NCBI GenBank assembly: GCA_964016885.1
Contig: OZ024742.1
Span: 352,842,001 to 352,906,000, forward strand
Reading direction: 5' to 3'
Length of the DNA: 64,000 nt
Source of the DNA: Eledone cirrhosa
Lineage: Eukaryota
Under the pieces are notes generated by a model. It saw only the letters and a list, made by a program, of their open reading frames with translations. It ran no database searches and was not told where the DNA came from. Shown in pieces: positions 1-64,000 of this stretch (within the stretch, counting starts at the first letter, position 1; every line of letters begins with the position of its first letter). The translations under genes and the position numbers were made by a program.

Positions 1-3000
1 GAAAATGAAAGAAACTGACATGGGGGAACGAGACACCCTCCCTAAGATCCAGAACTCCAAACAGAACCAAAAGATAATACACAAGACTAACATAATTCTC
101 AAAAACATTATCATCACAAACAAACTAAACATTACTGACTTAAATCATCTCTATTATGCATCGGCTAAAGTCACCACTCACTTATGTGGAGTGAAGATGA
201 AAAAACAAAGGAATTCCCACAAGAAATCTACTTGGCAAGATAACATCAATCGCCAAATAAACCTTCTCCGATCTGACATAGAAATTTTAACAAACTATAA
301 AGTAGGTGAACATGTTAAACAAACTAAACTTAGAAAATTGAAAAAAAAGTACAGTATAAGATCAACATGTGACATAGACATGCTGATAGAAACAATCAAG
401 CAAAAAGTGTCGGCCAAAGCTGCTCGTATAAGGCGCTTTGAAAAACGATCTAGATTCTATAAGGACAATAATATGTTCAAAAACAACCAAAGAAACTTCT
501 ACAGAAAAATTGGTAAGTCAACAATAACTGCTAAATCAATACCACCCAAGGAGGAAGTGAAAGAATTCTGGGAAAAGATCTGGGCCGAAGAAAAAGTTCA
601 TAACATACATGCCCCATGGATAGACAGACAAATGAAAGAAACAGCTCACCTTGAAGAACAAACATGGGAAAATATAACAGTTGAACAGCTGCGCTTGGCT
701 CTAAGAAAAACCAGCAAATGGAAATCCCCAGGAAAAGACAAAATACAAAACTTTTGGATAAATGCCTTCACAGAGTCTCATGAGCTGTTGGCCCAACTTT
801 ACAATGAAATAGTTAAGGAGCCAGAAAAGATACCATCATGGCTAGTTAACGGCATTACATTCCTGCTACCGAAGAATGATGAGACAAACAATCCCAAAAA
901 TTACAGACCGATAACCTGCTTGACCACAATGTATAAAATTTTAACATCAGTCCTAACTGAATACACATATGACCACCTGATAACAAATGACCTATTTCCC
1001 ATTGAGCAGAAAGGGTGTAAACGAGGCTCATATGGCTGTAAGGATCAGCTTCTGGTTAACAAAATGATACTGGAAGATTGTCATAATAGACACAAAAATC
1101 TATCGATTGCTTGGATAGATTATAAAAAAGCATTTGATAGTTTGCCACACAGTTGGATTGAAAAATGTTTAGAGATTTTCAAAATATCCCCCGTTGTCAG
1201 GAGGTTTTTGTCATTCAGTATGAGGACATGGAGAACGACACTCCTTTTGAATAGTGAAACAAAATCACTGGAAGCTGGAGAAGTTAACATTAATTGTGGA
1301 ATTTTTCAGGGTGACTCTTTATCACCGCTTTTATTCTGCATCGCACTTATACCATTAAGTAAAATGCTCAATGAAACAAAACATGGATATAGAGTCTATG
1401 ACAAAACCATTAATCACCTGTTCTACATGGATGACCTGAAACTATTCGCAAAAAATGATGAACAATTGCAAGGGCTATTATCCACTGTGAAGCAGTTCAG
1501 TGATGACATTAAAATGGAGTTTGGACTGGATAAATGCGCCAAAGCAACGTTCACCAGAGGAAAGCTGCTGAAGAGTTCAGACATTAATCTTGATCGGGGG
1601 AACGTGATAAGAGAGCTTGATCAAGAACAAACTTACAAATATCTAGGTGTTTGTGAAGGAGACGGAATCAAGCACTCGACAATGAGGGAAAGGATAAGGA
1701 AGGAATGTTACCGCAGAGTCAGAGCAATCTTAAGAACGGAATTGAATGCAAGGAATAGGATCGATGCCATAAACACGCTTGCCATACCAGTAGTAACCTA
1801 CAGTTACAATGTCATCAACTGGTCAAGCACAGAGATCCGTAGGCTCGATACAAAAATCCGAAAATTCTTAACCATGCACAGAATGCATCACCCTAAGGCA
1901 GACATAGATAGAATATATCTCCCTAGGAAAGAAGGAGGACGTGGGTTAATCCAGTTAGACATTGCGTTGAAAACTGCAACAATTGGATTATCCACATATC
2001 TAAGGGAATCACATGATTGGATGATCAAACTCGTTTTGAAACACGAAAGCACCAAAAGATCATATTCCATTACAAAAGATGCACAAAGATACAGTAATGG
2101 ACTACAAATTTCAGAAGTCCCATTTACTGCTGAAATGGAAAACACAGAAAAAGCAAAGCAGGTAAAAGTAACTGCAAAGAAAGAACTGCTACAGAAACTG
2201 GCTAAGAAATGGCAAGAAAAGCCTCTGTATGGAAAATACCCAGAGCGAGCTAACAATCCTGATGTTGACAAAACTTTAACCCATCAGTGGTTGGCATCCT
2301 CTGGACTGAAATCGGAGACTGAAGGACTGATTATCTCCGCACAAGATCAGTGTCTGCCAACAAAAAATTACCAAGCCAACATAATAAAAAATGGGTGCAG
2401 CCCATTATGCCGTGTATGCAAAAAACAACCAGAGACCATTGACCATATAATTTCAATGTGCAGTCCTATAGCTCCAACCGAATACCTAAACAGGCATGAC
2501 AGAGCTGCACAATACATACATTGGATAATGTGTAAGCATTTTGACCTGCCCCATCAAAAGAATTGGTGGGAGCATCAACCACTTCCCATACTTGAAAAAG
2601 ATCACATCTCAATCTTGTGGAACTTTAGCATCCAAACAGACCGAAAAATAGATGCAAATAGACCTGATATAATATTGAAGGACTTTCAAAGGAGGGTATG
2701 CCTGCTAATTGATATGTCTGTTCCAATAGACAAGAATGTATCTATAAAAACATTTGAAAAATTGAGCAAGTATAAGGACCTGGAGATAGAAATTGGAAAA
2801 ATGTGGAAATTGAGAACTAAAACAATACCAGTGGTTGTAGGCGCTCTGGGAATGATACCTAAGGGGTCTAACGACTACTTATCGCAAATCCCAGGAAACC
2901 CGCGTATAGGAGAAATACAAAAGATAGTACTAATGGGAACTGCCCATATACTAAGGAAGATCCTGTCAATATAAGTACATCACAAGTCTAAACACTAAGG

Positions 3001-3130
3001 ATGCATGTGTGAATATGTGTTCTTTCTTGAACATGGCGGACCTTGTTGTCTCTTGAGGTCACTGGTTGTGACTTGGTGATAACTCGTATAAACATAAAGC
3101 AAGATAAATGCAAATAATAATAATAATAAT
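1..3130 (+). mobile_element. R4/Dong-clade non-LTR retrotransposon, family A, copy 1 (5' part outside window)
   Basis: ORF with RT (QGDSLSP, YMDD), CCHC knuckle (CRVC..HIISMC) and restriction-like endonuclease (RPD..LIDMSVP..K..KY); 3' UTR 2975-3112 ends in (AAT)n 3113-3130. Confidence 0.95.
5..2974 (+). CDS. RT-CCHC-RLE polyprotein of Dong family A (N-terminus cut by window edge)
   Basis: Uninterrupted 989 aa, nearly identical to the C-terminal 989 aa of 29913..33563. Confidence 0.92.
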   Translation: MKETDMGERDTLPKIQNSKQNQKIIHKTNIILKNIIITNKLNITDLNHLYYASAKVTTHLCGVKMKKQRNSHKKSTWQDNINRQINLLRSDIEILTNYKVGEHVKQTKLRKLKKKYSIRSTCDIDMLIETIKQKVSAKAARIRRFEKRSRFYKDNNMFKNNQRNFYRKIGKSTITAKSIPPKEEVKEFWEKIWAEEKVHNIHAPWIDRQMKETAHLEEQTWENITVEQLRLALRKTSKWKSPGKDKIQNFWINAFTESHELLAQLYNEIVKEPEKIPSWLVNGITFLLPKNDETNNPKNYRPITCLTTMYKILTSVLTEYTYDHLITNDLFPIEQKGCKRGSYGCKDQLLVNKMILEDCHNRHKNLSIAWIDYKKAFDSLPHSWIEKCLEIFKISPVVRRFLSFSMRTWRTTLLLNSETKSLEAGEVNINCGIFQGDSLSPLLFCIALIPLSKMLNETKHGYRVYDKTINHLFYMDDLKLFAKNDEQLQGLLSTVKQFSDDIKMEFGLDKCAKATFTRGKLLKSSDINLDRGNVIRELDQEQTYKYLGVCEGDGIKHSTMRERIRKECYRRVRAILRTELNARNRIDAINTLAIPVVTYSYNVINWSSTEIRRLDTKIRKFLTMHRMHHPKADIDRIYLPRKEGGRGLIQLDIALKTATIGLSTYLRESHDWMIKLVLKHESTKRSYSITKDAQRYSNGLQISEVPFTAEMENTEKAKQVKVTAKKELLQKLAKKWQEKPLYGKYPERANNPDVDKTLTHQWLASSGLKSETEGLIISAQDQCLPTKNYQANIIKNGCSPLCRVCKKQPETIDHIISMCSPIAPTEYLNRHDRAAQYIHWIMCKHFDLPHQKNWWEHQPLPILEKDHISILWNFSIQTDRKIDANRPDIILKDFQRRVCLLIDMSVPIDKNVSIKTFEKLSKYKDLEIEIGKMWKLRTKTIPVVVGALGMIPKGSNDYLSQIPGNPRIGEIQKIVLMGTAHILRKILSI

Positions 3131-4845
3131 TGACATCAACTGGAGTATCCTTGGGAAGCGTGAAGATCAAGAGAGGTATCTTCCAGGGAGATAGCCTGTC
3201 CCCTCTGTTGTTTGTCGTTGCCCTGATGCCCTTGACCATTATGCTGCGAAAAGTGAGAGCAGGATACAAGTTGGGAAGGGGAGAGCTTACCATCAATCAC
3301 CTCCTCTTCATGGACGATCTTAAGCTCTTCGGGAAAAGTGAGAAGGAGTTGGATGTGCTTGTTGACACTGTCCGTATTTTCAGCAGTGATATATGTATGC
3401 AGTTTGGTATTGGTAAATGTGGAGTCATTGTGATGAAGAGGGGTAGGTTGAGCAGAAGTAACGGGATCCAGATACCAACAGGTGAGATGATAAAGGAAAT
3501 TGACTCTGAGGAAGGATACAAGTATTTGGGCGTTCTGGAGGCTGATGGCATAAAGAACAAAAAAATGAAGGAATTGTTAAGAACTGAATACATTCGGAGA
3601 GTAAGGAGCGTATTGAAGTCACATCTGAACAGCAGAAATGCCATAAGCGCAGTAAATTCCCGAGCTGTGTCTATTATTAGGTACAGTGCGGGAATTCTGA
3701 GATGGAATGTTGCTGAACAAAAAGAAATGGATAGGAAGACTAGGAAGCTATTTACTATCTACAACATGTTCCACAAGAGGAGTGATGTCGATAGACTCTA
3801 CCTAAGGAGATCTGAGGGTGGAAGAGGTCTTATCAGCATAGAGGACTGTGTTCAGATGGAGAAAAACAACCTATACAAATACGTGACCTATAGTAAGGAG
3901 CCAATGCTCAGAACTGTACTGAAGGAGGGGACAGTAGGCCAGGGGATGTCCAAGGAGGAAATAACATCAAGGAGGAAGAGCAGCCTTAAGGGAAAATCCC
4001 TTCATAGTACCTTCTTTGAGAAAACTGAATTTAGAGATCCACAGACATGGAACTGGTTGAGAAGAGGAGACCTCAAAAAGGCTACAGAAGGAATGCTAAT
4101 GGCTGCCCAGGAGCAGGCCCTCAAAACGAAGTGGTTGAAGCACCATATCTACAAGGAGGAGGCTAGCCCACTGTGCAGGATCTGTGGAGAGAGAGAGGAG
4201 ACTGTGGCTCACATTGTGTCCGAGTGTAAACACCTAGCCCAGACCCACTATAAGGGCTGGAGACAAGATGTGATGGGCAGGGTGATCCACTGGCACCTGT
4301 GCAAAGTAAACAATTTACCACATTCTGAGAAATGGTATGAGCATAGGCCAGAGGCAGTGATGGAGAACAATCAGGTGAAGGTGCTGTGGGATTTTAGGAT
4401 ACAGACGGACAAAAAACTGGAACACAATAGACCTGACCTGGTGGTTGTGGACAAAGAAAAAAGATCGTGTCTGATTGTGGATGTGGCCTGCCCGTTCGAC
4501 ACGACAGTGCAAGAGAAGGAGAGGGTGAAAATTCACCGATACCAGGACCGAAAGTGGGAGGTGAAAAGGATTTGGAACTGCCATGAAGTCAAAGTGATCC
4601 CGATTGTCATAGGCGCACTGGGGACTATCTCAAAAAGTTTCCAGGGATGGTTAAAGGAAATCGGCCCCTTCACGCGTTTTGGAACGCTTCAAAAGGCATG
4701 CTTGCTTGGAACAGCAAGAACCCTCCGACACGTCCTGAATATCTGAGGCTGCAGGTAGTGGCTTGATATTCAATCCAACGGACTTTCCAGTTAACCAACA
4801 TCAATGACTGAGATTCAAGGAATAACAACAATAATAATAATAATA
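3131..4845 (+). mobile_element. R4/Dong family B, 5'-truncated copy
   Basis: Starts mid-RT directly after the (TAA)n tail of A; FMDD, CRIC..HIVSEC, RPD..VDVACP motifs; ORF stops at 4746; AAC/AAT tail. Confidence 0.93.
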
Positions 4846-5799
4846 AGTAAGGAGCCAATGCTCAGAACTGTACTGAAGGAGGGGACAGTAGGCCAGGGGA
4901 TGTCCAAGGAGGAAATAACATCAAGGAGGAAGAGCAGCCTTAAGGGAAAATCCCTTCATAGTACCTTCTTTGAGAAAACTGAATTTAGAGATCCACAGAC
5001 ATGGAACTGGTTGAGAAGAGGAGACCTCAAAAAGGCTACAGAAGGAATGCTAATGGCTGCCCAGGAGCAGGCCCTCAAAACGAAGTGGTTGAAGCACCAT
5101 ATCTACAAGGAGGAGGCTAGCCCACTGTGCAGGATCTGTGGAGAGAGAGAGGAGACTGTGGCTCACATTGTGTCCGAGTGTAAACACCTAGCCCAGACCC
5201 ACTATAAGGGCTGGAGACAAGATGTGATGGGCAGGGTGATCCACTGGCACCTGTGCAAAGTAAACAATTTACCACATTCTGAGAAATGGTATGAGCATAG
5301 GCCAGAGGCAGTGATGGAGAACAATCAGGTGAAGGTGCTGTGGGATTTTAGGATACAGACGGACAAAAAACTGGAACACAATAGACCTGACCTGGTGGTT
5401 GTGGACAAAGAAAAAAGATCGTGTCTGATTGTGGATGTGGCCTGCCCGTTCGACACGACAGTGCAAGAGAAGGAGAGGGTGAAAATTCACCGATACCAGG
5501 ACCGAAAGTGGGAGGTGAAAAGGATTTGGAACTGCCATGAAGTCAAAGTGATCCCGATTGTCATAGGCGCACTGGGGACTATCTCAAAAAGTTTCCAGGG
5601 ATGGTTAAAGGAAATCGGCCCCTTCACGCGTTTTGGAACGCTTCAAAAGGCATGCTTGCTTGGAACAGCAAGAACCCTCCGACACGTCCTGAATATCTGA
5701 GGCTGCAGGTAGTGGCTTGATATTCAATCCAACGGACTTTCCAGTTAACCAACATCAATGACTGAGATTCAAGGAATAACAACAATAATAATAATAATA
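4846..5799 (+). mobile_element. R4/Dong family B, short 5'-truncated copy (954-bp tandem unit)
   Basis: Begins at AGTAAGGAGCC; carries the same variants and tail as the 3' part of 3131-4845. Confidence 0.92.
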
Positions 5800-6746
5800 A
5801 GTAAGGAGCCAATGCTCAGAACTGTACTGAAGGAGGGGACAGTAGGCCAGGGGATGTCCAAGGAGGAAATAACATCAAGGAGGAAGAGCAGCCTTAAGGG
5901 AAAATCCCTTCATAGTACCTTCTTTGAGAAAACTGAATTTAGAGATCCACAGACATGGAACTGGTTGAGAAGAGGAGACCTCAAAAAGGCTACAGAAGGA
6001 ATGCTAATGGCTGCGCAGGAGCAGGCCCTCAAAACGAAGTGGTTGAAGCACCATATTTACAAGGAGGAGGCTAGCCCACTGTGCAGGATCTGTGGAGAGA
6101 GAGAGAAGACTGTGGCTCACATTGTGTCCGAGTGTAAACACCTAGCCCAGACCCACTATAAGGGCTGGAGACACGATGTGATGGGCAGGGTGATCCACTG
6201 GCACCTGTGCAAAGTAAACAATTTACCACATTCTGAGAAATGGTATGAGCATAGGCCAGAGGCGGTGATGGAGAACAATCAGGTGAAGGTGCTGTGGGAT
6301 TTTAGGATACAGACGGACAAAAAACTGGAACACAATAGACCTGACCTGGTGGTTGTGGACAAAGAAAAAAGATCGTGTCTGATTGTGGATGTGGCCTGCC
6401 CTTTCGACACGAGAGTGCAAGAGAAGGAGAGGGAGAAAATTAACCGATACCAGGACCTAAAGTGGGAGGTGAAAAGGATTTGGAACTGCCATGAAGTCAA
6501 AGTGATCCCGATTGTCATAGGCGCACTGGGGACTATCTCCAAAGGTTTCCAGGGATGGTTAAAGAAAATCGGCCCCTTCACGCTTTTTGGAACGCTTCAA
6601 AAGGCATGCTTGCTGGGAACAGCAAGAACCCTCCGATACGTCCTGAATATCTGAGGCTGCAGGTATTGGCTTGATATTCATTCCAACGGACTTTCCAGTT
6701 AACCAACATCAATGACTGAGATTCAAGGAATAACAACAATAATAAT
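5800..6746 (+). mobile_element. R4/Dong family B, short 5'-truncated copy
   Basis: Same 5' breakpoint as 4846, but has the variants seen in the full-length B (RHD, TRV, QDLK, TLF). Confidence 0.92.
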
Positions 6747-9700
6747 GCTTTCTTTATTAACTACAAGGGTTTACACAAACTAGACAGTAAGTACAGTACA
6801 GGATAATACAGGACGGTACGAATGGGCATTTCTGCGGCGTGTAAAAAAAACGGAGTATTTAATAAAACATAACGATGAAACATTCCCCAATAGGGCGGAG
6901 ATTTCCGAAGGATATTTGTGGAGAGGGCCTATTAAAAGGCCACAGTGACCCTGACCCCAGTTTTCCACCTTTAATTTACAGACACATATTCAGAGTAGGC
7001 CAATTCACTCGGGTCATACTTGCTTCTCTCACCCATCTTCCAACAAAATGCTGGGAAGAGAGCACTTCCCTCTCTACCCTGATTTTCCTTTTCAAATGAA
7101 AGTTGAAAAGGTTAATCTGGGCATCACCAAAGAGGTAAGTGCTCGTCTTCAGCCCTTTCAGACGTGTCCACCATTCTATCTCTTTCGCCATCGCCACCAG
7201 ACAGATAAAAACTACCTGCCCTTCCCGACTAAAGGAAGTGGGCGGGGCAATCCTGACGATGGACTCAGCTGATAGCTGGATCCGTCCTACGCGTGACAGC
7301 AGGTGATCGACATAGACCCACAAGTCAGCAACGCTCGGACACTGGACGAGTGCGTGCAGGACGGTTTCGTCGCCCTGCGCGCATCTCGGACATGCCCGGT
7401 TGACGGCACCTCCATGCCTGTAGACTTTATCCCGAACTGGCAAAGCTCCTCCGTAGCACTGCCAGGCCAGGGATTTCTGGATGTTGCCCATAGGCCAGGC
7501 GCGAAAGTCCTTACGTAGAGATTGGCTAGTTGATTTTCGTCGACGCCTAGAGTTTCTCCAAGTACGTCGTCGCTCTTCCCCTCCACTAATCCTCTATAGA
7601 ACGCCAAGGTGGAGATTCCACCGATCACATTGCCCGATTGGTCGAGGGCTGTGAGCGCCTGAAGACATTCCAGTCTCCAAGCGCTCCCTCTCGGTCTTCG
7701 CTTGACCCAGGACTGCAGCTCCGTCAAGGAGCCGAGCTGGAGAAAGACGTGTCTAGCAAACGGCGACCTCACCTGATCACTGCCGAGGAAGAGGTGGAGA
7801 TGTCGTAGCCTGACCGCGTGTCTGCGCCTCATCAGCCACAGCAAGCCCAGCCCTCCACGTAGCGGGTGTTGACAGCAAATGGACCGCCTGACGATCGGAG
7901 CGCGTCCCTTCCACACAAAGCGAAAGAGCAAACGCTCCAGCGCAGTCAGGCGGAGCTTAGGGCAAGGTACGTCTGTCAGGGGGTAGTCGATGACGGACGC
8001 GATGTACGCGTTAGCCACCTCAGCTCGACCTTTCAGGGATAGCTTCCTCTCCGCCCATTTCTGGGTGAGTGAAGCCACCATGCTCGTCACCTCGTCCCAG
8101 TTTTTGCCAGACCCCTAGCAATTTAACCGCTCCGTCACCAGCGCCCGACGACGCTGTTGGACGGCATGAACCTGCCTCTCCATGCCGGGCTGCAGGCCCA
8201 CTGACTTTTCCTAGTTGATCATTGCTCCTGTCACCGCTTCGTATTCTCTTAGTGTAGTGCCGATCGCCTCGATGTGTTTGGCGTTCGACACCACTACGGT
8301 GACATCGTCCGCATATGCTGACACGGATCTTTCGCATCCTAGTTCGCGCGGGAACCCCCTCAACGTCTCCAGTAATGATTCTAGCGTCAATACGTTCAAG
8401 AGGGTCGAGAGGGGACATCCTTGTCGGACCGAGCGCATGATGTTGAACGGTTTCGAAAGGTGACCGTTCACTCTCACCACAGAGCAGATGTCGCTGTGCA
8501 TTTCAACGATCCAGCCTCTGAAGTCGGGCCCAAAGCCAGCCGCCCTCAGGTCTGTCGCTAGGTAACGATGGTCGACCGTATCGAATGCTTTCGACTGATC
8601 TGAATTGATCAAGGGCACACTCGTGCCAGGTTCCCTAGGTACCCTCTCTACGATGTATCGCTTGAGGTGGAGGTTGTCGTGGATGGATCTGTCGGGAATG
8701 GCGCACGTCTGCGCAACTAACCAGACCACCAACGACAAGCACCGACCTCTTTGCTAGCACCTTGGCCAAAATCTTGAACTCTGTGTTTAGCAGAGTTATG
8801 GGCCTGAAATTATCTGTTATCCCCCTTGTTCGGATCCTTTCTCACAGCCCCACAGCTCCTCGGCTCACAGAGCTGGGAATTCTCCCGTTCTGTTGCCAGT
8901 TGCAGTAGACATCCGCCAAGAGGCTCCGAACAAGTCTGGCATCTGTACGTAAAGTTCATAGGGCAGACCATCCAAACCAGGGGATTTACCCCTTGTGCAG
9001 ACAGTCATTGCGTCCCGAACTTCAGCGGCTGTTATCGGCTTTGCGCAACACTCAGCCTCAGCGGCCGAGAGCCGCGGCAGTCAATCGAGGTAGACACTAA
9101 ATTCCATCCCTCGATCCAGCTCGCCGCTGCCTCCAAACAGCTGTGCGAAGTGTCGCTGTAAAACTTCACGCATTTTCCCGGGATCGAGTAGCATGCGCCC
9201 GTCATGGTCCACCGAAGACCGGATCGTGCTTTGTTGCCACGACGCGCCTTCGCCACTCGGGCCCATTAAACGACTTTCGTCCCCTCGTGTCTCAGAGCAC
9301 GCACCCTAGCTCTGACAACGCAGCCTTCGTGCTTTGCATTGAAGAATTGGTGAAGAGCCAATTTCGCCGCCAGTTCGTCGTCCGCAATGCCTTTGCTAAG
9401 CGCCTCATCTAATTTTCTAACTTATTCTCCCTCTGCTCTATTTTTCTCTATTGCTAAAGCCTTACTAAACCTAATGGACTCTATTCTAATTGCTATTTTC
9501 AGAGCAAACCACCACATGTTGTTGACGATGTCCCCCGTCAACGCCCGCTTAACTAATTCGCTAATCCTGTCTCTGTAAGCCTTGCGCGCTAGTAGGGACG
9601 CGTTTAGCTTCCAGTAGCCGGGCCCTCGTCTATGAAGCCTATCTAAGTCAAGCACACAGATCACGAATTTGTGGTCCGTGTAGCTGACTATCTTGAATTG

Positions 9701-12390
9701 TGGACAGCTTATGCTAGACCTATCTATTTCTCTACAAACTACACTATCTAGATATGATCTGGATGAGCCTATGCGATTTGTCCAAGTCCACATTGGCACA
9801 TTCGGGAAATCCAATCGGTACCTGTCAGACAGTTCAAAACGCATGAGCAGGTTGGTGATGCTCTTGCAACCTCCTCCCATTTCCTCTAATCCCACACAGT
9901 CCCAGCATGCATCTACGATCCCGTTCCAGTCGCCCACTAACATGAAAGAGTGGGAGGTTCCAAGAAAGTTCTCCAGACGCCGAAAGAAATCAGGCCGCCC
10001 TGCTCCTGTCGGGGCATAGACGGCCACTAACCTGAAAGCTTGCCCGTCTCCGCTGGTCACGTCTTGCACCACCACCTTACCTTCTGTGTCCAGGAAGATG
10101 GCCCGTATGGCGAGATCGAAACCTCTCCGAAAAAGCACAGAAACTCCTCGCCTCGATCCCGGACGGCTGGGAGATGCGTACATATCGTAGCCGCCGAAGA
10201 ACGATGCGAAGGCCCGTGCTTCGGAGATTCTGGTCTCGCTGATGGCCACTACATCTATGTTTAGTGACCTGAGGTCGTTGAGCAGGTGGTCCTGCTTCCA
10301 TGACGACCCCAACCCACTTAGATTTATGCTGCCTATTCTGAGTGAAGTCATGATGAAATGGAGTGGAAAAGATGGGAAAGACCACTTACCTTACTTTTCG
10401 TAGAAGAAGGGCAGTTTCTCCATCCTGTTCACTGCTTGTGGCCTCCTCAGGAAGGATGTCCTTATAAATCCTCCTGGAGAGTGCTTGTCGGAAGTCTCCG
10501 ATGTCTTTGCAGAATTTTTGTTTTAGTGTCATGTACGTTTTTGTGTGATGCGAGTGATTTGTATGTGTGGAGGGTGTGTGAACATTTGGGTTGTTGTGTA
10601 GTCTTTTTCTGTGATGCTAGTGTTGTGTTGGATGTAGTGTAATAATTGGTTGTTGTTCAAATTTAATGATGTGTAGTGTGTATCGTTTTGGTTGTTTGGT
10701 TTTGTTTGCGTTTGTTATGGGTTTGTTTCTGTTTCGCTTTTTGGTGACTTTTGTGGTGTAGGTGATGGTGGTGTTAGGGTTAATGATGGTGATGGTGTTC
10801 GTCTTTGGGGTGATGGGGTTGGTGATGCTGGTGTGGATGGTGGCATATCTGTCCTAACTTTTTTGTTTGATAGTTTATTTGTTTCTCTCTGTACTTTGTT
10901 TTTGGAGGGGGAAGGAAGAGAATTTTTTTCTTTTTTGGTTTCTTTTTTTCTTTTTTCCTGATACCGTTTCCCACTCCTCGTCGCCACAATCTGTCTCCAG
11001 TTGTGATAGGCCGGGGAGTGAACAATCCTCCACAGGCTTTAGTTTTGGTTGTGGCGAGGTGGATGGTGTAGGCGCTGGTGCTAGTTCTGGCGTGTTGAGT
11101 GGTGGTGGTGTTGGATTTGCTACTATTGCTGGGGTTGTTGCTGTTACAGTTGCTTCTGTTGTTGCTGCTACAATTGTTGCTGGATTCTCTGCTGCTGGTG
11201 GTGTTGATGGTTGAGTCACTGGGGTGGGTAGGAGAGGTAGCCTCAGCCTTTTAGCCTGAGGGCAGAAAGCCCTTAGGTGGGTTCCTTCACCACAGACGAC
11301 ACGCCAACGCCTTCTGCCCTCAACAATTACGGTCAGGTGTCCGTCAGTGAGGTCTATTACCCCTGGGATCTCCTCAATGCTCTTTTGGTCTGCTTGGATC
11401 AGGAGCTCCATCCCAGATCCGGACCAGTTCTCCTGCTTTTCTTTTGCTATTTCGATTATCTTGCTGTTGGCTTCGATGCCGACGAGGACGGCAGCTATTA
11501 GCCAGGGAATTTCGTTGGCCGGTGGAACCTGGGTCGCCCTGATCTTTACGAGTCTCTGGCCACAATAGCTTGGGACGAGTGTGAAGTAGTCACTTCTTAA
11601 TGGGGCCATGTAGTGTTCTCTAGCCTCCTGTGGTGTTTCAAAGAACACGTCCACGGTTTCATTCTTCTGCCCACGTCTGATGTGGGGTTTTTTTGTCCAC
11701 ACATGTCCCAAAGCTTTTTGGATTTGGGACTCGGATGCCCGTTCCACTCGGCCCTATTTTATATTAATTGTTCGATAACACACGGTGCATAGGCGCCAAT
11801 GCTCCATTTTATTAGGTGTGTTTGTGGGGGGTGAGGCTGACTCTGTACCCATCTTTCTTTGCCGTTTTTTTGGGTTCTTCTAATTCCTCCTGAATTACCT
11901 GAAATGCTTCGCACTCTTTTGCTACTCTGGCAAAACTCAGGGTGGTTTTCTTAAATTCATTGTTGCTGTTGTTGTTATCGTTATTTTTGTTATTATTAAT
12001 TTTAGTTTCAGTTGTGGTGGTGGTGGCGTCAGTGGTGTTCGGTGTGGAAGAGTTCATTTTGTTTGAATTCATTTCGATATCACGAGTTAATTTATATTTT
12101 TCTTTTGTTTCTGTTGTCGCGGTGGTGGTGGGGGTGGTGGTTATCGGGTTGGTGGTGGTGATGGCGGCTTTATCACCTGCATTCATTGGTAATGGCGGGA
12201 AATGAGTGTCTGACTGAGACGAACTTAAAATATTGCTACTGCTTATATTATTTAGTGTTGGAAAACGTAATAATATTTACAATGGTGGTGTCGGTGTGAG
12301 GTGTTAGTTTGTGAGAAACGAGTGACTCTGAGTCAGCCATGATGTTTCAAAGAAAAATGTTTGTTTGATAACTATAAAAGATTAAATGTT
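6747..12390 (-). mobile_element. Tx1-clade (L1 group) non-LTR retrotransposon, near full length, decayed
   Basis: ORF1 remnants 12340-10385 with degenerate CCHC (VVCGEGTHLRAFC). ORF2 from 10351: APE (GSINLSGL, ISETR, VYAP, GDWN, TDHK), RT (QGCPLS, YADDV), C-terminal CPRC..H..C. 3' end AATAAAGAAAGC. Frameshifts and stops; 5' boundary approximate. Confidence 0.88.
9422..10351 (-). pseudogene. Apurinic-like endonuclease domain, N-terminus of Tx1 ORF2
   Basis: 309-aa open segment with canonical APE motifs, followed by a premature stop. Confidence 0.88.
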
Positions 12391-15300
12391 GGGCTCAAAA
12401 CCACACAAGAGACCACGGCCACCCTGACCACCAGGGCAATCGCCCTCTCTCAATTTTTCCATCTCTCAAACTACAGACCTATATTCAGAGTGGTCTCGTT
12501 CACTCGGACCATTCTCGCTACATTCACCCACCTTTCAACAAACTTGCTAGAAGGCAGCACTTGCATCTCCACACCGATTTTCCTCTTCAAGTGAAACTTG
12601 AAAAAGTTAATTAGGAATTCGCCGAAGAGGAAAGTGTCTGTCTTTAACGCTTTTAACCTTGTCCACCACACAATCTCTTTCGCCATGGCCACCAGTCAGA
12701 TGAAAACCGCCTGCCTTTCCACCTCAAAGGAAGGCGGCGAGACCATCTGCACAATGGACTCAGTCGACAACCGGATCAGTCCTAAACGGGACAGCAACTG
12801 TTCGGCATAGCTCCACAAGTCAGCAATGCTCGGGCACGGAACGAGTGCGTTCACGACGATTTCGTCGTTCTGCGCGCATCTCGGACATGCTCGGCTGACG
12901 GCACCTCCGTGCCTGTAGAGCTTATTTCGAACCGGCAGCGCTCCCCGGTAGCACTGCCAGGCCAGGGATTTTTGGAAGTTATCCATAGGCCTCGGGCTGA
13001 AAGTTATCCGGAATAGAGCAAACAGCTGATCTTCTTCGACGCCCAGGATCTCTCCGAGAATGTCGTCGCAGTTCCCCTCCACTAGTCCTCAATAGAACGC
13101 GGAGGTGGATCTTCCAGCGATACTGGTGCCCAGCTGGCAGTGAGCGCCTGGAGACATTTCAGTTTCCAAGCGATATCCCTCGGTCTTTTTCTGACCCAGG
13201 ACTGCAGCTCCGTCAAGGAGACGAGCTGTGAGAAAACGTGCCTGGCAAACGGCGACCACACCTGTTCTCCATCAAGGAAGCACCAGAGATGTCGCAGCCT
13301 CAGCGCATGTTTCCGCATCATCAGCCATGACATGCCCAGTCCTCCACGCAACGGGTGTTGACAGCAGATGGATTGTCTGACCATGGGAGCGCGTCCCTTC
13401 CACAAAAAGCGGAATAGGAGGCGCTACATTTTGGTGAGAGTTGGGCTGGAGCAAGGGACGACGGTGAGGCGGTAGCAGATAACGGATCCGATGTACGCAT
13501 TCGCCACCTCCGCCCGGCCTTTCAGGGACAGATTCCTCTCGGCCTATTTCTGTGTGATGGAGGCCACCCTGCTCGTCACCTCGTTACATTTTTTCTCCAT
13601 CTGGAGGTTCGGTCCCAACCAGACCCCGAGTAATTTAACCGGTCGGTCCGTCCAACACCCCACGACGCTGTCGACGGCATGGACTTGCCTCTGCAGGTCC
13701 CGAGATGCAAGCCCACTGGCTCTTCCTGGTTTATCTTTGCTCCTCTTACCGCTTCATATTCCTTGAGAGCGGTGCCGAGCATCTGGAAGTGTCTGGTTAT
13801 CGACACCACCCCGGTAACGTTGTCAGCGTAAGCCGACTCTGATTTCCCGCATCCTAGTTATACGTACAAGAGGAACGAGAGGAGACAACCCTGGCGGACT
13901 GAGCGCATGATGCTGAATGGCTGCGACAGGTGACCGTTCACCCTCACAACTGAGCAGATGTCGCTGTACATTGCTGCGAGCCAACCCCTGAAAACGGGCC
14001 CGAAACCCGCTACCTCGAGGACCGCCGCCAGGTACCGATGGTCAGACCTATCAAATGCTTCTGGATTGATCCAAGTTGATCAGGGCCCCACCCGTGCCAG
14101 GTTCCTTAACCACCCTCTCTAAGATGTATCGCATGAAGTGGAGGTTGTCGTGTATGGATCTGTCCGGAATGGCGCATGTCTGCGCCTCTCCGACCAGACC
14201 CTTGACGACAAGCGCCAACCTCGTTGCTAACACCTTGGTTAAAATCTTGAACTCTGCGTTTAGCAGGGTTATGGGCCTGAAATTATCGATAACATCCCCC
14301 TTGGTCGGGTCTTTTCTCAGCAGCGCCAATGCTCCCCGGCTCACAAAACTGGGAATGCTCCCGTTCTGCTGCCAGTTTCAGTAGAAGTCTGCCAAGAGGT
14401 CACCGAACAAGTCTAGCATAAATGTATAAAGCACGTAGGCCAGACCATCCAAACCTGGCGATTTACCCCTTGTGCAGTTAGCCATCGCTTCCCGTATTTC
14501 ACAGGCTGTTATTGGCTTTTCGCAACACTGTGCTGCGGTCGTCGAGAGCCGAGGCAGTCCGTCGAGGTATGCACTGAAGTCCATACCTCGATCCTGGCCA
14601 CCGCCGTTCCCGAACAGTTCAACAAAGTGCTGCTGAAAAGCTTTACACGTCTGCTCGGTTCCGACAAAGACCGAATTGTGGCTTTGTTGCCACGTCGCGC
14701 CATTGCCATCCGGGCCCATTGGACGGCTTTTGTCTCCTCGTGTTTCAGAGCACGCGCTCTAGCTCTGACAATGCAGCCGTCGTGTTTTGCGTTGACGATT
14801 TGGTCGAGTGCCAATCTCGCTGCAAGCACGTCGGTTGCGATGCCTATCCTTAATGCCTCGTCTATCTTTCTGACTAGCTCTCCCTCTACTCTATTTTCCT
14901 CTATCACTACACCTTTGCTAAACCTAATCGACTCTACTTTAATTGCCCTTTTAAGGGCGAAGCACCACCTGTTGTTGACGATCGCTCCCGTCAACGCCCG
15001 CTTAACTAATACGCTAATCCGGTCTCTGTAGGCTTTGCGCTTGGGGAAAGACGCGTTCAGCTTCCAGTAACCGGGCCCTTGTCTATGAAGTCTGTCTATG
15101 TCGATCTCACAGATCACACATTTGTGGTCTGTGTAGTCGACTATTTTAAATTGTGGACAACTTATACTAGCCTTATCTAGTTCTCTGCAGAATACACTAT
15201 CGAGATACCATCTGGATGACCCGATGCGGTTTGTCCATGTCCACATTTTCACATTCGGGTGATCCAGTCGATACCTGTCAGACAATTCAAAACGTCTGAG

Positions 15301-17458
15301 CAGGTTGGTGTTGCTCTTGCACCCTCCTCCCCTATCCACTAATCCCCACACGATCCCAGCATGCATCCAAGATACCGTTCCAGTCGCCCACCAACACTAA
15401 AGAGCGGGACGTTCCCAGAAAGGTCTCTAGACGTCTGAAGAAATCTGGCCGTCCTGCACCTGTTGGGGCGTAGACAGCAACGAGCCTAAAAGCATTGCCT
15501 TCGCTGCCGGTAACGTCCAGCACTACCGACTTACCTTATGGGTCTAGGAAGATGGCCCGTATCGCGAGATCCAAGCCTCTCCGAAAAAGGACGGCGTACC
15601 CTCCCTCCGATCCTGGACGGCTGGGAGATGCGTATACATCGTAGCCGCCGAAGATCGGTGCGAAGGCTTGTGCTTCGGAGATTCTGGTTTCACTGATGGC
15701 CACCACATATATGTTTAGTGACCTGAGGTCGTTTACCCTGCTGACCCTGATTCCAAGATGACCCCATATCACGTGCATTTATACTGTCTATTCTGAGTAC
15801 GGCCATGTTGGATGAGAAACGGGGCAAGTGAGAAAGTGTCACTTACCTTGTTCGTGTAGTGAAGGGACAGTAGAACCGTCCCTTTGGCTGGTCATGGGTG
15901 TTTCTAAGAGGATGTCAGTGTATATCCTCTTTGTAACCGACCATCTGAAATCTCACACTGCGTTGGGGAATTTTTGTTTTAAAGGTTTGTACTGTTCTAT
16001 TGAGATTTCGATGATACTTCTGTTTGTCGGGAGAGTTCTTGGTGTTGGTGGGGTGTAGTAGTTTTTTTCTGTGATGTCTGTGTGCTGCTTTATATGTAGT
16101 ATGAGTTCTTTTTTGCCATGCTTATGGCTGTGTACCTTTTGGGGGGAGGGGTGATTTTGTTGCTGTTTTCTTCTTGTTGCTGTTTGGTGTTTGTGTCTTG
16201 TTGTGTTTGAGTTGTTGGTGTTTTTGGTGATGCTGGTGGTGGTGTGCTTGTTGTTGTCAGGGGTGCTTGTGGTGGTTATGGTGGTGGTGTTGCTGTAAGT
16301 TTCCTTGCTGCCTTTAAGCCTATCTGTATGCCTTCGCTTTTGGAGGGTGAATCTAAGGTTTTTTTCTTTTTTTCTTTTTTGTGGCAGACCAATTGTAACT
16401 TCACTTTCGCCTCAAACTCCATGTCGGATTCTGTGGCGTCTGGGAGGGGTACGTGCTCCATGGCTGTTGGTGGTGTTAGTGGAGCCCTCTTCAGCAATGA
16501 TCTTGCTGGTGTAGCTACTTCAAATGTAGCTATTGGTGTTGCCGCCACTGATGATGCTGCTTTAATTGACCGTGGCCTTGGTACGGGTGCTACGGACGTT
16601 GCCCTCCTACTCACCGTGGAAGGGGCTTCTTCGTTTGTTTCCTGCCCTGCTCTTGGTAGCAGCGGACCAGGTATTGGAAGGAGAGGTGCCTTCCTCGTTG
16701 TCTTTTGCAGGCAAAAGGCCCTGAGGTTACCCTTCGCCCGCAGAGATAACATTTCTGCCGTCTTCCTTCTATACTTATAGGGAGTTGGAGTCCTTCCTCG
16801 ATATCTAGGATATCTGGGATAGCGTTGATACACTCTTGGTCAGTTTGTATAAGCATTTGCATGCCTATACCTGACTAGTTCTATCTCCCTATTTTTTCTA
16901 CTTGCAGCATGGTCGTACTGTTCTCGATTCCAGCAAGGACAGACACGGCCAGCCAAGGTATGGGAACATCGGTTGAGACCTGGGTCACTTTGATGCTCAC
17001 AATTTTCTGCTGGCACTAGGAGGGCAACAAAACTATCTCCTCAATCTTTAGCGTTTCCAAAGAGTGAGACTTTGCATCCTGGGGGTGGCGAAAAGTACGT
17101 CTACTTTCTGCCTCGGGTGATGTGGGGTTTGCGTGCACAGACGCACCCCATGGCCTTTTGGATTTGAGCTTCCGTGGCTCTCTCCACCGATGTGAGATTT
17201 TGCTTACGGTGCGGTATGTCACCGTCCGTAGCAGTTGGTTCTTGAAAAAATCGGCTGGAGGTTTCAGAGAGACTCTATTTGCGCTTCTTGTCACCATGGC
17301 CCTTGCGACTGCCATCTCCTCCTCTGTGACTAAAACTGTCTCGATATTTCGGACGACGCCTGCAAAAGAAGTGGTCCCTTTTTCAACAGCACCACTACTG
17401 TTGCCGCTACTGGTCTTCCTGGTGGTGATGAGACCGCTATTACAGGTATCGGTGTCAT
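12391..17458 (-). mobile_element. Second Tx1-clade element (related subfamily), decayed
   Basis: Homologous APE/RT/CCHC fragments (15778-12471) and ORF1 remnants (CYLCG, 17458-15845); partial 3' UTR homologous to the other Tx1 copies. Confidence 0.85.
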
Positions 17459-17473
17459 TGTAATAATAATAAG

Positions 17474-20400
17474 ATAAGGGAAGAAGACGCACGTGGTGGA
17501 TAGAAGGTCATGAAATCGCTCCCGTAAGTTTTTTGATGTTTAACATATTTAAAACAATTGTAATATAACAATTCTTAGTACAAATGATACATAAAGCACC
17601 AGACCCAATTCTCAGAAAATTCGGATTCATAATATCCTGTTATATCGCTCAGATATTCAATTTTGTATTATACATGTTATATTCAAATAAAAAAAATGTT
17701 TATAAATGGAAGAAAACCCTCTCTGTCTACACTATATATAACAGCCAAATAACAGCAATTTCACCAACACCACAAACTAGATACACCACCTATCCCATCA
17801 CTCCCTGTGTACACTAAATACAACAGCCAGATAACGGCAATTTCACCACCACCACCAGCAATCCCAGCATAATAATAATAATTACTATTATTATTGTCTC
17901 AAGTTTTCTCAAAATGTTTAATTCAAATATTAAAGCAATATGTCAACACATATATTAAACATACGCGACAAACCGCATAGATACACAGATAAACAAACTA
18001 CAGGCTATTCAACAAAACTCAGTAACGACAACGCCATCAATATAGTCACCGCCGCCACCACTCCATCCATCATTGCTACCACTATCCCATCACCGCCGCC
18101 ACCACTCCTTCCTTGCTATCACCACTATTCCCCCATTACCTTCTGTTATCTTAAGAAAAGGGAAGGTGGCGGTATCATTAGACAAGGGAGAGGCTATCAA
18201 AATATATAAATAGATTGACTCCGTCCCCCTTCCCCACCAACAATAGAAAAAGCCCCAGCACCACCAACCACATAGCCAACAACAATAACAGGCAACTTCA
18301 GCAAAAAGTATATTATATTATTAATAATGTCACTCTTAAGTCACGCAATGCTCACATTAAGGAACCACTCATGATAATAACAATTTAAAAAACAACAAAA
18401 AGGAAAACCCCTTGACCAAGAATTATCGAGATGGCGGCCGGCGGGGAATAGCCGTGTCTCTAGGGGAAGACGACCCCTCTAGTCTTGGTTGATTACCCCT
18501 TGGCGGTTAAGGATAAAACGCAACAAAATAAAGTAAATGTCAAATGATAAAATCTCATACCGGATCGGCCGTCACCCGGGTCAAAAAGGGCCGCGTCCCT
18601 CAGAGAGGAACCAGACTGGTGTCGAAATATCTGCTAATGGTTCAAACCTTCCCATCACTTCGGAGCTGGAGACCTTCCTAACCGGAATAATCCTACTGTT
18701 GGCCCTTCATGCTCACCACGAAGAAATCCAAAGAAAAAGAGAGAAAAATGGTCAAGGGAAGATAATAAAGAATTCCTTGCGAAATCACTGACAACAGAAC
18801 AAATTAAAGAAAGGATCGAAAAAGTGGAGGGACTGCATGCTCAAGATGAAACTCAAAATGAAAACAATGAGATCGTAAATAATAAAGAAATGAATGAGAA
18901 TGAACTTGCCAACTTGAAGGTTGAAATTATGATCGAATGGATGAAAATTAAGTAATCTGACATGGGGGAACGAGACACCCTCTCTAAGATCCAGTACTCC
19001 AAACAGAAGCAAAAGATAATACACAAGACTAACATAATCCTCAAAAACATTATCATCACAAACAAACTAAACATTACTGATTTAAATCATCTCTATTATG
19101 CATCGGCTAAAGTCATTACTCACTTATGTGGAGTGAAAATGAAAAAAGCAAAGGAATTCACACAAGAAATCTACTTGGCCATAGAACATCAATCGCCAAA
19201 TAAACCTTCTCCGATCTGACATAGAAATGTTAACAAACTATAAAGTAGGTGAACATGTTAAACAAACTAAACTTAGAAAATTTAAAAGAAAGTACAGTAT
19301 AAAATCAACAAGTGACATGGATATGCTGATAGAAATAATCAAGAAAAAAGTGTCGGCCAAAGCTGCTCGAATAAGGCGCTTTGAAAAACGATCTAGATTC
19401 TATAAGGACAATAATATGTTCAAAAACAACCACAGGAAAATTGGTAGGTCAACAATAACTGCTAAATCAATACCACCCAAGGAGGAAGTGCAAGAATTCT
19501 GGGAAAAGATCTGGGCCGAAGAAAAAGTTCATAACATACATGCCCCATGGATAGACAGACAAATGAAAGATATAGCTCACCTTGGGGAAGAAATATGGGA
19601 AAATATAACAGTTGAACAGTTGCGCTTGGCTCTTAGAAAAACCAGCAAATGGAAATCCCCAGGAAAAAGACAAAATACTAACTTTTGGATAAATGCCTTC
19701 ACAGTGTCTCATGAGCTGTTAGCCCAACTTTATAATGAAATAGTTAAGGAGCCAGAACATATACCATCATGGCTAGTTAACGGCATTACATTCCTGCTTC
19801 CGAAGAATGATGAGACAAACAATCCCAAAAGTTACAGACCGATAACTTGCTTGACCACAATGTATACAATTTTAACATCAGTCCTAACTGAATATACATA
19901 TGACCACCTGATAACAAATGACCTATTTCCCAATGGGCAGAAAGGGTGTAAACGAGGCTCATATGGCTGTAAGGATCAGCTTTTGTTTAACAAAATGATA
20001 CTGGAAGATTGTCATAATAGACACAAACTGCTATCAATTGCTTGGATAGATTATAAAAAAGCATTCGATATTTTGCCACACAGTTGGATTGAAAAATGTT
20101 TGGAGATTTTCAAAATATCTCCCGTTGTCAGGAGGTTTTTGTCATTGAGTATGACGACATGGAAAACGACACTTCTTTTGAATATTGAAACAAAATCCCT
20201 GGAAGCTGGAGAAGTTAATATTAATTGTGGAATTTTTCAGGATGACTCTTTATCACCGCTTTTATTCTGCATCGCACTTATAAAATAAAGTAAAATGCTC
20301 AATGAAACAAAACATGGATATAAAGTCTATGACAAAACCATTAATCACTTGTTCTGCATGGATGACCTGAAACTATTTGCAAAACATGATGAACAATTGC

Positions 20401-22085
20401 AAGGGCTATTATCCACTATGGAGCATTTCGGTGATGACATTAAAATGGAGTTTGGACTAGATAAATGCGCCAAAGCAACGTTCACCAGAGGAAAGCTGCT
20501 GAACAGTTCAGACATTAATCTTGATCGGGGAATGTGATAAGAGAACTTGATCAAGAGGAAACTTACAAATATCTAGGTGTTTGTGAAGTTGACGGAATCA
20601 AGCACTTGACAATGAGGGAAAGGATAAGGAAGGAATGTTACTGCAGAGTAAGAGCAATCTTAAGAACGGAATTGAATGCAAGGAATAGGATCAATGCCAT
20701 AAACACGCTTGCCATACCAGTAGTAACCTACAGTTACAATGTCATCAACCGGTCAAGCCCAGATATACGTAGGCTCGATACAAAATTTAGAAAATTTTTA
20801 TCCATGCACAGAATGCATCATCCTAAGGCAGATACAGACAAAATATATCTCCCTAGGAAATCAGGAGCACGTGGGTTAATCCAGTTAGATATTGCGTAGA
20901 AAACTGCAACAATTGGATTATCTACATATCTCAGGGAATCACATGATTGGATGATCAAACTCGTTTTGAAACACGAAAGCATCAAAAGATCATACTCCAT
21001 TACAAAATATGCACAAAGATACAGTAATGGACTACACATTTCAGAATTCCCATTTAGTGCTGAAATGGAAAACACAGAAAAAGCAAAGCAGGTAAATGTA
21101 TCTGCAAAGAAAGAAATGCTACATAAACTGGCTAAGAAATGGGAAGAAAAGCCTCTGAATGAAAAATAGCCAGAAAGAGCTAACAATCCTGATGTTGACA
21201 AAACTTTAAACCATCAGTGGTTGGCATCCTCTGGACTGAAATCGGAGACTGAAGGACTGATTATATCAGCACAAGATCAGTGTCTGCCAACAAAAAATTA
21301 CCAAGCCAACATAATAAAAAATGGATGCAGCCCATTATGCCGTGTATGTAAAAAACAACCAGATACCATTGATCATATACTTTAAATGTGCAGTCCTATA
21401 GCTCCAACCGAATACCTAAACAGGCATGACAGAACTTCACATTGGATAATGTTTAAGCATTTTGACCTGCCCCATCAAAAAAATTGGTGGGAGCATCAAC
21501 CACCACTCAAACTTGAAAAAGATCACATCTCAATCTTGTGGAAGTTTAGCATCCAAACAGACCGAAAAATAGATGCAAGTAGACCTGATATAATACTGAA
21601 GGACTTTAAAAAGAGGGTATGCCTGCTAATTGATATGTCCGTTCCAATAGACAAGAATGTATCTATAAAAACTTTTGAAAAATTGAGCAAGTATAAGGAC
21701 CTGGAGATAGAAATTGGAAAAATATGGAAATTGAGAACTAAAACAATACAAGTGGTTGTAGGCGCTCTAGGAATGATACCTAAGGGGTCTAATGATTACT
21801 TATCGCAAAAATCCCAGGAATCCCGCGTATAGGAGAAATACAAAAGAGAGTACATATGGGAACTGCCCATATACTAAGGAAGATTCTGTCAATATATGTA
21901 CATCACAAGCCTAAACACCTAAAGATGCATTTGTGTGTATGTATGTTCTTTCTTGAACATGGCGGTCCTTGTTGTCTCTTGAGGTCACTGGTTGTGACTT
22001 GGTGATAGCTCGTGTGAACATAAAGCAAGATAAATCCAACTATAATAATAATAATAATAATAATAACAATAATAATAATAATAAT
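17474..22085 (+). mobile_element. R4/Dong family A, full-length but decayed copy
   Basis: Leader 17474-18536, ATG 18537, internal deletion near 18778, several stops and frameshifts, 3' UTR, (AAT)n tail 22043-22085. Confidence 0.92.
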
Positions 22086-23220
22086 GATTTCTTTATTAAC
22101 CAAAAGGGTTTACATAAAGTAGACATTAAGGACAGTGCAGGACAATACACGACGGTAGAAATGGGCATTTCTGCGTGTAAAGAACACAAACGGAAGATGT
22201 AACAAACAAATAACAATGAAAAATTCCCCAAAAAGGGGGGGGGGGAGTTCGGAGGGACATTTGTGGAGAAAGCCCAGTAAAAGACCACAGTGATCCTGAC
22301 GACCAAGGCAAGTGCCGTCTCCCAGTTTTCCAGCTTTAATTTACAGATACGTACTGAGAGTAGGCCCATTCACTCGGGCCATTCTTGCTCTCTCACCCAT
22401 CTTTCAACAAAATGCTGGGAAGAGAACACTTCCCTCTCTACTCTGATTTTCCTTTTCAAAAGAAATTTGAAAAAGTCAATCAGGGCATCACCGAAGAGGT
22501 AAGTGCTCGTCTTCAGCTCTTTCAAACGTGTCCACCATACTATCTCTTTCGCCATGGCCACCAGACAGATAAAAACTGCCTGCCCCTCCCGGCTAAAGGA
22601 AGAGGGCGGGGCAATCCTCACGATGGACTCAGATGATAGCCGGATCCGTCCTACACGCGACAGCAGGTGTTCGACATAAACCCACAAGTCAGCAATTTCC
22701 GGACACTGGACGAGTGCGTGCAGGACGGTTTCGTCACCCTGCGCGCATCTCGGACATGCCCGGCTGACGGCACCTCCATGCCTGTAGAGTTTATCCCGAA
22801 CTGGCAAGGCTCCTCGGTAGCACTGCCAGGCCAGAGATTTCTGGAAGTTCTCCATAGGTCCCGGCCCGAAAGTTCTTCCGAAGAGATTGGCTAGTTGATT
22901 TTCGTCGACGCCTAGAGTTTCCCCAAGTACGTCGTCGCTCTTCCCCTCCACTAATCCTATATAGAACGCCGAGGTGGAGTTTCCACCGATCACATTGCCC
23001 GATTGGTCGAGGGCTGTGAGCGCCTGAAGAAATTCCAGTCTCCAGGCGCTCCCTCTCGGTCTTCGCTTGACCCAGGACTGCAGCTCGGTCAAGGAAACGA
23101 GCTGGGGAAATACGTGTCCTGATCACCGTCGAGGAAGAGGTGGAAATGTCGTAGCCTGAGCGCATGCCTTCGCATCATCAGCCATGGCATGCCCAGCCCT
23201 CCACGTAGCGGGTGTTGACA
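22086..23220 (-). mobile_element. Tx1-clade element, 5'-truncated
   Basis: 240-aa ORF2 C-terminus close to 6976-8090; 3' end AATAAAGAAATC abuts the A tail. Confidence 0.88.
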
Positions 23221-23692
23221 ACCGCTGGAAATGATATAATGTCCAAGAAGGTAAGAAAGCTAAAGAGAAAATATGGATTGTCTTCTAGAGAAGTAATAGT
23301 TTCAACAAAAAAATCTCTAAAACAATAAGTCCAAGTAAAAGCCGAACGAATTCGGAGATTCGAGAAGCGAAACAACTTCTACAGGCAAAATAAGTTGCTC
23401 TCATCCAATGACAAGTCAATTTGTAGAGAGGCAGGGTAGAAAAAAAATAATTATTGAAGACTCAGTTGAATTGGATGCTGAAACAATAATAAAGGAACTT
23501 GAGCAGGAAGAAACCTATAAATACTTAGGGGTCAATGAGAACTTTGGCATACAGTATGCAAGTAGGAAAGAGAGGATAAGGAAAGAATGTTACAGGAGAG
23601 TACGTGCAGTTCTGAGATCAGAACTAAACGCTCGTAACAAGGTGCTAGCCATAAATTCCTTGGCAGTCTCAGTTGTCACTTATTGCTTCGGT
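23221..23692 (+). pseudogene. Fragments of another R4/Dong family
   Basis: KAERIRRFEKRNNFYRQN and TYKYLGVNE..RIRKECYRRVRAVLRSELNARNK are homologous to, but distinct from, family A; large internal deletion. Confidence 0.75.
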
Positions 23693-23711
23693 ATATATAC
23701 ATTCATATACA

Positions 23712-23970
23712 CACACGGCTTCCGAATCGATCGATCTTGCACTAAACATATCCTCACACTACTCCTCGAACAGTGCGTTGAGTCCCAGCTACTTTTGGCG
23801 GTAAATTTCATTGACTTCCAGAAGGCATTTGAGAGTGTTTATCGGAAATCACTGGAATATCGTGCCCTCGTACGGCATTACTGCAAGATTCTTCTTTATT
23901 TGAAATACCCTGTACGCAAACTCCAGCTGCTGCGTGCGAACGAAGTCCTGTATGACAGAGTAGTTTGACA
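23712..23970 (+). pseudogene. RTE-type reverse transcriptase fragment
   Basis: HGFR..RSC..HI.TL..EQ..E.Q....NFIDFQKAF.SV motif typical of RTE-clade RT. Confidence 0.65.
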
Positions 23971-23988
23971 TAATAAGAAGAATGACGA

Positions 23989-24176
23989 TTATGTCTTTCT
24001 TTCGTTTATTGAGGAGTGACGCGCTTTTCGCTATTGATCAATCAGCTCAAGGTTAGATCTGTATCGGTCTAGACCAACTCTGAAATCAGTATCTTGTTGA
24101 GCCACTTCTGATCGAACTCTGATCTGATCAATAGCGAAACGCGCCTCACTTCTCAATAAACGGAATGAAGACATAA
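23989..24176. mobile_element. MITE-like element with about 60-bp imperfect terminal inverted repeats
   Basis: TTATGTCTT..CGTTTATTGAG..TTCGCTATTGATCA mirrored by TGATCAATAGCGAA..CTCAATAAACG..AAGACATAA. Confidence 0.6.
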
Positions 24177-24199
24177 CAAAGCATCATTGTTATAATAAG

Positions 24200-24255
24200 T
24201 CCTGTACTGTCCTTACTGTCTACTTTATGTAAACCCTTGTGGTTAATAAAGAAAA
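24200..24255 (+). mobile_element. Tx1 3'-terminal stub with 15-bp target site duplication
   Basis: Matches the reverse complement of the Tx1 3' ends at 6747 and 22086; CATTGTTATAATAAG at 24185-24199 and 24256-24270. Confidence 0.85.
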
Positions 24256-24289
24256 CATTGTTATAATAAGAATGGTTATCATTGTTTTA

Positions 24290-24852
24290 TTATTATTTTT
24301 GCATTTATCTTGCTTTATGTTTATACGAGTTATCACCAAGTCACAACCAGTGACCTCAAGAGACAACAAGGTCCGCCATGTTCAAGAAAGAACACACATA
24401 TTCACACATGCATCCTTAGTGTTTAGACTTGTGATGTACTTATATTGACAGGATCTTCCTTAGTATATGGGCAGTTCCCATTAGTACTATCTTTTGTATT
24501 TCTCCTATACGCGGGTTTCCTGGGATTTGCGATAACTAGTCGTTAGACCCCTTAGGTATCATTCCCAGAGCGCCTACAACCACTGGTATTGTTTTAGTTC
24601 TCAATTTCCACATTTTTCCAATTTCTATCTCCAGGTCCTTATACTTGCTCAATTTTTCAAATGTTTTTATAGATACATTCTTGTCTATTGGAACAGACAT
24701 ATCAATTAGCAGGCATACCCTCCTTTGAAAGTCCTTCAATATTATATCAGGTCTATTTGCATCTATTTTTCGGTCTGTTTGGATGCTAAAGTTCCACAAG
24801 ATTGAGATGTGATCTTTTTCAAGTATGGGAGGTGGTTGATGCTCCCACCAAT
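24290..24852 (-). mobile_element. R4/Dong family A, short 5'-truncated copy
   Basis: Near-identical to the A 3' end; one nonsense change near 24536. Confidence 0.92.
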
Positions 24853-24960
24853 TATTATTATTATTATTATTATTGTTATTGTTATTCCTTGAATCTCAGT
24901 CATTGATGTTGGTTAACTGGAAAGTCCGTTGGATTGAATATCAAGCCACTACCTGCAGCC

Positions 24961-27900
24961 TCAGATATTCAGGACGTATCGGAGGGTTCTTGCCGTTCCA
25001 AGCAAGCATGCCTTTTGAAGCGTTCCAAAAAGCGTGAAGGGGCCGATTTTCTTTAACCATCCCTGGAAACCTTTGGAGATAGTCCCCAGTGCGCCTATGA
25101 CAATCGGGATCACTTTGACTTCATGGCAGTTCCAAATCCTTTTCACCTCCCACTTTAGGTCCTGGTATCGGTTAATTTTCTCCCTCTCCTTCTCTTGCAC
25201 TCTCGTGTCGAACGGGCAGGCCACATCCACAATCAGGCACGATCTTTTTTCTTTGTCCACAACCACCAGGTCAGGTCTATTGTGTTCCAGTTTTTTGTCC
25301 GTCTGTATCCTAAAATCCCACAGCACCTTCACCTGACTGTTCTCCATCACCGCCTCTGGCCTATGCTCATACCATTTCTCAAAATGTGGTAGATTGTTTA
25401 CTTTGCACAGGTGCCAGTGGATCACCCTGCCCATCACATCGTGTCTCCAGCCCTTATAGTGGGTCTGGGCTAGGTGTTTACACTCGGACACAATGTGAGC
25501 CACAGTCTCCTCTCTCTCTCCACAGATCCTGCACAGTGGGCTAGCCTCCTCCTTGTAGATATGGTGCTTCAACCACTTCGTTTTGAGGGCCTGCTCCTGC
25601 GCAGCCATTAGCATTCCTTCTGTAGCCTTTTTGAGGTCTCCTCTTCTCAACCAGTTCCATGTCTGTGGATCTCTAAATTCAGTTTTCTCAAAGAAGGTAC
25701 TATGAAGGGATTTTCCCTTAAGGCTGCTCTTCCTCCTTGATGTTATTTCCTCCTTGGATATCCCCTGGCCTACTGTCCCCTCCTTCAGTACAGCTCTGAG
25801 CATTGGCTCCTTACTATAGGTCACGTATTTGTATAGGTTATTTTTCTCCATCTGAACACAGTCCTCTATGCTGATAAGACCTCTTCCACCCTCAGATCTC
25901 CTTAGGTAGAGTCTATCGACATCACTCCTCTTGTGGAACATGTTGTAGATAGTCAATAGCTTCCTAGTCTTCCTATCCATTTCTTTTTGTTCAGCAACAT
26001 TCCATCTCAGAATTCCCGCACTGTACCTAATAATAGACACAGCTCGGGAATTTACTGCGCTTATGGCATTTCTGCTGTTCAGATGTGACTTCAATACGCT
26101 CCTTACTCTCCGAATGTATTCAGTTCTTAACAATTCCTTCATTTTTTTGTTCTTTATGCCATCAGCCTCCAGAACGCCCAAATACTTGTATCCTTCCTCA
26201 GAGTCAATTTCCTTTATCATCTCACCTGTTGGTATCTGGATCCCGTTACTTCTGCTCAACCTACCCCTCCTCATCACAATGACTCCACATTTACCAATAC
26301 CAAAGTGCATACATATATCACTGCTGAAAATACGGACAGTGTCAACAAGCACATCCAACTCCTTCTCACTTTTCCCGAAGAGCTTAAGATCGTCCATGAA
26401 GAGGAGGTGATTGATGGTAAGCTCTCCCCTTCCCAACTTGTATCCTGCTCTCACTTTTCGCAGCATAATGGTCAAGGGCATCAGGGCAAGGACAAACAAC
26501 AGAGGGGACAGGCTATCTCCCTGGAAGATACCTCTCTTGATCTTCACGCTTCCCAAGGATACTCCAGTTGATGTCAACTCTGTCTCCCAGGACCCCATAC
26601 TCCTGCCCAGCAACTGTCTGATGTTATCTGCCACCCTGAAGATCTCCAGGCTTTTGGTGATCCAGGAATGAGGCACCATGTCAAATGCCTTTCTGTAGTC
26701 TATCCATCCCATGGCAAGATCAGTGTGTCTCCTCCTGCAATTCCCCATTACCATCTTATCAATAAGCAACTGGTCCTTTGTACCACGTGACTTCTTTCGG
26801 CATCCTTTCTGTTCGTCCGGCAACAAGTTGTTTGTGTGGAGGTGATGGTAGATTTCCTCAGACACAATGCTCGTCAACAGTTTCCACATTACGGGCAGAC
26901 ATGTGATAGGTCTATAGTTGGTAACATCATTACCCTTGATTCGGTCTTTCATTATCAGAACTGTGGTACCTTTTGTCAACCACTCTGGCACCTCACCCGA
27001 CACCAAGCAGTCATTGAACATGGCCGTCAGCTTCGGGTGGAGGGATGTTAAATGTTTAATCCAATACCCCTGCACACCATCTGGGCCTGGTGATTTCCAG
27101 TTGGTTAGTTTTTTGGCTTGCCCCTTAAGAGTTTCAACTGTGATACTCAAATCAGTCTGTTGCTGTGCCTGCTCACCGATCTCCCTCTGTACTGTCTCAA
27201 TCCACCCTGCCTGGGCATTGTGTCTAACATCCTGCTCCCATATTCCTCTCCAGAATGTTTTAGCTTGTTCCGCCCCAGGGATCAAGTCGTTGCCTCTTTA
27301 TTTCCCCTCAAGCTGTCCAAACAGCATCTTCTGGTTGTTGTCGAACATGCGGTTCTGTTTATACTGACTGACTCTGTTCTCGTATCGCCTGATTTTGGCA
27401 CTCTTTGCTACAATGCGTTGCTTCAATTCCTCTATGATAATATTTAGCTTTTTACTCCTAGTTTTGTATTTTATTTCCAGTCTATTTTTAGTGCCTATGT
27501 TTTTTAGTGTCCCATTCAGTAGTGACTCAAGCTTTCCTATGTCATTTCTCATTTCCTCGATTTGCCCACTCAGTCGCTTCTTCCACCACCGCTCTGCTCT
27601 TTCTTGTCTGTTGTTTCCTCTCGCTTTTATACCAAGTAGTTTCCTCACCGTATTTGCTGTTGCTTTGAGGATATTGTTGCACTGGTGAAGACTCCTCGCC
27701 TCAAGGTATGGGATGACTTTGTTTACCTTAGCTGTTGTTTCTTTTAACTTTTTCCTGTCTACAAATTTTAGGTTCATAGGTCTCCCACTATCATTGTTCA
27801 ACTCATCTACCACTAAATTTAGGATGTCAACCGAATCTTGTCCTAGCCCGTCAGCATTCATCTCCTCAGTGGCCGTATCTCTGTTCCAGGTATTATTTAT

Positions 27901-28353
27901 CTCAGTATTCAGATCATTGTCTGCTTCGGGTGGTTCCTCCGTTCTCAGGACCTCCTCACCTTCATTTCCCGCCGGCTCGCTTGTCTGGCATACTACACCC
28001 GCCATCTCCAAGCCATTCTCTCTGCTCAGTTCCTCCAGTTCCAGCTCGCTTATCCACCCATTAGTTCTTATTACCCGAGCCTGCCCGGCCAATTTTTGTT
28101 CATCTAATTTAAATAAACCAATCTCGTTCCAGATGTTATGCATCCGTCTCCTGTAGCCCCTCTCCTTGGGGTTACTTTTCAGGTAGCATTGCATAACAGT
28201 TCTATTCAATTCTTTCGTCCAGTTGGTTCTGGCCCCTTTCCTTCTTCTTCTTCCTCCAACATCAGCAGTATTTGGTTGACAGTCAGGTTCCTGCTGCTGA
28301 GCCAGGGGGCACCAGTTGGGTGAGAGTCTGTCACATGACGTTCTAGTCTCCAT
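24961..28353 (-). pseudogene. Family B polyprotein (Myb-like, RT, CCHC, RLE; about 1130 codons) interrupted by one in-frame TAA
   Basis: The 351-aa and 774-aa ORFs are in the same frame: GAG GGG AAA TAA AGA GGC AAC GAC TTG (stop at 27298-27300); N-terminal WTKELN..W Myb-like region. Confidence 0.88.
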
Positions 28354-28926
28354 TTCACCGTTATTCGAACTGTTTATGTTCGATATTTAAACACTCTTAT
28401 CGAGGATTGGCGAATGTATGTTTACATAGCCATCTGTGGATCCGCCATCCCACTTGGCCCTTGTGTGGCATTATCACCACGCTGTATACGGACACACATA
28501 AACAAACAAACACACGGGCAGAAAGGGCCCCAAAAATGAATAAGCATAAGTTTCATTGTAATGTAGTATTCGAATGTCTGACTTAGTTTTTGTTTTTTAA
28601 GTTTTACTTTTTCCCCCCTCTTCTCTGTCCGTCCGCCTGCTTCTCTCTTCATTCTTATTTTCTTTACGTTTTTGGGGTGTCTTTTTTTGTTTTTGTTTTT
28701 CTATGTTTGTTTTTCTCGTTTTTTGCTGTTGTTGCTGTGCTGCTTTTGTTGTTTGTTTTTTCTTTTTTCTTTTGAGTCTATCTATATATTTTGATGCCTT
28801 CCTCTTTGTTAGTAGTAGGAATTCTATAATGTGGAAGTGGCAGCCAGCAGAGACTGGCGGCGTTGGCGATACTGAGACAGTGGTGGTGGTGATGTCGATA
28901 CCGAGGCAGTGGTGGCGGTGATGCGA

Positions 28927-29570
28927 CCGTATTACTGTAGTGATGGTGCTGTAGCGGTGGCAGCAGCAGTGAAGGAGTCAAGGGGTGGTGGCGGCGGTGA
29001 TGGGATAGTGGTGGTAATGATGGCCGTAGTGAGCGGTGGCGGTGAAGGTGAAAATGATGTTGTGTTTAGTGTACACAGATGATGGGGTGGGTGGTGTATC
29101 TAGTTTCTGGTGTTGGTGAGTTTCGCTATCCTATATAGTGTAGCCAGAGTAGAGGAGGGGGGGGGGGTTTCTTCTTCTTCCATTTATAGCCATTTTATTT
29201 TTTTTGGATATACAGTGTACAATACAAAGTTGAATATTTGAATATTTGAGCCGTATTACTGTAGTGATGGTGCTGTAGCGGTGGCAGCAGCAGTGAAGGA
29301 GTCAAGGGGTGGTGGCGGCGGTGATGGGATAGTGGTGGTAATGATGGCCGTAGTGAGCGGTGGCGGTGAAGGTGAAAATGCTGTTGTGTTTAGTGTACAC
29401 AGATGATGGGGTGGGTGGTGTATCTAGTTTCTGGTGTTAGTGAGTTTAGCTGTCCTATATAGTGTAGCCAGAGGAGAGGAGGGGGGGGGGTTCTTCTTCT
29501 TCCATTTATAGCCATTTTTTTTTGGATATACAATGTACAATACAAAGTTGAATATTTGAATATTTGAGCC
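28927..29570. repeat. Tandem duplication (about 320-bp unit) within the family B leader
   Basis: CCGTATTACTGTAG starts at 28927 and at 29251; both units end in TATTTGAG. Confidence 0.9.
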
Positions 29571-29912
29571 TTATAACAATATATTTTGGGTCCGACTTTT
29601 TTGGGGGCTCAAGCCGGGTGCTTTACGTAGCATTTGTACTAAGAGTTGTTATTTCACAAATGATTTAAATATGTTAAAAATTCAAAACTTACGGGAGCGA
29701 TTTCATGACCTCCGTCACCTCGTGCGTCTTCTTCCCTTATTCGATAATATTATTATTATTATTATTATTATTTGCATTTATCTTGCTTTATGTTTATACG
29801 AGTTATCACCAAGTCACAACCAGTGACCTCAAGAGACAACAAGGTCCGCCATGTTCAAGAAAGAACACACATATTCACACATGCATCCTTAGTGTTTAGA
29901 CTTGTGATGTAC

Positions 29913-32900
29913 TTATATTGACAGGATCTTCCTTAGTATATGGGCAGTTCCCATTAGTACTATCTTTTGTATTTCTCCTATACGCGGGTTTCCTGGGATT
30001 TGCGATAAGTAGTCGTTAGACCCCTTAGGTATCATTCCCAGAGCGCCTACAACCACTGGTATTGTTTTAGTTCTCAATTTCCACATTTTTCCAATTTCTA
30101 TCTCCAGGTCCTTATACTTGCTCAATTTTTCAAATGTTTTTATAGATACATTCTTGTCTATTGGAACAGACATATCAATTAGCAGGCATACCCTCCTTTG
30201 AAAGTCCTTCAATATTATATCAGGTCTATTTGCATCTATTTTTCGGTCTGTTTGGATGCTAAAGTTCCACAAGATTGAGATGTGATCTTTTTCAAGTATG
30301 GGAGGTGGTTGATGCTCCCACCAATTCTTTTGATGGGGCAGGTCAAAATGCTTACACATTATCCAATGTATGTATTGTGCAGCTCTGTCATGCCTGTTTA
30401 GGTATTCGGTTGGAGCTATGGGACTGCACATTGAAATTACATGGTCAATGGTCTCTGGTTGTTTTTTGCATACACGGCATAGTGGGCTGCACCCATTTTT
30501 TATTATGTTGGCTTGGTAATTTTTTGTTGGCAGACACTGATCTTGTGCGGATATAATCAGTCCTTCAGTCTCCGATTTCAGTCCAGAGGATGCCAACCAC
30601 TGATGGGTTAAAGTTTTGTCAACATCAGGATTGTTAGCTCGCTCTGGGTATTTTCCATACAGAGGCTTTTCTTGCCATTTCTTAGCCAGTTTCTGTAGCA
30701 GTTCTTTCTTTGCAGTTACTTTTACCTGCTTTGCTTTTTCTGTGTTTTCCATTTCAGCAGTAAATGGGACTTCTGAAATTTGTAGTCCATTACTGTATCT
30801 TTGTGCATCTTTTGTAATGGAATATGATCTTTTGGTGCTTTCGTGTTTCAAAACGAGTTTGATCATCCAATCATGTGATTCCCTTAGATATGTGGATAAT
30901 CCAATTGTTGCAGTTTTCAACGCAATGTCTAACTGGATTAACCCACGTCCTCCTTCTTTCCTAGGGAGATATATTCTATCTATGTCTGCCTTAGGGTGAT
31001 GCATTCTGTGCATGGTTAAGAATTTTCGGATTTTTGTATCGAGCCTACGGATCTCTGTGCTTGACCAGTTGATGACATTGTAACTGTAGGTTACTACTGG
31101 TATGGCAAGCGTGTTTATGGCATCGATCCTATTCCTTGCATTCAATTCCGTTCTTAAGATTGCTCTGACTCTGCGGTAACATTCCTTCCTTATCCTTTCC
31201 CTCATTGTCGAGTGCTTGATTCCGTCTCCTTCACAAACACCTAGATATTTGTAAGTTTGTTCTTGATCAAGCTCTCTTATCACGTTCCCCCGATCAAGAT
31301 TAATGTCTGAACTCTTCAGCAGCTTTCCTCTGGTGAACGTTGCTTTGGCGCATTTATCCAGTCCAAACTCCATTTTAATGTCATCACTGAACTGCTTCAC
31401 AGTGGATAATAGCCCTTGCAATTGTTCATCATTTTTTGCAAATAGTTTCAGGTCATCCATGTAGAACAGGTGATTAATGGTTTTGTCATAGACTCTATAT
31501 CCATGTTTTGTTTCATTGAGCATTTTACTTAATGGTATAAGTGCGATGCAGAATAAAAGCGGTGATAAAGAGTCACCCTGAAAAATTCCACAATTAATGT
31601 TAACTTCTCCAGCTTCCAGTGATTTTGTTTCACTATTCAAAAGGAGTGTCGTTCTCCATGTCCTCATACTGAATGACAAAAACCTCCTGACAACGGGGGA
31701 TATTTTGAAAATCTCTAAACATTTTTCAATCCAACTGTGTGGCAAACTATCAAATGCTTTTTTATAATCTATCCAAGCAATCGATAGATTTTTGTGTCTA
31801 TTATGACAATCTTCCAGTATCATTTTGTTAACCAGAAGCTGATCCTTACAGCCATATGAGCCTCGTTTACACCCTTTCTGCTCAATGGGAAATAGGTCAT
31901 TTGTTATCAGGTGGTCATATGTGTATTCAGTTAGGACTGATGTTAAAATTTTATACATTGTGGTCAAGCAGGTTATCGGTCTGTAATTTTTGGGATTGTT
32001 TGTCTCATCATTCTTCGGTAGCAGGAATGTAATGCCGTTGACTAGCCATGATGGTATCTTTTCTGGCTCCTTAACTATTTCATTGTAAAGTTGGGCTAAC
32101 AGCTCATGAGACTCTGTGAAGGCATTTATCCAAAAGTTTTGTATTTTGTCTTTTCCTGGGGATTTCCATTTGCTGGTTTTTCTTAGAGCCAAGCGCAGCT
32201 GTTCAACTGTTATATTTTCCCATGTTTGTTCTTCAAGGTGAGCTGTTTCTTTCATTTGTCTGTCTATCCATGGGGCATGTATGTTATGAACTTTTTCTTC
32301 GGCCCAGATCTTTTCCCAGAATTCTTGCACTTCCTCCTTGGGTGGTATTGATTTAGCAGTTATTGTTGACTTACCAATTTTTCTGTAGAAGTTTCTTTGG
32401 TTGTTTTTGAACATATTATTATCCTTATAGAATCTAGATCGTTTTTCAAAGCGCCTTATACGAGCAGCTTTGGCCGACACTTTTTGCTTGATTGTTTCTA
32501 TCAGCATGTCTATGTCACATGTTGATCTTATACTGTACTTTTTTTTCAATTTTCTAAGTTTAGTTTGTTTAACATGTTCACCTACTTTATAGTTTGTTAA
32601 AATTTCTATGTCAGATCGGAGAAGGTTTATTTGGCGATTGATGTTATCTTGCCAAGTAGATTTCTTGTGGGAATTCCTTTGTTTTTTCATCTTCACTCCA
32701 CATAAGTGAGTGGTGACTTTAGCCGATGCATAATAGAGATGATTTAAGTCAGTAATGTTTATTTTGTTTGTGATGATAATGTTTTTGAGAATTATGTTAG
32801 TCTTGTGTATTATCTTTTGGTTCTGTTTGGAGTTCTGGATCTTAGGGAGGGTGTCTCGTTCCCCCATGTCAGATTCTTTCATTTTCATCCATTCGATCAT

Positions 32901-33563
32901 AATTTCATCCTTCAAGTTGGCAAGTTCATTCTCATTCATTTCTTTATCATTTACGATCTCATTATTTTCATTTAGAGTTTCATCCTGAGCATGCACTCCC
33001 TCCACTTTTTCGCTCCTTTCTTTAATTTGTTCTGTTGCCAGTGATTCCGCCCCAACTCTGGGATTCGAAGTGTTACAGTTTACCTCGTTTTCACTGACAC
33101 ATGCTTCATTTTCCCTTCGCTGACTTTGTGCTACTAGCTTGATCTGATCAATTTCTATATCAGTTAGTAACTTTTTTCTTACAATATTTCTTCGTATATT
33201 GGCTAGTTTGTTACTGTCAATATAGCCTCTGTTTTCGGGATGTTTCTTTTTCCAGTTGATATATGTTTGCTCTGTATTCGATGTATTTGATGGGTAGTAC
33301 ATGGCAGTGTAGAAAGCCTCAAGGACTTCTTTATTATCTTCCCTTGACCATTTTTCTCTCTTTTTCTTTGGATTTCTTGGTGGTGAGCATGGAGGGCCAA
33401 CAGTAGGAGTATTCCGGTTATGGGAGGTCTCCAGCTCCGAAGTGATGGGAAGGTTTGAACCATTAGCTGATTTTTCGACCCCAGTCTGGTTCCTCTCTGA
33501 GGGACGCGGCCCTTTTTTACCCGGGTGACGGCCGATCCGGTATGAGATTTCATCATTAGACAT
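29913..33563 (-). CDS. Dong family A polyprotein, 1216 aa (Myb-like, RT, CCHC, restriction-like endonuclease)
   Basis: Uninterrupted ATG-to-stop frame with KWSRED..W Myb-like region, YMDD, CxxC..H..C and PD..D..K. Confidence 0.95.
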   Translation of the reverse strand: MSNDEISYRIGRHPGKKGPRPSERNQTGVEKSANGSNLPITSELETSHNRNTPTVGPPCSPPRNPKKKREKWSREDNKEVLEAFYTAMYYPSNTSNTEQTYINWKKKHPENRGYIDSNKLANIRRNIVRKKLLTDIEIDQIKLVAQSQRRENEACVSENEVNCNTSNPRVGAESLATEQIKERSEKVEGVHAQDETLNENNEIVNDKEMNENELANLKDEIMIEWMKMKESDMGERDTLPKIQNSKQNQKIIHKTNIILKNIIITNKINITDLNHLYYASAKVTTHLCGVKMKKQRNSHKKSTWQDNINRQINLLRSDIEILTNYKVGEHVKQTKLRKLKKKYSIRSTCDIDMLIETIKQKVSAKAARIRRFEKRSRFYKDNNMFKNNQRNFYRKIGKSTITAKSIPPKEEVQEFWEKIWAEEKVHNIHAPWIDRQMKETAHLEEQTWENITVEQLRLALRKTSKWKSPGKDKIQNFWINAFTESHELLAQLYNEIVKEPEKIPSWLVNGITFLLPKNDETNNPKNYRPITCLTTMYKILTSVLTEYTYDHLITNDLFPIEQKGCKRGSYGCKDQLLVNKMILEDCHNRHKNLSIAWIDYKKAFDSLPHSWIEKCLEIFKISPVVRRFLSFSMRTWRTTLLLNSETKSLEAGEVNINCGIFQGDSLSPLLFCIALIPLSKMLNETKHGYRVYDKTINHLFYMDDLKLFAKNDEQLQGLLSTVKQFSDDIKMEFGLDKCAKATFTRGKLLKSSDINLDRGNVIRELDQEQTYKYLGVCEGDGIKHSTMRERIRKECYRRVRAILRTELNARNRIDAINTLAIPVVTYSYNVINWSSTEIRRLDTKIRKFLTMHRMHHPKADIDRIYLPRKEGGRGLIQLDIALKTATIGLSTYLRESHDWMIKLVLKHESTKRSYSITKDAQRYSNGLQISEVPFTAEMENTEKAKQVKVTAKKELLQKLAKKWQEKPLYGKYPERANNPDVDKTLTHQWLASSGLKSETEGLIISAQDQCLPTKNYQANIIKNGCSPLCRVCKKQPETIDHVISMCSPIAPTEYLNRHDRAAQYIHWIMCKHFDLPHQKNWWEHQPPPILEKDHISILWNFSIQTDRKIDANRPDIILKDFQRRVCLLIDMSVPIDKNVSIKTFEKLSKYKDLEIEIGKMWKLRTKTIPVVVGALGMIPKGSNDYLSQIPGNPRIGEIQKIVLMGTAHILRKILSI

Positions 33564-33815
33564 CTACCTTATTTTGTCGCGTTTTATCCTTAACCGCCAA
33601 GGGGTAATCTTTTCGTGTTACCACTTCTAGAACGAGTGTCAACCAAGACTAGAGGGGTCGTTCTCCCCTAGAGACATGGCTATTCCCCGCCGGCCGCCAT
33701 CCCGGTATTTCTTGGTCACGGGGTTTTCTTTTTGTTGTTTTTTTTAAATTGTTATTATCATGAGTGGTACCTTAATGTGAGCATTGCGTGGCTTAAGAAT
33801 GAAATTATTAATAAT

Positions 33816-33860
33816 TGTCTCCACTCCAGGGACAAGGCCAGCAATCACCCAGTGCATTAC
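33816..33860 (-). mobile_element. 3' stub of the SINE seen at 63.3 kb, inserted in the A leader
   Basis: Aligns with 63300-63344; absent from the other A leader (about 18320); flanked by AATAAT. Confidence 0.7.
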
Positions 33861-34667
33861 AATAATATAATATACTTTTTGTTGTAGTTGGCTGTTATTG
33901 CTGCTGGCTATGTCGGTGGTGGTGCCGGGGCTTTTTATATTGTTGGTGAGGAAGGGGTGAGCCAGCAGTCCCATAATTGTTGATGTAGACGTTTGTCCGT
34001 GGCAAGGTCACCAAGTCAATCTATTTATATCTTTTGCTAGCCTCTCTCTTGTCTAGTGCTACCACCACCTTCCCTTTTCTCTCTCAAGTTAACAGGGGAA
34101 TAGTGTCAGTAGTATTGAATGAGTGGTGGCGGCGATGATGGATGTGGTGGGGAGGTGGCAGCGGTGGTGTTGTGGTTACTGATATAGTATCTATGAGTTT
34201 GTGTTCGTATGTTTAATATATATTTTCATTATATTTTGTGTTGACATATTCCCGTAAAATTTGAATTAAACATTTTTTTAAATTTGAGACAATAATAATA
34301 GTAATTATTATTATGATGCCGGTGAAGTTGCCGTTATATTTAGTGTGATGGGATAGGTAGTGTATCAAGTTTCTGGTGTTGGTGAAATTGAAATTGCCGC
34401 TGTTCTATATAGTGTAGACAGAGGGTGTTTTGTTCCATTTATAACCATTTTCTTTTTTTGAATACAAAATATATAATACAAAATTGAATATTTGAGCGAT
34501 ACAACAATATAATATGGATCCGAAACTTTATGGGACCTCATTCGGTGCCTTTATGCAACATTTGTGCTAAGAATTGTTCTTTCACAATTGATTTAAATAT
34601 GTTAAAAATCAAAAAACTTACGGGAGCAATTTCGTGACGTTCAACCACCTCGTGCGTCTTCTTCCCC

Positions 34668-34670
<3 letters not shown>

Positions 34671-34717
<47 letters not shown>

Positions 34718-35422
34718 GTTATTCCTTGAATCTCAGTCATTGATGTTGGTTAACTGGAAAGTCCGTTGGATTGAATATCAAGCCACTACCTGCAGCCTCA
34801 GATATTCAGGACGTATCGGAGGGTTCTTGCTGTTCCAAGCAAGCATGCCTTTTGAAGCGTTCCAAAAAGCGTGAAGGGGCCGATTTTCTTTAACCATCAC
34901 TGGAAACTTTTGGAGATAGTCCCCAGTGCGCCTATGACAATCGGGATCACTTTGACTTCATGGCAGTTCCAAATCCTTTTCACCTCCCACTTTAGGTCCT
35001 GGTATCGGTTAATTTTCTCCCTCTCCTTTTCTTGCACTCTCGTGTCGAACGGGCAGGCCACATCCACAATCAGGCACGATCTTTTTTCTTTGTCCACAAC
35101 CACCAGGTCAGGTCTATTGTGTTCCAGTTTTTTGTCCGTCTGTATCCTAAAATCCCACAGCACCTTCACCTGATTGTTCTCCATCACCGCCTCTGGCCTA
35201 TGCTCATACCATTTCTCAGAATGTGGTAGATTGTTTACTTTGCACAGGTGCCAGTGGATCACCCTGCCTATCACATCGTGTCTCCAGCCCTTATAGTGGG
35301 TCTGGGCTAGGTGTTTACACTCGGACACAATGTGAGCCACAGTCTCCTCTCTCTCTCCACAGATCCTGCACAGTGGGCTAGCCTCCTCCTTGTAGATATG
35401 GTGCTTCAACCACTTCGTTTTG

Positions 35423-35424
<2 letters not shown>
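34671..35424 (-). mobile_element. R4/Dong family B, short 5'-truncated copy
   Basis: Near-identical to the B 3' end; long (TTA)n on both sides. Confidence 0.92.
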
Positions 35425-35467
<43 letters not shown>

Positions 35468-36720
35468 TTTATTTTTATTTTCTTTCATTATTGTTTCTGA
35501 GATTATTATTATTATTATTGATATTTTTATTTTCTTTCATTATTGTTTCTGAGATATATGTCGAGCGTTTTCCTGACACTAGGGCAAATAAATTCACAGT
35601 GTGCATTCGTAAGCCAGTTAATACAGCACATTGATTATGATAAAAAAAAAAAATAATAATACAGTATACATATATACTCAAGTGCATATGCATATGTAAA
35701 TACAAGGAGGGATATCAGTCTTACACAGATAGTGCTCTTCACAATACGTGTGCAGTACCAGTCAAAACAATGTTTTGCCCCTCGTGCAGAGAGGGTAATC
35801 GAGGAATCATTCGCAAATATTGTTCTGTTCCTTTCTTGATCAGTCCCAGTCCTCCCACAATCAATGGTATTGTAACGGCCTTGAGGTGCCACATTTTCTC
35901 AATTTCAATAAGCAGATCTTTATATTTCCGTAGCTTGTCAAATTCTTTTGCAGCGATATTGTGATCACATGAGATGCTCATATGTATCAACAACAAACCT
36001 TTTTATGTTGATATTTTATAATGATGTCAGGTCTATTTGCTTTTATGGTCCTGTCAGAATATAAAGGAATGTCCCAGATAATTGTTGCATTTTCTCCTTC
36101 AATTACAGCCTCAGGGTGATGATTGTACCACGTGTCTTCAGCTTTGATTTTGTAATGCCGACATATAACCCAGTGTAGATATTGGCCAACTCTGTCATGT
36201 CTATATTCTAAAACTGTACATCCAGAGACTAAGTGATCCACTGTTTCAACGACTGCATTGCAGAATCGGCACTTTGGGTTTATTCCGTTTCTGGTAATTA
36301 CGAGAAAATAAGCTTTAATCAAGGGCAGCTAAGATGAGCACTTCACGCTCCGCCTTGAGCCCTGAACTACGTAGCCACTGATGGGTGTGCTTTTGGTCAA
36401 CATCAACTTGTTTGCTACGGGCCACATATTTGCCATGCAGTGGTTTCTGTTCCCAATTTGATGCTAATTGTCCTTGCCCCTTTGCTTTTGACAGTGATTT
36501 TATGTGCCGAGCAGCTTCAGTTGCAACAGTTTCTTTAGTATGTCCACCCTGGGTATCAAGCATGAGATCAGTAGCTTATTTTCTGCACTCCTTCAAGATA
36601 GAATGAAGCTTCTTACTTCTCTCATGATTTTCAACAAGTTTCAGCATACAGTCGTTAGTTGTTTCCAGGTATTTGGCCAGTCAAATGATGGTGGTCTTGT
36701 AAGCAAGTTCAAAATGGATC
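35425..36720 (-). mobile_element. R4/Dong family C, decayed 3' portion
   Basis: QWLRSSGLK, CRFC..HLVSGC, RHDRVGQYLHW, ANRPD and KYKDL fragments; TAA tail. Confidence 0.82.
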
Positions 36721-36830
36721 AGACGATTGCCTTCTTGAGTTGTAGGTACACCCGGCCGACTAACTCACTCGATATGCAAATTAGGCTGATCAGCCGTTAA
36801 TATGCATAAGGAAAGTATATACTTTCAAAC

Positions 36831-36917
36831 GTTCAATCGACTGACAGGAAGGTATACTGTGCTGATGACAGCGAATAAGCTAGAAACTAGTTCATCGTTC
36901 CTTTGTCAGTGTTGAAC
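36831..36917 (+). ncRNA. Minimal type I hammerhead ribozyme-like motif
   Basis: CTGATGA 36862-36868, stem II AGC/GCT, GAAA 36883-36886, palindromic AACTAGTT stem III, extended stem I (ACTGACA/TGTCAGT, GTTCAA/TTGAAC). Confidence 0.7.
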
Positions 36918-37018
36918 AAAAGGGCAATGGTGGTTTCCGAACACCGTACGGCTAATAATTCGGGCTGTTTGTTTACAAACAAACCGACCATTATAATAAA
37001 TGTTCAGTAAACCCATAC

Positions 37019-37020
<2 letters not shown>

Positions 37021-37074
<54 letters not shown>
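37021..37074. repeat. (TA)n microsatellite
   Basis: Directly visible. Confidence 0.98.
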
Positions 37075-37082
<8 letters not shown>

Positions 37083-37402
37083 ATGTATTTATATATATAC
37101 ATACTACCGTATGTCTGTATAACAACATTACTATTATTTCAAACTAGCTCACTTGGTCATTTACAATTGGAACACATGAATACTTGTATCTCTCTTCATT
37201 CGGCTCATATATTCAATTGTATTAAACTGCTCGTAAATATTCCCTTCTGTGAGCTATTTAATTGTAACAAAGTACTTGGAGCTTCTAACTCAATCTATGA
37301 TATTCTCGGCTCCATATGTAGAGCTAACCTTAGTCTCATAAAACCGGTTACTATTTTTAGCGGCATGAGTATGAGTCACGCGAGGCGCTGCAACATATGC
37401 TT

Positions 37403-40400
37403 TTATATCAACACATCGTTCAGTCTTCTTAGATCCTATGAAGTGATAGATACGAATTTCCTGGATACCTGCAGATGGGCACTGGAATGGTGGATTTCAC
37501 TTAATAATTCTTGCGGAACAGATTTAGATGCGTCCGGGTATCAAAGGCAGTTTTAGCCCGATATAGTTTTTTTTTATGTTTATTGATTTGTTACTTTAAA
37601 TCGAGATGGGGAAACCATATCGTTTCAAATTAGTATTTATTCAACCTAGCTAACTTGGTCACTTGCAATTCGAACATATATATACTTGTATCGGTGTTCA
37701 TCCCTCTCATATATTCAATTGTATTACACGGCTCGGAAAGATGCCCTTGTTTGAGCTATTTAATTAGAAAAGACAATTCGAGTTTCTAACTCAATCTATG
37801 GTATATATATATATATATATACAATATATTAATAAATGGAAACTATATTTATAAAATCATGTTTATTTTATTATATATATTTCAAAGGCAACCAAATCAA
37901 ATTATGGTGCGCTTTCATTAGATAAAATACAGATTTGTTTTATAAATACATATTGACATACCCGGAAAAAAGACAACGTTAACGGTTGGAGCTTCCAGGA
38001 TAGTGGAGATATATTTTATTGAGGGTAATAGAAAGTTCTGAGTGAGTATGCAAATTAGTGTCCGAAAAGTTGAAAAGATAACGGTTTATTGAAATTAAAC
38101 TCTTGGAAGACATAGTTAAAGGAATCGTATTCTTAAGAATACCATTAAAACATAAACCATAGGTTATTTTATAAGAAGTTATATTTGCTATAAATTTAAA
38201 AAATGTATCTTAAGAATATAGTTAAAACATAAACCATAGTTTATTCCAAATGTATATAAAAAACCTATATATAAAAATCATATGTTATTCCACATATATA
38301 TAAATATTTGGATACATATATTTAAAATGTTTGAAGATATAAAAATATTGGAAGATATGAAAATAATGTTTTTTTCATATCTTTCAAAGGGACTTTCAAA
38401 GAATTTTCTAAAACCTTCTGAACATTTTTCTAGGAAAATTTCCCTTAAAAGAATTTCAAGTAGTCATATAAAAAAGGTTATATTCTATTGATAAGTGTAA
38501 TAATGTATTTATGAGGTAGACATAATAGAAAGTAATAATAATATAATCTGAAGGATGATGTTGTAGCTGGTTGGATATAGAACACATTATGTAAAGGAGA
38601 TTAAGCATATATTACATTTTATATATATATTTAAAAGTTGAGTTTAAACGATGTTTACAAGAACTAAATAAATTATATCGCAAATTAATAGAGTTCTTAC
38701 TTTTTAGTATAAAGGGAGCAATTTTTGGAGAGAACTGTGTATGATGGAGCTTTGGAGATAATTTCCCAAAATAAAGAATAGTTAATATTCTTGGATTTTA
38801 AGTTCCATAATAAGTTGGACAGAGAAGTTGAAGATTGTTTACGAATATTCGTAAAGGAACATTTATGGTTATTGAAACGAGATTTGAAGTCAGTGGAAGT
38901 AGAGCCGACATAGTTAAGGAATTTTCATTGGTTTTGACATTACAATTGTATACTATATTTTTAACTAAAGATGTATGATTTAGAGGACAGTTAGATTTAT
39001 TTCTACAATTACATCTATCTGAATTTATATTAGTAACAGCCGTAGCATTATATTGGATATTGCTAGAGGTATTAATGCTATTCTGGTTAGGTTTTAAGTT
39101 TCTATTATTAATTCTATTAATATTTTGCGCTAAATGCATAGTGGTTGAATATGAGAGTTTAATAGTATGTCTATTAAAGATTGCGTAATATATGTGTGTC
39201 TTAGGAAAGCACTTATCTAGAGCTTTACAAAATAATTTAGCTATAGGAGTTTTACCACTTAATAAGAAAGGGGGAGCGAACCATAATATATTTCTAGTTC
39301 TATATCTTCTGATTTTCGAGTTAGTGCAAGGTTTCCTATTATAATAATATTTATCGTTATGGTTAATCGGCACATCCTTATTATCAATGTATGTAATTTC
39401 CTTACTATAGCCTGCTCTACTTAACTCTTCGTTATAATATTGTGCCTTTTCTTCAGATATATTTTTATTCTAGAAATTCTAGAAATACGTTGCTGCACAG
39501 AATTTACGATAGTGTTTTTAACGGATCTGGGGTGATTGGAAATAAAGTTAACATAGGTTAAATTCTCATTGACTTTATGAAATGGATAATAAAGAACAGT
39601 ATTAAGGTTTAAAGTTACATCTAAAAAATTAACTATTTTATAATTATTCTCTACTTCTACTTTAAGATTAACGCTATTAAAACATTGAATAATTTTTTTT
39701 ATTTTCCTATTTATTTCACAATTATTATTATTTTCAATAGGCAATAGCATATCGTCACGATATAAACCACCGGTCATCTCTGGTATTTTTCGATGTAAAG
39801 TATTGTTAATATAAAGCCCCACAAGATCCGTTAATTGTGCCGAGTCCGATGGCCCCATAGTGATATCGATATTGTTATCCCTATCTGCTCTAGTCCAAAG
39901 GTGGTTGCTAAATTTAATTAATGTTTCCGTGCAGTTAAGATAATGTGCAATTCATGGCTAGTTAAATCAGTATATTTAAATGCATATGTAAGGGCTTTAT
40001 TAAGTAAATTACGAGTGATAGATGAATAATAATTAGCAATATCCAATTGAATGAATTTATTGTTATGTTTATATTTAATGTCCTTAAACCAGTCAATAAC
40101 TTCATTAGTCCCATTCCATAGTTTTAAATAAGATATTTACTTAAGTTGTGGTATGATTATATCTAAACTAGTCTTGCTAAGTATGCGAAGGTCCGATTTA
40201 GATGGTGCAAACAATCTAACAGGTAATTCAATTTCAACATTTCTTTTATGGTCCTTCAAATTAATTTTTGGTTTCCTAGGTATGAAGGCTTGAGTCCTAT
40301 TTTCGATGCCTAATTCCTGCATTATATAAGAAGCTTCAGTATTTAGTCTTTCAAGATCACCATTGGTTGCTATTTTGTAATTGTTTCTTAATTCCTTCAA

Positions 40401-41954
40401 TATAAGATTATTATCATCCTTTTGCATTCCGTAAAGATTATATCTATATATGATTCATATATATTTAATTTACTTTTTATTATATCTACCTCATAAATAT
40501 ATTATTACACTTATCAATAGATTATAACCTTTTTTATAGGAATATTTGAAATTCTTTTAAGGAAAATTTTACTTGAAAAACTTTCGGAAGGTTTTAGAAA
40601 ATTCATAATATAATTAAGTAGTTATTCCTTTGAGAACTCTCTTAAATTTTCATAAATTTAAAATTATTTGGATGTTTAAATTTTTACTTACAAATATTAA
40701 TAAATATTTTTGCCAAAATTACTCTAATAAAATAAACTATACTAGATTTTCTCTAATGTAAAATACTATATATTTATTTAAATAATTTATAATCCTTAAC
40801 ATACACATCTAAACCAATATATTATTACTAATACATCTTAATATAATATAAATACTTCTGTGTTAATTTTAATTTTTAATTTTTATTTTTTATTTTTTAT
40901 TTTTTATTTTTAATTCTTAATGTTTTTATTTTTCATATTAATATTAAATTATTAAATTAAATCTTTAATTTTGATTTCTAATTTTTTATTTTAATATAAT
41001 TTTCAACCTGCCATTATAAATATCAAATAAATCATAACGTAATTAACCCTACATTCTAAATATTATTCTTACACGTTAATCGTATTTCTTCTTTAACTTC
41101 TTCTTTCACTGAGATATATTTACGCTATGTATATTTTTCCATTAAAACTTATTTCTTCATTAATTCTTACTTTCTTCAATATCACTATGAATAATCGTTC
41201 TTTATTTCCTCATCTCTCTTTCTTATTCCTTTTCTTTTTTCTTTTTTTTTCTCTCGCTTACATTTCATCCTCTTCCAAGAGTTTAATTTAAATAAACCGT
41301 TATCTTTTCAACTTTTTGGACACTCATTTGCATACTCACTCATAACTTGTATTACCCTCAATAAAATATTATCTCCACTATCCAGGAAGCTCCAACCGTT
41401 AAGGTTGTCTTTTTTCCAGGTATGTCAATATTTATTCATAAAACAAATCTGTATTTTATCCGTTGAAAGCGCACCATAATTTGCTTTGGTTGCTCTTGAA
41501 ATATATATAATAAAATAAATATGGTTTTATAAATATAGTTTCCATATTGTATATATATATATCAGAGATTGAGTTAGAAACCCAAAATAGTCTTTTACAA
41601 TTAATTAACTCAAAGAAGGGTATCTTTCCGAGCCGTGTAATACAATTGAAAATATGAGAGGGGTGAACACCGATACAAGTATATATGTGTTCGAAATGCA
41701 AATGACCAAGTTAGCTAGGTTAAACAAATACTAATTTAAACAATATGGTTTGCCCGTCTTGATTTAACGTAATAAATCAATAAAAATAACAAACCTATAT
41801 CGGGAAACTAGCTTTGATACCCGGACATATCTCAATCTGTACCGCAGGAATTATTAAGTGAAAGCCACCATTCCGATGCCCTTCTGCAGGTAACCAGGAC
41901 AATCGTACCTTTCACTTCAACGGATATAAGAAGACTGAACGATGTGTTGATATA
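37403..41954 (-). mobile_element. Penelope-like element (Naiad-like), decayed, with inverted pseudo-LTR
   Basis: ORF remnants 40430-38640: GLYRDD RT, FLDVTL, LWFAPPF, CNCR..CPL before a decayed GIY-YIG. Inverted arms 37403-38110/41272-41954 and 38401-38535/40470-40604. Clade assignment from recalled motifs. Confidence 0.8.
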
Positions 41955-41958
41955 TTCA

Positions 41959-42280
41959 ATGTCTACGCCATCTTTATTTAATCAGATTAAATAAAGATGG
42001 CGTAGACATACAATACAACTGGAGGAAACATAATAGCACCACTGACGATGTTGAGGATGTACAACGAAAGATCTTTGTTAGACTACATATATATATGTTT
42101 GTGTCTATGTTGTATCTGTATTTTTGACCGTTGGATATTCAATGGTGAACATTGAAGACCGAATAAATTAACTGATATAAAATATACAGAAGCTAAAACC
42201 AACCAAACACTGAGTGTGTTCTGTTATTAATTCTGGCAATATTATTACAACAATATGACCCTCTCCAAGTATAACAATAT
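41959..42280 (+). mobile_element. PLE family 2 pLTR stub with 5' fold-back palindrome
   Basis: Homologous to 47990-48280 and 53340-53587; hammerhead core 42042-42069; ends in (TA)n. Confidence 0.8.
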
Positions 42281-42581
42281 ATATATATGTATATATATAT
42301 ATTAGGAAACTATTGTAATTATGTAGAACAGACGCTGGCACACACATACACTCACATACACACACCTATTGATACTCACAAACACAAATACACACCCAGA
42401 TGTATGCATACTGAGGTCTGTTTCTCTTCTGTTCTCCCCTCAGTGTCCATCCTCTTTGTCTTCACGTGATACTACAGATATTATTATCCTCTTCTGATCA
42501 ACCATTTCTCCCACCCCCTCTTATTTTTTTCCAATCCCAACCAGCCCGTCGCCTCAATCTATCTTATCTCTCAATTTTTTT

Positions 42582-42612
42582 CTGACGAATGACTAGCGTC
42601 CGAAACGTTAAG
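42582..42612 (+). ncRNA. Minimal hammerhead motif of PLE-pLTR type
   Basis: CTGACGA-AT-GAC-TAGC-GTC-C-GAAACGTTA, downstream of a CT-rich tract. Confidence 0.6.
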
Positions 42613-42704
42613 ACACTCTTCTTGCTATATCAAGCGTTAACCTAATATATCCTGTACCGATTGTGTTGTTATTTCTGTTAACATTTTACATACATATATT
42701 TATA

Positions 42705-44390
42705 TAGAAAAGGTGAAGTTGGAAATAGCACGAACATATATATTTTAGGGTCTGCTGTTTCTCTTTTCTTTTTTTTCCATTCATTGATTCGTCAAAGTGA
42801 CATTATTGAAAACTATGAGAGGGACAATTCTTTTTAAAAAAGAGTTTTGTAAACTTAACTATAATAAAGAAAGGAGTGCGGGACTGCATCCAGAATATAT
42901 TTTGTTTACCCCGTTTATAAAATAAGATGGATTACTTTGAATAAATAATGAATGAATATTACATAATCTTTCTACTAAATTTCGGGGCTCTTGATTCAAT
43001 ATATTTTATAGCTTATTTAAAGATTCACTTCTTTAAAATTGTCAAATGTCAACACTTCCGTTTAGCGGCCGTTAACTTATAACACTTATAATCGCATATA
43101 TTTCCGTTGCTAATTCTCTCCTAATGCAGTTTATATATAATATCGTCTTTTTTTAAATGTATCATGGATTACGTTACTGATTACATAAGACAGTGTATAT
43201 TGTGAATTACGATTTTATTTACATGCATCTATATTTGTGTATAATATCAATATACACACTACACATGCTGGCCGAAGGGTGGTCTTTCTGCTAGTGTATA
43301 TACAGCATATAAAGTATTACCGGTTTCAATGTATTATTAAACTTCATCTACTCAAATGTTGAGTATTAACATTGAAAATAATTAATAAGAATTAAAAACT
43401 AAAGATTAAATATTTAAAATTAAAATATCACGTTGTGTGTGTGTCTGTGTTGATTCTTCACTTCACAATTCACCAGTTGATATTACAGACCAATAAACAG
43501 CTCACTACTTTGGTGGTTATTGTAGAACTCAATACTTTCTTTAAGTCTGTATGTGAGTTCAATTATCACATAAGTGGGGAGTCGACTTTTTTTCTCAGTT
43601 TTACACTTGTAATTGTTTGCCACCTGTAAATGTTTGCCACCTGTAATTTGCTTACAGATGTAATTGTTTGCCCCCTGTAAATATTTTACATCTGTAATTG
43701 TTTGCCACCTGTGAATGTTTTGCACCATTATATACCAAAGAATGTAGAAATATAATGCAGTATCTTATTATCTTCAGAGATATAACAGTTTACTTGATAA
43801 AGAACCAAGAAATAAGTATATTGTGGAAATATTTAGTGAAAATATCTGTATAGAGGCGGTATATACCACAGTAGGTGAAAATATCTATTTTCATCTGGGA
43901 TTTACCACAGTTAATGGAAATATCTGTTTACAGCTGGGGAATACCTCAGGTGGTATAAATATATATTTAGATCTGGAATATACCATACTCTATGGAATTA
44001 TCTAATTAATTCATGGATATATCACAATTTGTAGAAATGTCTATTTATATCTGGGATATACCACAGTTGGTGTAAGAAACAGTCCTACCTTCATACATTC
44101 ACCAACCTTTGACTAGGAAACTATTGTAATTATGTATAACACAGGTTGGCACACACATACACACACATACACACATACACACACATACACATACCTATTG
44201 GTACTCACAAACACGAATACAAACTCACACGTATTCATACTCTGGTCTGTTTCTCTTCTGTTCTCCCCTTTACCTTTCTCCACCCCAGTGTCCTTCCTCT
44301 TTTGTCATCACGTGGTGCTACAGAGCTTATTACTCTCTACTGATCAAGTTTCTCACCCCCTCTCTCTTTCTCTCTCTCTCACTATATATA
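42705..44390. repeat. Composite non-coding dispersed repeat, copy 1
   Basis: Collinear with 54462-55930 and 56535-58150; internal about 17-bp and about 30-bp tandem arrays, then CA- and CT-rich end. Confidence 0.8.
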
Positions 44391-44523
44391 TATATATATA
44401 TAACAACGGTCACGCATGATGTCCTTTTCTTCATTCTTTCTTTCATTCTTCCATTTTTGCGGTAACGTCTGCCCTCTTCTCTCTCTCTCTCTCTCTCTAT
44501 CTCTATCTCTCTCTCTCTCTCTA

Positions 44524-44555
<32 letters not shown>

Positions 44556-45037
44556 CTTCATCTATCTTATCTTATTTTCTCTCTTCTTCTCGCTCCTTTT
44601 CTATATATATATATATATATCTTTATTTCTTCTCACATTTTCTCAGACGCACCCCCTCCTTATACCTATATCTCGCTCCACATCCTCCTCTTCATCATAT
44701 TTAAGTTTATCATGTTATTATTTGTGTATTTAAATATTGAGATTTGTTGTAATAAATCACTGCCAAGACTGGAATTGAACCATCAAATCAGTTGAGGTAT
44801 GTCATACATCAATTCATATATTTTATCTGATGAGGGCATACTGAGAAAACAGTACAGTACCTCCAAAACATGTATAGTAAAACATATATTTTGATTATGG
44901 GAACGTATTCATTTATTAATATTTTGAATAATATATATATATATATTTATACATATAGATAGAGTTAGACAGATAGATAGATAGATACATACACACACAT
45001 ATAGTGATATTATATATATATATCCCCCCCACCCCTC

Positions 45038-45112
<75 letters not shown>

Positions 45113-45119
<7 letters not shown>

Positions 45120-48100
45120 ATACATGGGGAGGGTCATATTGTTGTAATAATATTGCCAGAATTAATAGGAGAACACACGCACTGTTTGTTTGGTTTTCGC
45201 TTCTGTATCTTTTATATCAGTTACTTTATTCAGTCCTCAATGTTTACCAATGGTCAATGTTTGACCAATGGTCAAAAATACAGATATAATATAGATATAA
45301 ACACATATATATAGTCTAACAAAGTTCTTTCGTTGCACATCTGCAACATCGTCAGTGGTACTATTATGTTCCTCCTGTTTTATTGTGTATTTACGCCATT
45401 TGTATCTAATCTGTTCATTTATTTATTTATTTATTTACATTCGTCTTCTTCTCTGCGCATGCGTTTGCGCCTGTGTATAGCGATTGGTGCGTGTTCGCGT
45501 TTGGGTGACTGTGTTTTGGCTATTATATTCTATCTTAGTTTACTAGTGCGTGTTTATATGTGTTTGTTGTTATTTAGCTTGTGTATATATTTATTTATTT
45601 ATACTTCTCTTAAGTCAGTATTGTTTGTTTGGGTGTTGTTTTTATTCCATTCATTTTTTCCTGTTTAGCTTTTCCCTTCTAATTTCTATTTCACTGGCCT
45701 CTCTGATTATCCTATCTGCTGGGTCATTTCTATGTGTAGATATTATTTTAATTTCTGTGTGGTCTATGTTACCCTCATGTTGTTGTCTGGCGTGTTCGTA
45801 TAGTACTGAACCGTTTTTTCGTCCTTTTAGTTCCCCCCAGTGCTGGTCTATCCTTTCACCTATGCTACGAGCTGTCTCGCCTATTTATGTTGTTGTCATG
45901 TTTCTGCAAGTACTCTCTGTACATTTTATGCTATAGACTACGTTTCTAGTGTTACAGTTTATCCGATGGTTTACTTTCCAAATAATACATTTCCTATTAG
46001 TACAGTGGGTTTTCTTAAAAGGGTATGTTTTGCTGATCAGAGAGTTTATGGTAGTTCCTGGCATTTCTAAATATTTACTCTTTAAGTGGGTCTTTCCCAG
46101 GCCTTTCTAAACTGGTTAGTTAATTGCCCTCCAGGGGTAGCGTCCAGGAACATGACACTCTGGTATCCCTTGTTGTCGTACCATGAGGGGATTTTCATAA
46201 ATATCTCATGTTTAGTCCTATCTAAGCTATTCCATGATTTGCAGCTGTATAATGGGCAACATTATTTCGTGTCCAGTTATATGAGGGTCTTATACTTAGC
46301 CGTGACTCCTTCGTATACTCTGATTCTGTCTCTTTGGTTGTAGCCAGATAACTGCATGTGGTTGATGAAGTGTTGGATGTGTCTTTCCACTTCTTTTGGG
46401 TCGCACATGCGGGACAGGTTCTTCAACACTCGTACCAAGTCTGTGTTCAGAATATTAAAATTAGCACTACTGGACATTGCTGAGTTTTTGAGTATCAGGT
46501 ATTTGGAGGCCATGTGTTTAGCGAAGTGTGAGTAGATAATTTGGGCCCTCTCGTCTATAGTGTTAATCCAGAGTTCCGTGTCTAATACAGGTACTCTAAT
46601 GTTAGGGTGTATGGAATTAGCTATGTGCTGAATGCTTTCCATTGTGCTACATTCTAAATCATACTTGTTAGTACTGTCTTGTAGGGTTGTCCTTATTACT
46701 ATATTAATGTCGTCTACGTAAAGACAGTACTTGATGAAGTCTATGGAGCTCTCATCAAGGAGATATTTCAGTCTCCTTTCCCACCATACCATAATAAAGT
46801 TGGCAACGTCAGCAGCTATGCTGACGCTAATGACTGCTCCCTCATTTTGGGTGTAGATCTTCTTGTTGATTTGAATATGTGGCGCTTTAGGGTAGTTTTA
46901 ATACTAGCCCTTATTGCATGCGCGACCCTTTTTCTTACCTGATTATTGTTTTGGAGGGTCCGTTTGTCTTTGGTCCACCCAACCCACCTTCCCATGGAAG
47001 TCTTTTTTGCCATTGAGATTATGGTGGGATTTCTAACTCTTATGGGTCTATTGGGGCAGAAACGGCTATGTTCATGGCTGCTTAGGTAGTCAGTGTCATA
47101 GGTAAGTCTAAGTAGGTGGCTATATATTCAGATTCAACGAGAACATCTACACCCAAAATTAGTAAGCAGACATTGGCAGGAATAAATAATTCATGGAACA
47201 GCTTAGATAGGACTAAACATAAGATAGAGAAAACCACCTCATGGTACGACAAGAGATACCAGATTGTCATGTTCCTGGACGCTAACCCTGGAGAGAAATT
47301 AGCTAACCAGTTTAGAATGGCCCTGAGAAAGACCCACTTAAAGAGAAAGCCAGGAACTACCATAAACTCCCTGGTCAGCAAAACCTACCCTTTTAAGAAG
47401 ACCTATTGTACTAATAGAAAATGTATTATATGTAAAGTAAACCCGGATAAACTGTTAAACTAGAAACGTAGCCTATAGCAATAGATGTAAAGAGGGTACT
47501 TGCAGAAACATGACAACAACATAAATAGGTGAGACAGCTCGTAGCATAGGTGAAAGGATAGACCAGCACTGGTGGAATTAAAAGGACGCAAAAACGGTTC
47601 AGTATTATACGAACACGCGAGACAACAACATGAGGGTAACATAGACAACATAGGAATTAAAATAATATCTAAACATAGAAATGAACCAGCAGATAGGCAA
47701 ATCAGAGAGGCCAGTGTAATAGAACTTAGAAAGGCCACAGATAAACAGAAAAAAGTGAATGGAATACCAACACCCAAACAAACAATACTGACTTGAGAGA
47801 AGTATAAATAAATAAATAAATAAATAAATAAATACACAAGCACATTAACAACAAACACATGTAAGCACACATTAGTAAACAAGATAGAGTACAATAAGCA
47901 AGACACAGTCACACAAACACTATAAACACAAGCAAACGCATGCGCAGAGAAGAAGACAAAAATAAATACATAAATAAATAAATAAACATTGATAAAGATG
48001 GCGTAAATATACAAAACGACAGGAGGAACATAATAGCACCACTGATGATGTTGCAGTGTGCAACGACAGAAATGTGTTAGACTATATATATGTGTTTATG

Positions 48101-48320
48101 ACTATATTATATCTGTATTCTTGACCGTTGGTCAGTCAATGGTAAACATTGAGAACCGAATGAATTAACTGATATAAAAGACAAAGAAGCGAACACCATC
48201 CAATCAGTGAAAGCGTTCTGTTATTAATTCTGGCAATATTATTACAACAATATGACCCTACCGAAGTATAACGATATTTGTTTCGACACACGATTTCATA
48301 TCAAAAACCTCCCCAAATAA
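45113..48320. mobile_element. PLE family 2: 5'-truncated minus copy (47115-45113) plus inverted 3' copy (about 47180-48320)
   Basis: RT YVDD, VLDTELW, GIY-YIG remnants; arms are reverse complements; both outer ends abut (TA)n. Confidence 0.85.
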
Positions 48321-48328
48321 ATTTATAA

Positions 48329-48360
<32 letters not shown>

Positions 48361-48365
<5 letters not shown>

Positions 48366-51300
48366 TTTTGCGTGGTTTTTAATATGAAATCGTGTGTCAA
48401 AACAAATTTTGTTATACTTGGGGAGGGTCATATTTGTGTAACATTGCCAAAATTAATAACAGACACACTCACGGTTTGGTTGGTTTTCGCTTTTCGCTTC
48501 TGTCTTTTATATCGGTAATCTAATTTATTCGGTCCTCAATGTTGCCAATGACTGACCAACGGTCAACAATAATACAGATACAAGATAGACACAACCACAT
48601 ATATATAGTTTATCAGAGTTCTTACGTTGCACATCTGCAACATCGTCAGTGGTGCTATTGTTTCCCCCCGTTGCATTGTATTTTCTACACCATCTTTATT
48701 TAGTCTGTTTATATATTTATTTATTAGTTTATTTTATTTTGTCTTCTTTGCGCATGCGTTTGCGTGTGTTTATAGTGTTTTGTTTGATGTGTGTTCGTGA
48801 TCGGGTGACTGTGTATTGGTTAATGTATTCTATCTTTACTAGTGTGTATTTACATGTGTTTGTTGTTATTGTGCTTATGTATGTATTTATTTATTTATTT
48901 ATCCATTTATTTATTTATACTTCTCTTAGGTCAGTGTTGTTTGTTTGGGTGTTGTTGTTATTCCATTCATTCTTTCTCTTTAGTCTTGGCCTTCTAAGTT
49001 CTATTTCAATGGCCTCTCTGATTTGCCTATCTGCTGGGTCATTTCTATGTTGTCTATGTTACCGTCGTGTTGTTGTCTGGCATGTTCCTATAGTACTGAA
49101 CCGGTTTGCGTCCTTTTAGTTCCCCCCCAGTGTTGGTCTATCCTTTCACCTATGCTACGAGCTGTCTCGCCTATGTAAGTTGTTGTCATGTTTCTGCAAG
49201 TACCCTCTGTACATCTTATGCTATAGACTACGTTTCTAGTTTTACAGTTTAACCGGGAGTTTACCTTACATATGATACATTTCCTATTAGTACAGTGGGT
49301 TTTCTTAAAAGGGTAGATTTTGCTGATCAGGGATTTTATGGTGGTTCCTGTCTTTTCTACCACGTTAATCTTTAAGTGGGACTTTCTCAGGCCTTTCTAC
49401 ACTGGTTAGCTAATTTCCCTCCAGGGGTAGAGTCCACAAACATGACACTCTGATATCTCTGGTTGCCGTACCATGATGTGGCTTTCCCTATCTTATGTCT
49501 AGCCCTATCTAAGCTATTCCATGATTTTCTCCAGTATAATGGGCAAATTCCTTTCCTGTCCAGTTCTATGAGGATCTTATACTTCTCCATGGCTCCGTCG
49601 TGTACTCTGACTCTGTCTCGTTGGTTGTAGACAGAGAACTGCATGCGGTTGATGAAGTGTTGGATGTGTCTTTCCATTTCTGTTGGGTCGCACATGCAGG
49701 ACACGTTCTTCATCACTCGTACCAAATCTGCGATCAGAATATTAAACTTAGCACTACAGGTCATTGCCGAGTTTTTGAGTATCAGGTATTTGGAGGCCAT
49801 GGGTTTAGCATAGTGTGAGTGGAGAATCTGGGCTCTTTCGTGTTTATCCAGAGTTCCGTGTCTAATACGGGTAGTCTATTGTTAGGGTGTTTGGAAGGGT
49901 AGTCGATAGTTACAGTTATACTCTGGTGTATGGAATTAGCTACCTACTGGATGCTTTCCATTGTGCTACGTTCTAAATCAAACTTGTTAGTGCTCTCTAG
50001 TGGGGATGTTCTTATAACTATATTCATATCGTCTACGTAACGAGAGTACATTCTGATGTCTATGGAGCTCTCATTAAGGAGATCTTTAAGTCTCCATTCC
50101 TACCATACCATAAACAGTTTGGCAGCATCACCAGCTATGCTGACGCCAATGGCTGCTCCCTCATTTTGGGTGTAGATCTTCTCGTTGAACTTGAATATGT
50201 GGCCCTTTAGGGTAGTTTTGATACTAGCCCCTATTGCATGTGCGACCATTTTTCTTACGTGATCATTGTTTTTTTTTTAGGGGGGGGGTCCGTATAGCTT
50301 TGGTCCACACAATCTACCTTACCATGGGACTTTTTTTAGCTAATGAGGTTATGGTGGGGGGGGGGGGGGGTTCTACCTCTTATAGGTCTACTGGGGCAGA
50401 AACGTCTAATGTCATGGCTGTCTAGGTAGTCAGTGTCGTAGGCAAGTCTAAGTAGGGGGCCCATTTCGCCTGTGTCGACGTCGCAGAACTCCACCTTACT
50501 CTCAATGATCATCTCCACACATTTTTCCACCACAAAATCAATGTTAATGGATGGGTACAGTCACACCACATCCATGTTGCCTATCACGTAGTTGGATAGG
50601 TTCCTGTTTTTGTTGCACTCACTGATTCTGCTGAGGAGGTCATCTGTACTGTCACATACATCTGGGGACATCTTGATTATGGGGCGTATAACCATTGAGA
50701 TGAAGTAGGAGATCTTGTAATTGCTACCTATATTTGCTCCGCATACGGGTCTTGTTGATGGTCATTTTGTGGGGTCGTCGACTCTCTTGTGGTCTTTGCG
50801 GAGCCCATACAAGGGTGCTATGCCATTGTTATACGCCTGGAAGTTGTTGGCAATGCGTCTGCTTGGCTTGAGGATGTCGGTCCATATCATCATGTGAGCG
50901 TTGATAATGTTCTCTCTCCCATAATGTGTTTGCTGTGCAATTTCGCTCGTGTTGGTGATTTGGGGTTGCATAGCCTCGATGTAGTTCGGCATGCTATCTA
51001 TTGACATCCTACCAGACTTATCCGTGGGTAGACATACTACCTCACCAACTCTTGTGCGCTGCTTGAGGCTAACCAAGCCTTCTACAGGTTTCCTCCCAAG
51101 TTGTTGGGCCTCTGGTCTGCTCTGTCTCTTAGTATATCGGTCTACTATTTGTCTAATCTTACTTCTAGCTATGGTGAACTGTGCCTCTGTCTCGTCATCT
51201 ATTTGTTGTGGTATGCAAACTCTTTTATTAAAGGGTAACCTCGTAGGATAGATATATACCCATCTTATATGTTTTGTGAGCTGGGTTGAAGAATAGTTTC

Positions 51301-53583
51301 TCTAAGCGGTTATCATTATATCTATCGTCATAGTTGTGTGTGTTGCTATTATTGTTATTATGGTGGTTGTTGTTGTTCCTATCATTAGCATTATTATTAT
51401 TGTTATGATTGCTAGATGTATTGTTGCTGTGATTATTATATGCATTGTTGTTATGATTGCGAGGTGTATTGTTGCTGTGATTGTTGTTTACTTCACCGTT
51501 ATTGTTGTTGTTACTGTTATTTCTACCATTGTGGTTGTTACTTTTATTATGTTTCTTGTTTTTGTTGTGCCTATCATTAATGTTGCTACATGTATTACTT
51601 CCATTATTTCCACTGTGGTTGTTGTTGTTATTGTTCGTATTGTTACCGTAATACTACTGTGGTCGCTGCTGCTGTGTCTGGAATTAATGTTTCTATTATT
51701 ATTATTATTGTGGTTGTTGTTGTTGTTCTGTCTATCGTTAATAGTATTACCATTATTACTATTTCTCACTCTCCTGCTATTGTTATTGTTATGACTATTA
51801 CTATTATAGCTGTTATTTCTATACTCAAGTTATTGTTTATATTACTACTACCGTTATTATTGTTGTTGTTGTTGTCCGTATAGTTGTTGTTGTTGTTTAC
51901 TTTTGCATTTCAACGTATTTTTTTAAAACACTTTTCCAGCTCCGTTTTGCACTCAATAGCGTTAATCTTTTTGTAGATGGCAAATTTTGGTGGTAGCTGC
52001 AGGATTTGTTCTTGTTCACTGATTAAAGTTTTCCCATAAATATTTACTGTGTGGTCATTGGTAAATTCTTCCGGTAGTTTTACATCAGTCATACGGATAT
52101 TGTAGATGTTATCTGGGCATTTTTGAGAATATTCTATTTTCCTTTCTTGTAGTTTTTTTCTTATTCATCCATTCTAATTTCTTATTGAAATGCCTATTGC
52201 ATTCGTTTCGGGTGTATTTCGTTTCACGTCGGATGACACTCATGAAGTCATCCCTTTCGTTTGGTGTGGTGAGATTTTGGACTTCCTTACAGTTAATGCG
52301 TTTCTGTCTGTAAAGTTCGTTGACTTATGTGTGTCGTGTTCTTTTCATATTAACTGTTATTGTGTATTTTAGTCGTTCAGCTTGTGTTTTGTTCAATAAT
52401 AAATTATTTACTTGTTTTGATATGTTTCTTGTGTATATATTTAGGGAAACACAGTGTTTTAAGAAGCGGATTTGTTCTGTTGTTATTGTAGTTTTTATAT
52501 AAGAGAAAACAGTGTCTTTCAATAACCTTTCAGCTTGGCACAAGTTAATGCCATAACGGCGATGAATTAGTTTTGCGAGGTTTTTGATATGAAATCGTGT
52601 GTCGAAACAAATATTGTTATAATTGGGGAGGGTCATATATGTGTAATATTGCCAGAATTAATAACAGAACACCCTCACTGTTTGGTTGTTTTTCGCCTTT
52701 CGCTTCTGTGTCTTTTATATCGGTAATCTAATATATTCGGTCCTCACTGTTGCCTTTGACTGACAAACGGTCAAAAATAATACAGATACAATATAGACAC
52801 AAACAAATATATATAGTTTATCAAAGTTCTTTCGTTGCACATCTGCAACATCGTCAGTGGTGCTATTGTTTCCTCTCGTTGCATTGTATTTTCTACGCCA
52901 TCTTTATTTAGTCTGTTTATATATTTATTTATTAGTTTATTTTATTTTGTCTTCTTTACGCATGCGTTTGCGTGTGTGTATAGTGTTTTGTTTGATGAAG
53001 TATGTTCGTGATTGGGTGACTGTGTATTGGTTAATGTAATCTATATTTACTAGTGAGTGTTTATATGTGTTTGTTGTTATTGTGCTTGTGTATGTATTCG
53101 TTTATTTATTTATACATTTATTTATTTATACTTCTCTTTGGTCTGTGTTGTTTGTTTGGGTGTTGTTGTTATTCCATTCATTCTTTCTGTTTAGCCTTGT
53201 CCTTCTAATTTATATTTCACTGGCCTCTCTGATTTGCCTATCTGCTGGGTCATTTGTATGTTTAGATATTATTCTAATTTCTATGTTGTCTATGTTACTG
53301 TGGTGTTGTTGTCTGGCATGTTCGTATAGTACTGAACAATAGCACGACTGACGATGTTGCAGATGTGCAACGAAATAACTTTGATAAACTATATATATGT
53401 GTTTGTGTCTATATTGTATCTGTATTATTTTTGACCGTTGGTCAGTCAATGGCAACATTGAGGACCGAATAAATTAGATTACCGATATAAAAGACACAGA
53501 ACCGAAAAGCGAAAACCAACCAAACAGTGAGTGTGTTCTGTTATTAATTATGGCTATATTACACAAATATAACCCTCCCCAAG

Positions 53584-53587
<4 letters not shown>
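48361..53587 (-). mobile_element. PLE family 2, near full-length decayed copy with direct pLTRs and an extra inverted pLTR
   Basis: ATG 52636 (IRFLKHC), PTDKSG, RT region, NVVYSIRC..YIGET..RI..H GIY-YIG; direct repeats 48362-49100/52567-53337; inversion 53339-53587. Confidence 0.87.
52822..52860 (-). ncRNA. Hammerhead motif in the PLE-2 pLTR (copies also near 45321, 48042, 48615, 53348, 42042)
   Basis: CTGACGA-T-GTTGCA-GATG-TGCAAC-GAAAGAACTT. Confidence 0.72.
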
Positions 53588-53641
<54 letters not shown>

Positions 53642-54339
53642 TAGAAAGTGAGGTTTTTTTTACAAATTAAAAAATAACCGAGGTGTCCTACACGAGTGAA
53701 AGTATAAAGAAAAAAAGATGAAATCGAAAATGCAACTGGAGTCTTATTTTTAAAAAAAATATATATATTTATCTGGTTACTTCACCGGTTTCGCAGTTCT
53801 TCTGCTTTTCAAAAGTAGAGTTGAGATGGATGGTCTGCGGTTTTTCTCACACACATATATATCTATATATATATATATATATATATTTTTTCCTGTCAGT
53901 ATGACTTGGCAAGCTATTTAGAACACTGGTTTAACCGCTTTACTTCCCTCCGAAGAAGAGACATTATCCGAAAATTAAGGACATTTAAATAAATCTAAGT
54001 TAAAAGACTAATTGTCAACAATATATTTTGCATTTGAATTATTTATTCTATGTCCATACCTGCATTGTTTTGGGTTTATTATACATATACAAACGTGTAT
54101 ATCTCATTACACAATGCTTCAAGTGAACTATAACCTCCTCCTATAAGGAAAAAGATGAAATCGAAAATGCAACTGGAGTCTTTTTCTATAAAAATATATA
54201 TTTATTTGGTAAAGGAACCAAATAAGTATATATTTGTATTAAAAATGACTCCAGTTGCATTTTTGATCTCACCTTTTTTCCTTATACATTCAGTCGTGTC
54301 GGGCACATCTTGTTTTGATCATTTTGTAAAAATACTTAC

Positions 54340-55930
<1,591 letters not shown>

Positions 55931-56129
55931 GTATATATATATATATAATTTGTTCTCTTTGCCCGGGAGGTTAGTAGCACATTATAAGCTTTCACCCCCT
56001 CACCAGATAGCTTTAAGTAGACCGAATAGCCAGCATTTAAGGGCGACCGGCTAAAGTGGAAGATGCTAGATGGTCGGTCGTCCTCGGGTCTATGATTTTC
56101 AGCCCCATGGATTTTATCTGTTACATGCA

Positions 56130-56208
56130 TTTATTATATTTCGAATACCTGATGATATCACCGGATTCATACGGAACACGGTCATTGAAATGATCATAGT
56201 ATAATAAA
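56130..56208 (+). ncRNA. Minimal type I hammerhead-like motif
   Basis: CTGATGA 56149-56155, stem II ACCG/CGGT, GAAA 56187-56190, palindromic ATGATCAT, stem I ATAC/GTAT. Confidence 0.65.
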
Positions 56209-56534
56209 CCTTTCAAGGATTTACACAAGTCCAGCCTCCTGTTATGTTATTATAATTATTTAACTTCGTACTCGCACCACCAACTACACAAACGAAGACG
56301 GTTGAGCTGCTTTACGTTGAGTACTCTCCATATTATTACATCAAGATTGACCATACGGAATGACCAGCTCTATCCAGTGGTGAACATTCAAACCTAAATA
56401 TATATATATATATATATATATATAAACGGTCCGCCTGGATTATCCATTTATTTTGCGATTTGAAACCGCGCGGTAAGGGTGCATATAGTAAGTACAGCGA
56501 ATTTTTTAAAATTTATTTTAAAACTTTTTTCTTT

Positions 56535-58149
56535 TTCAAAGTGACATCATTGAACAATATGAGAAGGACAATCCTTTTTAAAACAGAGTATTATAAGGTC
56601 TATAAAGTATTTAATGTATTACCGGTTTCGATGTATTATTAAAATTCATCTCATCAAATGTTGAGTATTAAAATTGAAAAGAATTAATAAGAATTAAAAA
56701 CTAAAGATTAAAGATTTTAAATTAAAATATCACGTTGTGTGTGTATGTGTTTGTGTTGATTCTCCACTTCACAATTCACCAGTTGATATTACAGACAACT
56801 ATACAGCTCGCTACTTTGGTGGTTATTGTAGAACTCAAGGCTTTGTATAAGTCGGTATGCGGGTTCAATTATCACATAAGTGGAGAGTCGACTTTTTTCT
56901 GAGGTTTACACCTGTAATTGTGTTACACCTGTAATTATTTTACACCTGTAAATGTTTTACACCATTATATATGTATATATATAAAATTAAAGTATGTGTG
57001 TGTCTGTGTGTCTGTGTATTACCTATAGGGGCCTACATCTTACGACCGAATTCCATGAACTTTTACACGCTCATAGATTACTCATCGGGGAGTGTTTTCT
57101 ATATATCAGCGTATCGTCTTTTTATTTCGGGGTTTTCTGCAGATAAAAATTGATACGGGCGTCACCTTTTTTTAGGTATCGAAAAATAAGAATTTTCGCT
57201 CTATCTCCCACATTTTGCCACAGATTTCGTTTAAATTTTAAAGCAAAAACAATTTATCATTGCATATCTTGTACTGGCTTTATATTTTGCATTTGTTGTT
57301 CAGGGACTTTGTGGCAGCCGCTTAAATATTCAAAAATACACTTTTAGACTCAAATTTCCACTTTTCTGGCTCTAGCTCCCATATTGATCAACTTATTTTG
57401 TTCAAATTTTACACTAAAAACACTATGCTAGATCTAATTAGTTCACGTCTTCAGGTGGCTTTACATTTTGGAATTTCTGTTCAGAAACAGCGTGGCAGCC
57501 TCTTAAATATTCGAAAATAACACCTTTTCGCTCAAATTTCCGCCTTTTCGGCTCTAGCTCCCACATTTTTCAGTATCTTATTATTCAGTATCTTATTATC
57601 TTTAAATTTATTCTAACAGTTTACTTGATAAAGAACCAAGAAAAATGTACATTGTGGAAACATATGTGGAAACATTTATGAAAATATCTATTTAGAGTAG
57701 GGATATACCGCCGAGATGGGATATACCACTTTTGGTAGAAATATGTATTTAGATCTAGGATATACTAACGATTGTAGAAATAAATATTTAGTTCTGGAAA
57801 AATACCACCGATCTGGGATATACTACAGTTGATGTAAGTAACACCCATAACTTCCGACATTCACCAATCTTTGACTAGAAACTATTTTAAATATGTAGAA
57901 CACAGGTTGGCACACACATACACACACATACACACACATACACACACGTACACACATACACAGACATACAGACACATACACACGCCTATTGATACTCACA
58001 AACACAAATACAGACTGACAAGTATTCATTCTCTGGTCTGTTTCTCTTCTGTTCTCCCTCTTTAACTGTCCCCACCCTAGTGCCCTTCATATGTGTCATC
58101 ACGTGGTGTTACTGACCTTATTATTCTCTACTGATCAACTATTTCTCAC

Positions 58150-58150
<1 letters not shown>
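56535..58150. repeat. Composite non-coding dispersed repeat, copy 3 (interrupted 56968-57580)
   Basis: Collinear with copies 1 and 2 on either side of the insertion. Confidence 0.78.
56968..57580 (+). mobile_element. Inserted non-autonomous element, possibly a Helitron-like 5' portion
   Basis: Absent from the other two copies; begins TATATATATAAAATTAAAGTATGTGTG; internal sub-repeats; no 3' hairpin-CTAG seen. Confidence 0.4.
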
Positions 58151-58152
<2 letters not shown>

Positions 58153-58242
<90 letters not shown>

Positions 58243-58260
58243 CCGCTCTCTCTCTCTCTG
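58153..58260. repeat. (CT)n microsatellite
   Basis: Directly visible. Confidence 0.98.
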
Positions 58261-58609
58261 TTTTTAATATTATCTTCCTTTTACTTTTTTATTATGTTTT
58301 AACCATTGTTTGTATTTTTTGATTTTGTGTGCCATCAATTGATTCTGCATCTTATGAGATCTGCTTGTGCCCTAACATTTAGCTATGGTGCTTAACAACC
58401 CCAGCATGTTCTCTCTCCTTATTCGCCATCTCCGCTCTCCCTCTCTTAACTCTCTATTGTATTCCGATTGTTCGTGTGACTACGCTTGGTAGAGCTTATA
58501 CACAGCACTGTGTTTATTAAGCTCTGGTGAATTTTACCCAACAGTATGGATGAAACATTGTAAGAAAATACTAACTGTTTGAGTATGTAAGCGGTCTTTG
58601 GTTTCTTTA

Positions 58610-58779
<170 letters not shown>

Positions 58780-58891
58780 AGCAAAAGGGATATTTATTTT
58801 GTTGGTAATTCACAAATATAACTGATTCGAAGCACTCAACAAGTTTTCTGAAGTATAATATTCAATGATATTATATAAATAGAAACTATAT

Positions 58892-61587
58892 TTATAAAAC
58901 CATATTTATTATATTATATATGTTTCAAGGGTCCAAACTTTGGTACGCTCTCATCAGATAAAATACAAAAATTTGTTTTATAAATATTGACATAACCTGA
59001 AAGAAGATCTTAACGGTTCAAGTTATTCCTGGATAGTAGGAAAGAAGGGAAAGAGAAGAAAAGTCAAATATTTCAAATTATTACGGTGAGTATGCAAATG
59101 AGGATGAGGTATAGGGCTGAAAAAAAATGTTATTTTTAGACGCTAGGTAGATTTAAATAATTCTAACAGCACGTAAAACCCTAATATGATTACTAATCAT
59201 CTCTGGACAAGAGCGGACAGAAAAAACAATTTTGATATCACTATGGGATCATCTGACACGGCGCAAGTAACATACTTCGTTGGATTATTTATTTAATAAT
59301 GTACTGAATAGAAAAATGCCTGAGATGACCGGGGGTTTATATCGCGCTGATTATATGACTTTTAATTGAAAACAATAGTGAAATTAATAGGAAAAAGAAA
59401 TACATAATACAATATTTCAACAACTACAACCTTAATTTAGAAATCGAGAATAATTACAAAATCGTTAACTTCTTAGATGTAACCTTAAAGCTCAGCTCAA
59501 ATCTTTACTAACCATTCCATAAAATTAACGAAAATATAAATTACGTAAATTTCAATTCTAATCATGCTAGAAATATAAAAAAAACACGATTGTCGTCCAG
59601 CAACGGATTTCACGCATCTCTGCTAATAAAAACATTTTTGATGATAAGGCAGGATAGTGGAATCAAATTAAATACTTAGATATCAATAACATGATAAATT
59701 ATACTAGAATCCATTATAATAACAATAACAAATTCAACTTAAATAGTAAACCAAACAAATGACTAGAACTAGAAATATTATTTAGTACTCGCCCCCCTCC
59801 TTCTCATTAGGCGTTAAAACACCTTTAGCAAACTATTTTTAAAGCACTAGATAAGTGTTTTCGTAAAGTGCACAGATACCACTCTATGTTTAACAGACAC
59901 ACAATGAAACTATCCTACTCTACTACTATGAACATAGCACAAAATATAAATAGAATTAATAATAGAAACTTAAATTTCAACCTTAATCAAACAAACCAAG
60001 ATAGCAATGATAATATTTCTAACAGCAATATTCATAATAATAGTACCGTTCCTAATAACAACAACACCGGAAAATGTAACTGTAGAATTAAATGAAACTG
60101 CCCTTTTCAAAATAATTGCGTAGACAAACATATATTTAATAGGTCCGATAAAATATCTTCCACTTGACTTTCACAACTAATTTGGAATTTAAAGGACTAT
60201 TCAATATTTTGGGGAACGATTTCGGAAGCACCTGCACATCGAAATATGGGTTTCTCAAGAATCTGTCATTTGTGTGACGAGGACATTTTTTATATAATTA
60301 AATGTCAAAACTTTAAAAACAGAATTATTTTCTAGATGCAGACGTCGCCAAAATTCCACTTTCCGAAGTATTGTTAATCTATGATATCCATTATACTTGA
60401 CTATATCTTATTCACCTATAAAATGATCCTATTATTTAATGAGTTTTTCTTTAAAAATTTAAACATTTTTTAAAATGATCTTCCTTCATGAATTTAATAT
60501 TTTTACCATTTGATATTCTTTTCCTAATGATACTCTACTTAATCTATATTTAGATGTAGATTGATAATCTTTAATTGATATTCTGAAAGATATCCTCTTT
60601 ACGATAGTTCTTCGAAATGCATAATACTTTTTTCCTCCTTTTATCTTCAAACTGTTCAAACATCATTCGACGTAAACAATATGTAATTGAAATTCTCAGC
60701 CTTGAAAAAAAAAAAATGTTTTCACACAAAATGATATATCATGTTCTCTACATACTTTCTGAGTAAATCGTTCATGAAATTTAATGGTTAGCAAATAAGA
60801 TTGGAGTTATCATTTTCTTTACAATTAAGCAAACATAGACTTGTATGATAAACTATATAACTTCGCTAAATTAACAATATTCTGAAAACATTTACAATGT
60901 TGGAACAAAATATTTGAATCTACACATTTTCCCCCTCTTACATCTTGAACTACGTCTTTCTCTTAAATTGTTTAATGTAAAATGTAAAATTAACATCCCT
61001 CGTAACTCATACGAGAAATATAAACACTTAATACTTATACTTGCACACATTTTAATCCATATAGATATCTATATACATACAACCTGTTGTAATGTAATAA
61101 GACAGCATATACTTATAAACATAATTCTTCATATAATCTAATTGATTGTATATATAATATTATATCTCATGATATAGCTAAATATATTTTTTAATTCTGG
61201 AATCATATTCCACCATTCCTACATACAGTTAATTCACTTTAAATTAACGTAAATATAAGCTGTTCTTTCTTTCTCTTTCTTCTTCCTACATATACATACA
61301 TATATCCTAATAATTATTTAAATCTACCTAGCGTCTAAAAATAACATTTTTTGCAGCCCTATACCTCAACCTCATTTGGATACTCACCTTAATAATTTGA
61401 AATATTTGACTGTTCTTCTCTTTTATTTATTTCCCTGACTATCCAGGAAAAACTTGAGCCGTTAAGATTTTCTTCCTGGTTATGTCAATATTTATAAAAC
61501 AAACTTTGTATGTTATCTGATGAGAGCGTACCAAAGTGTTGGTACCCTTGAAATATATATATATAATAGAATAAATATAGTTTTATA
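58892..61587 (+). mobile_element. Naiad-like PLE, second decayed copy with inverted arms
   Basis: 59190-60370 homologous to the 38640-39900 ORF remnants (TMGSSD, GGLYR, FLDVTL, FNRHT.KLSYSTT, KCNCR); inverted arms 58892-59162/61312-61587. Confidence 0.8.
61505..61575 (+). ncRNA. Hammerhead motif in the Naiad-like pLTR (inverted copy 58923-58957)
   Basis: CTGATGA 61517-61523, long stem II GTACCAA/TTGGTAC, GAAA 61550-61553, ATATAT stem III. Confidence 0.7.
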
Positions 61588-61906
61588 ATGCAAGAGATAT
61601 ATAAAAAAAGAAGGAAATATAGTTAAGGTATGTGTATATGTATGTATATACACTCACAAATGTACATATGCGTGTATGTACAAATGCATGTGTATGGTGA
61701 AAATGTGTGCGTAAGTACATATATGAGAGCAAGTATAGTTGTGTATGTGTGACCGTTAAACTCTTGCGTTTCTTGAGGAGAATTTTCAAATATTTCACTA
61801 TGATTTAAATTGCCTTGGCCGATGAACGAATGTGGATGTTGTTCGTTTTCGTCTTATTCGTGAAACCTCTGGTAATGAGGTTATTATATTGTATTGTTTA
61901 TTATAC

Positions 61907-61957
<51 letters not shown>

Positions 61958-61962
61958 GTTAC

Positions 61963-62028
<66 letters not shown>

Positions 62029-62942
62029 TAGTAACACGACAGTTAGTTCGCTTCGCCATACCGAGAACAACTGATTCACCTTATGCGGATTCTTAACTCT
62101 CAAGTTTTAGGGATTCAAACTCACACACACACACAAAGACATACATCCTCAGGGAAGTGACGTAATACAGACAGCAAGACATACAGACAGATATTATAAG
62201 GGCATTTATATGTATGTATCTATCTAAAAAGAGAAAGACTAAGAATTATAGTGAGAGATCACTAAATCGCCTAATACGGCCCCTAGGGCATTGGAAATTT
62301 GAAATATTTTTTGCTCAGAACACTCCCTGAAACATAAGTATCACATGTGCAAATATTGAAAACAGTCGGTTGGGTGCTTCTAGAGTTTTTATATATATAG
62401 ACTAGCAGAAAACCACCCGGTGGGCGGTTTGCTGCTAGCAAATCTAGTGTATATACTTATATTGTTGAGATTTGGATTAGAAATGTTTTCGGCACCACAT
62501 GTTCACCGACTCTCGGTGTGTCTTTTATGCATGTATACATATATATGTTATCTATACGGTGAAATATTTGAAATAAATATATGTTAACATGAAAAAGGAG
62601 AAAAAGAGATTAGTGACGGAAATATAAACGTTGTGATACATAAACGTTATGATATAACGATGGAAATATGTCTTCAAATTGTCCTTGGCATGGTGTCAAG
62701 TCAGAACCGCCTCGAACTGGTTACTTCTGGCTTGTGCAAGGTGTCACTATAGCAACCAGCGATTCCCTTGGCCCCAGTGACCAAAGTCAGTGGAGAGGGA
62801 AAGGTAATGATTCTATAGCGACAGTGTTTCTCTTGGTAGTACCAAAGTGGAGAAAGGAAGGGGAAGGTAATATTTCTGTAGCACCTACATTTGAGTTTTA
62901 GGGAAGGACAGACAGACAAACAGAGAAATGCCCATATATTTC

Positions 62943-62983
<41 letters not shown>

Positions 62984-63011
62984 CACACACACAGAAATGT
63001 AAATATATTTC

Positions 63012-63052
<41 letters not shown>

Positions 63053-63294
63053 CACACACATAAATGTATGTGTATATATATATATTACACACACAGAAAT
63101 ACACATAAATGTATATATATTTCTGTGTGTGTATATATATACATATTACACACACATAAATGTATATATATTTCTTAGAACAAAATTATTACTAATGTTT
63201 TGCTGTTCATAACAATTTGAATTGAAAAATTACTTTTGAAATTATTAGTTATTTTACTAATGCTTAGATATGTAAAAATGAAGCAATGTTTCTA

Positions 63295-63487
63295 ATAATT
63301 GTTTCTACTTTTGGCACAAGGCCAGCAAATACCCAGTACATTACTGGTACTTTATTTTATCGACCCCGTGAGGATGAAAGGCAAAGTTAACCTCGGCAGT
63401 ATTTGAACTCGGACTGTAAAGGGACGTAACTCCATGCTACGAAGCATGGTGTCCGACTCTCTATAAATTCTGCCAATCCACCGCCCT
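63295..63487 (-). mobile_element. tRNA-derived SINE (octopus-type)
   Basis: Box A-like TGGCAGAAT, box B-like GAGTTCAAAT, central GCCTTTCATCC..GGGGTCGATAAA..AGTACCAG, 3' GGCCTTGTGCC hairpin and ATT tail; family identity from memory, not a search. Confidence 0.8.
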
Positions 63488-63769
63488 AATGTCTGTACAT
63501 ATGAGGAAGTGAGAGGGCAGAGAAAGAAAGGCAGAGGTGAAGTGACGAAGTCACTCTCTCCTCCTCCTCCTCCATCTCCCCATTCGTCACAGCGATAGAG
63601 GGGAGGAATGTTAGTGTGTTACAAAGAGAAAGAGTGAGAGTGAGAGAAACAGACAGACTAAAAGAGAGGGATAGCTGGAGAGAGAGAGAGATAGCAACCA
63701 GGCGCACACGTGTTTCCACTGTCGGACAGACAGACAGAGAAATTGCTGATTATATATTATAAGGAGATA

Positions 63770-64000
63770 CTTCAAGGGTACCAAAACTCTTTGGTACGCT
63801 TTCTTCAGATAAAATACAAAATTTGTTTTATAAATAGAGACATACCCAGGAAAATCATACCTTATCAGTTGGATATTCTCTGGATAGTGGAAATGTATTA
63901 GGGATTTTTCAAACTTATGGTTGAATATGCAAGTGAATATGTAAATGATTGAAAAACAACCGTTTACTTAAACGACTACGGAGAGAAAGAAGAGAGAAGA
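63770..64000 (-). mobile_element. Further Naiad-like pLTR arm running off the window
   Basis: Homologous to 58923-59100, with a CTGAAGA hammerhead core at 63802-63808. Confidence 0.7.

What the first reader, a model, noticed from the sequence alone, without database searches (positions are those of the whole stretch)
6740..24300. Tx1-clade family that inserts into the ATT strand of Dong tails
Seen: three Tx1 3' ends (6747 -, 22086 -, 24255 +) read AATAAAGAAANC followed directly by ATTRTTAT with no poly(A). Each lies tail-to-tail with a Dong element, and the orientation flips where the Dong array flips. The stub at 24200-24255 has a 15-bp TSD, CATTGTTATAATAAG. Established: Tx1 elements use APE endonucleases with repeat-specific targets (e.g. 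TC/TTC microsatellites, snRNA, tRNA spacers). Inference: an (ATT)n-specific Tx1 exploiting targets made by an unrelated RLE element. I do not know a described example.
Basis: partly seen in the sequence, partly recalled or inferred. Interest (0 to 1): 0.75.

Follow-up and report, generated by a model that had tools for sequence, protein, structure and literature searches.

The report
ATT-microsatellite-targeting Tx1 sharing Dong's target
Thousands of copies of one jumping gene in this likely octopus genome sit in ATT repeats, which an unrelated jumping gene (Dong) enters facing the other way; the two share the repeat rather than one depending on the other's tail, and each insertion likely leaves a fresh landing site for the next.

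Summary
The three junctions and the stub's duplication are real. Genome-wide, 6,675 of 7,799 exact 3' ends run straight into ATTAT and 7 into A5. ATT is target, not only tail: 51 of 54 full-length copies have (ATT)>=3 at the 5' end, eight degenerate sites (seven genomic plus the stub) show 11-18-bp duplications starting with ATT, and two have empty paralogues. So an (ATT)n-specific Tx1-like lineage is supported. 'Exploits Dong tails' is not: 31 of 100 copies abut a Dong 3' end, 23 a Tx1 5' end, 8 a SINE, 38 other DNA. At 6747 the Dong (nearest copies ~99%, open frame) looks younger than the decayed Tx1 (~95%); Tx1 looked older in 11 of 18 pairs. Tail-to-tail geometry and the orientation flip follow from opposite polarity on one repeat, as for SART/TRAS. 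Microsatellite-specific Tx1 is known (Kibi, Koshi, crocodilian); I found no ATT-specific one in print, but Repbase and key papers were not searchable. The scan reported this system before on other DNA of this genome. Verdict: new variant of a known kind.

The parts
1..3112 (+). Dong/R4 family D1, 5'-truncated; open ORF 2-2974
3130..6728 (+). three 5'-truncated Dong family D2 copies (3130-4820, 4846-5774, 5800-6728), each followed by a short AAC/AAT tract; the last two start at the same D2 position (likely tandem duplicate)
   Evidence: 5800-6728 has 39 genomic relatives at 99-100%
6729..6746 (.). shared spacer AATAACAACAATAATAAT: D2 tail and Tx1 3' flank
6747..12398 (-). Tx1-like subfamily B copy, decayed (stops, frameshifts), lacks first ~155 nt; APE 9425-10390, RT 8214-8753, zf-RVT 6979-7593
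12399..17460 (-). second Tx1-like family (C; 75-79% to A/B), lacks ~200 nt of 3' end and part of its 5' end, fused to the B copy; other C copies also end in C|(ATT)n
17461..17472 (.). (TAA)4 spacer: 5' flank of the Tx1 block, head-to-head with a Dong 5' end
17478..22038 (+). older near-full-length D1-type Dong (stops, frameshifts; nearest copies ~94.7%)
22042..22085 (.). (AAT)~14.7 spacer
22086..23229 (-). 5'-truncated Tx1-like copy, joined without ATT to a diverged Dong-like fragment (~23230-23730, +)
24185..24270 (+). 56-bp Tx1 3' stub (24200-24255) with 13-15-bp target duplication (24185-24199, 24256-24270)
24300..35424 (-). second Dong array: D1 24300-24856, D2 24887-29740, D1 29773-34667 (intact 1,216-aa ORF 29913-33563), D2 34724-35424, separated by (ATT)n
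11959..11972 (+). empty paralogue of the site duplicated at locus L268 (ATTGTTGCTGTTGT)

Best explanation
This is a two-ORF Tx1-like LINE lineage (APE + RT + zinc knuckle; at least 7,799 copies) that sits in (ATT)n microsatellites in one fixed orientation, while two Dong/R4 families sit in the same repeat in the opposite orientation; its endonuclease likely nicks the AAT strand (5'-ATAAT^R-3') and primes reverse transcription there without copying a poly(A). Shown: junction C|ATTAT, (ATT)n on both sides, 11-18-bp duplications at degenerate sites, tandem arrays, intact 99%-identical copies. Inferred: the nicked strand and register; pairing of AUU at the RNA 3' end (likely read-through past the AATAAA) with the nicked strand; that each insertion by either clade duplicates the repeat and so leaves landing sites for both clades and for an abundant SINE. 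Tail-to-tail and head-to-head Tx1/Dong junctions and the flip at ~24 kb follow from polarity alone. Order is reciprocal: the Dong likely came second at 6747, and either order fits 22086.
For: 6,675 of 7,799 ends have NCATTAT, 199 of them NCATTATV, 142 NCATTB, 7 NNAAAAA. First 100 places on C1: 89 have >=2 perfect ATT at the 3' end; 51 of 54 full-length and 14 of 46 truncated or interrupted copies have ATT units at the 5' end (>=3 and >=2 units), background 0.75%. Unique duplications: L268 14-15, L284 18, L286 14, L295 11-13, L300 13-16, L309 11, L126 16-17, stub 13-15. Empty paralogues: L268 (window 11959-11972) and L126 (repeat seen in L198/L213). 27 of 27 D1 and 48 of 48 D2 3' ends in fetched DNA run into (AAT)3. 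3' neighbours: 31 Dong, 23 Tx1, 8 SINE, 38 other. Family C, ~75% identical, uses the same junction. Contigs of two other coded organisms show ATT repeats after the same 3' end (X4, X8). Intact ORF1 713 and ORF2 1,204 codons, stop to stop, with Exo_endo_phos, RVT_1, zf-RVT.
Against: About 19 truncated copies have neither ATT nor a duplication at the 5' end; I read them as deletions but did not prove it. Dong tails are enriched: 31 of 100 against 1 of 21 random arrays (Fisher p=0.013); against the genome-wide estimate p runs from 0.056 to 9e-10 with the array count assumed. The 100 loci are the first on one contig and include tandem neighbours and duplicates. The age test is weak: 18 of 31 pairs scored, p=0.047, indel-prone 3' UTR, unequal sampling. 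Degenerate sites were selected, so they cannot show whether ATT units are added at pure sites. No biochemical or RNA data.
Confidence: 0.8

Rival explanations
1. One reading: the Tx1 family depends on, or is steered to, (AAT)n tails laid down by Dong.
For: 31 of 100 copies abut a Dong 3' end, about twice the estimated share of Dong tails among arrays (14,789 ends against ~65,000-160,000 arrays). At 22086 the Dong is as old as or older than the Tx1 (94.7% against 95-97%). Dong looked older in 5 of 18 pairs.
Against: 69 of 100 have no Dong tail; Tx1 older in 11 of 18 pairs; at 6747 Dong ~99% and open, Tx1 ~95% and decayed; short Dong stubs lie between two tandem Tx1 copies (L117, L135, L171, L186/187); TSD sites in SINE tails, another repeat and Tx1's own ORF1.
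Confidence: 0.08
2. The (ATT)n is element-carried at both ends (RT-added tail and a 5' leader) and the target is only loosely AT-rich.
For: All 8 full-length starts found among 15 slices picked for imperfect 3' flanks have >=8 ATT units upstream, and none has the unique 3' flank duplicated directly against the element; in L299 a 17-nt duplication is parted from the element by 13 ATT units. About 19 truncated copies lack 5' ATT.
Against: In none of those 19 is the 5' flank repeated after the tail (longest match <=6 nt). All eight unique duplications begin with ATT directly after the terminal C. Two empty paralogues hold the motif. 3' neighbours are repeat-tailed elements. The 5'-leader half of this rival may still be true and is kept as the novel case.
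Confidence: 0.1
3. Passive accumulation: insertions are unspecific and survive or amplify in microsatellite-rich arrays.
For: Local tandem duplications exist (4846/5800 D2 pair; L120/121; L166-168).
Against: Base-precise junction C|ATTAT in 85.6% of ends, one polarity, and the same junction in young 99% copies and in family C.
Confidence: 0.02

Closest known systems
Microsatellite-specific Tx1 families: Kibi (TC)n, Koshi (TTC)n, crocodilian (TTCC)n/(TTTC)n (PMC4494074: outline, passages and section 15 read; PMC3812793: passages)
   Same: APE-type LINE with a microsatellite target; best named RT relative is a 'transposon TX1 149 kDa' protein (39%, 282 bits)
   Different: Target is AT-only (ATT)n; mollusc host; shares the repeat with an RLE clade. 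The figure that lists targets of other Tx1 families, and the supplement, were not held.
Dong (Bombyx), DongAg, DongBg, TAA-specific (PMC3812793 passage; the original Dong paper was not held)
   Same: Same microsatellite; D1 and D2 here are single-ORF RT + CCHC + RLE-type elements ending in (AAT)n
   Different: Dong is the co-tenant; different endonuclease class and opposite polarity
SART1Bm and TRAS1Bm (PMC7265360, passages read)
   Same: Two families enter one repeat in opposite directions; nick at T^A; short target-like RNA sequence can anneal to the nicked strand
   Different: Both are R1-clade APE elements in telomeric repeats, and SART1 has poly(A); here an APE and an RLE clade share a dispersed microsatellite and no poly(A) is copied
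Tx1L in Tx1D; Tx1-Mar with SINEU in Mariner-N4 (PMC4494074)
   Same: Tx1 elements that target another transposon, with a SINE using the same target
   Different: Those targets are unique transposon sequences; here the target is the bare repeat, whoever made it

Membership tests
L1-group non-LTR retrotransposon | ORF1 + ORF2 with N-terminal APE, RT, C-terminal zinc knuckle | tested here: met
L1-group non-LTR retrotransposon | TPRT marks: fixed 3' end, 5' truncation, variable TSD | tested here: met
   TSD 11-18 bp; 46 of 100 lack the 5' end
Tx1 clade | RT closer to Tx1 than to L1 or R2 | tested here: met
   same 481-aa region: 282 bits to a Tx1-named alligator protein, 142 to human L1 ORF2, 82 to R2
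Tx1 clade | placement inside Tx1 in an RT tree with curated references | tested here: inconclusive
   groups with an Argonauta protein (100/100), apart from the alligator/fish group (100/99); no L1, Kibi, Koshi or Tx1L rows were available
Microsatellite-specific Tx1 (Kibi/Koshi type) | over 20% of flanks in one repeat type (criterion of PMC4494074) | tested here: met
   85.6% at 3'; 51 of 54 at 5' of full-length copies
Kibi / Koshi proper | (TC)n or (TTC)n target | tested here: not met
   target is (ATT)n; ATT(CTT)n flanks occur in 7 of 30 ATTB sites, a class of 142 of 7,799
Microsatellite-specific Tx1 (Kibi/Koshi type) | endonuclease nicks the repeat in vitro | not testable with these tools
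   needs purified APE
Dong / R4 clade (co-tenant) | single ORF, RT, CCHC and PD..D-type RLE, TAA flanks | tested here: met
   1,216-aa ORF; best solved relatives R2; motifs read (motif labels recalled); 75 of 75 3' ends followed by (AAT)3
Dong / R4 clade (co-tenant) | RT tree placement in R4 | not tested

The most novel reading that the evidence does not exclude
Full-length Tx1 RNA starts inside the upstream (ATT)n and carries it as a leader that seals the 5' joint by annealing, so every full-length insertion adds new repeat. Tx1 is then a net maker of the target that it, a 124,000-copy SINE and two RLE-type Dong families all use: a self-seeding, cross-clade landing-pad system that builds 40-kb mixed arrays and much of this genome's ATT microsatellite.
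Probability: 0.35. Interest if true: 0.6.

Novelty: new variant of a known kind. Interest (0 to 1): 0.4.

Why it matters
It adds an AT-only trinucleotide to the targets of Tx1-like endonucleases and shows an APE clade and an RLE clade on one repeat from opposite strands, a convergence that I found described only within one clade (SART/TRAS). With intact 99%-identical copies of both, it offers a direct test of how two unrelated nucleases read one microsatellite, and a route by which microsatellites and multi-kilobase retroelement arrays grow in octopod-type genomes. It does not reveal a new kind of element or mechanism.

Tried and rejected
One search included 7 nt of flank in the query, so its 30 loci were not used for flank counts; flank-free patterns were used instead. 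Coupled 'twin' priming of Tx1 and Dong at one break: six truncated Tx1 join a truncated Dong head-to-head with no ATT (L099, L131, L153, L169, L176, L180), as does window 23229/23230. But 6 of ~17-19 such ends equals the share of full-length copies with a Dong upstream (18 of 54), so ordinary deletion suffices; rejected for now. Empty allele of the stub: no contig bridged it in 4 runs; no verdict. No RNA holder listed, so transcript ends were not seen. One search showed the family body in other coded organisms but no flanks. APE-region homologue search gave 3 unnamed hits; the representative search gave no names. Look-alike findings in other genomes: none. Literature: 8 searches found no ATT/TAA-specific Tx1. 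PMC13282606 (passages) lists active Dong-R4 and L1-Tx1 families in Octopus vulgaris and has no occurrence of 'target'. PMC4640811, PMC8869645, PMC3747384: passages, nothing on this. Not held: PMC88784, PMC390292, PMC309301, the supplement of PMC4494074; Kojima and Fujiwara 2004 and Repbase were not seen. Dropped rows: age test 13 of 31 pairs (11 without exact Dong end, 1 too short, 1 too few relatives); TSD set 34 of 60 loci had the 5' end beyond 1.5 kb and 10 of the other 26 were internal deletions by eye; 7 of 15 slices held no 5' start; 5 of 20 planned slices were not fetched.

Full report
Observation. All three junctions are as described. The stub 24200-24255 has a 15-nt direct repeat, of which one base at each end could belong to the element (13-15 bp). 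It lies ~30 nt beyond the Dong 3' end, in degenerate flank. The region is a mixed array: Dong families D1 and D2 on + and Tx1-like copies on - from at least 17.3 kb upstream of the window to ~23.7 kb, then a second array of reversed polarity from 24.2 to 35.4 kb. The block 6747-17460 is a decayed subfamily B copy fused at 12398/12399 to a copy of a second family, C, with loss of the spacer and ends between them.

Identity. Intact genomic copies (e.g. L184) are ~6.0 kb with ORF1 of 713 and ORF2 of 1,204 codons stop to stop, 99% identical to each other. ORF2 has Exo_endo_phos, RVT_1 and zf-RVT. Its RT region scores 282 bits to a protein named 'transposon TX1 149 kDa', 142 to human L1 ORF2 and 82 to R2; the closest named relative is from Argonauta hians (73%), so the host is likely an octopod. 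A tree without curated references could not place it formally. Subfamilies A and B share ORF2 (~95%) but differ in the 5' 2.2 kb. D1 has one 1,216-aa ORF with RT and a C-terminal CCHC/RLE-type region, nearest solved relatives R2.

Target or tail. A flank-free 25-mer of the 3' end occurs 7,799 times; 6,675 continue NCATTAT, 142 NCATT plus non-A, 7 NNAAAAA. I fetched 9 kb round the first 100 places. Of 54 full-length copies, 51 have >=3 perfect ATT directly upstream and three have degenerate ones; of 46 truncated or interrupted copies, 14 have >=2 (background 0.75%). At degenerate sites the duplication can be read: of 60 loci picked for imperfect flanks, 26 had a 5' boundary within reach, 10 of these were internal deletions, and six gave clean 11-18-bp duplications that begin with ATT right after the terminal C (L268 and L284 read by eye). 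L126 adds one and the stub another. L268 sits in another copy's ORF1, and the empty form is at window 11959-11972; L126 sits in a repeat whose empty form appears in L198 and L213. For 19 truncated copies without 5' ATT, no duplication follows the tail (<=6 nt), which argues against 'random site plus added tail'; deletion is my inference. Family C ends in the same C|(ATT)n in nearly all of 29 copies shown, and contigs of two other coded organisms show ATT repeats after the same end.

Dong dependence. 3' neighbours of the 100: Dong 3' end 31 (20 D2, 11 D1), Tx1 5' end 23, SINE 5' end 8, other 38. 5' neighbours of the 54 full-length copies: Dong 5' part 18, Tx1 3' end 18, SINE 3' end 7, other 11; 12 of those 18 have no Dong tail on the other side. 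Sixty random 10-kb stretches held 21 arrays of >=5 units, one beside a Dong tail. With 4,797 D1 and 9,992 D2 ends, Dong tails are about 9-23% of arrays, so 31% is an enrichment of about two-fold. The sample is one contig with tandem neighbours. Order: in 18 scored tail-to-tail pairs the Tx1 was the more diverged in 11, the Dong in 5, tied in 2 (p=0.047, weak). At 6747 the Tx1 has nearest copies of 95% in ORF2 (88% in the 3' 361 nt among 40 scored) with stops and frameshifts, whereas the adjoining D2 has relatives at 99-100% and an open frame: the Dong likely came second. At 22086 either order fits. Short Dong stubs between tandem Tx1 copies point the same way. All 75 Dong 3' ends in fetched DNA run into (AAT)3, so opposite polarity alone gives tail-to-tail junctions and the flip.

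Mechanism. By established TPRT geometry, a 3' junction C|ATTAT means a first nick on the AAT strand, 5'-ATAAT^R-3', with register uncertain by up to 3 nt if the RNA ends in AUU. The AATAAA lies 7 nt before the end, so cleavage and polyadenylation would fall inside the downstream repeat; priming by AUU annealing would explain why no poly(A) is copied (inferred; annealing of short target-like RNA is discussed for SART1Bm in PMC7265360, passages). Second-strand cleavage 11-18 nt away gives the duplication. Each insertion leaves repeat on both sides, which explains ~6-kb-spaced tandems (22 of 99 successive places lie under 8 kb apart) and mixed arrays.

An asymmetry. Unique duplications touch the element only in truncated copies. 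Of 15 slices taken where the 5' end of long copies with imperfect 3' flanks should lie, 8 held a full-length start, and all 8 had >=8 ATT units upstream; in L299 a 17-nt unique duplication is parted from the element by 13 units, against 8 at the target. This suggests an (ATT)n leader on the full-length RNA and an annealed 5' joint (a precedent in R2 is recalled from a title in the reference list of PMC4494074; the paper was not held). Later slippage, later upstream insertions and my selection are alternatives, hence probability 0.35.

Comparison. It works like Kibi/Koshi and the crocodilian (TTCC/TTTC)n families (PMC4494074, PMC3812793) and, in sharing a repeat in opposite directions, like SART/TRAS (PMC7265360). 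It is not Kibi or Koshi. Eight searches found no ATT- or TAA-specific Tx1, but the figure labels and supplement of PMC4494074, Kojima and Fujiwara 2004 and Repbase could not be seen and may hold one. At least eight earlier reports of this scan describe the same system elsewhere in this genome; they are not independent evidence. Verdict: real target specificity, shared rather than Dong-derived; new variant of a known kind; interest 0.4.

Noticed in passing
genome-wide; e.g. L091, L134, L309 flanks: A SINE-like element with 124,398 exact 3' ends reading ...CCTTGTGMCWAAAGTAGAAACA|ATTAT resembles the Tx1 3' end (...CCTTGTGGTTAATAAAGAAANC|ATTAT); both fold as a short hairpin in one MFE run without control. 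Likely Tx1-mobilised and a large source of ATT tracts.
   Followed up: partly
L252, L267, L272, L273, L274, L276, L279; 5' flanks of L105, L114, L116, L165: ATT(CTT)n compound flanks recur; where the 5' end was seen it has pure (ATT)n with no CTT duplicated. May reflect a sister (CTT)n-targeting family or flap removal.
   Followed up: partly
window 23229/23230; L099, L131, L153, L169, L176, L180: Truncated Tx1 joined head-to-head to truncated Dong without ATT, with 0-6 nt microhomology or filler.
   Followed up: partly
L255, L266, L277, L268: Tx1 3' ends running into ATT-like motifs inside another Tx1 copy (3' UTR, ORF1): self-insertion at degenerate sites.
   Followed up: partly
window 23989-24176: ~190-bp imperfect palindrome (MITE-like, high copy in contig runs) just left of the stub.
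   Followed up: no
window 17478-18779 and 29740-28900: Dong D1 and D2 5' leaders are alike (~74%) and hold internal repeats; the 17478 copy has a leader only 74% like D1 on a 93% D1 body.
   Followed up: no
L184 ORF1 (P0002): 713-codon ORF1 has one CX2CX4HX4C knuckle and low-complexity S/N and P/T tracts; no Pfam family above cut-off. Subfamilies A and B have different ORF1/5' regions on a shared ORF2.
   Followed up: no
window 43600-44072 and 55083-55483: Two related minisatellite blocks (17-bp and 39-bp units) outside the finding.
   Followed up: no
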